DNA of 64,000 nt from Anaeramoeba ignava BMAN (GCA_028826165.1 JAPDFW010000053.1:310001-374000); one strand, 5' to 3'. Numbered from the stretch's first letter, positions 1-64,000 are shown. Made by a program: numbers and translations. Notes: generated from the sequence alone by a model not told the origin.

Positions 1-1
1 T

Positions 2-3000
2 AAATGTGATAAAGTCACTTTTAGATTATTCACAAATTTTTTCAATGTTTTAAAATATCAAATTGATGCATTAAAACTTTATGAATTTCTTGATCCAGAA
101 AAAGCAAGACAATTATTTAACAAACCCAAATTTGGAAAATTACTACAAGAAAAAATTTTGACATTTTCTTTGGAATCAATTTTCAAAATGATTTCTCCTT
201 CAGGTAATTGGATGAATAAACAAAATATCGCAAACTCAATTGAATTTGAAGATTTATTTCAAGGTTATAATCCAGAATTTTTATGGGAAGATCGAATAAA
301 ATATATTTTCTTGTTCATTCTTTCAAAAGAATTTAAAAAAGTAGAAAAAGTATTTATTTTAGGAGAAACTGAAAAATTAGCTAGAAAATGTTTCCATTCT
401 ACTTGGCACAAAAAACTTGAAGCAAATGATAAATTTACTTTCTTACAACCATTTTCAGAAGAAGCTAGAAAAGATGGATTTCAAAAGGAGTTTCTTGCTT
501 TAAAATCCTTAATTTTTAATGATATTGATATCTCAGAATTACAACAATTTCATAAAGAAAATAAATCGAATTATGCATTGACAAAAGACAATTTTTTTAA
601 AATGATATTTATTCAACAAAAATTAAATGCAAAACTTCCCGTTATTTTATTTGGAGAAACTGGATGTGGAAAAACTTCTTTAATCAAGTATTTATGCGAA
701 GATATTATGAAACAACAATTAAGAACTCTTCAAATTCATGGTAAAACTAAGAAGAAAGATATCATTAATTTTGTAAAGGAAGCACAAGAAGACGCAGAAA
801 AATCACAAGAAAAAATTCCCATTTTCTTTGATGAATTCAATACAGCTCCCAAAAAATGTATTATGCTTCTTAAAAGCATTTTTTCAGATAAAAGGATAAA
901 CGATATGAAAATTTCTGATAATATTAATATTTTTGCAGCAGGAAATCCTTATAGAGAAAGAGAAACAAAAACAGGAAATGATACTGAAGCAAGAGATGTA
1001 ATAATAGATTGGGGATTAAACGCTGATTTTGGTAATGGAAAAGAAGAAATAGAGAGATTAAAAAAAGCAATTTATCCAGTTCACACAATCCCTAATTCTT
1101 TTTTTGATAATATTTTTGATTATGGGAAATTATCAGAAAATTCAGAAGAATCATATATTCAAAAAATTGTGCAAAATAAAATTAAAAAAATAGAATTACT
1201 TCCTCAAGAAGTGGGAAATCTTAATAATTTATTTTCTAAACTTTTATTGGAATCTTATATTTATGTTCGCCAAAAATCAGATGATAAATTAAGTGCAGTT
1301 TCATTAAGAGATTCAACAAAAGTACTTATAATTTTCGATTGGTTTAGATCAGAAAAAATTACTGAAGACTTAATTGAAGAAAAAAGTAATTTTAAATACA
1401 TTCACCAATTTATCATTGCTTTATATCTTTCTTTTGGGTGCAGATTGGCCTTGAAAGAAAGAGAGAAATATTATGAATTACTTAAAAAGAAAATTAAAGA
1501 ATTCAAATTACCAAATTTACCAAAATTGGATATACCAAAAATTATTGAAAATTCCCAAACAAAACTTATGGATATTTTGAATATTGATTTTAAAGAATGG
1601 GATGTTGTATTGAATAACTCTTTGCAAGAAAATATCTTTTCAGTTTTTATTTCTTGTTACACACACATTCCTTTATTTTTAGTTGGTAAACCAGGCACTT
1701 CCAAAACAATTTCAATTGAAATTTTAATGCAAACATTAAGACCTCCAAAGAAAGCTAATAATTTCCTCGTAAATTATAATCTTCCAGCTTTGAAAGAATT
1801 CTTTATTCAATGTACACAACAAACAAAAGCTTCAGAAATAACAGAATTATTCAATCAAGCAAGAGAATATGCAAATAAATCAAGCATCACAGAAACTATT
1901 AGTGTTATTGTTCTGGATGAAGTATCTCTTGCAGAAGTAAGTCCTGATCTTCCGTTAACAGTTTTACATTTTGAACTTGAAAAAGCTGATAAAAAATTGT
2001 TGGATCAAAATAAATCATTTGAAAAAATAAAAGAAGAACTTGATGTTTCAGTTTTATTAGTTTCAAATTGGAAATTGGATCCAAGTCAAACAAATCGAGG
2101 AATGTTTATGAAAAGACTTGATCCTCAATTAGTTGAATTGAAATCTACAGCAAAAAAAATTCTTCTTCGTTTTAAACCAGATTTCCCTTCCAGTTTTGTC
2201 AAAAAAATAGCCAAAGTTTATCAACTTATTTTCAAACGCCAAACAAAAGAATTAAAGAAAAATTATTTTGGACTTAGGGATTTCTATTATTATCTTAAAA
2301 TGATTGGATTTAATTGTTCACAAAACGGTTTTTCTTACAATAACCCACACATGATATGGAATACAATTTATAGAAATTTTGGATCTAGACCTGACTTTCT
2401 CCAAAAAGTTATTCCAGATATTATCAAAATTCTTGGAATTAAAACACCAAAATATATACCATCATCAATCTCACTTATTAAACAAAATTTGTTATGTTCA
2501 ATTGTTGATTTGAAATTATTTCCTGAGAAAAAACTTCCTGAAAACATATTAAAACATCCACAAAATTTTTCTCGACATTTAATGATTCTTACAGAAAATT
2601 TATCAATTTTACCATTAATACTTTCCCAAATTGAAAAAGACACAATTGTTATTTTTGGTTCTCCATTTGCAGAAAGTAGAAAAACACACAGAATAGTGGA
2701 AAATCTAAAGAAAATTGAATTTGCAGTTTCAAAAGGAAAAACAATCGTTATTTATAATAATAATTATTTGTGTGAAATTCTATATGATTTGCTTAACCAA
2801 AATTATATACGTGAAAAAGATAAATTATTTGCTCGTATTTCATTTGGAGATGCAACAGAGAATATTTTAATTAACGAAAATTTCAGAGTGATTATGGTTA
2901 TTGATAAGAAACAAGCATACGAAAAGGAATTACCTCCCAATTTAAACAGATTTGAAAAACAATTAGTTTCGGCAAAAGATTTCATTTCTATAAATAAAAT

Positions 3001-6000
3001 CCATAATTTTGTTAAAAAACAAATTCATAAATTGGATCTAATTGAAGAATACACAGAAGAAAATATCAAAAAAAATGATTTGATTATTAATTATAATTCA
3101 GAAAATAACGATTTATTGAATTCACTTGGAGTAAAATTACAAAACAAATATCAACAAAAAAACGAATTTGATAATGAAATTGAGGAAGAAATACTTGAAA
3201 AGGAAGGCAAAGAATTATGGATGAAACTTTGCAAAACAGAGAAAATGATTCAACTTTTCCATTTAATACAAGAAAACGAAATAGAAAAAGAAAGAAAATA
3301 TTTGAAGCAATTTTGGGATGATTTTATTAAACAATATCATTTTGATTTCAAGAGTTTGTTTCAAGAAGAGATTTCCAAAAAGAATATCAAAAAAAGTATT
3401 GTATTAACATATTCAGTATTTAAAAAAAAAAACAAAAAGAATTTCCCAAGAGTTTATAAAGAAAATTCTAATGAAGAAAGTTATTATCCTGAAAATTATG
3501 ATAAACTTTCTGTTGATCTCTCAAAATATCATACCAGATAATGAATTGAAAACATATTTATCGGAAAAATGGGAAAAATATATTGATCAGAGAGATTTTG
3601 TTTTAGAAATTCACCATAATATAATTGATGAATCTTCATTTAATTTATTTAATCAAGTTAAATATTTAATAGAAAAATTAATACTAGATTACTATCAGAT
3701 AAATAAAGAAAGAAATGAAGTTATTAACAGACATCAAAGTGATATTGTGTTCTTTCTCCATTTAACAAGTACTGAACCAAGTAAATACTTCTATTATTTC
3801 TTTGATGATAATTGGGAAATTTATTACATCGATAAATTGAAACAGAAATATGAATTTGATTTAATTAAGATTGCAAATGAAAATTTAAATCTTAAGGATA
3901 TTTTCAATAATTTGAAAAATTCAAAATCAAATATTAAAGATTTGATAAATGAAATTACACCAATTGCAATATCACAATTTTTAGATCCTTACAAGTCAAA
4001 TTATAAGGAAAAGCTTGATTCGATTTCTAATTTACTAAAAAATGATGAAATTCAAGAAATTGTTTTAGAAAATGTTGAAAATATGATTGACAAAGGACAA
4101 GAAAAAGAATTTGAAATTTATAAATGGGATTTGAAAGAAATTCTTGAAAATCACAAGGGAAATACTTCTATTATTGATCATTCATTTAATACTTTCCGTG
4201 AAAAAATTACCAGAATTTTTGCCTTAATAATTAACAAATTAAGCCAAAATGGAAATTATAATCTTTTCAAAGAAACTGGAATTATTCATTATTTATGGTC
4301 TCGAATTATAAAAGAATATAAAATTCCGTATGATAACGTTTTTGATAAAGATCAATTTCACAATTCTGAATTTCCTTTTTCTTTCCTCATCTATTCCTCT
4401 ATTCAAAATACACACTCATATTCAAAAGACTCTTTCATTTATAAACTCATAAATGTTCCATTTAGTAAAATCCAAGAATTAAATGAAAATATTTCAGAGA
4501 AACAAAATATTCGAGATATTTCTATTAAATATTTTAATGATTTAATGAAATTTGAACTTGGAGAAAAAAAAGAACAATTATTGAAAGAAGGAATTAAATT
4601 TGATTATATTGATCTATTTGAAAAGTTTTCAAAACAAAATATTATTGATATTTCATTGAAAGATCTTCATAAAATCTTTTTACAAACAGTAAAACCTATT
4701 TTACACAAAATATTATCAATCAAATATTCATTCGATTTATTATCAAAGAAAGAATATTCTCAAATTGAACTTGATAAATCAAAAAATCTTTTCTCCCTCT
4801 TTTCAAATTATTTCAATATTTTGGAAAAACTTATTAAAGAAAAAGAAAAAGAAAAAGATATCCAAAAAATTGCATCTACTTTTATATCACACTCAAAACA
4901 AAATGTTCAAGATTTATTTTTAGATTTGAAATTAATTAAAATTTCAGAATCAGAAAATGATCAATTACCTAATTTAATTTCTAAATGGAATGAAATTTTA
5001 CTTTTAAGAGAAATATTTGTTGAAGTTCATTTTCCATTTCAAGAAAATCAATACATTGATACTATTCTTAAAGAAATTAAACCACATTTCAATTCTGAAT
5101 CTAATTTAGATGAAATATTTAATATATTTTGGATTAAACTTCCTAAACAATTATTAATTCAACAAAAAGTTCAAGATAATAATCAAATTTTAGATCAAAT
5201 TTCACAAGATGAAGTATTTAAAGACAAGAAAGAAGTTTATAAATCAATTATATTCATTTTTTATAATTTTGGTAAAATTCTTGTTCAACACATGATAAAT
5301 GATACTTCAAAAATTAATCAAATTGAAGAAATTTACAAGAAAATAATTAAAATTTTAATTTGGAAAGATAAAGATTTACCTAAATTAGATTTTGAAACAG
5401 AAGAATCTAAGTTTTTTAATTTCATGTTAAATTCATTAATTCGTGATTTGATTTTAAATTCTCAAAAAGATTTGAAAAACCAAAAAATTTACTTTAATAT
5501 TTTAGATGAGTTTTTGAAAGAAGTTGATTTAACAGAAGAAAATATTAATAATCAAATTGGAATTTCATGTTTAAAAATTTTGTTAAATCGAAATGAAATT
5601 AATTTAAAAATTAATGATGATAATAATGATAATAATGATAATAATGATAATAATGATAATAATGATAATAACGATAATGATAATAATGATAATGATAATA
5701 ATGATAATGATAATAATGATAATGATAACGATAATAATAATAATGAAAGTGAATATGAATATTATAGTTCTGATTATTTAAATGAAGATAAATTACAACC
5801 TCTTCCAGAAAAATTTTCATTAAAAGAAATTAATAATTTAGCAAATTTCAGAACATATTTAATTTATAATTATAAAAAAGCTGTGAAAGATATGGAGAAA
5901 GATTTCAAATCAGTAAAAGATGCAAGAAATTGGGTTATTTTGATACTAAAATCTATTTACCATAAATACAAACAAAACAAAGTTATTAAATTTATAAAGA

Positions 6001-8090
6001 AAAATCATCAACATTTACCAAGTAATTTGAATTTGATTAAGAATATTCGAAAATTAAAACCTGAGATTCCAAAATTTAGAATTAATAATGGAAAAGTATC
6101 AAATACAATATTAGATAACAACACAAACAAAATTATAAAAACAATCAAAAATGATCAAATTGTTCAAGCAATATTTGATTCAGTTGATATTGTTGAATCA
6201 ACAAACTTTCAACCGTTTAAGGATTTGATTTCTGATCCAATGTTTTTGGGAGGTAAGAACAAAGAAAAATTCAATTTGATAAATATAATTCATAAATCAT
6301 ATTGGCCTGGTATTCCAAATTATCCTTATTTCAATATGTTTCTCAATCAAAGTAACCAATGGTTTGGATGTGAAGCTCATAATACTTTTTGGTATTCTGA
6401 CAAAAATCAAAATCAAATGGATTGTCGGTATTGTAATATACCTTTTGGTATGTCAATCATGATTCCACAACCAAAACTTATTAAAGAAATTGATCAAAAA
6501 CTTCAAAATTTATCAGGTTATCATTGTTCAGTTCCAGAATTTGATACATTTAATATTCGTGAATTAGATCCAATATCTTATTTAATTTTAGTTATTTTTA
6601 CAAATTGCATTGTTCTTAGTATGAGTATTTCAGTAATAAATTTCAGAGAAAATATCCTTCATTTAATGAACTCACCAAAAACAAATGAAGAAGAGTTATA
6701 TAAAATTCTGAAAAATAATATTGTTAGATCCTTTGATAATTTGAAAGAAATTTTGAATTTATCAGATCAAGAAGTTTTTGAATTTTATTACAAAATTTTA
6801 ATTAAAATGAAAGAAGGAAAATATATAAAAGGAATACAATCTCAAACTATTAATCTTCAAAAGGAAGAAAAAAGAAATGAAATTGAGAAAAATTTCAATG
6901 AAATGATTAAAAACGAAAAAGATGGAATTTTAAAAGAAATTCGTAAAAACAGAAAACGAGATGTATTTGTTGATTTAGAAGAAAGGAAACTTCCTTGGCC
7001 TTTTATGGAATATCAAACAAAAAATTATCAACAATTTGTTTGCCTATTCAAAAGTAATGAAGAAAATAAGAAAAAGTATCCAATAATTTCATTTGTGAAT
7101 GAAAATCAACAAGAATTATCAAGACTTAAACTCTTTCCAGGATTTCTTAAATTTGCTTCAGCTATTACAAACAGATATCATGGAGAATTTTCACAAAGAG
7201 AAAGAAAAATAATTAATTTTATTGAAGAAAACAAAGAAAACAAAGAAAACAAAGAAATTGAAGAATGGTTTCAAGATTTTAAATCTTTATGGAATGATTC
7301 ATTAAATGATTTGAAGAAAATAGAAATTTACACAAACTTACCACAAGATTTCTTCACAAAAAATGTTATGAACAGACAAAAATCAATTGAAGAATGTTTG
7401 ATTTATAATAAAGAATCACCTGTTTCAATTTACAAAATTATCAAAACTTCAATTAAACATCATAATAATTTAATGAAAAAATTAATGGAAATTTTAAATT
7501 TCTCAAGTTATCAAAAATCTAATCAAGAAGAAAAAGAAAAACTTCATTTTCCTATTAATATCCAAGAATTTGAATCACCAAAAATTATCCATTTAGATTT
7601 TGATAAAATTACTCAAATTATTAATGATTATCAAGATGATCAAAAATTATTTGCATTTTTAGAAGAATATTTAATTGAAAGCTTAAATATTGAATTTAAA
7701 TCAAAAGAAATTTTACTTGAATTTGAACATTTCTTTTTCAATGATGATATTAACGAAAGAGTTAAAAGATTAAATAAAAGAGTTTGGAAATATGAAGCAA
7801 TACCTGATAAAATATGGGAAACAATTCTTGAAGAATTAAAATTAAAAAATTCAGTTGAAACTTTTTTCAATTTAATTAAAACAGTTATTTTTTCATGTTC
7901 TTTAACTGAATTTAAAGAAGTTGAATTACAAGACATTCCAAATACTCGTTTAATGGATTTTATTGATAAAAAACTTTCTTTAGAAAATGATCCAGATTTT
8001 CTTTTTTTCCAAAATTCCTCAAAATATTTTTCATTAATATTTTTAAAGAATATTTCAGATTTATATGAGAAACTTAAGAAAGAAATTTAA
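2..8090 (+). CDS. RNF213/mysterin-like giant AAA+ ATPase / E3-module protein (5' end outside window; one apparent frameshift near 3535)
   Basis: The frame is open from base 2. It has two AAA+ modules: Walker A GETGCGKT (~653) with Walker B FFDEFN, and GKPGTSKT (~1685) with VLDEV. RNF213-like motifs include LYDLLNQNY, LNRFEKQ, SNWKLDP and FGLRDFY. ORF 3471-8090 continues it in the +1 frame with an RZ-like Cys/His motif and RELDPISYLILVIF. Confidence 0.85.
5612..5744 (+). repeat. Coding GAT/AAT microsatellite (poly-N/D tract)
   Basis: gataataatgat repeats read in frame in the RNF213-like gene. Confidence 0.9.
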
Positions 8091-8357
8091 TTTTCAACAA
8101 CAATTTCTTTTCAATTCTTTTTTCAATTCTTTTTTTTCAATTCTTTTTTCAATTCTTTTTTTCAATTCCACTTTTTTTTCAATTCTTTTTTTCAATTCTT
8201 TTTTTTTCAATTCCACTTTTTTTTTCAACAACAAAAATTTAATAAAAAAAAAAACAAAAAGAATTTTGAAATATTTTAATGATTTTAAAAGAAAAGAAAA
8301 TAAAATTTAAAATCAAATAAATGATGAAAAAAAAAATATTGAAATTAAATCCAAAAT

Positions 8358-8515
8358 AGATTTAGATTTAGATTTAGATTTAGATTTAGATTTAGATTTA
8401 AATTTAGATTTAGATTTAAATTTAGATTTTGATTTAGATTTAGATTTAGATTTAAATTTAGATTTAGATTTAGATTTAGATTTAGATTTAGATTTAAATT
8501 TAGATTTAAATTTAA
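8358..8515. repeat. (GATTTA)n hexamer microsatellite
   Basis: Visible tandem hexamer just downstream of the minus-strand gene stop at 8527. Confidence 0.95.
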
Positions 8516-8526
8516 AAATTGATTTC

Positions 8527-11180
8527 TTAAAGATCAAGATTAATATCCTCCTTATCAGAAATAACACCTCTTCCTCCAGCCATTAAATCTCTTCCTGTAA
8601 TATACTCTGGACCTGGAAGAACAACTTTGATTTTATCTTGATAAAGTGAACCCTCAGAATAATCTTCCAATTTTTCATACAATTTATTCAAGTACTTTTT
8701 CTTAATTTTTTTCTTCAATCCATTTTCTTCCAAAAATTGTTCAAGATTGTCTCTGTCTTGAGGATGGTAACAAATAGCAGAGGGGAAACGGGGATTTAAA
8801 ATGGCATCAAAACCCTTAAACTTTTTCATCCAACCGTTATTTTGATAAAAATCATCCCAAAAAACGTACCAAAGAGCAACAGCAGGATGAGAATCATAGA
8901 AGGCGAGTTTTGAGTAAAGATAATTCAGACCTTCTTCATGAACTTCAGGAATTCTTGAGATTGCCTCGTCTGACTCGTGTTCTTGGAGATAAATGGTGAG
9001 ATTTTCTCTTGTGATTCTGTCGTTATTGAAAACAAAGAGCCAAAAACCGTTTGACAAAATGGTTTCTTGTTGAACACGTTCCTCGACCAATCCGTCTCTG
9101 TAAGCCTGGGATTCGTCAAGGAAACTCGGGAGGTTTTGTTGGATGAGCTTTTTGTTTTCGGGATGTTTAAGTAATCGTTTGAGTTCTGGTGTGTATGTGA
9201 AATCATCACGAATTCCAATTTCATTATGACCAATTGTTGTTTTTTCACCTTTAAATGATTCACCCGAATCATCATCTCCTACTCCATCTGTATATGATAT
9301 TGAAACGTTGAATCCTGCTGCCCAATCAACATCTCTGTTTGCCTTAACCGTCAAAACTCCGTATTTGAATGTGAATTTAACTGATGATTTCTTATTTTCA
9401 TCTTCGAATCCTTTTTTTGATTTTGAATGAGTTTCAACGTATTCAAAAAATACAGTTTCTCCGTTTAACGCACGGAGTTTCTGTCTGATTTTTCTTTTTT
9501 TGAGAACATCCTCCTCTCGATTTCTTCTGCAGAAGGAAACAAAAATTTGCTCAGGAATAACAGCAGGACCAGCATCATCATAAACAATTGTGCATTTAAA
9601 AGGAAATGGATCGATCCAAATTTTTCCGAAACAAGTTTTGCTTTTAAACTCATTGTTTTCATCGACACCGTCCCAGAAACCATCGACACCCTCGATAGCG
9701 CTCTGTATCCAAACGCGCTCACGAACAATTTCCTCATCGGGAGGTATCAGGGCTGATTTGTATTCCTCGTATCCGTGATATGACGCAATTTCCTTCATTT
9801 TTTTTAACCGTTCATATGCAGGAATCAAGTTTTCTTGATGAGACATCAACGATTCCCAGAACGGATGCCAAATGCGAAGCTTGCGTTCTTTTGCGAGATT
9901 GTAATCAAAATTTTTCTGTGAGAAATCAACTCTTCCAGTGCAATTTTTCCATTTCCTTTGACAGAACTTGAACGAGGCTATTGTGAGTAAGACCATCAAG
10001 AAAATATTCAGAGCATGAAGAATATTAAGGATGATTGAGTATGCAGAAGGGGCTGAAGAATCTGTGTATTTGGTTGCGAGAATAAGCCCGAAAATTACAG
10101 TAACAACAGTAGTAATTCTTGCACTTTGATCTATTTTATCGTCTTTATTGTCAATAAAAGGAGCTGAGAGGAAGGAGATGAGAGCGAACAACGAGACAAT
10201 TCCGAGGACGACTGAAATCTGTGCGATTTGGGAGGTAAAAGCAATCACAACAACGATAAGAAGAAGTTTAATAGCCATGATGATTGATTTGTAACCGGAC
10301 CATTTGCGCTCGTATCCCTTGTACACAAATTTATACGGGCACTTGTCTTTATCGAGATCACGTCGATACTCCACATCGGTGTATGCCTTCTCTTGTCCCT
10401 CCTGGTCAAATAATCTGGGCTGAGGCTTGTTGCGTTGAATCAACTTAAGCGTTAGTATCGGGAAATATATCGTGATTACAAGCATAATCAGGATTGCAAA
10501 TATTATGTGCACAATATGTACCGCATGCCAACACCCTCCTTTATCCTCAAATTGCGACTTATATGACTCTTTACTTTCGTCAGAATTCTTGTCGTAATAG
10601 GTATGATCTGGTGAATAACAAACAATAACTTGAAGCGCACTTCTTGACATTGGTAAATATAAAGAGATCAGAAGTGTAACCAATGCAGTTATCCACAACA
10701 GCTCCAATTTAGATCGATCCGTCCATGTTCGTGCTTCGTGTCCATCCAGTAAAGCTGCGGGATCTTTTCTTAATCTCACCCGAAAAAGAACAAATAAAAT
10801 CGCGCAAATCACCCATAGTATCCAAAACCACACAAGTGGTGTAACGTGAATGAAAGACAGATCAATTGACACTACTCCAGTAATCTTTCCCCATACAACT
10901 CCAAATCCCTTAGGCCATGCTATTCCACTGAAAAAAAGTCCTATAATCTGGAAAAAATCCCGAAAAATATCGAATTTAACAAAATCAAATGCCCAGCCTG
11001 CTGCTGCTACTAAGACCCCTAATACCTCAATAGTTTTTGTGTATACTTCTCCTACTTCATCCCAATTTGGTTGGATGCTCTGGAAGTTTGTTCGTTCAAA
11101 GAATTCGTTGAAGTTTGTGATTGACATTTTTGATATTTCTGATGTTGGGATTGTTATTTCTTGGAAGATGTTTGAAGTGT
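8527..11180 (-). CDS. Multipass membrane protein with TRP/PKD2-like TM region and large conserved-looking cytosolic C-terminal domain (main exon; upstream exon(s) probably at ~11740-11942)
   Basis: 866-aa ORF with about 8-9 hydrophobic helices and CPYKFVYKGYERKWSGYKSIIMAIKLLL, resembling TRP-like TM domains. The frame stays open to an AG acceptor at 11181-11182. Coding-like sequence (QNFGGFGGGDVRESLLSRNNEMDLNINQAVSPVIQ) and an ATG at 11942 lie upstream. Confidence 0.75.
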
Positions 11181-11204
11181 CTATTTATCAATTTAAATCA
11201 ATTT

Positions 11205-11670
11205 TTAATATTTAATTTAATTCAATATTCAATATTTAATATTTAATATTTAATTCTATTTAATTCAATATTCAATTTAATTCAATATTTAATATTTAAT
11301 ATTCAATTTAATATTTAATTCAATTCAATTCAATTTAATTCAATTCAATATTCAATTCAATTCAATATTTAATTTAATTTAATTTAATATTTAATATTTA
11401 ATTCAATATTCAATATTTAATTCAATATTCAATATTCAATATTCAATTCAATATTCAATATTTAATTTAATATTTAATTCAATATTTAATTCAATATTTA
11501 ATTCATTTAATATTTAAAACAATTCAATTTAATTCAATTCAATATTTAATATTTAATATTTAATTCAATATTTAATTCAATTTAATATTTAATTCAATTC
11601 AATATTTAATTCAATATTTAATTTAATTTAATTCAATTCAATATTTAAATCAATATTTAATTCAATTCCA
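11205..11670. repeat. Degenerate AT-rich repeat (TTCAATA/TTTAATA/TTCAA units), probably intronic
   Basis: G-free low-complexity tract between the acceptor at 11181 and the putative upstream exon. Confidence 0.85.
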
Positions 11671-11989
11671 AATGAAAAATTTAATGAGTCAATCTTTTTT
11701 TGATCAAATTTTCTTAATAAATAAATGAGAAATTTAAAATGAATTATTGATTTTTGAAACAAGCAAACTTTGAATAACAGGAGAAACTGCTTGATTAATA
11801 TTTAAATCCATTTCATTATTTCTACTTAACAAAGATTCTCTTACATCACCACCACCAAAACCTCCAAAATTTTGTATTTTGTCCTATTATTCAAGCAACT
11901 ATTTTTAATTCGAATTTGGTTATTCCATTGATTGTTTGCCATTTGAAAATTAAAAATAATTCAAAAATTTTTCATTTTTTTAATTTTCT

Positions 11990-14900
11990 TTCAAATTTAT
12001 TTACAAAAATTTATATTTACAATCCTTTATTTACAAACTTATTTATAAATTTAAATTTATTAAACTTATTTATAAATTTTATTTATAAATATTTACATAA
12101 ATTTATTTATAATATTTTATTTATAAATTTATTTACAATTTTATTTACAAAATTATTCAATTTTTTCAAATTTATTTATAATCTTTTTGATCAAATTTTA
12201 AATAAATGAGAAATTTAAAATACAAAGCAAATTGAATAACAGGAGAATTTTGATTAATATTTAAATCCATTTCATTATTTTATTTACAAATTTATTCACC
12301 AACCTTAACCTCCAAAATTTTATTTACAATTTATTGGAGCAACTATTTTTATTTCAAAATTTGTTTATGAATTTGGTTATTCCATTGATTGTTTTATTTA
12401 AAAATTAAAATTTATTCAAAAATTCATTTTCTTTTTTATAAATTTATTTATAAATAAATTACAAATTTATTTACAAATTTATTTATAAATTTATTTACAA
12501 ATTTATTTACAAACTTGTTATTTATAAACTTATTTATAAATTTATTTATAAATTTATTTTTACAAATTTATTTTACAAATTATTTTTGGTTTTTATTTAT
12601 TTATAAATTTATTTTTTACAAATTTAATTACAAATTTATTTATAAAATTTATTTACAACTTTATTTATAAATTTATTTAAATTTAAAAATTTATTTACAA
12701 ATTTATTTATAAACTTATTTACAAATTTATTTATAAACTTATTTATAAATTATTTACAAACTTATTTATAACTTTATTTACAAACTTATTTACAAATTTA
12801 TTTATAAATTTATTTACAATTTATTTATAAACTTATTTACAAACTTATTTATAAATTTATTTACAAATTTATTTACAAATTTATTTACAAATTTATTGTT
12901 TTAAATTTATTTACAAACTTATTTATAAACTTATTTGATAAATTTATTTACAAACTTATTTATAAACTTATTTACAAATTTATTTAAACTTATTTATAAA
13001 TTTAACTTATTTACAAATTTATTTTATAAACTTATTTATAAACTTATTTACAAACTTATTTAAATTTATTTACAAATTTATTTATAAACTTATTTACAAA
13101 CTTATTTTTAAAATTTATTTACACAATTTATAAACTTATTTACATAAACTTATTTACAAACTTATTTTATAAATTTATTTATAAATTTATTTATTTCAAA
13201 ATTTATTTACAAACTTTATTTATAAATTTATTTTAAATTTATTTATAAACTTATTTATAAACTTTATTTATAAATTTATTTATAAAATTTATTTACAAAT
13301 TTATTTATAAACTTATTTATAAACTTATTTACAAACTTATTTATAAATTTATTTACAAATTTATTTATAAAACTTATTTATAAATTTATTTAAAGTATAA
13401 ACTTATTTATAAATTTATTTATTTTATTTATAAATTTCGTTCTTTTATTATAAATTTATTTTACAAATTTATTTTACAAATTTATTTATAAACTTATTTA
13501 TAAATTTATTTATAAATTTATTTACAAATTTATTTACAAACTTGTTTATAAATTTATTTATAAATTTATTTTACAACTTATTTTAAACTTATTTATAAAT
13601 TTATTTATAAACTTATTTACAAATTTATTTATAAACTTATTTACAAACTTATTTACAAACTTATTTTATAAATTTAAAACTTAATACAAATTTATTTACA
13701 AATTTATTTTATAAACTTATTTACAAACTTATTTACAAATTTATTTATAAATTTATTTACAAATTTATTTACAAATTTATTTACAAATTTATTTATAAAT
13801 TTATTTATAAACTTATTTACAAATTTATTTACAAATTTATTTACAAATTTATTTACAAACTTATTTACAAACTTATTTATAAATTTATTTACAAATTTAT
13901 TTATAAACTTATTTATAAACTTATTGATAAACTTATTTATAAATTTATTTATAAACTTATTTACAAATTTATTTTACAAACTTATTTTACAAATTTATTT
14001 ATAAATTTATTTTATAGATTTAATTATAAACTTATTTATAAACTTATTTATAAACTTAATTATAAACTTATTTACAAATTTATTTACAAAATTATTTACA
14101 AAATTATTTATAAACTTATTTACAAATTTATTTATAAACTTATTTATAAATTATTGATAGATTTATTTACAAATTTATTTATAAATTTTAAATTTATTTA
14201 CAAATTATTTACAAACTTGTTTATAAATTTATTTTACAAATTTATTTTATTTATAAATTTATTTATAAATTTATTTTTAAATTTATTTATAAACTTAATT
14301 ATAAATTTATTTACAAATTTAATTACAAATTTATTTATAAATTTATTTACAACTTTATTTACAAATTTATTTACAACTTTATTTACAAATTTATTTACAA
14401 CTTTTATTTACAAATTTATTTACAAATTATTGATAAAATTAATTACAACTTTATTTACAAATTTAATTACAACTTTATTTACAAATTAATTTATTTATAA
14501 ATTTATTTATAAATTTATTTACAAATTTATTTATAAATTTATTTTACAAATTTATTTATAAACTTATTTATAAATTTATTTATAAATTTAATTACAACTT
14601 TATTTACAAACTTATTTATAAATTTATTTATAAACTTATTTATAAACTTATTTATAAACTTAATTATAAACTTATTTACAAATTTATTTATAAACTTAAT
14701 TACAAAATTATTTACAAATTTATTTATAAACTTATTTACAAATTTCAATTACAACTTTATTTACAAACTTATTTATAAACTTATTTATAAACTTATTTAT
14801 AAATTTATTTATAAACTTATTTATAAACTTATTTATAAACTTATTTATAAACTTATTTATAAATTTATTTATAAATTTAATTACAAATTTATTTATAAAT

Positions 14901-15185
14901 TTATTTACAAACTTATTTACAAATTTATTTATAAACTTATTTATAAATTTATTTACAAACTTATTTACAAACTTATTTATAAATTTATTTACAACTTTAT
15001 TTACAAATTTATTTACAAATTTATTTATAAATTTATTTACAAATTTATTTATAACTTATTTATAGATTTAATTATAAACTTATTGATAAAATTGTTTATA
15101 AACTTATTGATAAAATTGTTTATAAACTTATTGATAAAATTGTTTATAAACTTATTGATAAAATTGTTTATAAAATTTATTTATA
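11990..15185. repeat. ~3.2 kb tandem satellite, 12-bp unit TTATTTAYAAAY
   Basis: Continuous ttatttacaaat/ttatttataaac units, with a variant (ttattgataaaattgtttataaac) at the right end. Confidence 0.95.
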
Positions 15186-15318
15186 AAATCCACTTTTTTT
15201 TTTGTTTACTAATTTTATAAAAAAAAAAAAGCAAAAATTTTTCATTTTAAATTTTTCATTTTAAATTTTTCATTTTCATTTTTTATTTGTCATTTTTTTT
15301 TTTATTTGTTATTATTTT

Positions 15319-17896
15319 ATGTCAAACCAAAACCAAAATTTATTATCAAATTCAATTCATTTTGAAAATGAGGTTGATACAAAAGAACTTCCAAAAGAAT
15401 TCAAAATAATTCCAATTTTCGATCAAAATAACGAAATGCACAAAATAGTTTGCAATCCAAGAACAACAACAACAAATGATATATTAAATTTTCTTTTTGG
15501 AAATTCAGAAGAAGAAGTGAAAAAAAATGAGATTTATTCCACTAAATTAAAAATTAACGAACTTGAAGAAAACGAGCATATTGGGATCCATTTTGATGCC
15601 AAAATATTACCAAAAAACCAACCAATCTATAAATATTATGATCGTTATTTAAGAATAATTGAAGTTTCCAAAAAAGATGTTTCAATTGTTATTTCCCAAA
15701 ACCTTCATGAGCCAGGTGAAGATATAATTATGTTTCCTTGTAATTCAAGTGTTGCTTATGTTCTCAAACAAATTTGTCAAGATAGAAATGTTTCAATGGA
15801 TGATTATGGTTTATTTATTCATTATAGTCCAAAAAAAGATTTGACTGATGAAATTAAACAAAAACAAGTTACTTTTCTTCCTTTAAGTGAAAAATCAAGT
15901 GATTTAAAGGCTTTGAATCATCTTTTAAGATTTACTTATGGATTTGGAATATGGCTTGAACCTGGATATAAAAGGACCTTACTTTCTTATTTTTTCCAAA
16001 CTATTTTTGTAATATTCATAATATTTTTAAATATTTATTTTTAAATATTCATTTTTAAATTAGGTTAATGGATACACTTGGTTCACTTTCCAACCTAAAC
16101 CTTCTCATTTTACTCTCATTTATCCAGAAATACTCTCAGTTTCTGATATGAGAACTAGATATCCTCTTAAAGAAATTGAATTAATGATTGATTTAACAAT
16201 CGCTTGTGATATTTTAGTTGAACAATTTTGTAGATTTTTGGAACTTCCTAAATTAAGAAATAACAAACCAGTTAGTTATTCTTTGCTTTTAGTTGAATTC
16301 AAAAAGAAAAAAAAGAAACAAGATTTATATGATAAAGATAATGTGGAAGAATTGACAAATTTAAAAAGCAATTTATCACTCCAAAGCCAGGGAGTTAAAC
16401 CTCATTCTTATTTGAAACTTGTTCAAGTCAAACATCAAGTTGATACTTCTTCAAGAAATCAAACAAAAACACAAAAACAAAAAATTAAGATTCAATCATC
16501 AAAAGTCATTTCAATTGAAAATGATATTTGGGAAGAATTAAAAAACGAAAAAGAAAATATCATTTGGGAAGAAAATGATGAAAATACAAATGAAAACGAG
16601 AAAATGAGAAAAGATAACGATTTCAGTTTTGTTTATTTTATGCATCAATTTGAAAGGAAACAAAGAGAAAAGAATAAACAGAATGATAAAGAAAGTGATA
16701 ATGAAGATGATGAAGAAGAGGATTACCCCAAAATAATCGAAAAAATCAGAGCTGCAAGTCTCAATAAATCCATAGAAATTCTCACAAATCCATCAGGTTT
16801 TTCACCAATATTTGTGGAATTATTTGTTGAAGTTTTACCAACAATTGTTGATCCAATAATTTTCATCCAAAAATTAATCCAAATTTTTAATGTTCCAGAT
16901 ACTAAGCCAAACTCAGAAGAAAATTATTCAGATCTGGAAGTCTTTCAAATACAAAAGTGTGTTTTGAAAACATTCCAATTCATTTCGGAAACAAATTCAC
17001 AAACCATTTCTCAAACAGCAAAATCAATGATTTTGGAATTTTGCCAACAAATTGATTACGAAAATGCAGATAAAGAAATAATCACAATTACAGATATCAT
17101 TAAGGAATTTATTGGAAGAAGTTTATCATCAAGAAAGCAGAAATTAAACAAACTTCTTTTACCTCCAACAAAGTTTAATATCTTTGATTTATCCGATAAG
17201 GAAATTGCACAAAGATTAAGTTATAGTTCTCAACAACTTTTTTTCAAGATTCAGAACAAAGAACTATTTGACGGAGCTTGGACAGAAAAGAATAGAGAAA
17301 AACAAGCTCCAAATGTGATCCAAATGATCCAAAGATTCAATCTTATTTCCGATTGGGTTTCAACTAAAATCTTGAAAACAAACAACTTGTCAAAAAGAGC
17401 TAAATTGCTATCAAGAATAATTCAAATTGCTGCTTCTCTTCGTTCATTCCAAAACTTCAATGATTTAATGGCATTTTTAGGAGGAATTCAAAACTCAGCT
17501 GTTCACAGATTGTCGAAAACTTGGAATAAATTACCTCAACAAATTTCGCAAATTTATCAAGAATTGGATGATTTAACTGGTGCTATTGGTGGTTCAAAAA
17601 AATTAAGAGAAGCATTTGAAGATGGCGCACCTCCTTTAGTTCCTTTCCTTGGTTTATATCTTTCTGATTTGACAATTATTGAAGAACTTGCTAATTTTCT
17701 TGGAAATGGATTGGTGAATTGGGCTAAAAAAAGAAGACTATTTGTTACAATCAAAAAGATTCAATATTTCCAATCTTTTTCTTATGATTTTTCTTATCAA
17801 ACTGATATTTGGGATTCTTTAGCAAAAGAAACAATAATTTCAAGTGAGGATGAACAATGGAGATTATCAACAAAAATTGAACCTTTTCAAAAATAA
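15319..17896 (+). CDS. RasGEF (REM + CDC25) with N-terminal talin F0/F1-like ubiquitin-fold domains; intron 16009-16063
   Basis: Removing the 55-nt GT-AG intron joins the two ORFs in frame. CDC25 motifs: APNVIQMIQRFN, NFNDLMAFLGGIQNSAVHRLSKTW, PPLVPFLGLYLSDL, LVNWAK. REM motif: RAASLNKSIEILT. Confidence 0.92.
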
Positions 17897-17992
17897 TTCC
17901 ATTCTCAATTTTCTTTTCTTATTCTTTTTATTCTTTTTTAAAAATAAAAATCAAAATTAAAAATCAAAATTAAAAAATCATTTTAAATCAAT

Positions 17993-18885
17993 TCAAAAAT
18001 CAGAAACAAGAATTCGGAATTTTTTTCGAATTTCTTTTGTAAATTTTGATAAATCATTAGTTTTGTTTAAATTTGAGATTAAAGGTTTTAAATTATCAAC
18101 AAGAGGAGTACATTCCTCAACTTTGTATTGAGAATATTGATCAATATAAACCGTAAAAGAAAATGTTTTGTTGTGATCTTTTGGATCAATTTTTCGAAAA
18201 ATAAAACGAAGTCGATCATTTTGAACTCTTTCAAATTCAAGTCCTAAATAATTTGTATATAATTCAATTTCTTTATTCATTTTGGAAATGAAATGATCTA
18301 AATTTTGCTTTTTTTGTTCAATTACTTTTAAATTGAAAAAAATAATTAAAATTAAATTCGGATCTTTTTTTTTTCTTTTTTTTTTTTTACGAACTTTTTT
18401 TTTGATTATCAATTTGTTGTTGAAATTGTTCAATTTCTTGGTTAATTTGAATAAATTTATCTTGTTTTTTTTGGTTTTTTTGCTCTAATTCTTTTATTTT
18501 TTGCTCAATTCTATTTGTTTCATTTTCCATTTGTTTTTGTTCTTTTAATTTTGAATTTTTAATTTTTAATTTTTTATTATGAATTTTTTATTAATTTTTA
18601 TTTGTTATTACTTAATAAATATTGATTTTGAATCTCTTTAATTTCGTTTTGCTGTTGAGTTATTTCTTCTTCTTTTTCTAAAAAATTTTAAAATTTTAAT
18701 AAAAAATTCACATTTTAATTTTAATTTTAATTTTAATTTTTACTTTGTAAAGTTTTTGGAATTTCTTGAGTTTGATTTTGAAGTTTTTCTAATTGTTTTT
18801 TTTCTAAAGTAATGTAATTATCAAATTTTTCTTTTGTTTTTGAAATTGTTTCTTTTAATTCTTCAAATTGAATTTTATCAGACAT
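17993..18885 (-). CDS. SPC25: Kinetochore Ndc80-complex subunit Spc25 (4 exons)
   Basis: ATG at 18885. GT-AG introns at 18743-18678, 18611-18542 and ~18395-18326 give an in-frame coiled coil, followed by the RWD-type motif LGLEFERVQNDRLRFIFRKIDPKD..FSFTV...YKVEECTP...LNKTNDLSKF. Confidence 0.85.
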
Positions 18886-19038
18886 TTTAATTTAAAAAAA
18901 AAAAATGAAAAAAAAAATTTAAAAAAAAAAATTAAATAATAATTTTTTAACGGTTTTTTTTCTTTTAATCAAAAAAAAAAAAGTGGAATGTGAATTATTT
19001 TATTAAACAAATTCTTTTTATTTTTTTAATTTTTTAAT

Positions 19039-21660
19039 TTAAACATTTTTTTCTGAAAATTCCATTTCTTGAGTTTTTTTCCATTGAAGATCAAAATTAT
19101 CTTTAACAATATCCATTTGAGTTTCTGAAGTTAATCTAGTTAATAAACTATTTTTTTCGACATTTGAAGAAAAATTACGATTATGAGAATAATTATTATT
19201 ATTATTATCCAAATTCTCAAATTCATCTTCATCCAATCCATTACTAAAAAGATTATTTGGTTGAGGAGATAAAAGAACAAGCATTTCAGCATTAAATAAT
19301 TTTTGATTTATAATTTGGATTTCTTTTTTTGGATTCAAATGCAAAGTTATTCCAATAATCAAGCAAGGAATAACTTCAAAAAGAAAATACCAGAAGAAAA
19401 ATGCAAGATAATAAGAATTTTTATCATTTTCTTGCCAATCTGTGAATTTTTGATTGAGTTTATTTTTTTTTGCAAGAACAAAAATATCCCAAATTGCTCT
19501 AATAAAAAATATTGAAGAATAAGTTCCAATTAAGATAAAAATAGACCAAATTTTTAATGTTAAATTTGTTTGTTTCTTTTTGAATTGGTTTATCACAAAT
19601 AGAAATTTTAAACAAATCAATGGGATAAATAGTGCGAATATTCCATAAACAATTCCTATCCATGAAAATTTTTGATCTGAGTAAGTTTTCACAACTGAAC
19701 ATAATATTATTTGGGATATGAATGTTATTGATAAAACTGTAATTATTGATATTTGGATTATTTTTCTGAATCTATTCTTTTTATTTTCATAGTTAAATGT
19801 GATATTTGATAAAAGGAGTGTAAACAATCCAAATCTATTTTTAATTAATTTTTATTTTAATTTATATTTTGATTTTATATATTTAATTTTTGGATTTAAT
19901 TTTATATTTAATTTATATTTAATTTATATTTAATTTATATTTAATTTATATTTAATTTTTATTTAATTTTTATATTTAATTTATATTTAATTTATATTTA
20001 ATTTATATTTTAATTTATATTTAATTTTTGGATTTAATTTATATTTAATTTATATTTAATTTATATTTAATTTATATTTAATTTTTATATTTAATTTTAT
20101 ATTTAATTTTTTGGATTTAATTTTATATTTAATTTTTGGATTTAATTTATATTTAATTTTTATTTAATTTTATTTATTTAATTTATATTTAATTTATATT
20201 TTTTATATTTAATTTAGATTTAATTTATAATTAATTTATATTTAATTTATATTTGATTAATTTATATTTAATTTATATTTGATTTGGATTAGATTTATAA
20301 TTAATTTATATTTAATTTTATATTTTAATTTATATTTAATTTATATTTAATTTATAATTTAATTTTTATATTTAATTTATATTTAATTTATGGATTTAAT
20401 TTATATTTAATTTATATTTAATTTATATTTAATTTTTAGATTTAATTTATATTTAATTTTTGGATTTTAATTTATATTTAATTTATATTTAATTTATATA
20501 ATTAATTTATATTTATATTTGGATTTAGATTTAGATTTAATTTATATTTAATTTATATTTAATTTATATTTAATTTATATTTAATTTATAATTAATTTAT
20601 ATTTAATTTATATTTAATTTATATTTAATTTATATTTAATTTATATTTAATTTATATTTAATTTATATTTAATTTTATTTTGATTTTTATTATTTAATTT
20701 ATATTTAATTTTTAGATTTAATTTTTGGATTTAATTTTTGGATTTAATTTTTATTTAATTTATATTTAATTTATAAATTTAGATTTAATTTATATTTAAT
20801 TTATATTTTTAATTTATATTTAATTTAATTTATATTTAATTTTGATTTATATTTAATTTATATTTAATTTATTATTTAATTTATATTTAATTTTTAGATT
20901 TAATTTTATTTAATTTATATTTAATTTATATTTAATTTATATTTAATTTATATTTAATTTAAATTTTATTTTTGGATTTAGATTTTATTTAATTTATATT
21001 TAATTTTTGGATTTAATTTATATTTAAATTTTTGGATTTAATTTATAATTAATTTAGATTTAATTTAGATTTTTGATTTATATTTAATTTATATTTAATT
21101 TATATTTAATTTACATTTAATTTAAATTTAGATTTAATTTATATTAGATTTATAATTAATTTATATTTAATTTATATTTAATTTATATTTAATTTATATT
21201 TAATTTAGATTTAATTTATATTTAATTTATATTTAATTTACATTTAATTTAGATTTAATTTATATTTAATTTATATTTAATTTAGATTTAATTTACATTA
21301 AAAATTGTAGATAAAGTGGAAAAACAAAATAGAAAAATGGCAAAACGAACTTATCTTTAAGATTTAATTTAAAAAAAAATAAAATAAATCTTAAAATAGA
21401 AAAAACACTTCCAACAATAAAAATAGCACTTCTTAATTGTGCCATCTTTCTAGTTTTTTGAATTCTTAACCTTTGATTTTTCAAATTAAGATTTAATCAT
21501 AATGAATAAAAAATTTTTTTTTTTGAGTTTTCTTTTACTTTAAAAATTGAATATTTTGAATAACTTCAAAAATAAACCATCCAAATAATATTAAAAATAA
21601 AAAAGAAATTAAAAATAACTCCCATTTTTTGTCTTCAAGTGCAGAAATTGTTTCAGACAT
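19039..21660 (-). CDS. GPR137/TM7SF1-like (THH1/TOM1-type) 7TM membrane protein; exons 21660-21539, 21470-21297, 19834-19039
   Basis: Splice phases were checked by hand. Motifs FVFPLYLQFL and FFFWYFLFEVIP resemble GPR137 FPVCLQFF and LFVWELLP. Confidence 0.7.
19850..21294. repeat. Intronic satellite, 11-bp unit TTTAATTTATA (variants TTTAGA/TTTGGA)
   Basis: Fills the 1462-nt intron 19835-21296. Confidence 0.92.
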
Positions 21661-21741
21661 TTGGAAAAAAAAAGAAAAAAAAAAATGAAAAAAATGAAAA
21701 AAAAAATTTAAATAAAATAATTTTATCATTTCATCAAAAAA

Positions 21742-23446
21742 TTAATCATATTTTCCTGTTATATAAAAGCAATGTAACATAATTGAAAAAAGAAAAATAA
21801 ATCCAAAGAAAATCAATAATGGAATAGATACGATAATCCAAGATTTATCAAAACGGTCATTCAATTTTAAGCAAACAAGCAATTCAAAAATCAAAAAAAG
21901 AAGTTCTAAACTAAAAATAGAAGAAGAAGTAATTTTGATTTGAGCCCAAAATGAATTATATTTAGTTGGAGCATGAAGTAGTTCAGAACACGCTTTGATA
22001 TCAGGCTGAAAAAAACGAATAAAAGCAGATCCAAAGCAAAGAAACCATAAAGGAGAACCCCCAATAACAAACAAGATGATGAAAAGTGAATTCATTGAAA
22101 ATTTGGAAATTTTTTCTTGATAAAGTGCCAATAATAAAAAAAATATCGAAATCAAGAACACAAAAATCCCCAAATAAACAAGTAAAACATTGGTGAAATA
22201 ACTGTTTAAACTTGAATGATTATCATACAACATCCAACACTTAATTAAAATAATGAGTGTTAAAAGAAAAATGGGAACAGCAACAATAAACCAAGAAAAA
22301 TTCCCAATTTCATCCAATTTTAATCCAAGCAACAAAACAAAAACGAAAATAAAAAGTGCGCTTATCCATAATAAATTGGATAGCCATGTTTCTATGTTAT
22401 CTTGTGTATTTATTCTCAAAATAATTCCTGCATAAACTGTAACAAGTAAAAATATCATCACAAATAATAATCCAACTGAATAACTCATATTCATTTTCCC
22501 ATCCATTTTCAAAGAAACAAAAAGTATTGTTAGCAAGCTACAAACGGATGCAATAAAAGGATAAATCCCGCCTGAAAGCGGAAAAAGCAATTTGTTTGAA
22601 ATTTTATATGATTTTTTCGTGGTTTTTTTTTGATGATTTGCACATTCTCTTATTCTTTTATCAAATTTGTTCATTTGGTGAAGAAAAAACTTTCTTGGAT
22701 TTTCCTCAATGAATTCTTGTTCTTCTTTTGATGGCAAAACAACCAAATTTTTCTCAACATTTTCAATCACAATTGAGTTTGTTTTCTTTTTTTCACTTTG
22801 TTGATAAAATGGAGAATCAAATACTAAAAAATTTTTCATTTGTCTTTCAAAAAGATATTGTGATAATCCATAAACTCCTGTAAAGGAAATGAAAAATCGG
22901 AAATTTTTCTTTGACATATAAGAACTTTTATTGCATTCCACAAAATCAAGAACACGATAATTTTTTTCAATCATTTTCATCCACAAGTTGCTTTCTTGAA
23001 TAATTTTCAAAAAACGAGAGCAAGTTGTTTCACAATAAACAATTTCATAAGGTTTTTGCAAGAAATTAAAAATATGCAAAATTACTTAAATTTTTTAATT
23101 AAATTTTTTAATAAATTTTTAATTAATTTTTTAATTAAATTTTTTCAAATTAAATTTTTTCAAATTAAATTTTTTTTGGAAAATTACATTCATCACTTAA
23201 TAAATTAAAAGGATTTCCTTCAATTTCTTGAATATCTTGAATATCTTCAAATTCACTCATTTCAATATCTTCAAAAATTAAATCTTTTTTGCTGATAATT
23301 TGTTTTCTTTCAATTTTAATTTTTTTTTCATTAACTAATTCTTTTTTAATAAATGAATTTTTAATAATATATGATGGATAAATTTTCTCAATAAATTGTT
23401 GAGATGAAATGTTAGGATATCTTGATAATCTAACAGAAAGATCCAT
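21742..23446 (-). CDS. F-box + TMEM185/TMEM203-like multipass membrane protein; intron 23187-23085
   Basis: Splicing reconstitutes the F-box PFNLLSDELILHIFNFL...TCSRFLKIIQESNLW. TMEM185-type repeats follow: LKMDGKMNMSY, LKLDEIGNFSWFIVAVPI, LKLNDRFDKSWIIVSIPL. Confidence 0.85.
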
Positions 23447-23638
23447 TTAAAAAAAAATGAAAAAAATGAAAAAAATGAAAAAAATGAAAAGAATTTTTTT
23501 GCTTTTTTTATCCACTTTTATTCCTAATTTGAAAATGAAAAATTTAATCTTTAATAAATTCAAAATAAATTTTAAATAATTTCAAAATTATTCTATTAAA
23601 AAAAAAAATTTTATCGTCTTTAAGCTTGAATTAAATTG

Positions 23639-25970
23639 TTAAAAAAGTAAAAATCTTTTTGCTGAAGGTTGAGTCAAAGTAACCCAAGTATTGGTATATT
23701 TATTACACAGATTTTGAGTGGCTGAATCAGAGAACTTGCAATAAATAAGAACAGGAATATTAGAGTGAATTTCCTCTCTTAGAAATGCCAAAATATTTGG
23801 GGCTGTATGACGATTTGTAATAACTCGAACAGCAAATCCACTTACAGCGAAATTTCCAATATTTGAATAAAAAGTGTCAAATTTATTTAAATCATCCTTT
23901 TCTTGAAGATATAAGTTCTTGATTTTGTTTGCTTCGAAATAAACTAAAATTTGTGATTTTGATTCTTCAATATTTGGGATTGGAATCCACTTTCCTTTAT
24001 CATTTTTAATCTTCATTTGTGAAGGGAAAATGCATTTAACACCTGAGCGTTTTGAAGCCAAATTGCTTAAATAACGGTTTTCTTCGTGCTGAATGTCGAT
24101 CCAAAAAATAACTTTTTCAACAATTGTTTGAGTGAAATAGATTGAGAAAAGCAGACAATAATTTTGGAATGTGATTTTTGTTGAATAATTCAAACATAAA
24201 AGCGATATTTTGGAAAGGATATTGTGAATAATTTCAAGACAAGAATTCCCTTCAATAAAATTTTGAGTTTCTTCTTCAAGATTTAGTAGAAGATCCTTCA
24301 ATTCTGTGAATACAAAATTCACACCTAAAAATTCCGTTTTATCTTTTTGTTTTTCTTTTTGTTTTTCTTTTGTTTTTCTTTTTGTTTTTCTTTTTGTTTT
24401 TCTTTTTGTTTTTGTTTTTGTTTTTCTTTTTTTAGATTCTTTTTATCCTCAATTTGCTGATATTCTGCATTGATGATTTTTAGAGGCTTTTTTTTGGAAT
24501 CAAGCCAGATTCGATTGAAATTCAATTTCGCAAGTGCTTTCAATTTTTCCACAAACAAAAACTTTGAGTATTGAGGGAATTTCTCCTCAAAAAGAACAGC
24601 TTTATCAATCACACGGTTCAGACACTCAAAAAAGGAGTTGTAACTTATTGATTTGAGTGGCTTCTTGAGGGGATTGCAGAACTGGAACAAAACAGAAGGG
24701 ATGTTTGTGATCCAAATATTTTGAAAGTTGTTTTGTTGGATAAATTTTTCATAGATCTGCAAATTTGTATCATTGATATTGAATTGAGGAGAAGAAGAAT
24801 AAATAAGAATAGGCAGCTTTCTCATCAAATGGTCAGATTCAATCACAGTCAAAAACTCCAGTGCGGTTGATGAAGAAATAACAATGAGCACTTGATATGG
24901 AGATAGAAACTTGAGATATCTATCCGAAATATCTTTAACATAAATTGAGTTGATTTCTTCCGCACGAAGCATTATAACCTTGATAAGCGGCATTTCTTCA
25001 AGTTTTGAAACAATTTTTGCAATGACTTTATCCTCTTCAACTCTTGGTTCATCGAACCAAATCACAAAAAATGTTGATGGCGATTTGCTTTCCATTTGCC
25101 GCCATAATTTGGGATTTAAAATTTGACTTTTTGATTCAGATTTTTGTTGATGATAACGTTGATCATCGCTATTTATTTCTTCGAAATTGTTATGCTCCAA
25201 AAACATATTGTTTTGAGTATTTTCCAACATAATATGATCACCAGTTCCAATTGTTTGTGATTTTTTCAAAGAAACCAATGCTGGTTTGTGAATGATTTTA
25301 AAATTATTGTGAATCGAAAACTGCTCCTTTTCTATTTTTCTTGGTGTTTTTGAACTCATTGATTTATCTTTCGAATTACTTGTGAGTTCTGTTTGCGGAT
25401 ATGTTAAAAATGATAGTAAATAATAAATTGGGATTGTTATTCCAGACTCAAAAATAAGTTTGTTCATCATCATCACGCTTTGAATTTCCAAAGCTTCTTG
25501 TTCTGCAATATTACAAATCCATTTATAAATATAATACAATTTGATTTTGTTATTTTTGGTTTTCAAATGATTTTCTGGCAATTGTAAAATTTGTTTTAAT
25601 AATTTTAGCTTCTTTTCTAAATAAGTTCGATTGTTTATTAATAAAAATTGAAGATCGATAGCTTGAATTACTTCTTCAATTTGAATTTCAGAATTCATTT
25701 CTTGTATTGGTTGTTTTATTAAAGATTCCCAGAAATCAAATCCTGAATGTGAACTTTGTTGAAAAATAATAAAAGGTAACTTTTTATTTTTTAGAAAAAA
25801 GAATTTTAAAATTCATTTATAAAATTAAAATTATTATTATATTTTATTTTGTTTTATTTTGTTTTTCTGTGTGATTTGTAATAAATTCAAACATGAAATT
25901 GCTTTTTGTTTTCATTTTTCTTAGGTTTTTGTTCCCAATGAATAAGTGATTTTTCATAAAGATCTGTCAT
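23639..25970 (-). CDS. Hypothetical protein with two receiver (CheY)-like alpha/beta domains; intron 25892-25780; 1-nt frameshift at ~24370
   Basis: Exon 1 MTDLYEK..QFH joins in frame. ORFs 24325-25698 and 23639-24322 join if one base is restored in the KQKE repeat. The pattern VIW(F/I)D...(LP/IP)(I/V)LIY...W(I/V)T occurs twice. Confidence 0.65.
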
Positions 25971-26105
25971 TGAAAAAAATCGAAAAAAAAAATATAAAAA
26001 GCAAAATAAAAGAAAAGAGAAAAATGATTTGGAAAAAAATGAAAAAAATGAAAAACTTTTTTTTTTTCATTCAAAAGAAGAAAATGTTTTTGGAAAATCA
26101 AAGCA

Positions 26106-26811
26106 ATTTGAAATTGAATTTGAAATTGAAATTGAAATTGAATTTAAAATTGAATTTGAATTTAAATTTGAAATTGAATTTGAATTTGAATTTGAATTTG
26201 AATTTGAATTTGAATTTGAATTTGAATTTGAAATTGAATTTAAAATTGAATTTAAATTTAAATTTGAAATTGAATTTGAATTTGAATTTGAATTTGAATT
26301 GAATTTGAATTTGAAATTGAATTTGAATTTGAATTTGAAATTGAACATTGAATTTGAATTTGAATTTAAAATTGAATTTGAAATTGAATTTGAATTTGAA
26401 TTTGAAATTGAATTTGAATTTGAATTTGAATTTGAAATTGAAATTGAATTTGAATTTGAAATTGAAATTGAATTTGAAATTGAAATTGAAATTGAAATTG
26501 AAATTGAATTTGAATTTGAATTTGAATTTGAATTTGAAATTGAAATTGAAATTTGAAATTGAAATTGAATTTGAATTTGAATTTGAATTTAAATTGAATT
26601 TGAAATTGAATTTGAATTTGAATTTGAATTTGAATTTGAAATTGAATTTAAATTTGAATTTAAATTTGAATTTGAATTTGAATTTGAAATTGAATTTGAA
26701 ATTGAATTTGAAATTGAATTTGAAATTGAATTTGAATTTGAATTTGAATTTGAATTTGAATTTGAAATTGAATTTGAATTTGAAATTGAATTTGAAATTG
26801 AATTTGAATTT
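26106..26811. repeat. (GAATTT/GAAATT)n hexamer microsatellite
   Basis: About 700 bp tandem array immediately 3' of the ATG16-like stop codon. Confidence 0.95.
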
Positions 26812-26824
26812 TGTTAATATATAT

Positions 26825-28910
26825 TCATTGATTTTGAATTTTCCAAGTTGTGATATAATTTTCAATAGAACAAGCAACAGTTTTATCATCAGGATCCCAA
26901 CGAACAAAATTAACAAGATCAGCAATTCCAACTTTAAAAGAAAAAACAAGTTTTGATTTACTAACATTCCAAATTAAAACAGTTCCTTTTGAAGAACCAG
27001 TAATAATATATTGAGAATCAGGTGAAAAAAAAGCTTGAGCTTTATTACTTGCAACTGAAAATCTTTGAGATTTCATTTCGGATAAAATTTTTTCTGCTCT
27101 TACATCTATTATTCTTAATACATTATCAACACTACAAACAAGAAGTTGTGATGCATCTGATGATAATGAAAGTGATGTAATTGAATCTGGTATTAAATCA
27201 GTTAATTCTTTTGTTATTGTTTTCTCTCTTATATCAAACATTCTTATTGTTTTATCAAAATGTCCTGTAAATAACCGATTTTCTTGTAAAACTGCCATTG
27301 AATCACATAAACTTTTATTCATACTTGTATGTAAACATTGATTTGTTTCAATATCAAATATTTTAATTGAATAATCTTGTGAAATTGATGCGACATATTT
27401 TCCAAAATTACAAAATTTTGCATCAAAAACAGAAGCTGAATGACCTGCAAATTTTATCTTTTGTTTTTTTGGATTTTTAATTTAAATTTTTTGATTTTTG
27501 ATTTTTGAATATTTACTCTTTCACGAGATGTTAGAATATCAAATATTCTTACACCTCCTTGTGAATCACTCATAAGAAGTGAAAGATCATCAGTAGAAAA
27601 TTCCAATGAATTAACAGTATATGTTGAACGAGATCCCAAATTAATTTTAGATTTGTGCTAATTCAATTGAATTTTTAAATTTTAATTTGAATTTAGAATT
27701 TTAATTTTAATTTTAATTTGGATTAAATAAAAATATTTACAGCTCCGGTTTTTGGATCCCAAAGACTTATTAATTGGTCAAAAGCACCTGATGCAATTAT
27801 ATTTCCTGATGAATTATAACAAATTGATGTAATAACTTCTTCATGTGCTTTCTGTTTCAAAAAAAAAGAATGAAATTTTCAATTTATATTTTATATTTTA
27901 TATTTTATATTTAAAATTGAAAAAAAGAAAAACTTACAAACTGTAATTTATTAGAAAATTTTTTCCCGCTATTTAAAATAATTATTCAAATAAATCATTA
28001 AAGTCAAATTAAATAAGAAAAAAATTCTTACCGAGAAACAGGTTGAATAAAACGTTTTTGATGAGGAGTTGGTTCAGAATTGATTCCAGAAACTTGATTA
28101 TTATTATTATTATTGTTATTATTGTTATTATTGTTATTTTGATATAAAGATTTTTCAATAAAAGAAGTTGGAGTTGTTTGATTTAATTTTGATTTGGATT
28201 TTGATTTTGATTTTAGATTTTGATTTTGATTTAGATTTAGATTTGGATTTTGAATTTTCATTTGTTTGTTCAGATAGTAAATTATTAATCCTATTCAGTT
28301 CATCAGCTTGCATTTGATTCAGTTTGAGTTTAAGTTCTGTCAATCTTTCTTGCTCTTTTTTCTCTTGAAAAATTCTTTCAGCAAGATTAAGAAATTCTTC
28401 TTGTTTAAATTTCAATTCATTTTCAAACACATCAACATCTTGTTTTTTCTTTGTGATTAAAGTCTCTAAATCATTGCATTTGCTTGCATAACCAACTATC
28501 ATATCCTTAAGCTTAACATTTTGTTGCTGGAGAACATCAATATTGTTCTCATTTTTTTTAATTAATTCCATAATATTGAGTAATGAGCGCATATTTTCAA
28601 TTTCTTTATCGGAAATGAGAATAAGTTGACTCTTTTTCTCGGCAATATCTTGTTCTAGTTTTTGTTTCTCTAAATGATCTGATCCTCCACTCTGAATAAT
28701 TATATTAAGAGAATTGATTTTTTCATTATATTGTTGATTTTCTACTTTATGTTGTTCATATTCTTTTTGTAAATTTTCATTTTGATTTTCAATAATTTCA
28801 TTTTCTTCTTGAATTTCTTTAAGTGATGTTATTAATTTTTTAAATTGTAATTCCTCTGAATTTCGATTGAAAAGTTGTAAAAGAATTTGTTTTTGTTGTT
28901 CTTGAGTCAT
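26825..28910 (-). CDS. ATG16: ATG16L/TipD-like autophagy protein (N-terminal helix, coiled coil, WD40); 5 exons; 1-nt frameshift at ~28211
   Basis: N-terminal ILLQLFNRNSEELQFKKLI, then a long coiled coil ending MQADELNRIN, then WD40 repeats (AHEEVITSICYNSSGNIIASGAFD, GHSASV, TGHFDKTIRMFD, AFFSPDSQYIITGS). GT-AG introns were checked in phase. Confidence 0.82.
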
Positions 28911-29013
28911 AAAATAAACATAAAAAAAATAAAAAGAGAAGAAAAAAAATGATTTTCATTTTTTTCATTTTTTTTCTTTTTTAAAATTAAAATAATTAAA
29001 ATAATTCTTAGAA

Positions 29014-31205
29014 ATGGATTGTTCTAAATTTAAACAAAAAATTAATAGTCTTTTAATTGAGGTTTCATTTTTAAAAAAAAAATAATAATTTAAAATTTCC
29101 TTTTAAAAAAATTTCATTTAAAAAATTTAAAAATAAAAATAAAAATAAGATTCTTGAAACAGAAAAACGTTATGTTGAAATTTTAGGCATTTTAAAAAAT
29201 GTATCAAATACCAAAAAAAAAAATAAATCAAAAGAGGAAAAAAAATCATTTCGGTTTTGATTTTTATTATTTTTATTTTTTGGGAAATTGATTTTTTTAT
29301 TTATTAAAGTTATTTATTGATCCACTTCGAGATGTTGTTGAAACTCCTAATGAAATTTTATCACAAGAACAAATAAAATTACTTTTTTCAGATATTGAAA
29401 TTATTCTCAATTATCATCAACAATTATTACAAGAACTTATTCCTGATTTCAATGATAATCAAGGAAAAAATATTGGAAAAATTTATTATAAACATGTATT
29501 AAAAACATCAACAAAATTTATAAATATTTAATTTTGATCTTGATCTTTGATTAATTTCTTAGATTTCTGGATGGAGTGCTTATGTTTCTTTTGTTAATTC
29601 TTTTTCATCAAAAATGTTTTTACTTAAAGATTTAAAGAAAATTTCTAAATTTCATAACTTTTTATTAGTAAAACAAATTTATTTTATAAAAAAAATTTTT
29701 TAAATTATTTTTTATTGATCGATTTGCAAATATTTATAGTTTATTGAAAGTGATCGAAGATGTGAAAAAAGAATTATTAATGATTTTATGTCTCATCCTT
29801 TACAAAGAATTGGTCATATGAAAATACTTTTTCAAGTGGATAATTAATTTAAAATCAATATTAAAATTAAAATTAAAATTAAAATTAAAATTAAAATTTA
29901 AATTAAAATTAAAATTATAATTTAAAATCAATATTAAAATTAAAATTAAAATTAAAATTAAAATCAAAATCAAAATCGGATAAAAATTTAAAATTAAAAT
30001 TTAAATCAAAATTAAAATTAAAATCTAAAATTAAAATTTAAATCAAAATTAAAATTAAAATTAAAATCAAAATCAAAATCGGATAAAAATTTAAAATTAA
30101 AATTAAAATCAAAACTAAAAAATGAATATAGAATTTAGTTCTTAATTATAAACAAATTAATGAAATGCCAAATTTTTTAATGGAAGGATATAACAAATTA
30201 TCGAAATTAGCTGATACAATTAATGAAAAACAAAGAGAATCAGAAAATTTAAATCGAATTTTTGAAATCAATTCAAATATTTATGGAATACCAAATTATA
30301 TTGATTTTGTAAATCATCAATCAAATAATCAAAAAAATAAAAAGATTAAAATAATCATTTCTTTAATTATTTCTTATAGAATTTACTTGAATCTCATCGG
30401 AGATTAATTTATGAAGAAGAAGTTGTGCAAAGATCACAAAAACACAAAAAAAAGAAAAAATTGATTGTTATGTTTTTATTTAATGATTTTCTTTTAATCA
30501 CAAGAACTAAAAAAAATGGATCAAAATCAAGATATCAATTTGCAAATTTACTTCCACTTCTTCAAATTAGAACCAAAAAAATCAAAACTATTTTTGAAGG
30601 TATTAAAATGAATAAATCAATAAATGAATGAATAACTTAATCAAAATCAAAATCAATCAAAATCAATCAAAATCAAAATTCAAGAAAATTCAATTTCTTT
30701 CACTATTAAAGCAGAATCAGTTAAAAAATATATTCAAGTCGAAACAAGAGCTCAAAGAAAAAAATGGATAACTCACATTTTAAAAGCACAAGAAAATTTA
30801 AGATCAAAAACACTTACACGTTTTAATAGAGAAAAAACAAATTTAAAAAATGAGAAAATGAAAAAAATGCTTTCAGAAGCATATCTTTCACCTTTTAAAG
30901 AAAATCAAAATCAAAATCAAAATCAATTTGAAAATCAAAATCAAAATCAAAATCAAAATCAAAATCAAAATCAAAATCAATTTGAAAATCAAAATCAAAA
31001 TCAAAATGAAAATCAAAATCAAAATCAAAATCAAAATCAAAATCAATTTGAAAATAAAAAAAAACCTCATAGAGCATTTTCACAATTAAGAAATTCAAAT
31101 TCTTTCTATTTTGCAAAACTAAATATTGCTCCAAAACTTTCTCCTCGTCAAATTTTGAAAAAGGAAAAGGTCAAAGAAACCAAGATAAATGAAATTAAAA
31201 AATGA
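29014..31205 (+). CDS. Dbl-family RhoGEF (DH-PH), 8 exons
   Basis: The hand-spliced product has EILETEKRYV, LFSDIEIILNYHQQLL, PLQRIGHMKILF and INEKQRESEN. The PH part has RRLIYEE..MFLFNDFLLIT..KKWITHI. All seven introns are GT-AG and in phase. Confidence 0.9.
29860..30120 (+). repeat. Intronic (AAAATT/AAAATC)n microsatellite with ATCGGATAAAAATTT motifs
   Basis: Lies within intron 29836-30131. Confidence 0.9.
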
Positions 31206-31252
31206 AAGAAAATGAAAATGAAAAAGAAAAAAGAAAAAAATGAAAAAAAAAA

Positions 31253-33025
31253 TTAATTTTGATTATTAAATTTGTTAATTAATAAATCAAATAAATTTGG
31301 ATATGTTTCATTTAATTGAAAATAATCAATTCCAAATTTGAATTTCATCAATTATTTCTTGTGTAATTTCAATTTCATCTTTAATTTGATTTGAATAAAT
31401 CCAATATTCAAATAATTTGAAATGATTTATTACTTAATTCACTATAATCTGTAACTTTATTAGATTTATCTTCAGTTACAGATAAAAACATTCCTCGATA
31501 TAATTCACTTCTCATTATTAATATTAATTTTGGAAATTTATATTTCTTTTCTTTTCTTTCAATAATAAAATCTTTTTCATTTTCATTTTCATTTAAATAA
31601 ATTTTTTTCATTGTTTCTTCAATTTTTTCATTGGAATTTATAATTTCTTTAATTTCATAATATAATTTTGGATTTATTATTCTATTTGAATAAATCATTT
31701 CAAATATTTGATTTGATTCTTTAATTGGTTTTTTTGAAATAATTTCTTGAAGTTTTTCAATTTCATTTTGATTTTCATTTAATCTATATTTCAATATTAA
31801 TTTATGAACTTCAATTATTTCTCCATTTTTGGTTTTAAATGAAATATCACAAAATTCTTTTCTTCTAAATAGTTTTATCAAATCTTCTTCAAGATTGGAA
31901 AGAAAAGGAGGAGAATAATAAAGAAATGAATTATTCCAATATCCACAAAGAATATGATAATTAGAAATATTTTCATTAAATCTTAATTCAGGAAATTCAA
32001 TTTGAATTGGAATTAATTGATTTTTTCTATCTCCAGTTCCTAATTGGCCAGATTCATTTAAACCAAATCCAATTAATTTCCCTTTGGATGTTAAAATCAA
32101 AGTATGCTTAAATGTAACAGAAATTTCAAGAATATTATCATCATTTTCAAATAAAGATGATATGATTTCAGTAAATTCATAAGTATTTTGAGTTTTGGCC
32201 AAGTCTATTCCATTTATAATATCCACATGAATAAAGTTTTCTTTTTGGATTTTCATCTTCAATCAATATTATTGTATGATAATTTCCACATTGAATATCA
32301 ATTATTTTGCTTTTTGGAATATTTTGGATTTTGGTTAATTTTTGGATATTTCTTTCTTCTTTTCTTGATTCTCCTAATCCAATTTGACCATAATAATTAT
32401 ATCCGCATCCAAATAATTCTTGATTTGAATTTAAAAGAAAAACACAATTTGAACAATTTCCTGAAAATATTTTAGAAACATTTTTCATCATTAAAATTGG
32501 TTTTTCTGTTTTTTGAAGTTTTTCAGAATCAAAACCAAGTTGGTAATCATAGTTTGCACCAAATCCATAAACATTTTGATTTGAAGTTAATAAGTAAATT
32601 GAATTCCAACCAGAAACAATATCTTCAATTATTCTATCATTTTTATCTTCAATTAATGATGAAATATTGATAAATTCTTTTGGATTATTTGGATTAATAA
32701 TGCTTCCTTTGGCAAATACATTTCCTTCTTTTGTTAAAATAGCTACATTATCATCACCAACAGTTACTTTTTGAATATTTTCTTCAATTTGGATTTTTTC
32801 AGGATATTGATTTGAATATTTTGCATATTCTATTGCTTTGCCATTTTCAAAAAGGAAAATTGTTGAAAATTGACTTGATGAAATTTGTTTAATTTGTTTT
32901 TCATTTTCATTTTCATTTTCATTTTCATTTTTAAATTTAAATGGAATTGGTTTTGTTATTTCATCTGGTTCATTTTTGAAAAGTTTCATATCTTTATTGT
33001 AACCAAAAAATAAACAATCATTCAT
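31253..33025 (-). pseudogene. RCC1-repeat + BTB protein, copy 1, with three apparent frameshifts (~32190, ~31415, ~31340); pseudogene or assembly errors
   Basis: Collinear with the intact paralogues at 39.6-45.3 kb. Single-base indels break the frame, and the terminal FDLLINKFNNQN* is preserved. Confidence 0.7.
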
Positions 33026-33110
33026 TGTCTTTTTTTATTTTTAATTTTTTAATTTTTTTGAAAAGAAAAAAATGAAAAAAAAAATTTTTGATTTTGATTT
33101 GTGTTTTTGG

Positions 33111-33141
33111 TTTTTAAATTTGTTAATTAATAAATCAAATA
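33111..33141. repeat. 31-bp direct repeat, identical to 39627-39657 (RCC1-BTB 3' terminus)
   Basis: tttttaaatttgttaattaataaatcaaata is present at both sites. It encodes FDLLINKFK on the minus strand. Confidence 0.9.
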
Positions 33142-36100
33142 TCCAAATCTGCTTGTAATTCTCTTTCATAATCATCATCATTTTTTCTGGAATTTCTTTT
33201 TGATTTTTGTGATCTTCTGAATAAAGCATAAAGAACAATAAAAGTTGAAATGGCAAGAATAGGTACGATAATTCCAACAATTATGGCAGTTGTTTGTGAA
33301 GAATCATTATTGGATTCAGTTGGACTCAAAATTCTTATTGAAGTTGTTGAATTAATTCCTGAATAATCATTAAATGAACAATTTGAATCAGCTGATGAAT
33401 AAATTGAAATTTGGTAATTTTCTCCTCCAATTAATCCTGAAATTGAGTAATTTGTTTTTGAAGGTAATAAACAAACTGATTTTGAATTATAGGTTAATGA
33501 ATATGCTTCTAATCCTGTTGATAAAGTTAATGGATCCCAAGTACAATTAAATCCATAAAGTGTTGGAATACAATCAAATGAAGTAATATTTCCTAATTTA
33601 GCTTTTATTGAAACTGTTTCACTAATTGCTCCTAAATATTGACTTTCACAACTTGAATCAGAGCATCCTCTTACTGAAACTTGATATTGAACATTTCCTG
33701 ATAATCCACTTATTGTTCCAATTACTTCATTTCCACTTAAATTAATTGATGTGAAATCTTTCCAGTTAACTCCATTATTATCTGAATATATATATTTACT
33801 TGCTTGTGTTAATTTTGTAAAATTCAATTCAACTTCTTCTATTTTGGAAATTGATCCATAAATTGTTGGAGCTTCAAGTATGGTTATTATTGAAGTTGTT
33901 GAATTAATTCCTGAATAATCATTAAATGAACAATTTGAATCAGCTGATGAATAAATTGAAATTTGATAAATTTCTCCTCCAATTAATCCTGAAATTGAAT
34001 AATTTGTTTTTGAAGGTAATAAACAAATTGAAGTTGAATTATAGGTTAATGAATATGCTTCTAATCCTGTTGATAATAATAATGGATCCCAAGTACAATT
34101 AAATCCACAAATTGTTGGAATACAATTAAATGAAGTAATATTTCCTAATTTAGCTTTTATTGAAACTGTTTCACTAATTGCTCCTAAATATTGACTTTCA
34201 CAACTTGAATCAGTACATCCTCTTACTGAAACTTGATATTGAACATTTCCTGATAATCCACTTATTGTTCCAATTACTTCATTTCCAATTAAGTTAATTG
34301 ATGTAAAATTTTTCCAGTTAACTCCATTATTATCTGAATATATATATTTACTTGCTTGTTCTAATTTTGTAAAATTCAATTCAACTTCTTCTATTTTGGA
34401 AATTGATCCATAAATTGTTGGAGCTTCAAGTATGGTTATTATTGAAGTTGTTGAATTAATTCCTGAATAATCATTAAATGAACAATTTGAATCAGCTGAT
34501 GAATAAATTGAAATTTGATAATTTTCTCCTCCAATTAATCCTGAAATTGAATAATTTGTTTTTGAAGGTAATAAACAAACTGAAGTTGAATTATAGGTTA
34601 ATGAATATGCTTCTAATCCTGTTGATAAAGTTAATGAATCCCAAGTACAATTAAATCCACAAATTGTTGGAATACAATTAAATGAAGTAATATTTCCTAA
34701 TTTAGCTTTTATTGAAACTGTTTCACTAATTAATCCTAAATATTGACTTTCACAACTTGAATCAGTACATCCTCTTACTGAAACTTGATATTGAACATTT
34801 CCTGATAATCCACTTATTGTTCCAATTACTTCATTTCCAATTAAGTTAATTGATGTGAAATTTTTCCAATTAACTCCATTATTATCTGAATATATATATT
34901 TACTTGCTTGTGTTAATTTTGTAAAATTTAATTCAACTTCTTCTATTTTGGAAATTGATCCATAAATTGTTGGAGCAGGTAATTTATCAGTTGTAATTGA
35001 AGTTGTTGAATTAATTCCTGAATAATCATTAAATGAACAATTTGAATCAGCTGATGAATAAATTGAAATTTGATAAATTTCTCCTCCAATTAATCCTGAA
35101 ATTGAATAATTTGTTTTTGAAGGTAATAAACAAACTGAAGTTGAATTATAGGTTAATGAATATGCTTCTAATCCTGTTGATAAAGTTAATGAATCCCAAG
35201 TACAATTAAATCCACAAATTGTTGGAATACAATTAAATGAAGTAATATTTCCTAATTTAGCTTTTATTGAAACTGTTTCACTAATTAATCCTAAATATTG
35301 ACTTTCACAATTTGAATCAGTACATCCTCTTACTGAAACTTGATATTGAACATTTCCTGATAATCCACTTATTGTTCCAATTACTTCATTTCCACTTAAG
35401 TTAATTGATGTAAAATTTTTCCAATTAACTCCATTATTATCTGAATATATATATTTACTTGCTTGTTCTAATTTTGTAAAATTCAATTCAACTTCTTCTA
35501 TTTTGGAAATTGATCCATAAATTGTTGGAGCTTCAAGATTTGGGACAAATATTAACTTTGTTGAATTAATTCCTGAATAATCATTAAATGAACAATTTGA
35601 ATCAGCTGATGAATAAATTGAAATTTGATAATTTTCTCCTCCAATTAATCCTGAAATTGAATAATTTGTTTTTGAAGGTAATAAACAAACTGAAGTTGAA
35701 TTATAGGTTAATGAATATGCTTCTAATCCTGTTGATAATAATAATGGATCCCAAGTACAATTAAATCCACAAACTGTTGGAATACAATTAAATGAAGTAA
35801 TATTTCCTAATTTAGCTTTTATTGAAACTGTTTCACTAATTGCTCCTAAATATTGACTTTCACAACTTGAATCAGAGCATCCTCTTACTGAAACTTGATA
35901 TTGAACATTTCCTGATAATCCACTTATTGTTCCAATTACTTCATTTCCACTTAAGTTAATTGATGTAAAATTTTTCCAATTAACTCCATTATTATCTGAA
36001 TATATATATTTACTTGCTTGTGTTAATTTTGTAAAATTTAATTCAACTTCTTCTATTTTGGAAATTGATCCATAAATTGTTGGAGCTTCAAGTATGGTTA

Positions 36101-39087
36101 TTATTGAAGTTGTTGAATTAATTCCTGAATAATCATTAAATGAACAATTTGAATCAGCTGATGAATAAATTGAAATTTGATAATTTTCTCCTCCAATTAA
36201 TCCTGAAATTGAATAATTTGTTTTTGAAGGTAATAAACAAACTGAAGTTGAATTATAAGTTAATGAATATGCTTCTAATCCTGTTGATAAAGTTAATGGA
36301 TCCCAAGTACAATTAAATCCACAAATTGTTGGAATACAATTAAATGAAGTAATATTTCCTAATTTAGCTTTTATTGAAACTGTTTCACTAATTAATCCTA
36401 AATATTGATTTTCACAACTTGAATCAGTACATCCTCTTACTGAAACTTGATATTGAACATTTCCTGATAATCCACTTATTGTTCCAATTACTTCATTTCC
36501 ACTTAAGTTAATTGATGTGAAATCTTTCCAGTTAACTCCATTATTATCTGAATATATATATTTACTTGCTTGTTCTAATTTTGTAAAATTCAATTCAACT
36601 TCTTCTATTTTGGGAAATTGATCCATAAATTGTTGGAGCAGGTAATTTATCAGTTGTAATTGAGGTTGTTGAATTAATTCCTGAATAATCACTAAATGAA
36701 CAATTTGAATCAGCTGATGAATAAATTGAAATTTGATAATTTTCTCCTCCAATTAATCCTGAAATTGAATAATTTGTTTTTGAAGGTAATAAACAAATTG
36801 AAGTTGAATTATAATTTAATGAATATGCTTCTAATCCTGTTGATAAAGTTAATGGATCCCAAGTACAATTAAATCCACAAATTGTTGGAATACAATCAAA
36901 TGAAGTAATATTTCCTAATTTAGCTTTTATTGAAACTGTTTCACTAATTAATCCTAAATATTGATTTTCACAACTTGAATCAAAGCAAGCTCTTACTGAA
37001 ACTTGATATTGAACATTTCCTGATAATCCACTTATTGTTCCAATTACTTCATTTCCAATTAAGTTAATTGATGTGAAATCTTTCCAGTTAACTCCATTAT
37101 TATCTGAATATATATATTTATTTGCTTGTGCTAATTTTGTAAAATTCAATTCAACTTCTTCTATTTTGGGAATTGATCCATAAATTGTTGGAGCAGGTAA
37201 TTTATCAGTTGTAATTGAAGTTGCCACGCTATACACACAGACATTATCTGAATCGCATACTGAAACAGAAACTTGGTATTCTTGGTTTGGAAATTGAGCT
37301 GTAAATTCGACATTTGTCGATAATGGATGAGTATTACCAGAATCATCCTGAGAACTTGTATCGTAACTAAAATTATAATAGTTTGGAGATTGAGAACATC
37401 CAGGATCATTCCAAGAACACGAAACATTGAAAACATTTGAAACAGAGCAATGAAGAGATGAAACGGGACCAAAAAGTGTTGTGATAGCTGAATGTGCGGC
37501 TTCTCCTTGATCATCACCTTCGCACAAAGGGGTTCTACATGACCACATGGAAACCTGATAAAAAGCTTTGCAAACAAGATTATCCAAAGTATCGAAATTT
37601 GAAGAATTACTCACTGTAACATTTGTTGGCGTATCGGATACCTTGAAATAGGAAATAACATAATGATCAAGATGAGGAATTTCGTTGTCCATTTTGACAT
37701 TGGGAGGATCAAAGGAAACATCTATAGAATCATTTGTTGGATTTGTTAAATTGAAATTTTTCACTGAATCAATTCTTGTTGTTAAATTGAAAATTTGTGA
37801 TTGGTTCCCGCATGTTTGTGTCAAAGGATCGCAAGCTCTAATTGAAATGGAATAAAAATCATTTCCTGTTATATTCACATAAAGAGAAGAGTTGAAGATT
37901 TGGTTAAAAACATTGCCATCGAAAATTGGAGATTGAATTGAAATGAAGTCAACTCCGTAGTTGATTTGGTAATCAAGAGATGTAGGAAATTCAACTTGCT
38001 CCCAAAAACACTGGAAGGATGAGAACAAAGAAGTACAATTAATAAGAGTAACTGGTGATGGAACAAGAGTAGAAAGAAAAACAAATGCTTCATTTGAACC
38101 AGGAGCTCCTGAAATAATAGTGCTTTGGTCTTCTGAAATGGAAATGCTTGAACCAAAACTGGGAGGTGATTCTGATAGTGTTTTTTCAAGATCCCAGTCA
38201 TTTACATTAAATCGATAAACAAACACTTCAGATGATCCATTCGTTCCAATTACCGTTACATTGCTTGAAATCGCAACAGTTGTTCCGAATTGATCACCAG
38301 ATCCAGTCAATTGTTTTTGAATACTCCAACCAACTAAATCAACGTAATTATAAATATAAACAGTGTTTTCTCCTGGTGCCCCCACAACAATATTTTCTGA
38401 AACTGCCACACTTGATCCATAACCCGTAGTTGATTCTTGGAGATTTTGTTCCAAAGTCCAAGAGCCTGCATTAAACCGATAAACAAAGATTTGACCTTGA
38501 GCTTTTGCAGAAATAGCAATCAAATCCTTAGAAATGGAAACACATGATCCAAAAGAAGAAGAAGGTGGGCCAATTAAAGCTGGAAGAGCATCCCATCCTG
38601 ATCCATTAAAATGAAAAACAAGAGCTCGATTTGTAATATCAGAACCAATAACCGTGAAATTATCCGAAATTGAAACACTCACTCCAAAATTGGGAGGTCC
38701 ACCAAATTGTTGATTAAGATCCCAATAAGATCCATTGAATTTGAAAACAAATGATTGATTCGATATAGGTGCGCCAATAACAATGAAATTTCCCGAAATT
38801 GAAACACTTGATCCAAAACCTTGTGGCCCAGTCAAAGCTTGAAGGAAAACAAAGTTTGTTCCATTGTTTTCAAAAATCCCAACTGTATTTTCTACAGGAT
38901 CTCCAATAACACAAAAGTTTTCACTAGTTGAAACACTTGAGGCAAAAATACCTGCTGTGGCTTCTGGAGTTAATGTATCAGTTAATCTCCATGTTATTGT
39001 TGGACTTAATGTAAAAATAGTTGAAGTTGAAAAAATTTGATTGATTAAAACAAAAAAAGCAATAAGAAGAAAGACTTTTTTTTGCAT
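33135..39087 (-). CDS. Type I surface receptor/adhesin: signal peptide, FG-GAP beta-propeller, ~17 FN3-like domains, TM, short tail (~1980 aa; 1-nt frameshift at ~36613)
   Basis: FG-GAP repeats such as FGSSVSISGNFIVIGAP and YGSSVAVSENIVVGAPG. FN3 signatures LSGNVQYQVSVRG and LIGGENYQISIYS. TM AIIVGIIVPILAISTFIVLYALF followed by RR. Confidence 0.88.
33340..37200 (-). repeat. Seven near-identical ~555-bp coding tandem repeats (each two FN3-like domains)
   Basis: Unit starts (PTIYGSI.KIEEV) fall at about 37190, 36635, 36080, 35525, 34970, 34420 and 33865. Confidence 0.92.
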
Positions 39088-39622
39088 TTTTTTTTTGACT
39101 ATTGAAGTTAAACAAAAACAAAATTTTTAATTAAAATTTTAAAAAAGAAAGTTTATTTTTTTTTCTTACTTTTTTTTTAAAGAGAGGGGATAAATTTGAA
39201 TAAAAAAAAAATAATGAAATTAAAAAATGAAATTAAAAAATGAAATTAAAAATTCTTGTTTAATTTATTTTGTTTTTAAGTTTGTGATCAAAAAAAAAAA
39301 AAAAAGAAAAAAAAAAATTTTTGATAAAAGAGAATTTACCCCCAAACCTTTCTTTTTATTTTAAATTGTTTTTAAATTGTTTTTAAAATAATTTATTTTC
39401 AAAGTTTCTTTTATTTGCTTTTTTTGTTTTTGTTTTCTTTTAAGGATTATTTCTCAACTCAAATTTCTCAAATCAAATTAACTTGAATTTCTTCTTTTAA
39501 TTTTAATTTTAATTTTAATTTTTATTTTAATTTTAATTTTAATTTTAATTTTAATTTTAATTTTAATTTTGATTTTAATTTTGATTTTAATTTTAATTTT
39601 AATTTTAATTTTGATTTTAATT

Positions 39623-41416
39623 TTAATTTTTAAATTTGTTAATTAATAAATCAAATAAATTTGGATTTGTTTCATTTAATTGAAAATAATCAATTCCAAA
39701 TTTAATTTCATTAATAATTTCTTGTGTAATTTGAATTTTATTTTTAATTTGATTTGAATAAATCCAATATTCAAATATTTGAAATGATTTATTACTTAAT
39801 TCACTATAATCTGTAACTTTATTAGAAGTATCATCAGTTACAGATAAAAACATTCCTCGATATAATTCACTTCTCATTATTAATATTAATTTTGGAAATT
39901 TATATTGTTTTTCTTTTCTTTCAATTATAAAATCTTTTTCATTTTCATTTTCATTTAAATAAATTCTTTTCATTGTTTCTTCAATTTTTTCATTTGAATT
40001 TATAATTTCTTTAATTTCAGAATATAATTTTGGATTTATTATTCTGTTTGAATAAATCATTTCAAATATTTGATTTGATTCTTTAATTGATTTTTTTGAA
40101 ATAATTTCTTTAAGTTTTTCAATATCATTTTGATTTTGATTTAATCTATATTTCAATATTAATTTATGAGCTTCAATTATTTCTCCATTTTCGATTTTAA
40201 ATGAAATATCACAAAATTCTTTTCTTCTAAATAGTTTTATCAAATCTTCTTCAAGATTGGAAAGAGAAGGAGAATAATAAAGAAATGAATTATTCCAATA
40301 TCCACAAGAAATATGATAATTAGAAATATTTTCATTAAATCTTAATTTAGGAAGTTCGATTTGAATTGGAATTCTTTGATTTTCTGTATCTCCAGTTCCT
40401 AATTGACCAAAATCATTATCTCCAAATCCAATTAGTTTTGGTTTGGATGTTAAAATCAAAGTATGAACAGTTCCAACAGAAAAATCAAGAATATTATCAT
40501 TTTCAAATAAAGATGATTTAATTTCAGTAAATTTGTCAGTATTTTCATCTTCATTTTGGCCAAGTCCATTTAATTGATAATCTCCACATGAATAAAATTT
40601 TCTTTTTGAATTTTCATTTTCATTTTCATTTTCAATCAACATTACTGAATGTTTATAACCACATTGAATATCAATTATTTTACCTTTTGGAATATTTTGG
40701 ATTTTGGTTAATTTTTGGATTTTTTCTTCTTTTCTTGATTCTCCTAATCCAAGTTGACTATAATAATTCCAACCGCATCCAAATAATTCTTGATTTGAAT
40801 TTAAAAGAAAAACGGAAGAAGAAGAATTTCCTGAAAATATTTTAGAAACATTTTTCATCATTAAAATTGGTTTTTCTGTTTGTTTAAGTGTTTCAGAATC
40901 TAAACCAAGTTGGCCATATTGATTTGAACCAATTCCATAAACATTTTGATTTGAAGTTAGTAAGTAAAATGAACGAGCTCCAGAAACAATATCTTGAATT
41001 ACTCTATCTTTTGTATCTTCAATTAATGATGAAATATTGATGAATTCTTTTGGATTTTTTGGATTAATATCTCTTCCTTTGGCAAATACATTTCCTTCTA
41101 TTGTTAAAATAGCTTTATTATCAAAATTACTTGTTACTTTTTGAATATTTTCAATTTGGATTTTTTTAGGATTTTGATTTGAATGTTTTAGATATTCTAT
41201 TGCTTTTCCATTTTCAAAAAGGAAAATTGTTGATAAATAACTTGAAGCAATTTGTTTAATTTGTTTTTCATTTTCATTTTCATTTTCATTTTCATTTTTA
41301 TTTTCATTTCTATTTTCATTTTCAAATTTAAGTTGAATTGGTTTTGTTATTTTATATGGTTCATTTTTAAAACAGAAACCAAGATTATTTTCACCAAAAT
41401 ATAAAATTTCATTCAT
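39623..41416 (-). CDS. RCC1-repeat + BTB domain protein (putative CUL3 adaptor), copy 2
   Basis: RCC1 motifs GSNQYGQLG and CGYKHS. BTB-like EFCDISF..AHKLIL and KLILIMRSELYRGMF..FEYWIYS. Confidence 0.9.
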   Translation of the reverse strand: MNEILYFGENNLGFCFKNEPYKITKPIQLKFENENRNENKNENENENENEKQIKQIASSYLSTIFLFENGKAIEYLKHSNQNPKKIQIENIQKVTSNFDNKAILTIEGNVFAKGRDINPKNPKEFINISSLIEDTKDRVIQDIVSGARSFYLLTSNQNVYGIGSNQYGQLGLDSETLKQTEKPILMMKNVSKIFSGNSSSSVFLLNSNQELFGCGWNYYSQLGLGESRKEEKIQKLTKIQNIPKGKIIDIQCGYKHSVMLIENENENENSKRKFYSCGDYQLNGLGQNEDENTDKFTEIKSSLFENDNILDFSVGTVHTLILTSKPKLIGFGDNDFGQLGTGDTENQRIPIQIELPKLRFNENISNYHISCGYWNNSFLYYSPSLSNLEEDLIKLFRRKEFCDISFKIENGEIIEAHKLILKYRLNQNQNDIEKLKEIISKKSIKESNQIFEMIYSNRIINPKLYSEIKEIINSNEKIEETMKRIYLNENENEKDFIIERKEKQYKFPKLILIMRSELYRGMFLSVTDDTSNKVTDYSELSNKSFQIFEYWIYSNQIKNKIQITQEIINEIKFGIDYFQLNETNPNLFDLLINKFKN

Positions 41417-41601
41417 TTTTGAAAAGAAAAAAATGAAAAAAATGAAAAATGAATTTTAATTTTAATTTTAATTTTAATTTTGATTTTGATTTTAATTTTA
41501 ATTTTAATTTTAATTTTAATTTTAATTTTAATTTTTAATTTTAATTTTAATTTTAATTTTGATTTTAATTTTAATTTTTAATTTTAATTTTGATTTTAAT
41601 T

Positions 41602-43377
41602 TTAATTTTTAAATTTGTTAATTAATAAATCAAATAAATTTGGATTTGTTTCATTTAATTGAAAATAATCAATTCCTGTTTTAATTTCATCAATAATTTG
41701 TTGTGTAATTTTAATTCCATTTTTAATTTGATTTGAATAAATCCAATATTCAAATATTTGAAATGATTTATTACTTAATTCACTATAATCTGTAACTTTA
41801 TTAGATTTATCTTCTGTTACAGATAAAAACATTCCTCGATATAATTCACTTCTCATTATTAATATTAATTTGGGAAATTTATATTGTTTTTCTTTTCTTT
41901 CAATAATAAAATCTTTTTCATTTTCATTTTCATTTAAATAAATTCTTTTCATTGTTTCTTCTATTTTTTCATTTGAATTTATAATTTCTTTAATTTCAGA
42001 ATATAATTTTGGATTTATTTTAGAATTATTTGAATAAATCATTTCAAATATTTGATTTGATTCTTTAATTGATTTTTTTGAAATAATTTCTTTAAGTTTT
42101 TCAATTTGATTTTGATTTTGATTTAATCTATATTTCAATATTAATTTATGAGCTTCAATTATTTCTCCATTTTCGGTTTTAAATGAAATATTACAAAATT
42201 CTTTTCTTCGAAATAGTTTTATCAAATCTTCTTCAAGATTGGAAAGAGAAGGAGAATAATAAAGAAATGAATTATTCCAATATCCACAAGAAATATGATA
42301 ATTAGAAATATTTTCATTAAATCTTAATTCAGGAAGTTCAATTTGAATTGGAATTCTTTGATTTTTTGTATTTCCAGTTCCTAATTCACCATAATAATTA
42401 TCTCCAAATACTATTAATTTTGAATTGGATGTTAAAATCAAAGTATGAACATTTCCAACAGAAAAATCAATAATATCATCATCATTTTCAAATAAAGATG
42501 ATTTGATTTCAGTAAATTCATAAGTATTTTCATTTTCATTTTGGCCAAGTCCATTTAATTGATAATATCCACATGAATAAAATTTTCTTTTTGGATTTTC
42601 ATTTTGATTTTCATTTTCAATTAGCATTATTGTATGATAATTTCCACATTGAATATCAATTATTTTGCCTTTTGGAATATTTTGAATTTTGGTTAATTTT
42701 TGGATTTTTGCTTCTTTTCTTGATTCTCCTAATCCAAGTTGACTATAATAATTATATCCGCATCCAAATAATTCTTGATTTGAATTTAAAAGAAAAACGG
42801 AAGAAGAAGAATTTCCTGAAAATATTTTAGAAACATTTTTCATCATTAAAATTGGTTTTTCTGTTTTTGGAAGTGTTTCAGAATCAAAACCAAGTTGACC
42901 ATATTGATTTGAACCAATTCCATAAACATTTTGATTTGAAGTTAATAAGTAAATTGAATTAGATCCAGAAAAAATATCTTCAATTATTCTATCTTTTTTA
43001 TCTTTAATTAATGATGAAATGTTGATAAATTGATTTGGATTTTTTAGATTAATATCTTTTCCTTTGGCAAATACTTTTCCTTCTTTTGTTAAAATAGATT
43101 GATTATCAAAATTACTTGTTACTTTTTGAATATTTTCAATTTGGATTTTTTGAGGATTTTGATTTGAATCATTTTCTTTTAAATATTCTATTGCTTTTCC
43201 ATTTTTAAAAAGGAAAATTGTTGATAAATAACTTGAAGCAATTTGTTTAATTTGTTTTTCATTTTCATTTTCATTTTCATTTTCAAATTTAAGTTGAATT
43301 GGTTTTGTTATTCCATCTGGTTCATTTTTAAAACAGAAACCAAGATTATTTTCACCAAAATATAAAATTTCATTCAT
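41602..43377 (-). CDS. RCC1-repeat + BTB domain protein, copy 3
   Basis: Intact 591-aa paralogue very similar to copy 2. Confidence 0.9.
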   Translation of the reverse strand: MNEILYFGENNLGFCFKNEPDGITKPIQLKFENENENENEKQIKQIASSYLSTIFLFKNGKAIEYLKENDSNQNPQKIQIENIQKVTSNFDNQSILTKEGKVFAKGKDINLKNPNQFINISSLIKDKKDRIIEDIFSGSNSIYLLTSNQNVYGIGSNQYGQLGFDSETLPKTEKPILMMKNVSKIFSGNSSSSVFLLNSNQELFGCGYNYYSQLGLGESRKEAKIQKLTKIQNIPKGKIIDIQCGNYHTIMLIENENQNENPKRKFYSCGYYQLNGLGQNENENTYEFTEIKSSLFENDDDIIDFSVGNVHTLILTSNSKLIVFGDNYYGELGTGNTKNQRIPIQIELPELRFNENISNYHISCGYWNNSFLYYSPSLSNLEEDLIKLFRRKEFCNISFKTENGEIIEAHKLILKYRLNQNQNQIEKLKEIISKKSIKESNQIFEMIYSNNSKINPKLYSEIKEIINSNEKIEETMKRIYLNENENEKDFIIERKEKQYKFPKLILIMRSELYRGMFLSVTEDKSNKVTDYSELSNKSFQIFEYWIYSNQIKNGIKITQQIIDEIKTGIDYFQLNETNPNLFDLLINKFKN

Positions 43378-43468
43378 TTTTGAAAAGAAAAAAATGAAAA
43401 AATGAAAAATGAATTTTTAATTTTAATTTTAATTTTAATTTTAATTTTAATTTTGATTATTAAATTTG

Positions 43469-45259
43469 TTAAATTAATAAATCAAATAAATTTGGATTTG
43501 TTTCATTTAATTGAAAATAATCAATTCCAATTTTAATTTCTTCAAGAATTTCTTGTGTAATTTGAATTTCATCTTTAATTTGATTTGAATAAATCCAATA
43601 TTCAAATAATTGAAATGATTTATTACTTAATTCACTATAATCTGTAACTTTATTTGATTTATCTTCTGTTACAGATAAAAACATTCCTCGATATAATTCA
43701 CTTCTCATTATTAATATTAATTTTGGAAATTTATATTGTTTTTCTTTTCTTTCAATAATAAAATCTTTTTCATTTTCATTTTCATTTAAATAAATTCTTT
43801 TCATTGTTTCATTTATTCGTTCTTCGTTTATAATTTCTTTAATTTCAGAATATAATTTTGGATTTATTTTAGAATTATTTGAATAAATCATTTCAAATAT
43901 TTGATTTGATTCTTTAATTGATTTTTTTGAAATAATTTCTTTAAATTTTTCAATTTGATTTTGATCTTTTAATCTATAATTCAATATTAATTTATGAGCT
44001 TCAATTATTTCTCCATTTTCTGTTTTAAATGAAATATCACAAAATTCTTTTCTTCGAAATAATTTTATCAAATCTTCTTCAAGATTGGGAAAAGAAGGAG
44101 GAGAATAATAAATAAATGAACTATTCAATCCACAAGAAAGATGATAATCGGAAATATTTTCATTAAATCTTAATTCAGGAAGTTCAATTTGAATAGGAAT
44201 TATTCCATTTTTCGTATTTAGATTTTTTATATGATCTGATTTATTTTCTCCAAAAAATATCAATTTTGCTTTGGAAGTTAAAATCAAAGTATGATACTTT
44301 CCAACAGAAAAATCAAGAATATTATCATCATTTTCAAATAAAGATGATTTGATTTCAGTAAATTCATAAGTATCTTCATCTTTGCCAAGTCCATTATATT
44401 GATAATCTCCACATGAATAAAGTTTTCTTTTTGGATTTTCATTTTGATTTTGATTTTCAATCAACATTATTGAATGAAAAAATCCACATTGAATATCAAT
44501 TATTTTGCCTTTTGGAATATTTTGGATTTTTGTTAATTTTTGGATTTTTCCTTCTTTTCTTCTTGATTCTCCTAATCCAAGTTGACCAAATTGATTATAT
44601 CCGCATCCAAATAATTCTTGATTTGAATTTAAAAGGATCATATTTTTTGCAAAACTTCCTGAAAATATTTTAGAAACATTTTCCATCATTAAAATTGGTT
44701 TTTCAGTTTCTTTAAGTGTTTCAGAATCAAAACCAAGTTGACCTAAATAGTTTTCCCCAATTCCATAAGCATTTTGATTTGAAGTTAATAAATAAATTGA
44801 AGTCATTCCGCAAGTAACATCTTGAATTATTCTATCATTTGTATCTTCAATTAATGATGAAATATTGATAAATTGATCTGAATTTTGCAAGTTTATACAA
44901 GTTCCTTTTGCAAATACATTTCCTTCATAAGTTAAAATAGCTTCATTTCGAGAACTGGAAGAAATTTTTTTGATTTGTTCAATTTGGATTTTTTTATAAT
45001 TATCTGTCAAAAAAGTTGAAGTATATCGAACTGCTTTTGAATTTTCAAAAAGGAAAATTGTTCTTGATTCGTTACAAGAAATGTATTTGATTTGTTTTTC
45101 ATTTTTGAATGGATATTTTTTTTCTTTTCTTTCTGTTCTTGGAAAATAATATGATCTTGGTTTATTCGGTTCGTTTAGAAAAGGAAAACGAAAAGAATTT
45201 TCACCAAAAAATATTACATCATTAAGTTGATTTTCTTTTGCAAATTGAATTTTTATCAT
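43469..45259 (-). CDS. RCC1-repeat + BTB domain protein, copy 4 (divergent N-terminus)
   Basis: Intact 596-aa paralogue. One extra base at ~43471 trims the last few codons relative to the other copies. Confidence 0.9.
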   Translation of the reverse strand: MIKIQFAKENQLNDVIFFGENSFRFPFLNEPNKPRSYYFPRTERKEKKYPFKNEKQIKYISCNESRTIFLFENSKAVRYTSTFLTDNYKKIQIEQIKKISSSSRNEAILTYEGNVFAKGTCINLQNSDQFINISSLIEDTNDRIIQDVTCGMTSIYLLTSNQNAYGIGENYLGQLGFDSETLKETEKPILMMENVSKIFSGSFAKNMILLNSNQELFGCGYNQFGQLGLGESRRKEGKIQKLTKIQNIPKGKIIDIQCGFFHSIMLIENQNQNENPKRKLYSCGDYQYNGLGKDEDTYEFTEIKSSLFENDDNILDFSVGKYHTLILTSKAKLIFFGENKSDHIKNLNTKNGIIPIQIELPELRFNENISDYHLSCGLNSSFIYYSPPSFPNLEEDLIKLFRRKEFCDISFKTENGEIIEAHKLILNYRLKDQNQIEKFKEIISKKSIKESNQIFEMIYSNNSKINPKLYSEIKEIINEERINETMKRIYLNENENEKDFIIERKEKQYKFPKLILIMRSELYRGMFLSVTEDKSNKVTDYSELSNKSFQLFEYWIYSNQIKDEIQITQEILEEIKIGIDYFQLNETNPNLFDLLI

Positions 45260-45331
45260 GAAAAGAAAAAAAATGAAAAAGAAAAATTTTTTAATTTTAA
45301 AAAAATTAAAGTTAAAGTTAAAGTGTTAATC

Positions 45332-47461
45332 CTAATTTAAAAGAAAAATAAAAAGAAAAAGAAAATAATAATAAAAATAATTGCAAAAAAATATTTTTTG
45401 ACTTGAAGATGGTTGAGGATTTGGAGTTGGAATTGAAAATTGAAGAAAGGGAACAGGATATTGTTCATAAGGGGAACTATAAGCATATCCTGTTTTACGA
45501 TCAACAACAGAAATATAAATATCAGTGAAATTTCCTAAAGATGTATTTGATATCATTTTGTTTGAATTTGCTTCAATTTGGATTGTTCTTGTTTCTTCAT
45601 ATTCCCCATGATTTATATCACTTAATAAAAAAACATAAGTTTGGGTTGAATCAATAAATGAAGTTGAAAATGATTCAATTCCTTCAATTTGGTTGCAATC
45701 AACCAAAGTCATATTTCTGACAAAAACCCTACAAACATCGGCTGAATCAGTGGAAAAGTGTTTTTTCCCCAAATTTGAATTGGAAAGATAACTTGATCCA
45801 TTTGAAAAATACAGGAATTGATCATGAGTATCAATTGCCATTGTTGAAACTGAAAAAGATGTTAAATTAGTAAAGCCAACAATATTAAAAGTGGATATTT
45901 GGATTTTTGCAAGATAGAAACGGGAATATGTCCCTAACAAAACATAAACATACTCACTTGATGAATCCATAACCAAATTATTGATTACGTTTTCTCCAAA
46001 TCTGATTTGATCCACAATCTCCAAATTGGGAACACTCATTTTGTAAAGTGTGTTATTGTTCTGCATTGTATCTTCATATGCAATATAAAGGAAATTACCT
46101 CGAGAATCAAAAACAACCGATTGAGTGTAGTTGTCTTCTGATCCAAAAATTTCTTTAACTTCAACAACTGTAAAATTATCAATTTGGATTTTGATGATTT
46201 TTAACCCTCCATATTCCAAAAAATAGAGGAATCCATGCTGATTATCGATTTCTCCAAAGTAAATATTATCATTATCATCTCCAGATACAAGAAAATCCAA
46301 AAGTTCAAATAGCACAAGATCCACTTTGGCAACTAGTCCGTAATGCTCAAACCCAACATATCCGACTTGGTTGATTTCATCCACAACAATAACTTTCGGA
46401 TTCCGAAAATCTTGCACATAAGTTTGGTTGATCTGAGAAAATGTTGCCAAATCAAATTGAATAACTTGAGAATTGCTGAGAGAAATAAAAGAGTAATTTT
46501 GGTGAAGCAGGCTATCATTATTTGCGATAAGAAAACTTAGCGAATATGCATCTGTTTGAAATTCAAATGAATCAATTCTGGAGAAATTCTTCAAGTCAAT
46601 CCGAACAAGAAATCCAGGATATGAATCAGCTAAAAAATATGCGAGTTGATTTCTTTCATCAATGCCAGCAGAAATGGCATTTTGTTCCAATGAAGCGCAA
46701 GTGATGGCATCTATTCGACTAAAATCAGTTAGATTGATCTTGATAACTTTCATTGGAGAAGTGCCTGTTCCAACAAACATTAAATTTGAGCCAAAATCAA
46801 TTACTCCACAATTAGGACTTGTTTCTGTTGTTGAATTTAAAGAAAGAGAAGAAACTTGAACAAAATCCAACAAGTCAATTTTATGAATTTTTGGATTTGA
46901 TCCTGGATCTGTGAAAATATAAAGAAACCCATTTGGAACATCGATTGCAGATCCTAAACGGTAATTGTCGGAAATATTTAAAGTTGATTCTTGGACAAAA
47001 TTTTCCAAATCAATTTTTACAATTGCTGGAGAATTTCCAGTAAATGAAATAAAATATCCCTTTTGGTTTTTATAATCAAATTGCGCAGATTGCAAATTAG
47101 ATACTCCATTTAAATGAAGAACATTCACTACTTGGAATTTCTCCAAATTCACTTTCACAATTTGAGCTTCATTTTCAAATGTTCCAAAATATGAAAATTG
47201 ATTTTCATTATCAATTATTCCACAACGAATATTAAAAACTGTTAAATTAATTGAATCAATAAAATCAAGTGGATTTGTGTTGAATTTGTAAAGAAATGAT
47301 TCAATCCTTGTTTTTGTATCAGCAAAATAAACAAAATTGTTTTGAGAATCAATTAAAGAAACATCAGTTGATTGCATTTCTATTGGAAAATTAAAATATT
47401 GGTTAACTATAAGTATAGATTGAATAAATAGAAAAAGGGAAAAAAAGAAGAAAATTTTCAT
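45332..47461 (-). CDS. Secreted/possibly GPI-anchored beta-propeller repeat surface protein
   Basis: Signal peptide, then ~45-aa repeats (IDxxxxxxYFxTxxxPxxIxKIDLxxF), a PTPNPQPSSS linker and a hydrophobic C-terminus. Confidence 0.75.
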   Translation of the reverse strand: MKIFFFFSLFLFIQSILIVNQYFNFPIEMQSTDVSLIDSQNNFVYFADTKTRIESFLYKFNTNPLDFIDSINLTVFNIRCGIIDNENQFSYFGTFENEAQIVKVNLEKFQVVNVLHLNGVSNLQSAQFDYKNQKGYFISFTGNSPAIVKIDLENFVQESTLNISDNYRLGSAIDVPNGFLYIFTDPGSNPKIHKIDLLDFVQVSSLSLNSTTETSPNCGVIDFGSNLMFVGTGTSPMKVIKINLTDFSRIDAITCASLEQNAISAGIDERNQLAYFLADSYPGFLVRIDLKNFSRIDSFEFQTDAYSLSFLIANNDSLLHQNYSFISLSNSQVIQFDLATFSQINQTYVQDFRNPKVIVVDEINQVGYVGFEHYGLVAKVDLVLFELLDFLVSGDDNDNIYFGEIDNQHGFLYFLEYGGLKIIKIQIDNFTVVEVKEIFGSEDNYTQSVVFDSRGNFLYIAYEDTMQNNNTLYKMSVPNLEIVDQIRFGENVINNLVMDSSSEYVYVLLGTYSRFYLAKIQISTFNIVGFTNLTSFSVSTMAIDTHDQFLYFSNGSSYLSNSNLGKKHFSTDSADVCRVFVRNMTLVDCNQIEGIESFSTSFIDSTQTYVFLLSDINHGEYEETRTIQIEANSNKMISNTSLGNFTDIYISVVDRKTGYAYSSPYEQYPVPFLQFSIPTPNPQPSSSQKIFFCNYFYYYFLFLFIFLLN

Positions 47462-47531
47462 TTTTAATTAATTTAGAAAAAAATGAAAAAAACAATTCTT
47501 TATTCTTTCATTTTTTTCCTTTTTTTTTCAA

Positions 47532-50500
47532 ATGGATTTTTTTGTGTTTGATCAACAAAATAATCCAGTAACAAAATTCTTACCAGATTTTCAAAGCTTT
47601 CTTTCGCCAACTAAAGATGAATTCCACAATCTCCTTTATAATTTCTATGTTGCAAGTATAGCAAAACTTAAAGTTGATAAAAAAATCGCGAAAATCAAAA
47701 CCAAATCAGAACATCGAGAAGACAAACTTTGGAGGATGGAAAATCGCACACAAACACAATCGAAATTTTGTCATGGAAATAATTTAACAGCCTCAGTAAC
47801 ATATAAAGTTGCTATATATGATACTGATATGGCAAAAAAGTTGATAAAAACATATACGAAGTCGGTTAATAGATGTCATAATAAGTTATCTGAAGCAACT
47901 ACAAGAATGGAGAGCACAGAAACAAAGGTGGGACTTTATCTGCAGAGAGTTTTCCAGAGCATCCCGTTCTCAAACCTTCACAAAGATGATAACGCCAATC
48001 TTCATTTGATCCAAAAATTGAGATCTCTTTTGAATCATTTATTCTTTTTTGAAAGATTATCAATTGAAAAAGGTGATGTTTATTACGATAGATTCAACAG
48101 CTCTTTGCATGTTTGGATCAACAACGTTTCTCTTCGTTTGTATGAGATTGGATCTAGCAGCCAAATGTTGTTTGTTTTTTTCCATTTACTCACAACTCCG
48201 CATTCTGGAAAATGGTCGATGAATCTTATTTATATTAACGAGAACTTCGACTATGACAAGATGAATTACCTCAAAACCCTATTGAAGTTTGTTTTGCATC
48301 CCCTCATCAAATCGACAAAGCTTTCCGAAAAGCCTTTTTATCTTCTGGAACCCGATTTTGTTCTTCATCTTATCAATCTGCCTTTCTCCAATTTTTTCGG
48401 GTATTTATTTGCGATTCCAGGAGAGTTGGGTTTCTCTGTTGCAAGCGGAATTGTCCAGGACTTTGTGTGGATCTTGATGGATGCTGTTGTTCGGTTTGAA
48501 AAGTATTTGGACTTCAGAAAATCAATTGCGGACCTTCTTCTTCATTTCGTCTGGCTTTTTGACGAATTTTCTCACAAAATAAACACTCCAGATGCACAAC
48601 GAGACTTCCCCAAAATCATCGATGAGCTTGTTGTGAAACCAATTTTGCAGATCTCTGCCTGCCAAGACAAGTCCGTTTTGTTCCATTTTACGGATCTTCC
48701 ATTTTATTCTTTGTCAGTTTTTGCCGGATTTCGGATCATGAATTTCTTTGTCACAAGTTCCGACCAGAACCCTCCAACAACATCCCAGCAATGGTACCAG
48801 CTTCTGACTAATGATCCCAATCTTTTTGAGCGCTTCGGCTCGCTTCTGCAGTCTTCCAAAGGGAGCCACAGTATGTTTATCATTCTCGCAAATTTGGCGG
48901 TTTTTTTAAATTTGCCGGATTTTGCAATGTGTGTTATTGACTTGATATTCAGAGTCAGTTGCATTGTTGATATTTCAAAAGAGAAGATGTTTCCTCACGG
49001 CAGAAAATCACTTACAACAATCATGATCAAATATCCATTTTTGATCTCAAATGTTCTTACTCTCACATCCCAATATATAAATGTTCTCGGTTCGCGAAGC
49101 ATGGAGTTATTTGCTGAATTTCCTTTCACAAAATGGCAGATCAATCCCACAGATATCGGCACTATCCAAGCTTATCTCGATATGGGAAAAGATTCTATCC
49201 AATTCGTTTTTGGATGTTGGCTTGTGGATCATATTATTTGGGGAATCTCACCCGAAATCGAGAATATAGGTGTACTTAATGATACGGGTACACAGCTTCA
49301 AATCATCCCACGAGTTCTTGGAGTATTTTTCCGAAACATAAAGGATAAACGTATTTGTAATTGGTGTTGGCGTGCCTTTTATCGCTTCAATGTTTATACC
49401 AAACTGGGTGACCCAAGTGGAATTTTATTTAAATATCCAACTGATCCTCTTCTTGATTTAACCCCGCATTTCCCCAAAGACAAGAAGCAAACCCTTGAGC
49501 CCATTGTTGCTTTTGTCGGTCTTATGTTCTTCGATATTGATAATGCTTCCACTTGGGATAATTTTGCAAACACTCTTATTCGGGCAAAAGAGTTCTATTC
49601 CGTAATTAAAGTTCTTCATACTCGAGTTCCTCAAGTTTTGAAGAATAACAATGATCCTTCTTTTAAAAAAGAAATTTCTTCTCTTATTGATATTATCAGG
49701 CCTTTGTTAAAAATTGATAAATTTAATACTCATATTGAAGAGAAGAAGGTTAATTTCAAGAGAAGTAATGCATTAGCATCTATGATTGAATCTTTGATAA
49801 TTAATCGGATGCATTACCGTATGAATGATTTACCTAAGGATCAAAATTTCACTATCAATACAATTCCAAATCAAGATTTCGATATAAATTCTGTTGCAAA
49901 TCAAGAAAATCAAAACCAAGAAAATATTGAAAATCAAGAAAATATTGAAAATCAAGAAAATATTGAAAATCAAGAAAATCAAGAAAATCAAGAAAATCAA
50001 GAAAATAATGAAAATCAAAATATTGAAAATAATGAAAATATTGAAAATCAAAATATTGAAAATCTTCAAATTCAAAATATTGAAAATATTCAAAATTATC
50101 AAGATCAAACCCAATCCTTAAATACAAGCCAAATTCAATTCCAATTTAAAAGCCAAAACCCAACCCAAAATCAAGAAGAAAATAACAATTTAAATAACAA
50201 TTTAAATAACAATCCAAAAAATAACAACCCAGTTTCTCTTGAAAAAATGATCCAATTTTGGTTATGCTTCTTTGAATCAATACCCAAATGGAACAAAGAC
50301 AAGAAAATTATCAAATACTTGGATACAATCTTCCGCTCGGCATTCCTGTGCCAAGAACGACCAATAATTACAAAATTTATTGCCAAACAATATGGAAAAA
50401 TTGCAACAGGAAAGAAGAAAACAGGACTTTTTTCGAAAAAAGAGAAACAAGTAACATTGATCGATGTTGGTAGTACATTTATGCACAGAGGACGCACGAA

Positions 50501-53500
50501 AATCATGAATAAATCACCTTGGTATTATTTCGAGGTTCTGCTTGTGGAGCTTCTGTGGCAGAGCGATGCAATCGATAATCTGGGGATGAAAATTATAAAA
50601 TTTAGAGGTGTTCCAATGAAGAAAATACTCGACAAATACAAGATTTACACAAATTTTGAAATCATCAACTTATGGGTGGAATTTGCAGGATATCTCAAAG
50701 AGAATAACAGATTGCTTCCTATTGTCCTACAAATTATTTGCTCAATTTATTTCTTGTGTCTTTTTAAGGGAGAAATAACGTTGGACATGATTAATGATTC
50801 TTATTGGTTCGGAATTTATCTTTTTGAACTAACCAAAAAATCTATTGATGAGATCAAAAAGCAGATTATGGAGGTTATTGAGTACGAACTTGAGGAAGCA
50901 ACAGGATCAATCAAAAATCCCAAAAAACATAAGCATAAAGAAGGTGTTATTCGCGATTACAACGCGGAAATAACAAAGATGTACCAATCAATGAAAACTT
51001 GGTTCACACACACAAGTATTGAGCGTTTGATTCCTGAGCCGATCACGTATAACCACAACGAATTTCTAAGTTTGATTCACTCCAATCTTTTGAATCCGAA
51101 TAAAAACAAATGGGATCTTAAAACACCAACTGATGAAAATATCCAGAAATTGCACAATTCCTTATGGTTTCATCTTATCAATTTGCAGAATATTTTCAAC
51201 GATATTTACACGAATATTCAGTTTATCGAGGATCTCCCAAGCTATGTGCATTTCTTGGTTAAAAAGGTACTCAAACCAAGGATGAACTACCCGCCACTGA
51301 TGCTCAAGATGGTTCTTTACCAAAATCTTGTTTTACAAAACCGATCGCAAATGAACCAATTCAATCTAACAACAATTAACGCACCATTGCTTAACTTGTA
51401 TCCCTTATTCGTTCTTGACGGGAAAATTTACCCGCAAATTGAGGAAGATCTGCAAAAACGCCAACCAATTATTATGGATTCAGCGCGTAAATTCGCGTCT
51501 TTCAAAACACATCACGAATCACTAAATAGGGATTATTTGGAATTAAGTACAAGTTTGTATGAAAATGTTCCAACAACCGAAACAGTGTACCGAACTTGCA
51601 CTTACACAACAACTTACACCGATTCAAACGGAAACACACAGACTCAATACCACAGTCATCAAGTCGCGTTTACTTTCTACATCACAAGAGTGGAGAAAAA
51701 TACAAGCATTGAATCGAAAATGATCTATAATCGCAAAGAAGCAGAAACTTATTTGGTTCCTGCCAAAAACCCAAACAACACTCTTGGATTCAACAACATT
51801 TCAACTTATATGATCTATTTGGATTTTGCGGATCAGTCCGTTGATATTGCCAAAAAACAACAATTCCAACTACAGGATTATCCGATCGATGATCTCTGGA
51901 AAAAATCGATCAATTGGTTCTACAAAATGCTTAATTTCGACTCTTCTTCTTCGGAGCTTAAAGAATACCCATTGGCTCAATTGCTCATCAAAGAGTTCAC
52001 ATACATCATTGGCATGCAATTCATCCGAAACAACCACGAGCAGTTAGACGCGGTTGCCCAGATTATTATAGATCATCCTGCTCACATCCCACGAATTGCG
52101 CCGCTTTTTAATCCTCAGTTAATCCCCAAACGCACGCTTGATTATTACTCCAGAATCATGCAAACCTATGTGCGACATGAAGAGTCACTTTGCTCGCCTG
52201 TTTTGTTATCTTTCCAATTCAACGAGTGGCTTGAATCAAAACCAAATCAAGATGAGATAAAGCGGGCAATCGCAATTTTCTTGCAATATTCACGCAAAGA
52301 AATATTCAGAATATATCCCGTTCTTGCAACATTCAACACTCAATCTTTGTTGATCATGTGTATCTTTGAATATCCAAAAAATTTGATTCCTGTTATTGAG
52401 CAAGTAATGGCAACTACACTGGAAAAGCAGGCAATTCCCGCTTTGTGGGACATTTTTGCGCAGCTTCCGTTTGCCAAATTACAGCTGCAAGACGTCCAAA
52501 AAATTGTCTCAATGATTTCTCAACCACTTATTACAACTCTTACCCAGATGATCACTAACCAAACCCTTTATGATTACTTCGAATCGGATTTGCTGACTTC
52601 CTTGATGCGCTTTTTTGAAGCCTTTATTGTTTCCATTTGCCAGAACCCTCAAATTGTGCCAATCAGCAGGGAATTCAGTCCTTCACTTTCATCGCAAATA
52701 CTCTACAATCTATATATTCCTTTTATCGGTTCTGTTATTCTGAATTCGCAGCAATTTCCCGCATTCCGTGAGAATTCTTCCTTTGTGGATCAAGCCTTCA
52801 TGTCTTTTTGCAGATCCCTCTCAACACTCCAAACAGTGTATCAATGGAGCTTGATTGAATTTATGAACTTTTTTTATACTACTCTTTCCAAAATGAACAT
52901 TCCTTACGTAATTTCCAAGTATTTCCAACATTTTTCCTCAATATCCAACTGGGAACAAACAATACCCACCATGGAATTCATCAACCAACTGCTCATGTTG
53001 AGCGTAACTGCTCACCAGGATTTGATCCGCATTGTCGTATCGCGACTTCCATGGAAGCAAACCGAACAATCTCTTGTTGATCCGCAAAATCCACAGTCTT
53101 TTTTCTTCTACGAGACTCTTTTCCAAATCATTCTCAATTTGATCCAGCGTTATCAGCGCTTCTCCGATGCAAACTACGCCCGGATTTTCCTCAATTTTCT
53201 TGATATTGTCTCCAAATCACTTTCCTGGGAAAATCTCAACGCAAATGCTTATCAATCACTTCTTGAATCATCCACTGCTGATCCGAATTTCATGCAATAC
53301 AACCGTCGCGAGAAACTTGATTTTTCAAATGAATTCACTTCCCAGAAATTCCCTCCAAATATCACCAATCTCGAGCAACGCGGATTCACTTTAATCAACG
53401 CTATCCGCAAAATCGGTTTTTTTGACAACGATATCAACTACGATCACATCATACCATTCATTCAATTCGTCACAAATCTTCTTCTCGCTTCAGCCCAAAT

Positions 53501-54629
53501 CATCCGTACTGAACCAATCGAAGAACAAGAAGGCTTTTGGAAAAGACTTTTCAAAAGGAAAAAGAAAATTGATCTTGGTCCCGAATTCGCAAAAGTCCCC
53601 CTATTTGCGATCCCCTTTTCTGAGAAAAATTTCACTCTCGTCTTCATGGATCTCATCCGCGTTGCCCTCATCGATGTGACGCAAGACAAGCATAATCTGA
53701 TGTTCGTGTTCGACGCCTTCTCTCTCCAAAATGCCCAAGTCTCTCTTCTTCTTCTCAAGGGCTGCTCAGACTATTTGGAAAATAATCCGCGCGTTTCCCA
53801 CAAAATTATTTTTTCTTCATGCGAAAAAATTCGCAATTTAGATGACTTTGTCGTTGTTTCTGAGAAGGCCCACGATTGCTTCTTCCCCATAAAAGACAAC
53901 TATTCAATGTTTCTTGATCACTTTGGTTTGATTGATGTTGATGAGAATGCGCTTGTCAAATCATCTATCGAAAATTCTTCATTTCTCTCCTTTTTCACTT
54001 TTGTCACAAAAAGACTCAAAGATAACAACAACTCAATTGGAATCCCAGACACTTTTTCGTTGCTGGACAAAATTCTCTCCTTGTTAGTAAACGCAAACCT
54101 GCAATTCCGTTATGAATTCAAGTTCTTCTATTTATTCGATCTTTTTATTCGAGGAATTGATTCACTTTTCCATCAAGATAATACAGATTTCAACCAAAAA
54201 TTCGCTGATAAACTCAAACTTCTCCAGGAAAAACTCCAGAATTTAACCAAGAAAAAGGGATGCAAAAAAATTATCGAAGGAATGGACAAAAAAGATGAAG
54301 TTAGTTCTCAATGTTTGATTTCTTTCCAACTTCTCAAAATTGCTTTTGAACTTGTTTTTCCAAATTGTTTAAAAAATAAGAAAACAAAAGAATCTTACCA
54401 AAAGGATTTTAACAATATTCTAAATGCAAAAAAGAATTCTGTTTTCAGACCCCAAATCGAGAAGATTGAATCTATTTTTTCTTTCAAATCTCAAGATATT
54501 ACTCCTCCTCAAATTATCAATTTACTTATAAGAGAACTATTTGTTAATTTTATTTCGAACGGAAATGATTATTTTATTGCTTTTCTTGATGAATCTCGAA
54601 AAAATGGAGAATGGATTATTTTGAAATGA
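47532..54629 (+). CDS. EPG5: EPG5 (ectopic P-granules autophagy protein 5) homologue, intronless, 2365 aa
   Basis: Size and helical character fit. Recalled EPG5-like motifs: LFFFER..FNSSLHVWI..LFVFFHLLTTPHSGKW, LFAEFPFTKWQI, HESLNRDYLELSTSLYEN, IAPLFNP. Confidence 0.8.
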   Translation: MDFFVFDQQNNPVTKFLPDFQSFLSPTKDEFHNLLYNFYVASIAKLKVDKKIAKIKTKSEHREDKLWRMENRTQTQSKFCHGNNLTASVTYKVAIYDTDMAKKLIKTYTKSVNRCHNKLSEATTRMESTETKVGLYLQRVFQSIPFSNLHKDDNANLHLIQKLRSLLNHLFFFERLSIEKGDVYYDRFNSSLHVWINNVSLRLYEIGSSSQMLFVFFHLLTTPHSGKWSMNLIYINENFDYDKMNYLKTLLKFVLHPLIKSTKLSEKPFYLLEPDFVLHLINLPFSNFFGYLFAIPGELGFSVASGIVQDFVWILMDAVVRFEKYLDFRKSIADLLLHFVWLFDEFSHKINTPDAQRDFPKIIDELVVKPILQISACQDKSVLFHFTDLPFYSLSVFAGFRIMNFFVTSSDQNPPTTSQQWYQLLTNDPNLFERFGSLLQSSKGSHSMFIILANLAVFLNLPDFAMCVIDLIFRVSCIVDISKEKMFPHGRKSLTTIMIKYPFLISNVLTLTSQYINVLGSRSMELFAEFPFTKWQINPTDIGTIQAYLDMGKDSIQFVFGCWLVDHIIWGISPEIENIGVLNDTGTQLQIIPRVLGVFFRNIKDKRICNWCWRAFYRFNVYTKLGDPSGILFKYPTDPLLDLTPHFPKDKKQTLEPIVAFVGLMFFDIDNASTWDNFANTLIRAKEFYSVIKVLHTRVPQVLKNNNDPSFKKEISSLIDIIRPLLKIDKFNTHIEEKKVNFKRSNALASMIESLIINRMHYRMNDLPKDQNFTINTIPNQDFDINSVANQENQNQENIENQENIENQENIENQENQENQENQENNENQNIENNENIENQNIENLQIQNIENIQNYQDQTQSLNTSQIQFQFKSQNPTQNQEENNNLNNNLNNNPKNNNPVSLEKMIQFWLCFFESIPKWNKDKKIIKYLDTIFRSAFLCQERPIITKFIAKQYGKIATGKKKTGLFSKKEKQVTLIDVGSTFMHRGRTKIMNKSPWYYFEVLLVELLWQSDAIDNLGMKIIKFRGVPMKKILDKYKIYTNFEIINLWVEFAGYLKENNRLLPIVLQIICSIYFLCLFKGEITLDMINDSYWFGIYLFELTKKSIDEIKKQIMEVIEYELEEATGSIKNPKKHKHKEGVIRDYNAEITKMYQSMKTWFTHTSIERLIPEPITYNHNEFLSLIHSNLLNPNKNKWDLKTPTDENIQKLHNSLWFHLINLQNIFNDIYTNIQFIEDLPSYVHFLVKKVLKPRMNYPPLMLKMVLYQNLVLQNRSQMNQFNLTTINAPLLNLYPLFVLDGKIYPQIEEDLQKRQPIIMDSARKFASFKTHHESLNRDYLELSTSLYENVPTTETVYRTCTYTTTYTDSNGNTQTQYHSHQVAFTFYITRVEKNTSIESKMIYNRKEAETYLVPAKNPNNTLGFNNISTYMIYLDFADQSVDIAKKQQFQLQDYPIDDLWKKSINWFYKMLNFDSSSSELKEYPLAQLLIKEFTYIIGMQFIRNNHEQLDAVAQIIIDHPAHIPRIAPLFNPQLIPKRTLDYYSRIMQTYVRHEESLCSPVLLSFQFNEWLESKPNQDEIKRAIAIFLQYSRKEIFRIYPVLATFNTQSLLIMCIFEYPKNLIPVIEQVMATTLEKQAIPALWDIFAQLPFAKLQLQDVQKIVSMISQPLITTLTQMITNQTLYDYFESDLLTSLMRFFEAFIVSICQNPQIVPISREFSPSLSSQILYNLYIPFIGSVILNSQQFPAFRENSSFVDQAFMSFCRSLSTLQTVYQWSLIEFMNFFYTTLSKMNIPYVISKYFQHFSSISNWEQTIPTMEFINQLLMLSVTAHQDLIRIVVSRLPWKQTEQSLVDPQNPQSFFFYETLFQIILNLIQRYQRFSDANYARIFLNFLDIVSKSLSWENLNANAYQSLLESSTADPNFMQYNRREKLDFSNEFTSQKFPPNITNLEQRGFTLINAIRKIGFFDNDINYDHIIPFIQFVTNLLLASAQIIRTEPIEEQEGFWKRLFKRKKKIDLGPEFAKVPLFAIPFSEKNFTLVFMDLIRVALIDVTQDKHNLMFVFDAFSLQNAQVSLLLLKGCSDYLENNPRVSHKIIFSSCEKIRNLDDFVVVSEKAHDCFFPIKDNYSMFLDHFGLIDVDENALVKSSIENSSFLSFFTFVTKRLKDNNNSIGIPDTFSLLDKILSLLVNANLQFRYEFKFFYLFDLFIRGIDSLFHQDNTDFNQKFADKLKLLQEKLQNLTKKKGCKKIIEGMDKKDEVSSQCLISFQLLKIAFELVFPNCLKNKKTKESYQKDFNNILNAKKNSVFRPQIEKIESIFSFKSQDITPPQIINLLIRELFVNFISNGNDYFIAFLDESRKNGEWIILK

Positions 54630-54652
54630 TTAAAAATTCAAAAAGGAAAAAG
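54627..54652. repeat. 26-bp direct repeat, identical to 56873-56898
   Basis: tgattaaaaattcaaaaaggaaaaag is present at both sites, and the flanking bases differ. Confidence 0.9.
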
Positions 54653-54795
54653 AAAAAAAGATTATTTTTAAAAAGAAAAAAAGATTATTTTTAAAAAGTG
54701 GAAAATTTTGATTTTTGATTTTCGCTTTTTTAATTAAAAAACAAAAACAGAAAAAAATTTTTTCTTTTTTCTTTTTTCATTTTTTTAAAAAAAAA

Positions 54796-56879
54796 ATGGA
54801 CAAAACACAAAAAAAATATCTTTATAAAAAAATAAATTTTTCCTTTATTCAAACATCCAAAAATTCTTTTGAATCATCAATCAAATTTCCAGATACAATA
54901 ATCTATTGTGGATCAAACAAAACTCAATTTAAATGCCATAAATCCATTCTTTCTTCTCATTCAAATTATTTTGATTTAGCTTTTAAAGAAAATTCATTTA
55001 ATAAAGTTTTTTTTCCAAATATTTCAAAACAAACAATGAAAGGAATTTTGGATTTTATTTACACATCTGAACTTGATTTTTCTGGACTCAGTCCATTAGA
55101 AATTTGGAAAACTTCTCAAATGTTTAAATTAGATGAATTAACTCAAATAACTGAAGATGAAATGAGTCAAAATTTAAATCAAGATTTTGTTTTTGTTATT
55201 CTTCAAGAAACAAGAAAAAAAGAAAAATCTAATTTGGAACTAGAATGTTATGAATGGATTGAAGATCATTTTCAAGATTTTTTAGAAAGTCAAAAAATAC
55301 ATCTTTTATCAAGTAAACAATTAATGGATGTAATTGAAATCCGAATCAAATATCATTCAGAAATGGATCTTGAAACAGTTTTTCTTTTATTGAATAATTG
55401 GAAAAAATCTCGAAAATCAAGTAATCAAGGTTTATCTGAATTTCGTCAGTTAAAAACATCTTCCAGATTCAAAGAAATTGTTACTTCCCTTGCAAATGAT
55501 TTTTTTCAAAAGAAAAAGAATCCAAAAATTCTTGGTTCTGATTTTTTTGATTTGATTCCACAAGAAATTCTTTTAAAAGCTGAATGTGGAATCCAAATTG
55601 GTGCTAAAAGAAATAAAGTGGAAAATCGAGAAGAAGCAAAAAAAGAATTCCAAAAACTCAAGCAAATTCGTATTCTTTCGAGAAAATCAGCAAAATCTAA
55701 TTTAGAAATTAAATCACTTCTTGATTCAAATGAAAAATATTTAAATCAAATTGAAAATCTAAAAAAAGAAAAAAAGCAAATGAAAGAAAAGATCACAAAT
55801 CTTGGATCCAAATTTGAAATTGAAAAAGAAAATTTACAAAAGCAAAACCAAAATCTTTTCCAAAAAGTAGGATTACTTGAGGATTCTTTGAATGAAAACA
55901 AAAAAGAAAAAGAAAAACTCAAAAAAAGATGTTCTCAATACCAAAGTACTATTAATTCAAATGAATCAAGATATCAGGATTTAAAACAGAGGCTTCTTGA
56001 TACGAAATCCAAATTTGAAATTGAAAAAGAAAATTTACAAAAACAAAACCAAAATCTTTTCCAAAAAGTAGGATTACTTGAGGATTCTTTGAATGAAAAC
56101 AAAAAAGAAAAAGAAGAACTCAAAAAAAGATGTTCTCAATACCAAAGTACTATTAATTCAAATGAATCAAGATATCAGGATTTAAAACAGAAATTTATCA
56201 ATCTTGAAATGGAAATGAAGCAAAGAAAAGAAGAAAAAGTAAAAGAAAACTTCATAGATAAAGAAACAAAAACAGAACTTAATCACCAATTAGCAATTAT
56301 TGCACAAAATGGAGATTTATCCAAAGTTATGAATTGTATTAAGCAAGGTGCAGATCCTCATTATGAATCTCAAAAAGGAATTAAACTAATGCATTTTTTT
56401 GCTATGAAAGCTTCTGTTAGTGATTTCAAATCTTTTTTACAAAAAACTCAAACAACACTTGATAACAGTAAAACAAATTTTGGATGGTCGATTTTCCATT
56501 TTGCTGCACATGGAGGAAATAAAGAGTTGTATCGTTGGTTGAAGAAAAAGTTGAGAAAAGATCCAAAAATTGTGAATGTTGGTTTAAGGTTTGTTAATTA
56601 AAAAAAAAATTGGAAAAAAAAATAATTCTTATTTTTTCCCTAATTCTCTTTTTTTTCTTTTTTTTTTCAAAATTTAGTTTTACTCCTTTTGGATTAAGAT
56701 TATCAGGATTTTATTGTGATAAATGCCATGCAAGTCCTATTATTGGAACAAGATATCATTGTTTAATTTGTGAGAATTTTGATCTTTGTGAATTTTGTAA
56801 AGATTCTCAATTTGGAAGACATAGAATTACACATCCATTAGAAAAAAATGAACCTCAAACAGAATTTAATTGTGATTAA
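54796..56879 (+). CDS. BTB - coiled coil (201-bp internal duplication) - ankyrin - ZZ zinc finger protein; intron 56589-56677
   Basis: BTB FKCHKSILSSHSNYF..ILDFIYT, ankyrin GWSIFHFAAHGGN, ZZ CDKC..IIGTRYHCLICENFDLCEFC..H..H. The duplicated segments are ~55807-55989 and ~56008-56190. Confidence 0.88.
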
Positions 56880-57005
56880 AAATTCAAAAAGGAAAAAGTG
56901 GAATATTCAACAAAAAAAATTTTTTTTTTCTTTAATTTCAATTAATCAAAACTAATCGATTTAAAAAAATAAAAAGCAAAAAATAAAGAAATATTTTTTT
57001 TTAAA

Positions 57006-57099
57006 TTAAATTTTTTGATAATTTTTTGAATCTATTTGAGGATCAAATTCAAAACCATCATTTTCCTTTCGATTTATATTCTCATCAAAAGCATCATTT

Positions 57100-57130
<31 letters not shown>

Positions 57131-58266
57131 CATTATCATTATCATTATCTAAATCTAAATCTTTGTCTTGTTGTTGATTATTATTACTTTTAAGATCATC
57201 TTCTGAAATGAATTCTTTTAAGTTTTGTTCTTTTTGTAATTTTTTTTTGTTGAGATGTCTTTTATGTTCTGCATATAAAAGAGATAATTTTAATTCCTCT
57301 TTTTTATCCTTTTCATGTTTGCAACGAAAAATTTGAGGAATTTTTTTTCGAACTTTTGAATCAAAAATAACAAATATTAAAAAATCCAAAAAACCTTGAG
57401 AAGGAGAAAAAATTGCCTGCATAATATCTAAAAAACGGATTTTATTAGGTTTTCCCAAAATGATTTCTCTTGTTCTTTTTATTGTTGACCATAATATAAC
57501 AAGCAAATAACAAAATCCAAGTGATGATATTCTGATTTGCATTTTCAAAATTCGAGCACCTTTTGGATTTTTTTGATCTGGAAATAATTTTTTGATATTC
57601 AAATAAGATTTGCGAATTACTTTAATTGTTAATATATATAATGTAAAACAGATGAGAAGTGCCATCCAATAAAATGAATAAAAAAGAGTTTTAAAATTTG
57701 GTTCTGTTGCCCAACACCTAATTAATCAACATATAAAATCGATTTTAATTTTATAAATTAATTTTAATTTTATAAATGAATTTTAATTTTATAAATGAAT
57801 TTTAAATTTAATTTTTTGGATCAAAATTATTTAAATTTTAAAAGTACCATTTTGTTGTTTGAGCTTTAATATTAGCTTTAGCTAAAGCAGCAAAGAAAAC
57901 AACAATTAAAATTACAGAAATAAGAATATGAAAAAACCAATAAATTTTATTCAATCTTTTCAAAGACCAAGATTTAACAATCCTCAAATAAACAATAATG
58001 GAAATAGCCATTGTCCAACAAGGTATAGCAACGCCGAAAGTATAAACCCACAAACCTTGTGGACGACATATTTTTGGTAAATTGCTTCCTGGAATTATAT
58101 ATCCTGTTGATACAATAAAATCATAAACTGAAAGAACACATAATGATTTCCGAAAAAATGTCCGAAATGACTTCACTCTTAAATATAATAATATTATTAC
58201 TAATGCTCCAAATGCTCCTAAACTAGCAGAAATTGTGGATAGAATTATTACTGAATCTGTTACCAT
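57006..58266 (-). CDS. cAMP-receptor-like (CAR/Crl, GPR157-type) GPCR; intron 57847-57718
   Basis: Seven hydrophobic helices. LSVYDF, ICRPQG, WTMAIS, WCW (formed by splicing) and PSQGFLDFLIF are typical of this family. Confidence 0.87.
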
Positions 58267-58339
58267 TTGTAAATTAATGAAATAATCTTTTTATTATTTT
58301 GGAAAAAGAAAAAAATAAAATTTTTTTTTTCTCAATTTT

Positions 58340-59600
58340 TCGCTTCTTTTTTTTTTTTTTTTGATGAAATAAAATCAAAAAATACTTCATCTCATTTATT
58401 TAAAATTATATTTAATTAATATCTAAAATAATAAAATTTTTCTCATTAAATTATTTTATTTTTAATTTTTTTTTTTTTTTGATGAAATAAAATCAAAAAA
58501 TACTTCATCTCATTTATTTAAAATTATATTTAATTAATATTTAAAATAATAAATTAATTTTCCTTATTAAATTTTATTATTAAATTATTAAATATATTTT
58601 TAATTAATTTTATATTAATAATTTTAATTGAATTAATTAATAATTTATTAATAATATTTATTTAAAATTATATTTAATTAATATTTAAAATAATAAATTA
58701 ATTTTCCTTATTAATTTTATTATTAAATTATTAAATATATTTTTAATTAATTTTATATTAATAATTTTAATTAAATTAATTAATAAATTTATTAATAATA
58801 TTTATTTAAAATTATATTTAATTAATATTTAAAATAATAAATTAATTTTAATTTTTATTTAAATTTTATTAATTTTAAATTATTTATTAATAAATATATA
58901 TTTATTTAAAATTAATAAATTAATTTTCCTTATTAATTTTTATTAAATTATTAAATTATATTTAATTAATAAAAATAATAATTTAAAATTAATTTTCCTA
59001 AAATAATAAATTAATTTTCCTTATTAAATTTTATTATTAAATTATTAATTATATTTTTAATTAATTTTATATTAATAATTTTAATTAAATTAATTAATAA
59101 TTTATTAATAATATTTATTTAAAATTATATTTAATTAATATTTAAAATAATAAATCAATTTTCCTTATTAATTTTTATTATTAAATTATTAAATATATTT
59201 TTAATTAATTTTATATTAATAATTTTAATTAATTAATTAATTTTTAATTAAATTTTATTTAATTAATTTATCTAAAATAATAAATCAATTTTCCTTATTA
59301 AAATTTTATTATTAATTATATTTTTAATTAATTTTATATTAATAATTTTAATTAAATTAATTAATAATTTATCAATAATATTTATTTAAAATTATATTTA
59401 ATTAATATTTAAAATAATAAATCAATTTTCCTTATTAATTTTTATTATTAAATTATTAATTATATTTTTGATTAATTTTATATTAATAATTTTAATTAAA
59501 TTAATTAATAATTTATTAATAATATTTATTTAAAATTATATTTAATTAATATTTAAAATAATAAATCAATTTTCCTTATTAATTTTTATTATTAAATTAT
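58340..59600. repeat. Almost pure-AT tandem array, ~130-144 bp unit, ~9 copies
   Basis: The anchor ttccttatta recurs at about 58560, 58703, 58927, 59017, 59161, 59291, 59428 and 59572. Confidence 0.85.
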
Positions 59601-59665
59601 TTTTTTGTTTATTTTACCATTTTTTTTTTCATTTTTTTTTTTCCATTTTTTTCTTTTTTTTTAAA

Positions 59666-62655
59666 ATGTCAAAAGATAATTCTAAAAAAGAAACAAAAGA
59701 AGAAGAAACTCAAGAAAAGTTATTTCAATATGATAGATATGGTTTTTTACTTGAAAAAGAGTAAGAAATTTTAACTGATAAAAAAATTGATTTTTTTTTT
59801 AAATCAAAAAAAAATTTTCAAGATTACCACAAGATAGAACAAAAGATGAACTTAAATCAGTTAAAAATGAAGTAAATAACGCAGATAAATGGAATGAAAT
59901 GATGAATAATTGGGAAAAATTTGCAACAAAGAAAAAAAATATTGTAATTATTTTTCTCCAATTAAAATTAAAATTAAAATTAAAATTAAATATTAAAATT
60001 AAAATTAAAATTAAAATTAAAATTAAAATTAAAATTAAAATTAAAATTAAAATTAAAATTAAAATTAAAATTAAAATTAAAATTAAAATTAAAATTAAAA
60101 TTAAAATTAAAATTAAAATTAAAATTAAAATTAAAATTAAAATTAAAATTAAAATTAAAATTAAAATTAAAATTAAAATTAAAATTAAAATTAAAATTAA
60201 TATTAAAATTAAAATTAAAATTAAAATTAAAATTAAAATTAAAATTAAAATTAAAATTAAAATTAAAATTAAAATTAAAATTAAAATTAAAATTAAAATT
60301 AAAATTAAAATTAAAATTAAAAATTAAAATTAAAATTAAAATTAAAATTAAAATTAAAATTAAAATTAAAATTAAAATTAAATATTATAATTTAAAATTA
60401 AAATTAAAATTAAAATTAAAATTAAAATTAAAATTAAAATCAAAATTAAAATTAAAATTAAAATTAAAATTAAAATTAAAATTAAAATTAAAATCAAAAT
60501 TAAAATTAAAATTAAAATTAAAATTAAAATTAAAATTAAAATTAAAATCAAAATTAAAATTAAAATCAAAATTAAATTAGTTAAAGAAAAGAATTAGAAA
60601 AGGTATTCCAGGACCTTTTCGAGGAAAAGCATGGTTTAAAATTACAGAAAGTGATTCATTAAGAGAAAAAATGAAGAAAAAAGGAGGAGAAGATTTTTAT
60701 CAAAAATTATTAGAAAAACAAAATGAAAAAGCAAATATGGTGATTGAAAGAGATATTGATAGAACATTCCCTAAACATGAACATTATCGGGAAGGTTCAG
60801 AGTAAACAATTCCGTTTATTACATTTTAATTTTATTTTTTTAAATTGATTTCTTTATATATTATTTTATAGACAAAAACGATTATCTCGTGTTCTTCGTG
60901 CTTGGTCTGTTTATAATGAAACTGTTGGATATTGCCAAGGTTTATTTAAATTTAAATTATATTTAAAATTAAAATTAAAATCGGATAAAAATTTAAAATC
61001 GGATAAAAAATTTAAATTAAAATTAAAATTAAAATTAAAATTAAAATTAAAATTAAAATTAAAATTAAAATTAAAATTAAAATTAAAATTAAAATTAAAA
61101 TTAAAAATTAAAATTAAAATTAAAATTAAAATTAAAATTAAAATTTTCAAAATTAAAAATCGGATTAAAAATTAAAATTAAATTAAAATTAAAATTTAAA
61201 ATTTAAAATTAAAATTAAAATTAAAATTAGTAAAATTAAAATTAAAATTAAAATTAAAATTAAAATTTTAAAATTAAAATTAAAAATTAAAATTAAAATT
61301 AAAATTAAAATTAAAATTAAAATTAAAAATTAAAATTAAAATTAAAATTAAAATTAAAATTAAAATTAAAATTAAAATTAAAATTAAAATTAAAATTAAA
61401 ATTAAAATTAAAATTAAAATTAAAATTAAAATTAAAATTAAAATTAAAATTTAAAATTAAAAATTAAAAATTAAATTAAAATTAAAAATTAAAATTAAAA
61501 ATTAAAATTAAAATTAAAATTAAAATTAAAATTAAAATTAAAATTAAAATTAAAAATTAAATTAAAATTAAAATTAAAATTAAAATTAAAATTAAAATTA
61601 AAATTAAAATTAAAATTAAAATTATATTTAAAAAGGAATGGCTTTTTCTGCTTTGCACTCCTTTTTTTTATGGAAGAAGAAGTAACTTTATTAATAAAAA
61701 AAATTATAAAGAAATAGAAAATTCATTTATTATCAAACAAAAAGGATGCATTTTGGACATTTGTAGTTTTAATGGAAAAATTTCATATGAATAGACTTTA
61801 TCTTGATGGATTTCCATTAGTTGTTCAAGAACTTTATCAATGGGATAGAATGCTTGAAAAATTAGATAAAAAATTATTTCTTCACTTAAAAAAACAAGGA
61901 GTTATATCTTCAATGTATGCAAGTAAATGGTTTTTAACAATTTTTGCAAGTACTTTTTCTTTCTCAATTGTAATCAGAATTTGGGACAATTATATTTATG
62001 ATGGAATTATTTTTGTTTTTCAAACTGCTTTTGCTATTTTGAAGTTATTTAGAAGTAAAATTAAAATTAAAATTAAAATTAAAATTAAAATTAAAATTAA
62101 AATTAAAATTAAAATTAAAATTAAAATTAAAAATTAAAATTAAAATTAAAATTAAAATTAAAATTAAAATTAAAATTAAAATTAAAATTAAAATTAAAAT
62201 TAAAATAAAATTCTAGATTAAAATTTTTCAAAATTAAAATTTTAAAATTAAATTTAAAAATAAAATTAAAATTAAAATTAAAATTAAAATTAAAAAATTA
62301 AAATTAAAATTAAAATTAAAATTTAAAATTAAAATTTAAATTTAAATTTAAAATTAAAATCGGATAAAAATTTAAAATTAAAATCGGATAAAAATTAAAA
62401 TTAAAATCGGATAAAAATTTAAAATTAAATTTAGAATCTTTATTGAAAATGGATTTTGAAAAATTATTGGGTTTTTTACAAAATATTCAACTTCAAGAAA
62501 TTAAAGAAGAAGAATTAATTTCAACTGCTCTTTCAGTTAATATTTCACATAAAGATTTAGCAATATGGGCTGATGAACATGCAAAACAACTTCAAAAACA
62601 AGAAAAAGAAAAAGAAAAAGAAAAAGAAGAAAAACAAGAAAAAGAAAAGAATTAA
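59666..62655 (+). CDS. TBC-domain Rab GTPase-activating protein (TBC1D10/EVI5-like), 7 exons
   Basis: DRYGF, IRKGIP..RGKAW, arginine finger IERDIDRTFP, glutamine finger VGYCQGM, EEDAFW, YASKWFLTIF and VIRIWD. Introns are 59761-59822, 59944-60580, 60802-60871, 60940-61635, 61682-61744 and 62055-62434, all in phase. Confidence 0.93.
59960..60575 (+). repeat. Intronic (AAAATT)n microsatellite
   Basis: About 100 tandem hexamers in TBC intron 2. Confidence 0.95.
60960..61625 (+). repeat. Intronic (AAAATT)n microsatellite
   Basis: TBC intron 4. Confidence 0.95.
62057..62430 (+). repeat. Intronic (AAAATT)n microsatellite with ATCGGATAAAAATT motifs
   Basis: TBC intron 6. Confidence 0.95.
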
Positions 62656-62981
62656 ATTTTTTTTTTCATTTTAAAAATTTAATCCAAAAAAAAAAAAAAA
62701 ATTAAATAAATGAAATGGTAAAAAGTAATAGTTTCTTTTTTATTTTTCATTTTGAAATTATTAAAAAAAGTTTCATCAAAAAAAAAAAGAAAAGGAAAAA
62801 GAAAAAGAGATTTTTAAATTAAAAAAAATTTTTTTAAATGGTTTTTTTTTTTCATTTTTTTCTCTTTTAAAAGAAATTTTCCATTTATTTTTATTCTTGT
62901 TTTAATTATTATTTTTTATTATACTTTTTTTTATTTCTATTGTTTTTATTAGTAAAAAATACAAAAAAAAAATAAATAATA

Positions 62982-63485
62982 ATGATTCAAGAATCACAAA
63001 ACGAGAAAAATAAGCAAATAAAAAGATCCCAAACTTTCATCTCAACAATATCACTAATTCAAATAATATTATCAATGGTTTATTTATTAAATTATCCCAA
63101 ATTTGCAAGAATATCATTATTTTTTGGAATATCAGGTTTAGTTGGTGTTTGTTGGAAATCAAAAATACTTCTTCTATTTTATCTTGGTTTTCATCTTGTT
63201 TTTTTTGGAATGATTTCAATTCACTTTATTTTTTATTCACCTTTATTTCGCAAGAACGTTTTATCACAATCGGACCAACTTTATGGCTTGTTTGTTCTTG
63301 TTTCTTTGATTTTTGTTTTCTTTCTTAATTTGCAACATTGTTATAAATTACTTCGTCTTGGTTTTGTTAGAAATTCTCCTATTCCTTTACAAATTCCAAA
63401 TTCTGATGATTTTGTATTTCTTAATCAAAATTTTCAACCCTCTCATCTTACAAGAAATTCAACTCACTCAACATTCGATGTTTGA
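62982..63485 (+). CDS. Small four-TM membrane protein of unknown function
   Basis: 167-aa ATG-initiated ORF with four hydrophobic segments; the topology is tetraspanin-like. Confidence 0.7.
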   Translation: MIQESQNEKNKQIKRSQTFISTISLIQIILSMVYLLNYPKFARISLFFGISGLVGVCWKSKILLLFYLGFHLVFFGMISIHFIFYSPLFRKNVLSQSDQLYGLFVLVSLIFVFFLNLQHCYKLLRLGFVRNSPIPLQIPNSDDFVFLNQNFQPSHLTRNSTHSTFDV

Positions 63486-63668
63486 TTTATTTTATCATTT
63501 AAATTATTTTTCTTTTTTTGTTTTTTGTTTAGATTTTTTTCTGAGTATAAAAATTCAATAAATTTTTGATTTAATTTTTTTTATTCTTTTAATTTTATTC
63601 AATCCAAAATGAGTGAAAAATTATTTCACAAAATTTTTTTGAAATAAATTTTTTTGAAATAAATTTAA

Positions 63669-64000
63669 TTATTTATCTGAAAAACATTTTTTAAATAATC
63701 CTGGTTTTGTTTTCTTAAGTTGAGATTTTAATAATTCTTTAATTTCATCATTTGCTGCTAAATCAAATACTGATAAATTCTAATTAATAAATCAATAAAA
63801 TAAATAATAAATATAAAAATAAATATAAAAATAATAATGAAAATAATTTATTACATCCTTTTTTTTATAAATAAATAAATAATGAATTTATTAATAAAAT
63901 AATTTTTGAATTATTTTGTTTACTCGATTTTTTTTTAATATTGAAGCACCAGCATCTAATAATAGTTTCACAATTCTTAAACTTCCTTTTTCAGCAGCAA
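63669..64000 (-). CDS. Ankyrin-repeat protein, 3' part (5' end outside window)
   Basis: AAEKGSLRIVKLLLDAGASILKKNR (to 63924), then the last exon 63779-63669 NLSVFDLAANDEIKELLK...*. Confidence 0.85.

Follow-up and report, generated by a model that had tools for sequence, protein, structure and literature searches.

A stretch of one gene's 3′ end at the stop codon of its neighbour in Anaeramoeba ignava: a possible template-switch scar

In Anaeramoeba ignava, two adjacent, co-oriented genes, an EPG5-like gene (X) and a BTB-ankyrin-ZZ gene (Y), carry the same 26 nucleotides at their stop codons. The copy at the end of Y is, in our judgement, just on the probable side of being a short piece of X's 3′ end that was copied in cis by template switching, and that now supplies Y's stop codon.

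The exact 26-mer TGATTAAAAATTCAAAAAGGAAAAAG occurs at 54627-54652 and at 56873-56898, both on the + strand and 2246 nt apart, as an earlier note on this DNA had reported. Within the 64-kb window (the whole stretch of DNA that was analysed) these are the only two matches at up to 3 mismatches, and the whole 42.8-Mb A. ignava genome holds no third copy at up to 2 mismatches. The objection, raised in the earlier note, that the sequence might be a common 3′UTR motif thus falls away. The identity is far beyond chance: none of 100 dinucleotide shuffles gave two matches, and among 71,927 pairs of stop-codon windows, drawn across different sequences (both strands and two 264-kb stretches of the A. ignava genome), no pair had more than 17 exact bases in common. 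Homology runs on past the 26-mer once a tandem in copy 1 is removed, with TGGAAAATT (from 54699) matching TGGAATATT (from 56899) at 8/9 positions, a level that two random 9-mers reach with P = 0.0024; the total identity is thus 34/35 (26/26 + 8/9). Similarity beyond this extension is generic (an equal score was found in 7.6% of AT-rich tiles), and on the left the two copies have unrelated flanks, whose alignment score of 19 is lower than the null median of 22. The repeat carries two stop codons in different frames, TGA and TAA, and an ATTAAA hexamer right beside the stop. The features of the locus are as follows.

47532-54629, + strand: last long ORF of gene X (2365 codons, EPG5-like), ending ...GEWIILK TGA; from the ORF list
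54627-54652, + strand: copy 1, the putative source, made up of X's TGA stop and the first 23 nt of its trailer, with ATTAAA; exact match
54653-54698, + strand: exact 2 x 23-nt tandem of the unit AAAAAAAGATTATTTTTAAAAAG, interrupting the homology in copy 1 only; repeat search (family D9)
54699-54707, + strand: TGGAAAATT, where the homology resumes, matching 56899-56907 at 8/9; alignment
54732-54795, + strand: A/T-run leader upstream of Y's start codon, a generic motif present at many loci
54796-56588, + strand: Y exon 1 (597 codons + 2 nt), with BTB domain, coiled coil and ankyrin repeats; Pfam and NCBI protein match
55806-56191, + strand: in-frame 201-nt tandem duplication in Y's coiled coil, 99% identical (55806-55990 and 56007-56191); repeat family D3 and translation
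56589-56677, + strand: Y intron, 89 nt, GT..AG, phase 2; reading frames
56678-56879, + strand: Y exon 2, with ZZ zinc finger, ending ...EFNCD TAA; Pfam, translation and alignment to P0153
56873-56898, + strand: copy 2, the putative derived copy, encoding Asp + TAA and opening Y's trailer; exact match and translation
56899-56907, + strand: TGGAATATT, counterpart of TGGAAAATT behind copy 2 (8/9); alignment
57006-58266, - strand: gene Z, convergent, a multi-pass membrane protein in two exons with an intron at 57716-57845; ORFs and spliced contigs

Copy 1 looks native, that is, X's own stop and trailer. It does begin, as had been claimed, with the TGA that closes X's 2365-codon ORF. The EPG5 name comes from the NCBI label 'ectopic P granules protein' on an A. 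ignava paralog to which X is 62-63% identical; a Pfam search of X gave no hit. X's C-terminal motif is common to paralogs on C127 and C79. The C127 paralog ends ...WKILK* and continues with TGATTTAAAAATCAA, which is identical to the start of the repeat at 13 of 15 positions and suggests that copying went from X to Y; a third X paralog keeps the TGA. No strong post-stop motif able to mimic this match was found at 48 confident gene ends. The left side of copy 1 and its first 15 nt are the parts whose nativeness is established. The locus also bears other recent events of the slippage type, namely the exact 2 x 23-nt tandem, of which one unit is absent from a short-read contig of run X2, and the 99% identical 201-nt tandem in Y.

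The first nucleotide of copy 2 is the third base of the final Cys codon in Y, and the copy contains, as the earlier note had it, Y's TAA (56877-56879), in another frame than X's TGA. The nearest ankyrin-ZZ relative, the complete transcript ORF P0153, ends ...EPDSKFQC* and Y ends ...EPQTEFNCD* (stop contexts TGT TGA versus TGT GAT TAA), so that Y runs one residue past the relative's natural C-terminus. To judge from this alignment, Y's coding sequence is complete and not truncated, and copy 2 starts within one codon of its natural end. The idea that Y borrows its host's stop and 3′ signals is therefore half right: the stop does lie in copy 2, but since Y and its relative end alike, Y is not a fragment that needed a stop from elsewhere.

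Between the copies lies one gene only, and the description of it as complete, co-oriented and intron-bearing was borne out. Y encodes 664 aa, 100% identical to NCBI P0001 ('btb (poz) domain-containing 2a-related', A. ignava), with an intact BTB/coiled-coil/ankyrin/ZZ architecture and the 89-nt intron in place. Its BTB (PF00651, residues 24-126, 59.6 bits against a Pfam cut-off of 20.5) and ZZ domains (PF00569, 51.3 bits against 21.4, E = 1e-13, found in the exon 2 frame only) both exceed the Pfam gathering score, but the ankyrin region (499-589) stays under it (Ank_2, 24.2 bits against 27.3); residues ~485-595 match many ankyrin-repeat-rich proteins, with E down to 1e-40. In the C60 relative, the ankyrin region and the ZZ exon lie apart in the genome, in the same order as in Y. 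The leader region has dozens of 72-91% DNA matches genome-wide (query positions ~205-340). No DNA paralog or second copy of Y was found in the 42.8-Mb genome, where its best protein match is 30-34% identical, and no closer relative turned up among 1.84 billion representatives. Gene Y thus appears to be old and single-copy, and the repeat, at 26/26 + 8/9, much younger than the gene. Downstream, spliced contigs from runs X3 and X4 join 57715 to 57846 in gene Z, whose earlier label as a GPCR was not confirmed (a Pfam search gave no family).

The same window contains a second pair of this kind.

33111-33141, - strand: derived 31-nt copy of an RCC1-BTB gene terminus at the stop of an FG-GAP/FN3 receptor gene (ORF 33135-36752); flanks unrelated
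39627-39657, - strand: source 31-mer, covering the final codons of P3, a member of the RCC1-BTB array; sequence match

The identical 31-mer is also found at 41606-41636, in array member P2, and the P3 and P2 flanks agree at 40/40 nt upstream and 36/40 nt downstream; the flanks of the derived copy agree with the array context at 12/40 and 16/40 positions and are therefore unrelated on both sides. The receptor ends ...DLDI, the family terminus in 10/14 aligned paralogs (the other 4 end in DLDL, DLDF or DLEYN), and the stop after this family terminus overlaps with nt 1-7 of the 31-mer. The receptor gene has no near-identical donor (DNA identity <=71%). The geometry is that of X and Y, the terminus of an upstream gene recurring where the following co-oriented gene stops, here 6.5 kb off, with the difference that the copied tract is coding sequence and does not reach the stop codon of its source gene. 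It is after the first (source) copy, not the second, that the native sequence continues, which contradicts a target-site duplication.

For X and Y, we suggest that the growing strand, while a break was being repaired or a replication fork had stalled at the 3′ end of a resident gene Y, could have switched back ~2.2 kb in cis onto X's stop-proximal trailer, where it would have copied 26 nt (35 nt with the 8/9 extension) before returning. Y's frame would then end ...Cys-Asp-TAA within the copied tract, and the 3′UTRs of X and Y would open with the same sequence, ATTAAA included. We infer the switch itself, the residence of Y at the time of patching, and microhomology around the stop codon (TGATTAA at X/Y, TATTTGA in the second pair). 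The observations have the form expected of a templated insertion, in which a short tract equals a nearby same-strand template and its flanks are unrelated (26/26 + 8/9, 2246 nt apart). A source native on both sides and an isolated derived copy are seen with the 31-mer; at X/Y, copy 1 is native on the left and over its first 15 nt. Against template switching, copy distances of 2.2-6.5 kb exceed the norm for polymerase theta, whose templated insertions typically copy from within tens of bases. The microhomology is a reconstruction, and the relative's stop reads TGT TGA, not TGT GAT TAA. Furthermore, both patches (2/2) start exactly at the recipient stop, a precision beyond what unguided repair predicts, so that a link to gene 3′ ends, or selection, would have to be added to the model.

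Patching and insertion predict the same present-day sequence at the X/Y locus, and the earlier note had favoured insertion. In such a model, a 2.2-kb segment with Y (promoter and coding sequence) would have integrated at X's 3′ end. A 26-35-bp target duplication could have arisen in the process, through a staggered break or through a template switch out to a donor that came back at a point upstream of where it had left; alternatively, a circle with the 26-mer on it could have entered by single crossover. We consider insertion unlikely, although it fits the repeat-gene-repeat layout, in which the repeat belongs to the end of the upstream gene, and the presence in the segment of a single complete gene together with its leader. 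No donor copy exists despite a 34/35 repeat, so copy-and-paste would need a donor since lost, and the right boundary of the segment would need to lie no more than one codon from the natural stop of Y. The lack of transposase and terminal inverted repeats, already remarked upon in the earlier note, held up in repeat, ORF and Pfam searches: no pair of inverted repeats links the two ends of the segment (54653.. and ..56872), and the one pair close by is an A-run/T-run in the X-Y spacer (I24). A recombinase, as in site-specific integrative elements (tyrosine/serine, Crypton-like), was likewise not found in the segment, for which Pfam gives BTB, ZZ, ankyrin and coiled coil only, and the sequence before copy 2 reads ...GAATTTAATTG, without a poly(A) tail. 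Neither an empty-site joint (54626/54652 to 56873/56899) nor the back-joint of a circle is among the 15 joints listed, which come from contigs that drop rare forms. A search of metagenome contigs gave no match. Together with the untruncated Y and the second pair, which contradicts target duplication in the same window, these results leave the proposed cassette unsupported and weigh against integration with a target duplication of 26-35 bp at X/Y. Two classical routes were rejected on their own grounds: a DNA transposon with target-site duplication (no terminal inverted repeats, the BTB/ankyrin/ZZ gene as sole long ORF, no second DNA copy in 42.8 Mb) and a LINE-mediated retrocopy (89-nt intron and 143 nt of upstream leader kept, no parent gene).

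Other explanations concern the repeat alone. That X and Y carry old copies held identical by selection or ongoing gene conversion, the 26-mer being a functional 3′-end module (stops in two frames beside a poly(A)-type ATTAAA signal, or a site whose binding would co-regulate the two genes), is improbable. The two stop codons and the hexamer directly at the stop would suit such a module, but the 26-mer is found nowhere else in 42.8 Mb, no positional motif follows 48 confident stops, and the unrelated flanks offer gene conversion no homology to start from; X and Y also differ ~10-50-fold in expression in RNA-like runs, contig depth being a poor measure of it. We accord a very low probability to an RNA-mediated origin, in which the 3′ end of abundant X mRNA (stop to poly(A) site) would have templated break fill at Y's end by reverse transcriptase or polymerase theta, leaving a heavily 5′-truncated mini retrocopy. 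The tract does start at X's stop and has about the length of a very short 3′UTR, an A8 run lies 13 nt past copy 2, and no gene has higher coverage than X in the RNA-like runs. However, CAAC separates the homology from the A-run, the 31-nt tract is coding and ends before its source gene's stop, and both known cases are in cis, on the same strand and beside the source gene, which a trans RNA template does not predict. That assembly or polishing created the repeat, or that low-complexity DNA matched by chance, is scarcely credible even in a genome of 75-90% A+T: shuffles and the empirical null rule out chance, 26 nt of repeat is not enough to lead a long-read assembly astray, and both copies stand unaltered in independent short-read contigs. 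One such contig (X2 record 9, 53000-55835) covers both sides of copy 1 and another (X2 record 12, 56279-56904) joins gene Y to copy 2, so that 3/4 repeat boundaries are bridged. The concern about misassembly is thus met except at the join of copy 2 to its right flank, which has 6 aligned bases in the short-read contigs listed and is otherwise taken from the assembly.

If template switching is the right reading, the X/Y scar is a small trace of genome repair, through which Y's last codon, its stop and the first 20-odd bases of its 3′UTR would be second-hand from its neighbour. It also cautions that a gene between exact direct repeats in a repeat-rich, AT-rich genome need not be inserted; as the second pair illustrates, the cases can be told apart by which copy is native on both sides and by whether the bracketed gene ends at its family terminus. 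Two independent patches in one 64-kb window, each from an upstream co-oriented terminus to a recipient stop codon, hint that gene 3′ ends may be preferred template-switch sites in A. ignava, which, if true, would bear on 3′UTR and terminator evolution in compact protist genomes. A broader proposal, which we think unlikely, is that some process in A. ignava repeatedly causes rearrangements linked to gene 3′ ends, with the X/Y locus as one footprint: either terminator-to-terminator template switching (e.g. at replication-transcription conflicts) that transplants a stop/trailer module, or transposon-independent whole-gene integration with long target duplications.

Among known systems, att-type elements (attL/attR), which integrate in the 3′ ends of tRNA or protein genes and make the gene whole again with a copied core, are similar in that their direct repeats equal the host gene's 3′ end, the segment is co-oriented and the host gene stays intact. 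They differ in that the X/Y segment has no integrase or recombinase, encodes a BTB-ankyrin-ZZ protein only, is single-copy and eukaryotic, and shows no circular form or empty site among the joints listed. DNA transposons with target-site duplications and LINE retrocopies also place a gene-sized segment between direct repeats, whereas the repeat here is 26-35 nt rather than 2-11 nt, and the segment lacks terminal inverted repeats, transposase and poly(A), keeps its intron and leader, and is single-copy. Short-tract ectopic gene conversion would likewise leave an identical short tract in adjacent co-oriented genes, but with flanks unrelated on both sides it would lack any homology in which to begin or be resolved. 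Templated insertions and filler DNA (polymerase-theta end joining/SD-MMEJ, FoSTeS/MMBIR) share with X/Y the short same-strand tract (26-35 nt) without mobile-element features, a plausible junction microhomology and the slippage-type duplications at the locus. The X/Y patch differs from end-joining filler in distance, 2.2 kb (6.5 kb in the second pair) against typical tens of bases, and from templated insertions of this kind in that source and recipient both lie, in each pair, at gene 3′ ends.

An exact 26-nt direct repeat, as the earlier note had described it, was recovered in both of its copies, at 54627-54652 (copy 1) and 56873-56898 (copy 2). The window holds no further match at up to 3 mismatches, and none of 100 dinucleotide shuffles yielded two 26-mer matches. 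The sequence is also not the common 3′-UTR motif whose existence the note had considered, as a search of the 42.8-Mb assembly (147 contigs), allowing up to 2 mismatches, finds it at these two places only. For an empirical null, stop-codon windows (-12 to +45) were paired across different sequences, on two strands of two stretches comprising 264 kb of genome; the longest exact string common to two windows was 17 nt (71,927 pairs). The shuffles, the genome search and this null rule out a chance match or a common motif, in a window (C46:310001-374000) whose DNA is 60-91% A+T (measured per 2 kb).

Copy 1 starts with the TGA of X, the upstream EPG5-like gene (a 2365-codon ORF at 47532-54629), while copy 2 contains the TAA of Y, the downstream BTB-ankyrin-ZZ gene, in a frame other than that of the TGA in copy 1. 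The surroundings of the copies are as follows.

Features at the 26-nt repeat
54653-54698, exact tandem of 2 x 23 nt, directly 3′ of copy 1 and followed by TGGAAAATT
54796-56588, exon 1 of Y
56589-56677, GT..AG intron of Y
56678-56879, exon 2 of Y
57006-58266, gene Z, convergent and 3′ of Y; its product is a multi-pass membrane protein to which Pfam assigns no family

Directly 3′ of copy 2 lies TGGAATATT, without a tandem, and its comparison with the sequence that follows the tandem extends the homologous tract to 35 nt with one mismatch. (The tandem is present as a single unit in one short-read contig of sequencing run X2, through either copy-number variation or collapse by the contig assembler.) A longer hidden duplication is out, because the left flanks of the two copies are unrelated and the right-flank similarity beyond 35 nt (score 41-55) is equalled by 7.6% of AT-rich tiles, being a generic A/T-run leader with many matches genome-wide.

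Y is 100% identical to the A. ignava protein P0001 at NCBI (664 aa, ‘btb (poz) domain-containing 2a-related’), which stood in for the full-length product, the exons themselves having been searched one by one. Pfam finds a BTB domain (59.6 bits) and a ZZ finger (51.3 bits), and there is a coiled coil; the ankyrin repeats are under the Pfam cut-off, yet gave many ankyrin matches in the exhaustive search of representatives. Within the coiled coil, an in-frame 201-nt tandem duplication (55806-55990 and 56007-56191, 99% identical) doubles 67 residues; at 56043, A and G both occur among the short-read contigs and the assembly. X is EPG5-like solely by the name that NCBI gives to a 62%-identical paralog, and has no Pfam match; the designation of Z as a GPCR was not confirmed.

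Reads were seen as Logan contigs, which cannot show 3′ ends, rare alleles or circles. A 5860-nt short-read contig of run X2 (record 9) aligned to 53000-55835, crossing copy 1, and another (record 12) aligned to 56279-56904, crossing the join of Y and copy 2 with zero differences. To the right of copy 2, just 6 aligned bases reach into the flank, so this join rests on the assembly. Neither an empty site nor a circle is represented among the 15 joints listed, although contigs cannot exclude rare forms, and the junction of the X end with the repeat had 0 matches in metagenomes. The intron of Z (57716-57845) is confirmed by spliced contigs of runs X3 and X4, which marks these runs as RNA-like; in both, coverage of Y is far below that of X. 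Within 57600-57967, contig depth in run X1 rises from ~100 to >100,000 over an AATTTTA-type microsatellite inside this intron, a sign that this simple repeat is very abundant. In X, contigs differ from the assembly by single bases at 53183, 53840, 54098, 54107 and 54557, and the differences are not the same in the two studies, as would fit variation between haplotypes or strains at about 0.1-0.2%.

The direction of copying could be judged from the paralogs of X, of which the genome has two. The closer one (63% identical, on contig C127) ends in ...GDWKILK TGA and continues with TTTAAAAATCAA, which matches the start of the repeat at 13/15 positions; the third member of the family keeps its TGA after ...EWKLRK. 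No poly(A) or stop-context motif is evident across 48 confident gene ends and, since no positional motif follows those stops, common ancestry is the better reading of this resemblance. On that reading, copy 1 is native to X and copy 2 is derived. At its own locus (L044, C127:121503-126302), the closer paralog is followed by a ~370-nt satellite of the CAATTTCAAAT type and then by a PSF2 (GINS)-like gene, a neighbourhood uninformative for the synteny of X. (The second intron of that PSF2-like gene is filled with an AAAATT microsatellite.) In the protein searches, neither X nor Y brought up an orthologue from A. flamelloides.

Whether Y also ends naturally could be judged from its nearest ankyrin-ZZ relative, on contig C60 (NCBI KAJ5074285; complete transcript-derived ORF P0153). 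This relative ends in ...EPDSKFQC, with TGT TGA, and Y in ...EPQTEFNCD, which places the start of copy 2 within one codon of Y's natural coding end. By this comparison, Y is no fragment in need of a borrowed stop. As side observations on the C60 locus (L047, C60:723364-726540; P0036 / P0153), a thioredoxin-like N-terminus stands in place of BTB, and a ~2.2-kb satellite-filled intron separates the ankyrin part from the ZZ exon, most of which is missing from the genome annotation (629 aa) but present in the transcript-derived ORF (665 aa).

A second, similar case lies in the same window. Here the final ten codons of RCC1-BTB genes P2 and P3, members of a tandem array, form a 31-mer; a further copy of it sits at the stop of an FG-GAP/FN3 receptor gene, the next gene in that orientation, 6.5 kb downstream.

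Features at the 31-nt repeat
33111-33141, copy of the 31-mer at the receptor stop, minus-strand sense
39627-39657, copy of the 31-mer in P3, minus-strand sense
41606-41636, copy of the 31-mer in P2, minus-strand sense
31408-33025, RCC1-BTB member P4, past the receptor gene

The array (39623-47461) comprises four or five RCC1-BTB genes, 86-95% identical, and an (AAAATT)n spacer and one and the same leader, TTCATTTTT...CTTTTCAAAA, precede each of them. Between P3 and P2, the flanks of the 31-mer agree at 40/40 nt on the upstream side and 36/40 on the downstream side, while those at the receptor end agree at 12/40 and 16/40, about chance level. A target-site duplication predicts the insert after the first copy and native sequence after the second. 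Here, on the contrary, the native continuation follows the first copy, while the second stands as an isolated patch whose flanks are unrelated on either side, so a target-site duplication was rejected for the 31-mer. The receptor ends in ...ELQADLDI; 10 of 14 aligned paralogs have DLDI, and the other four DLDL, DLDF or DLEYN. Judged by this alignment, DLDI is a conserved natural terminus, and the patch starts at the stop that the recipient already had. No near-identical donor of the receptor gene exists either (DNA identity at most 71%). With satellites and paralogs set aside, the 264 kb scanned hold no short repeats at neighbouring gene ends other than those of these two loci; a 27-mer pair (C46:139435/141246) was discarded, having satellite and no gene between its copies.

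In its final codon, its stop and the beginning of its 3′ UTR, Y carries a copy of X's sequence. We lean towards a template switch in cis from the terminus of X as the origin of copy 2. A break or stalled fork would have arisen at the 3′ end of Y, which we infer to have been resident already; the growing strand would have jumped back to the end of X, which lies upstream in the same orientation, and would have returned to Y after copying 26-35 nt. A microhomology that includes a stop (TGATTAA at this locus, TATTTGA in the second case) probably primed the switch. The earlier note had instead proposed that Y is a 2.2-kb cassette integrated at the 3′ end of X, either with a long target duplication or by single crossover of a circle, borrowing the host's stop. 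Two of its observations are borne out: Y keeps an intron (89 nt in the gene model), and inverted-repeat, ORF and Pfam checks found neither transposase nor terminal inverted repeats in the segment between the copies, nor is there a recombinase or a poly(A) tail. Its integration model seems unlikely to us, because Y's coding sequence is already complete, the second case contradicts target duplication, and no donor was found.

DNA and protein searches of A. ignava's own genome turned up no donor copy: there is no DNA paralog of Y, and identity to the best protein relatives is 30-34% in the BTB part and 44% in the ZZ exon. Likewise, an exhaustive search of 1.84 billion representatives gave no closer relative, only ankyrin or BTB domain-level matches, and all BTB-type and ankyrin-ZZ relatives whose source was looked up are from A. 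ignava. The repeat (34/35 identical) is much younger than Y's divergence, so copy-and-paste would presuppose a donor lost since then. A 502-aa BTB paralog with flanking repeats (L007, C2:503144-506752; ~400-nt direct repeats, 98% identical, at about 250-640 and 2640-3030) is a different phenomenon, as its flanks are members of a dispersed satellite family. That family has a ~290-nt period and lies beside many genes, and copies at about 70% identity occur on many contigs. Less probable than cassette integration is a functional 3′ module conserved by selection or conversion; an RNA-templated mini-copy is very improbable, and an artefact hardly credible.

Among the papers listed that mention A. 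ignava, none deals with genome rearrangements in the species. The 26-mer locus is a real, non-random feature and the event is of an ordinary kind, to which recurrence (two loci) and precision at the stop codon add a mildly interesting twist. Att-site integration and target-site duplications are alike in geometry alone: recombinase or transposase, terminal repeats and copies are wanting here, and no empty site is among the joints listed. The locus works like templated ‘filler’ insertions, made by microhomology-mediated template switching; compared with textbook examples, the copy distance here is of kilobases, and source and recipient ends both lie at gene termini.
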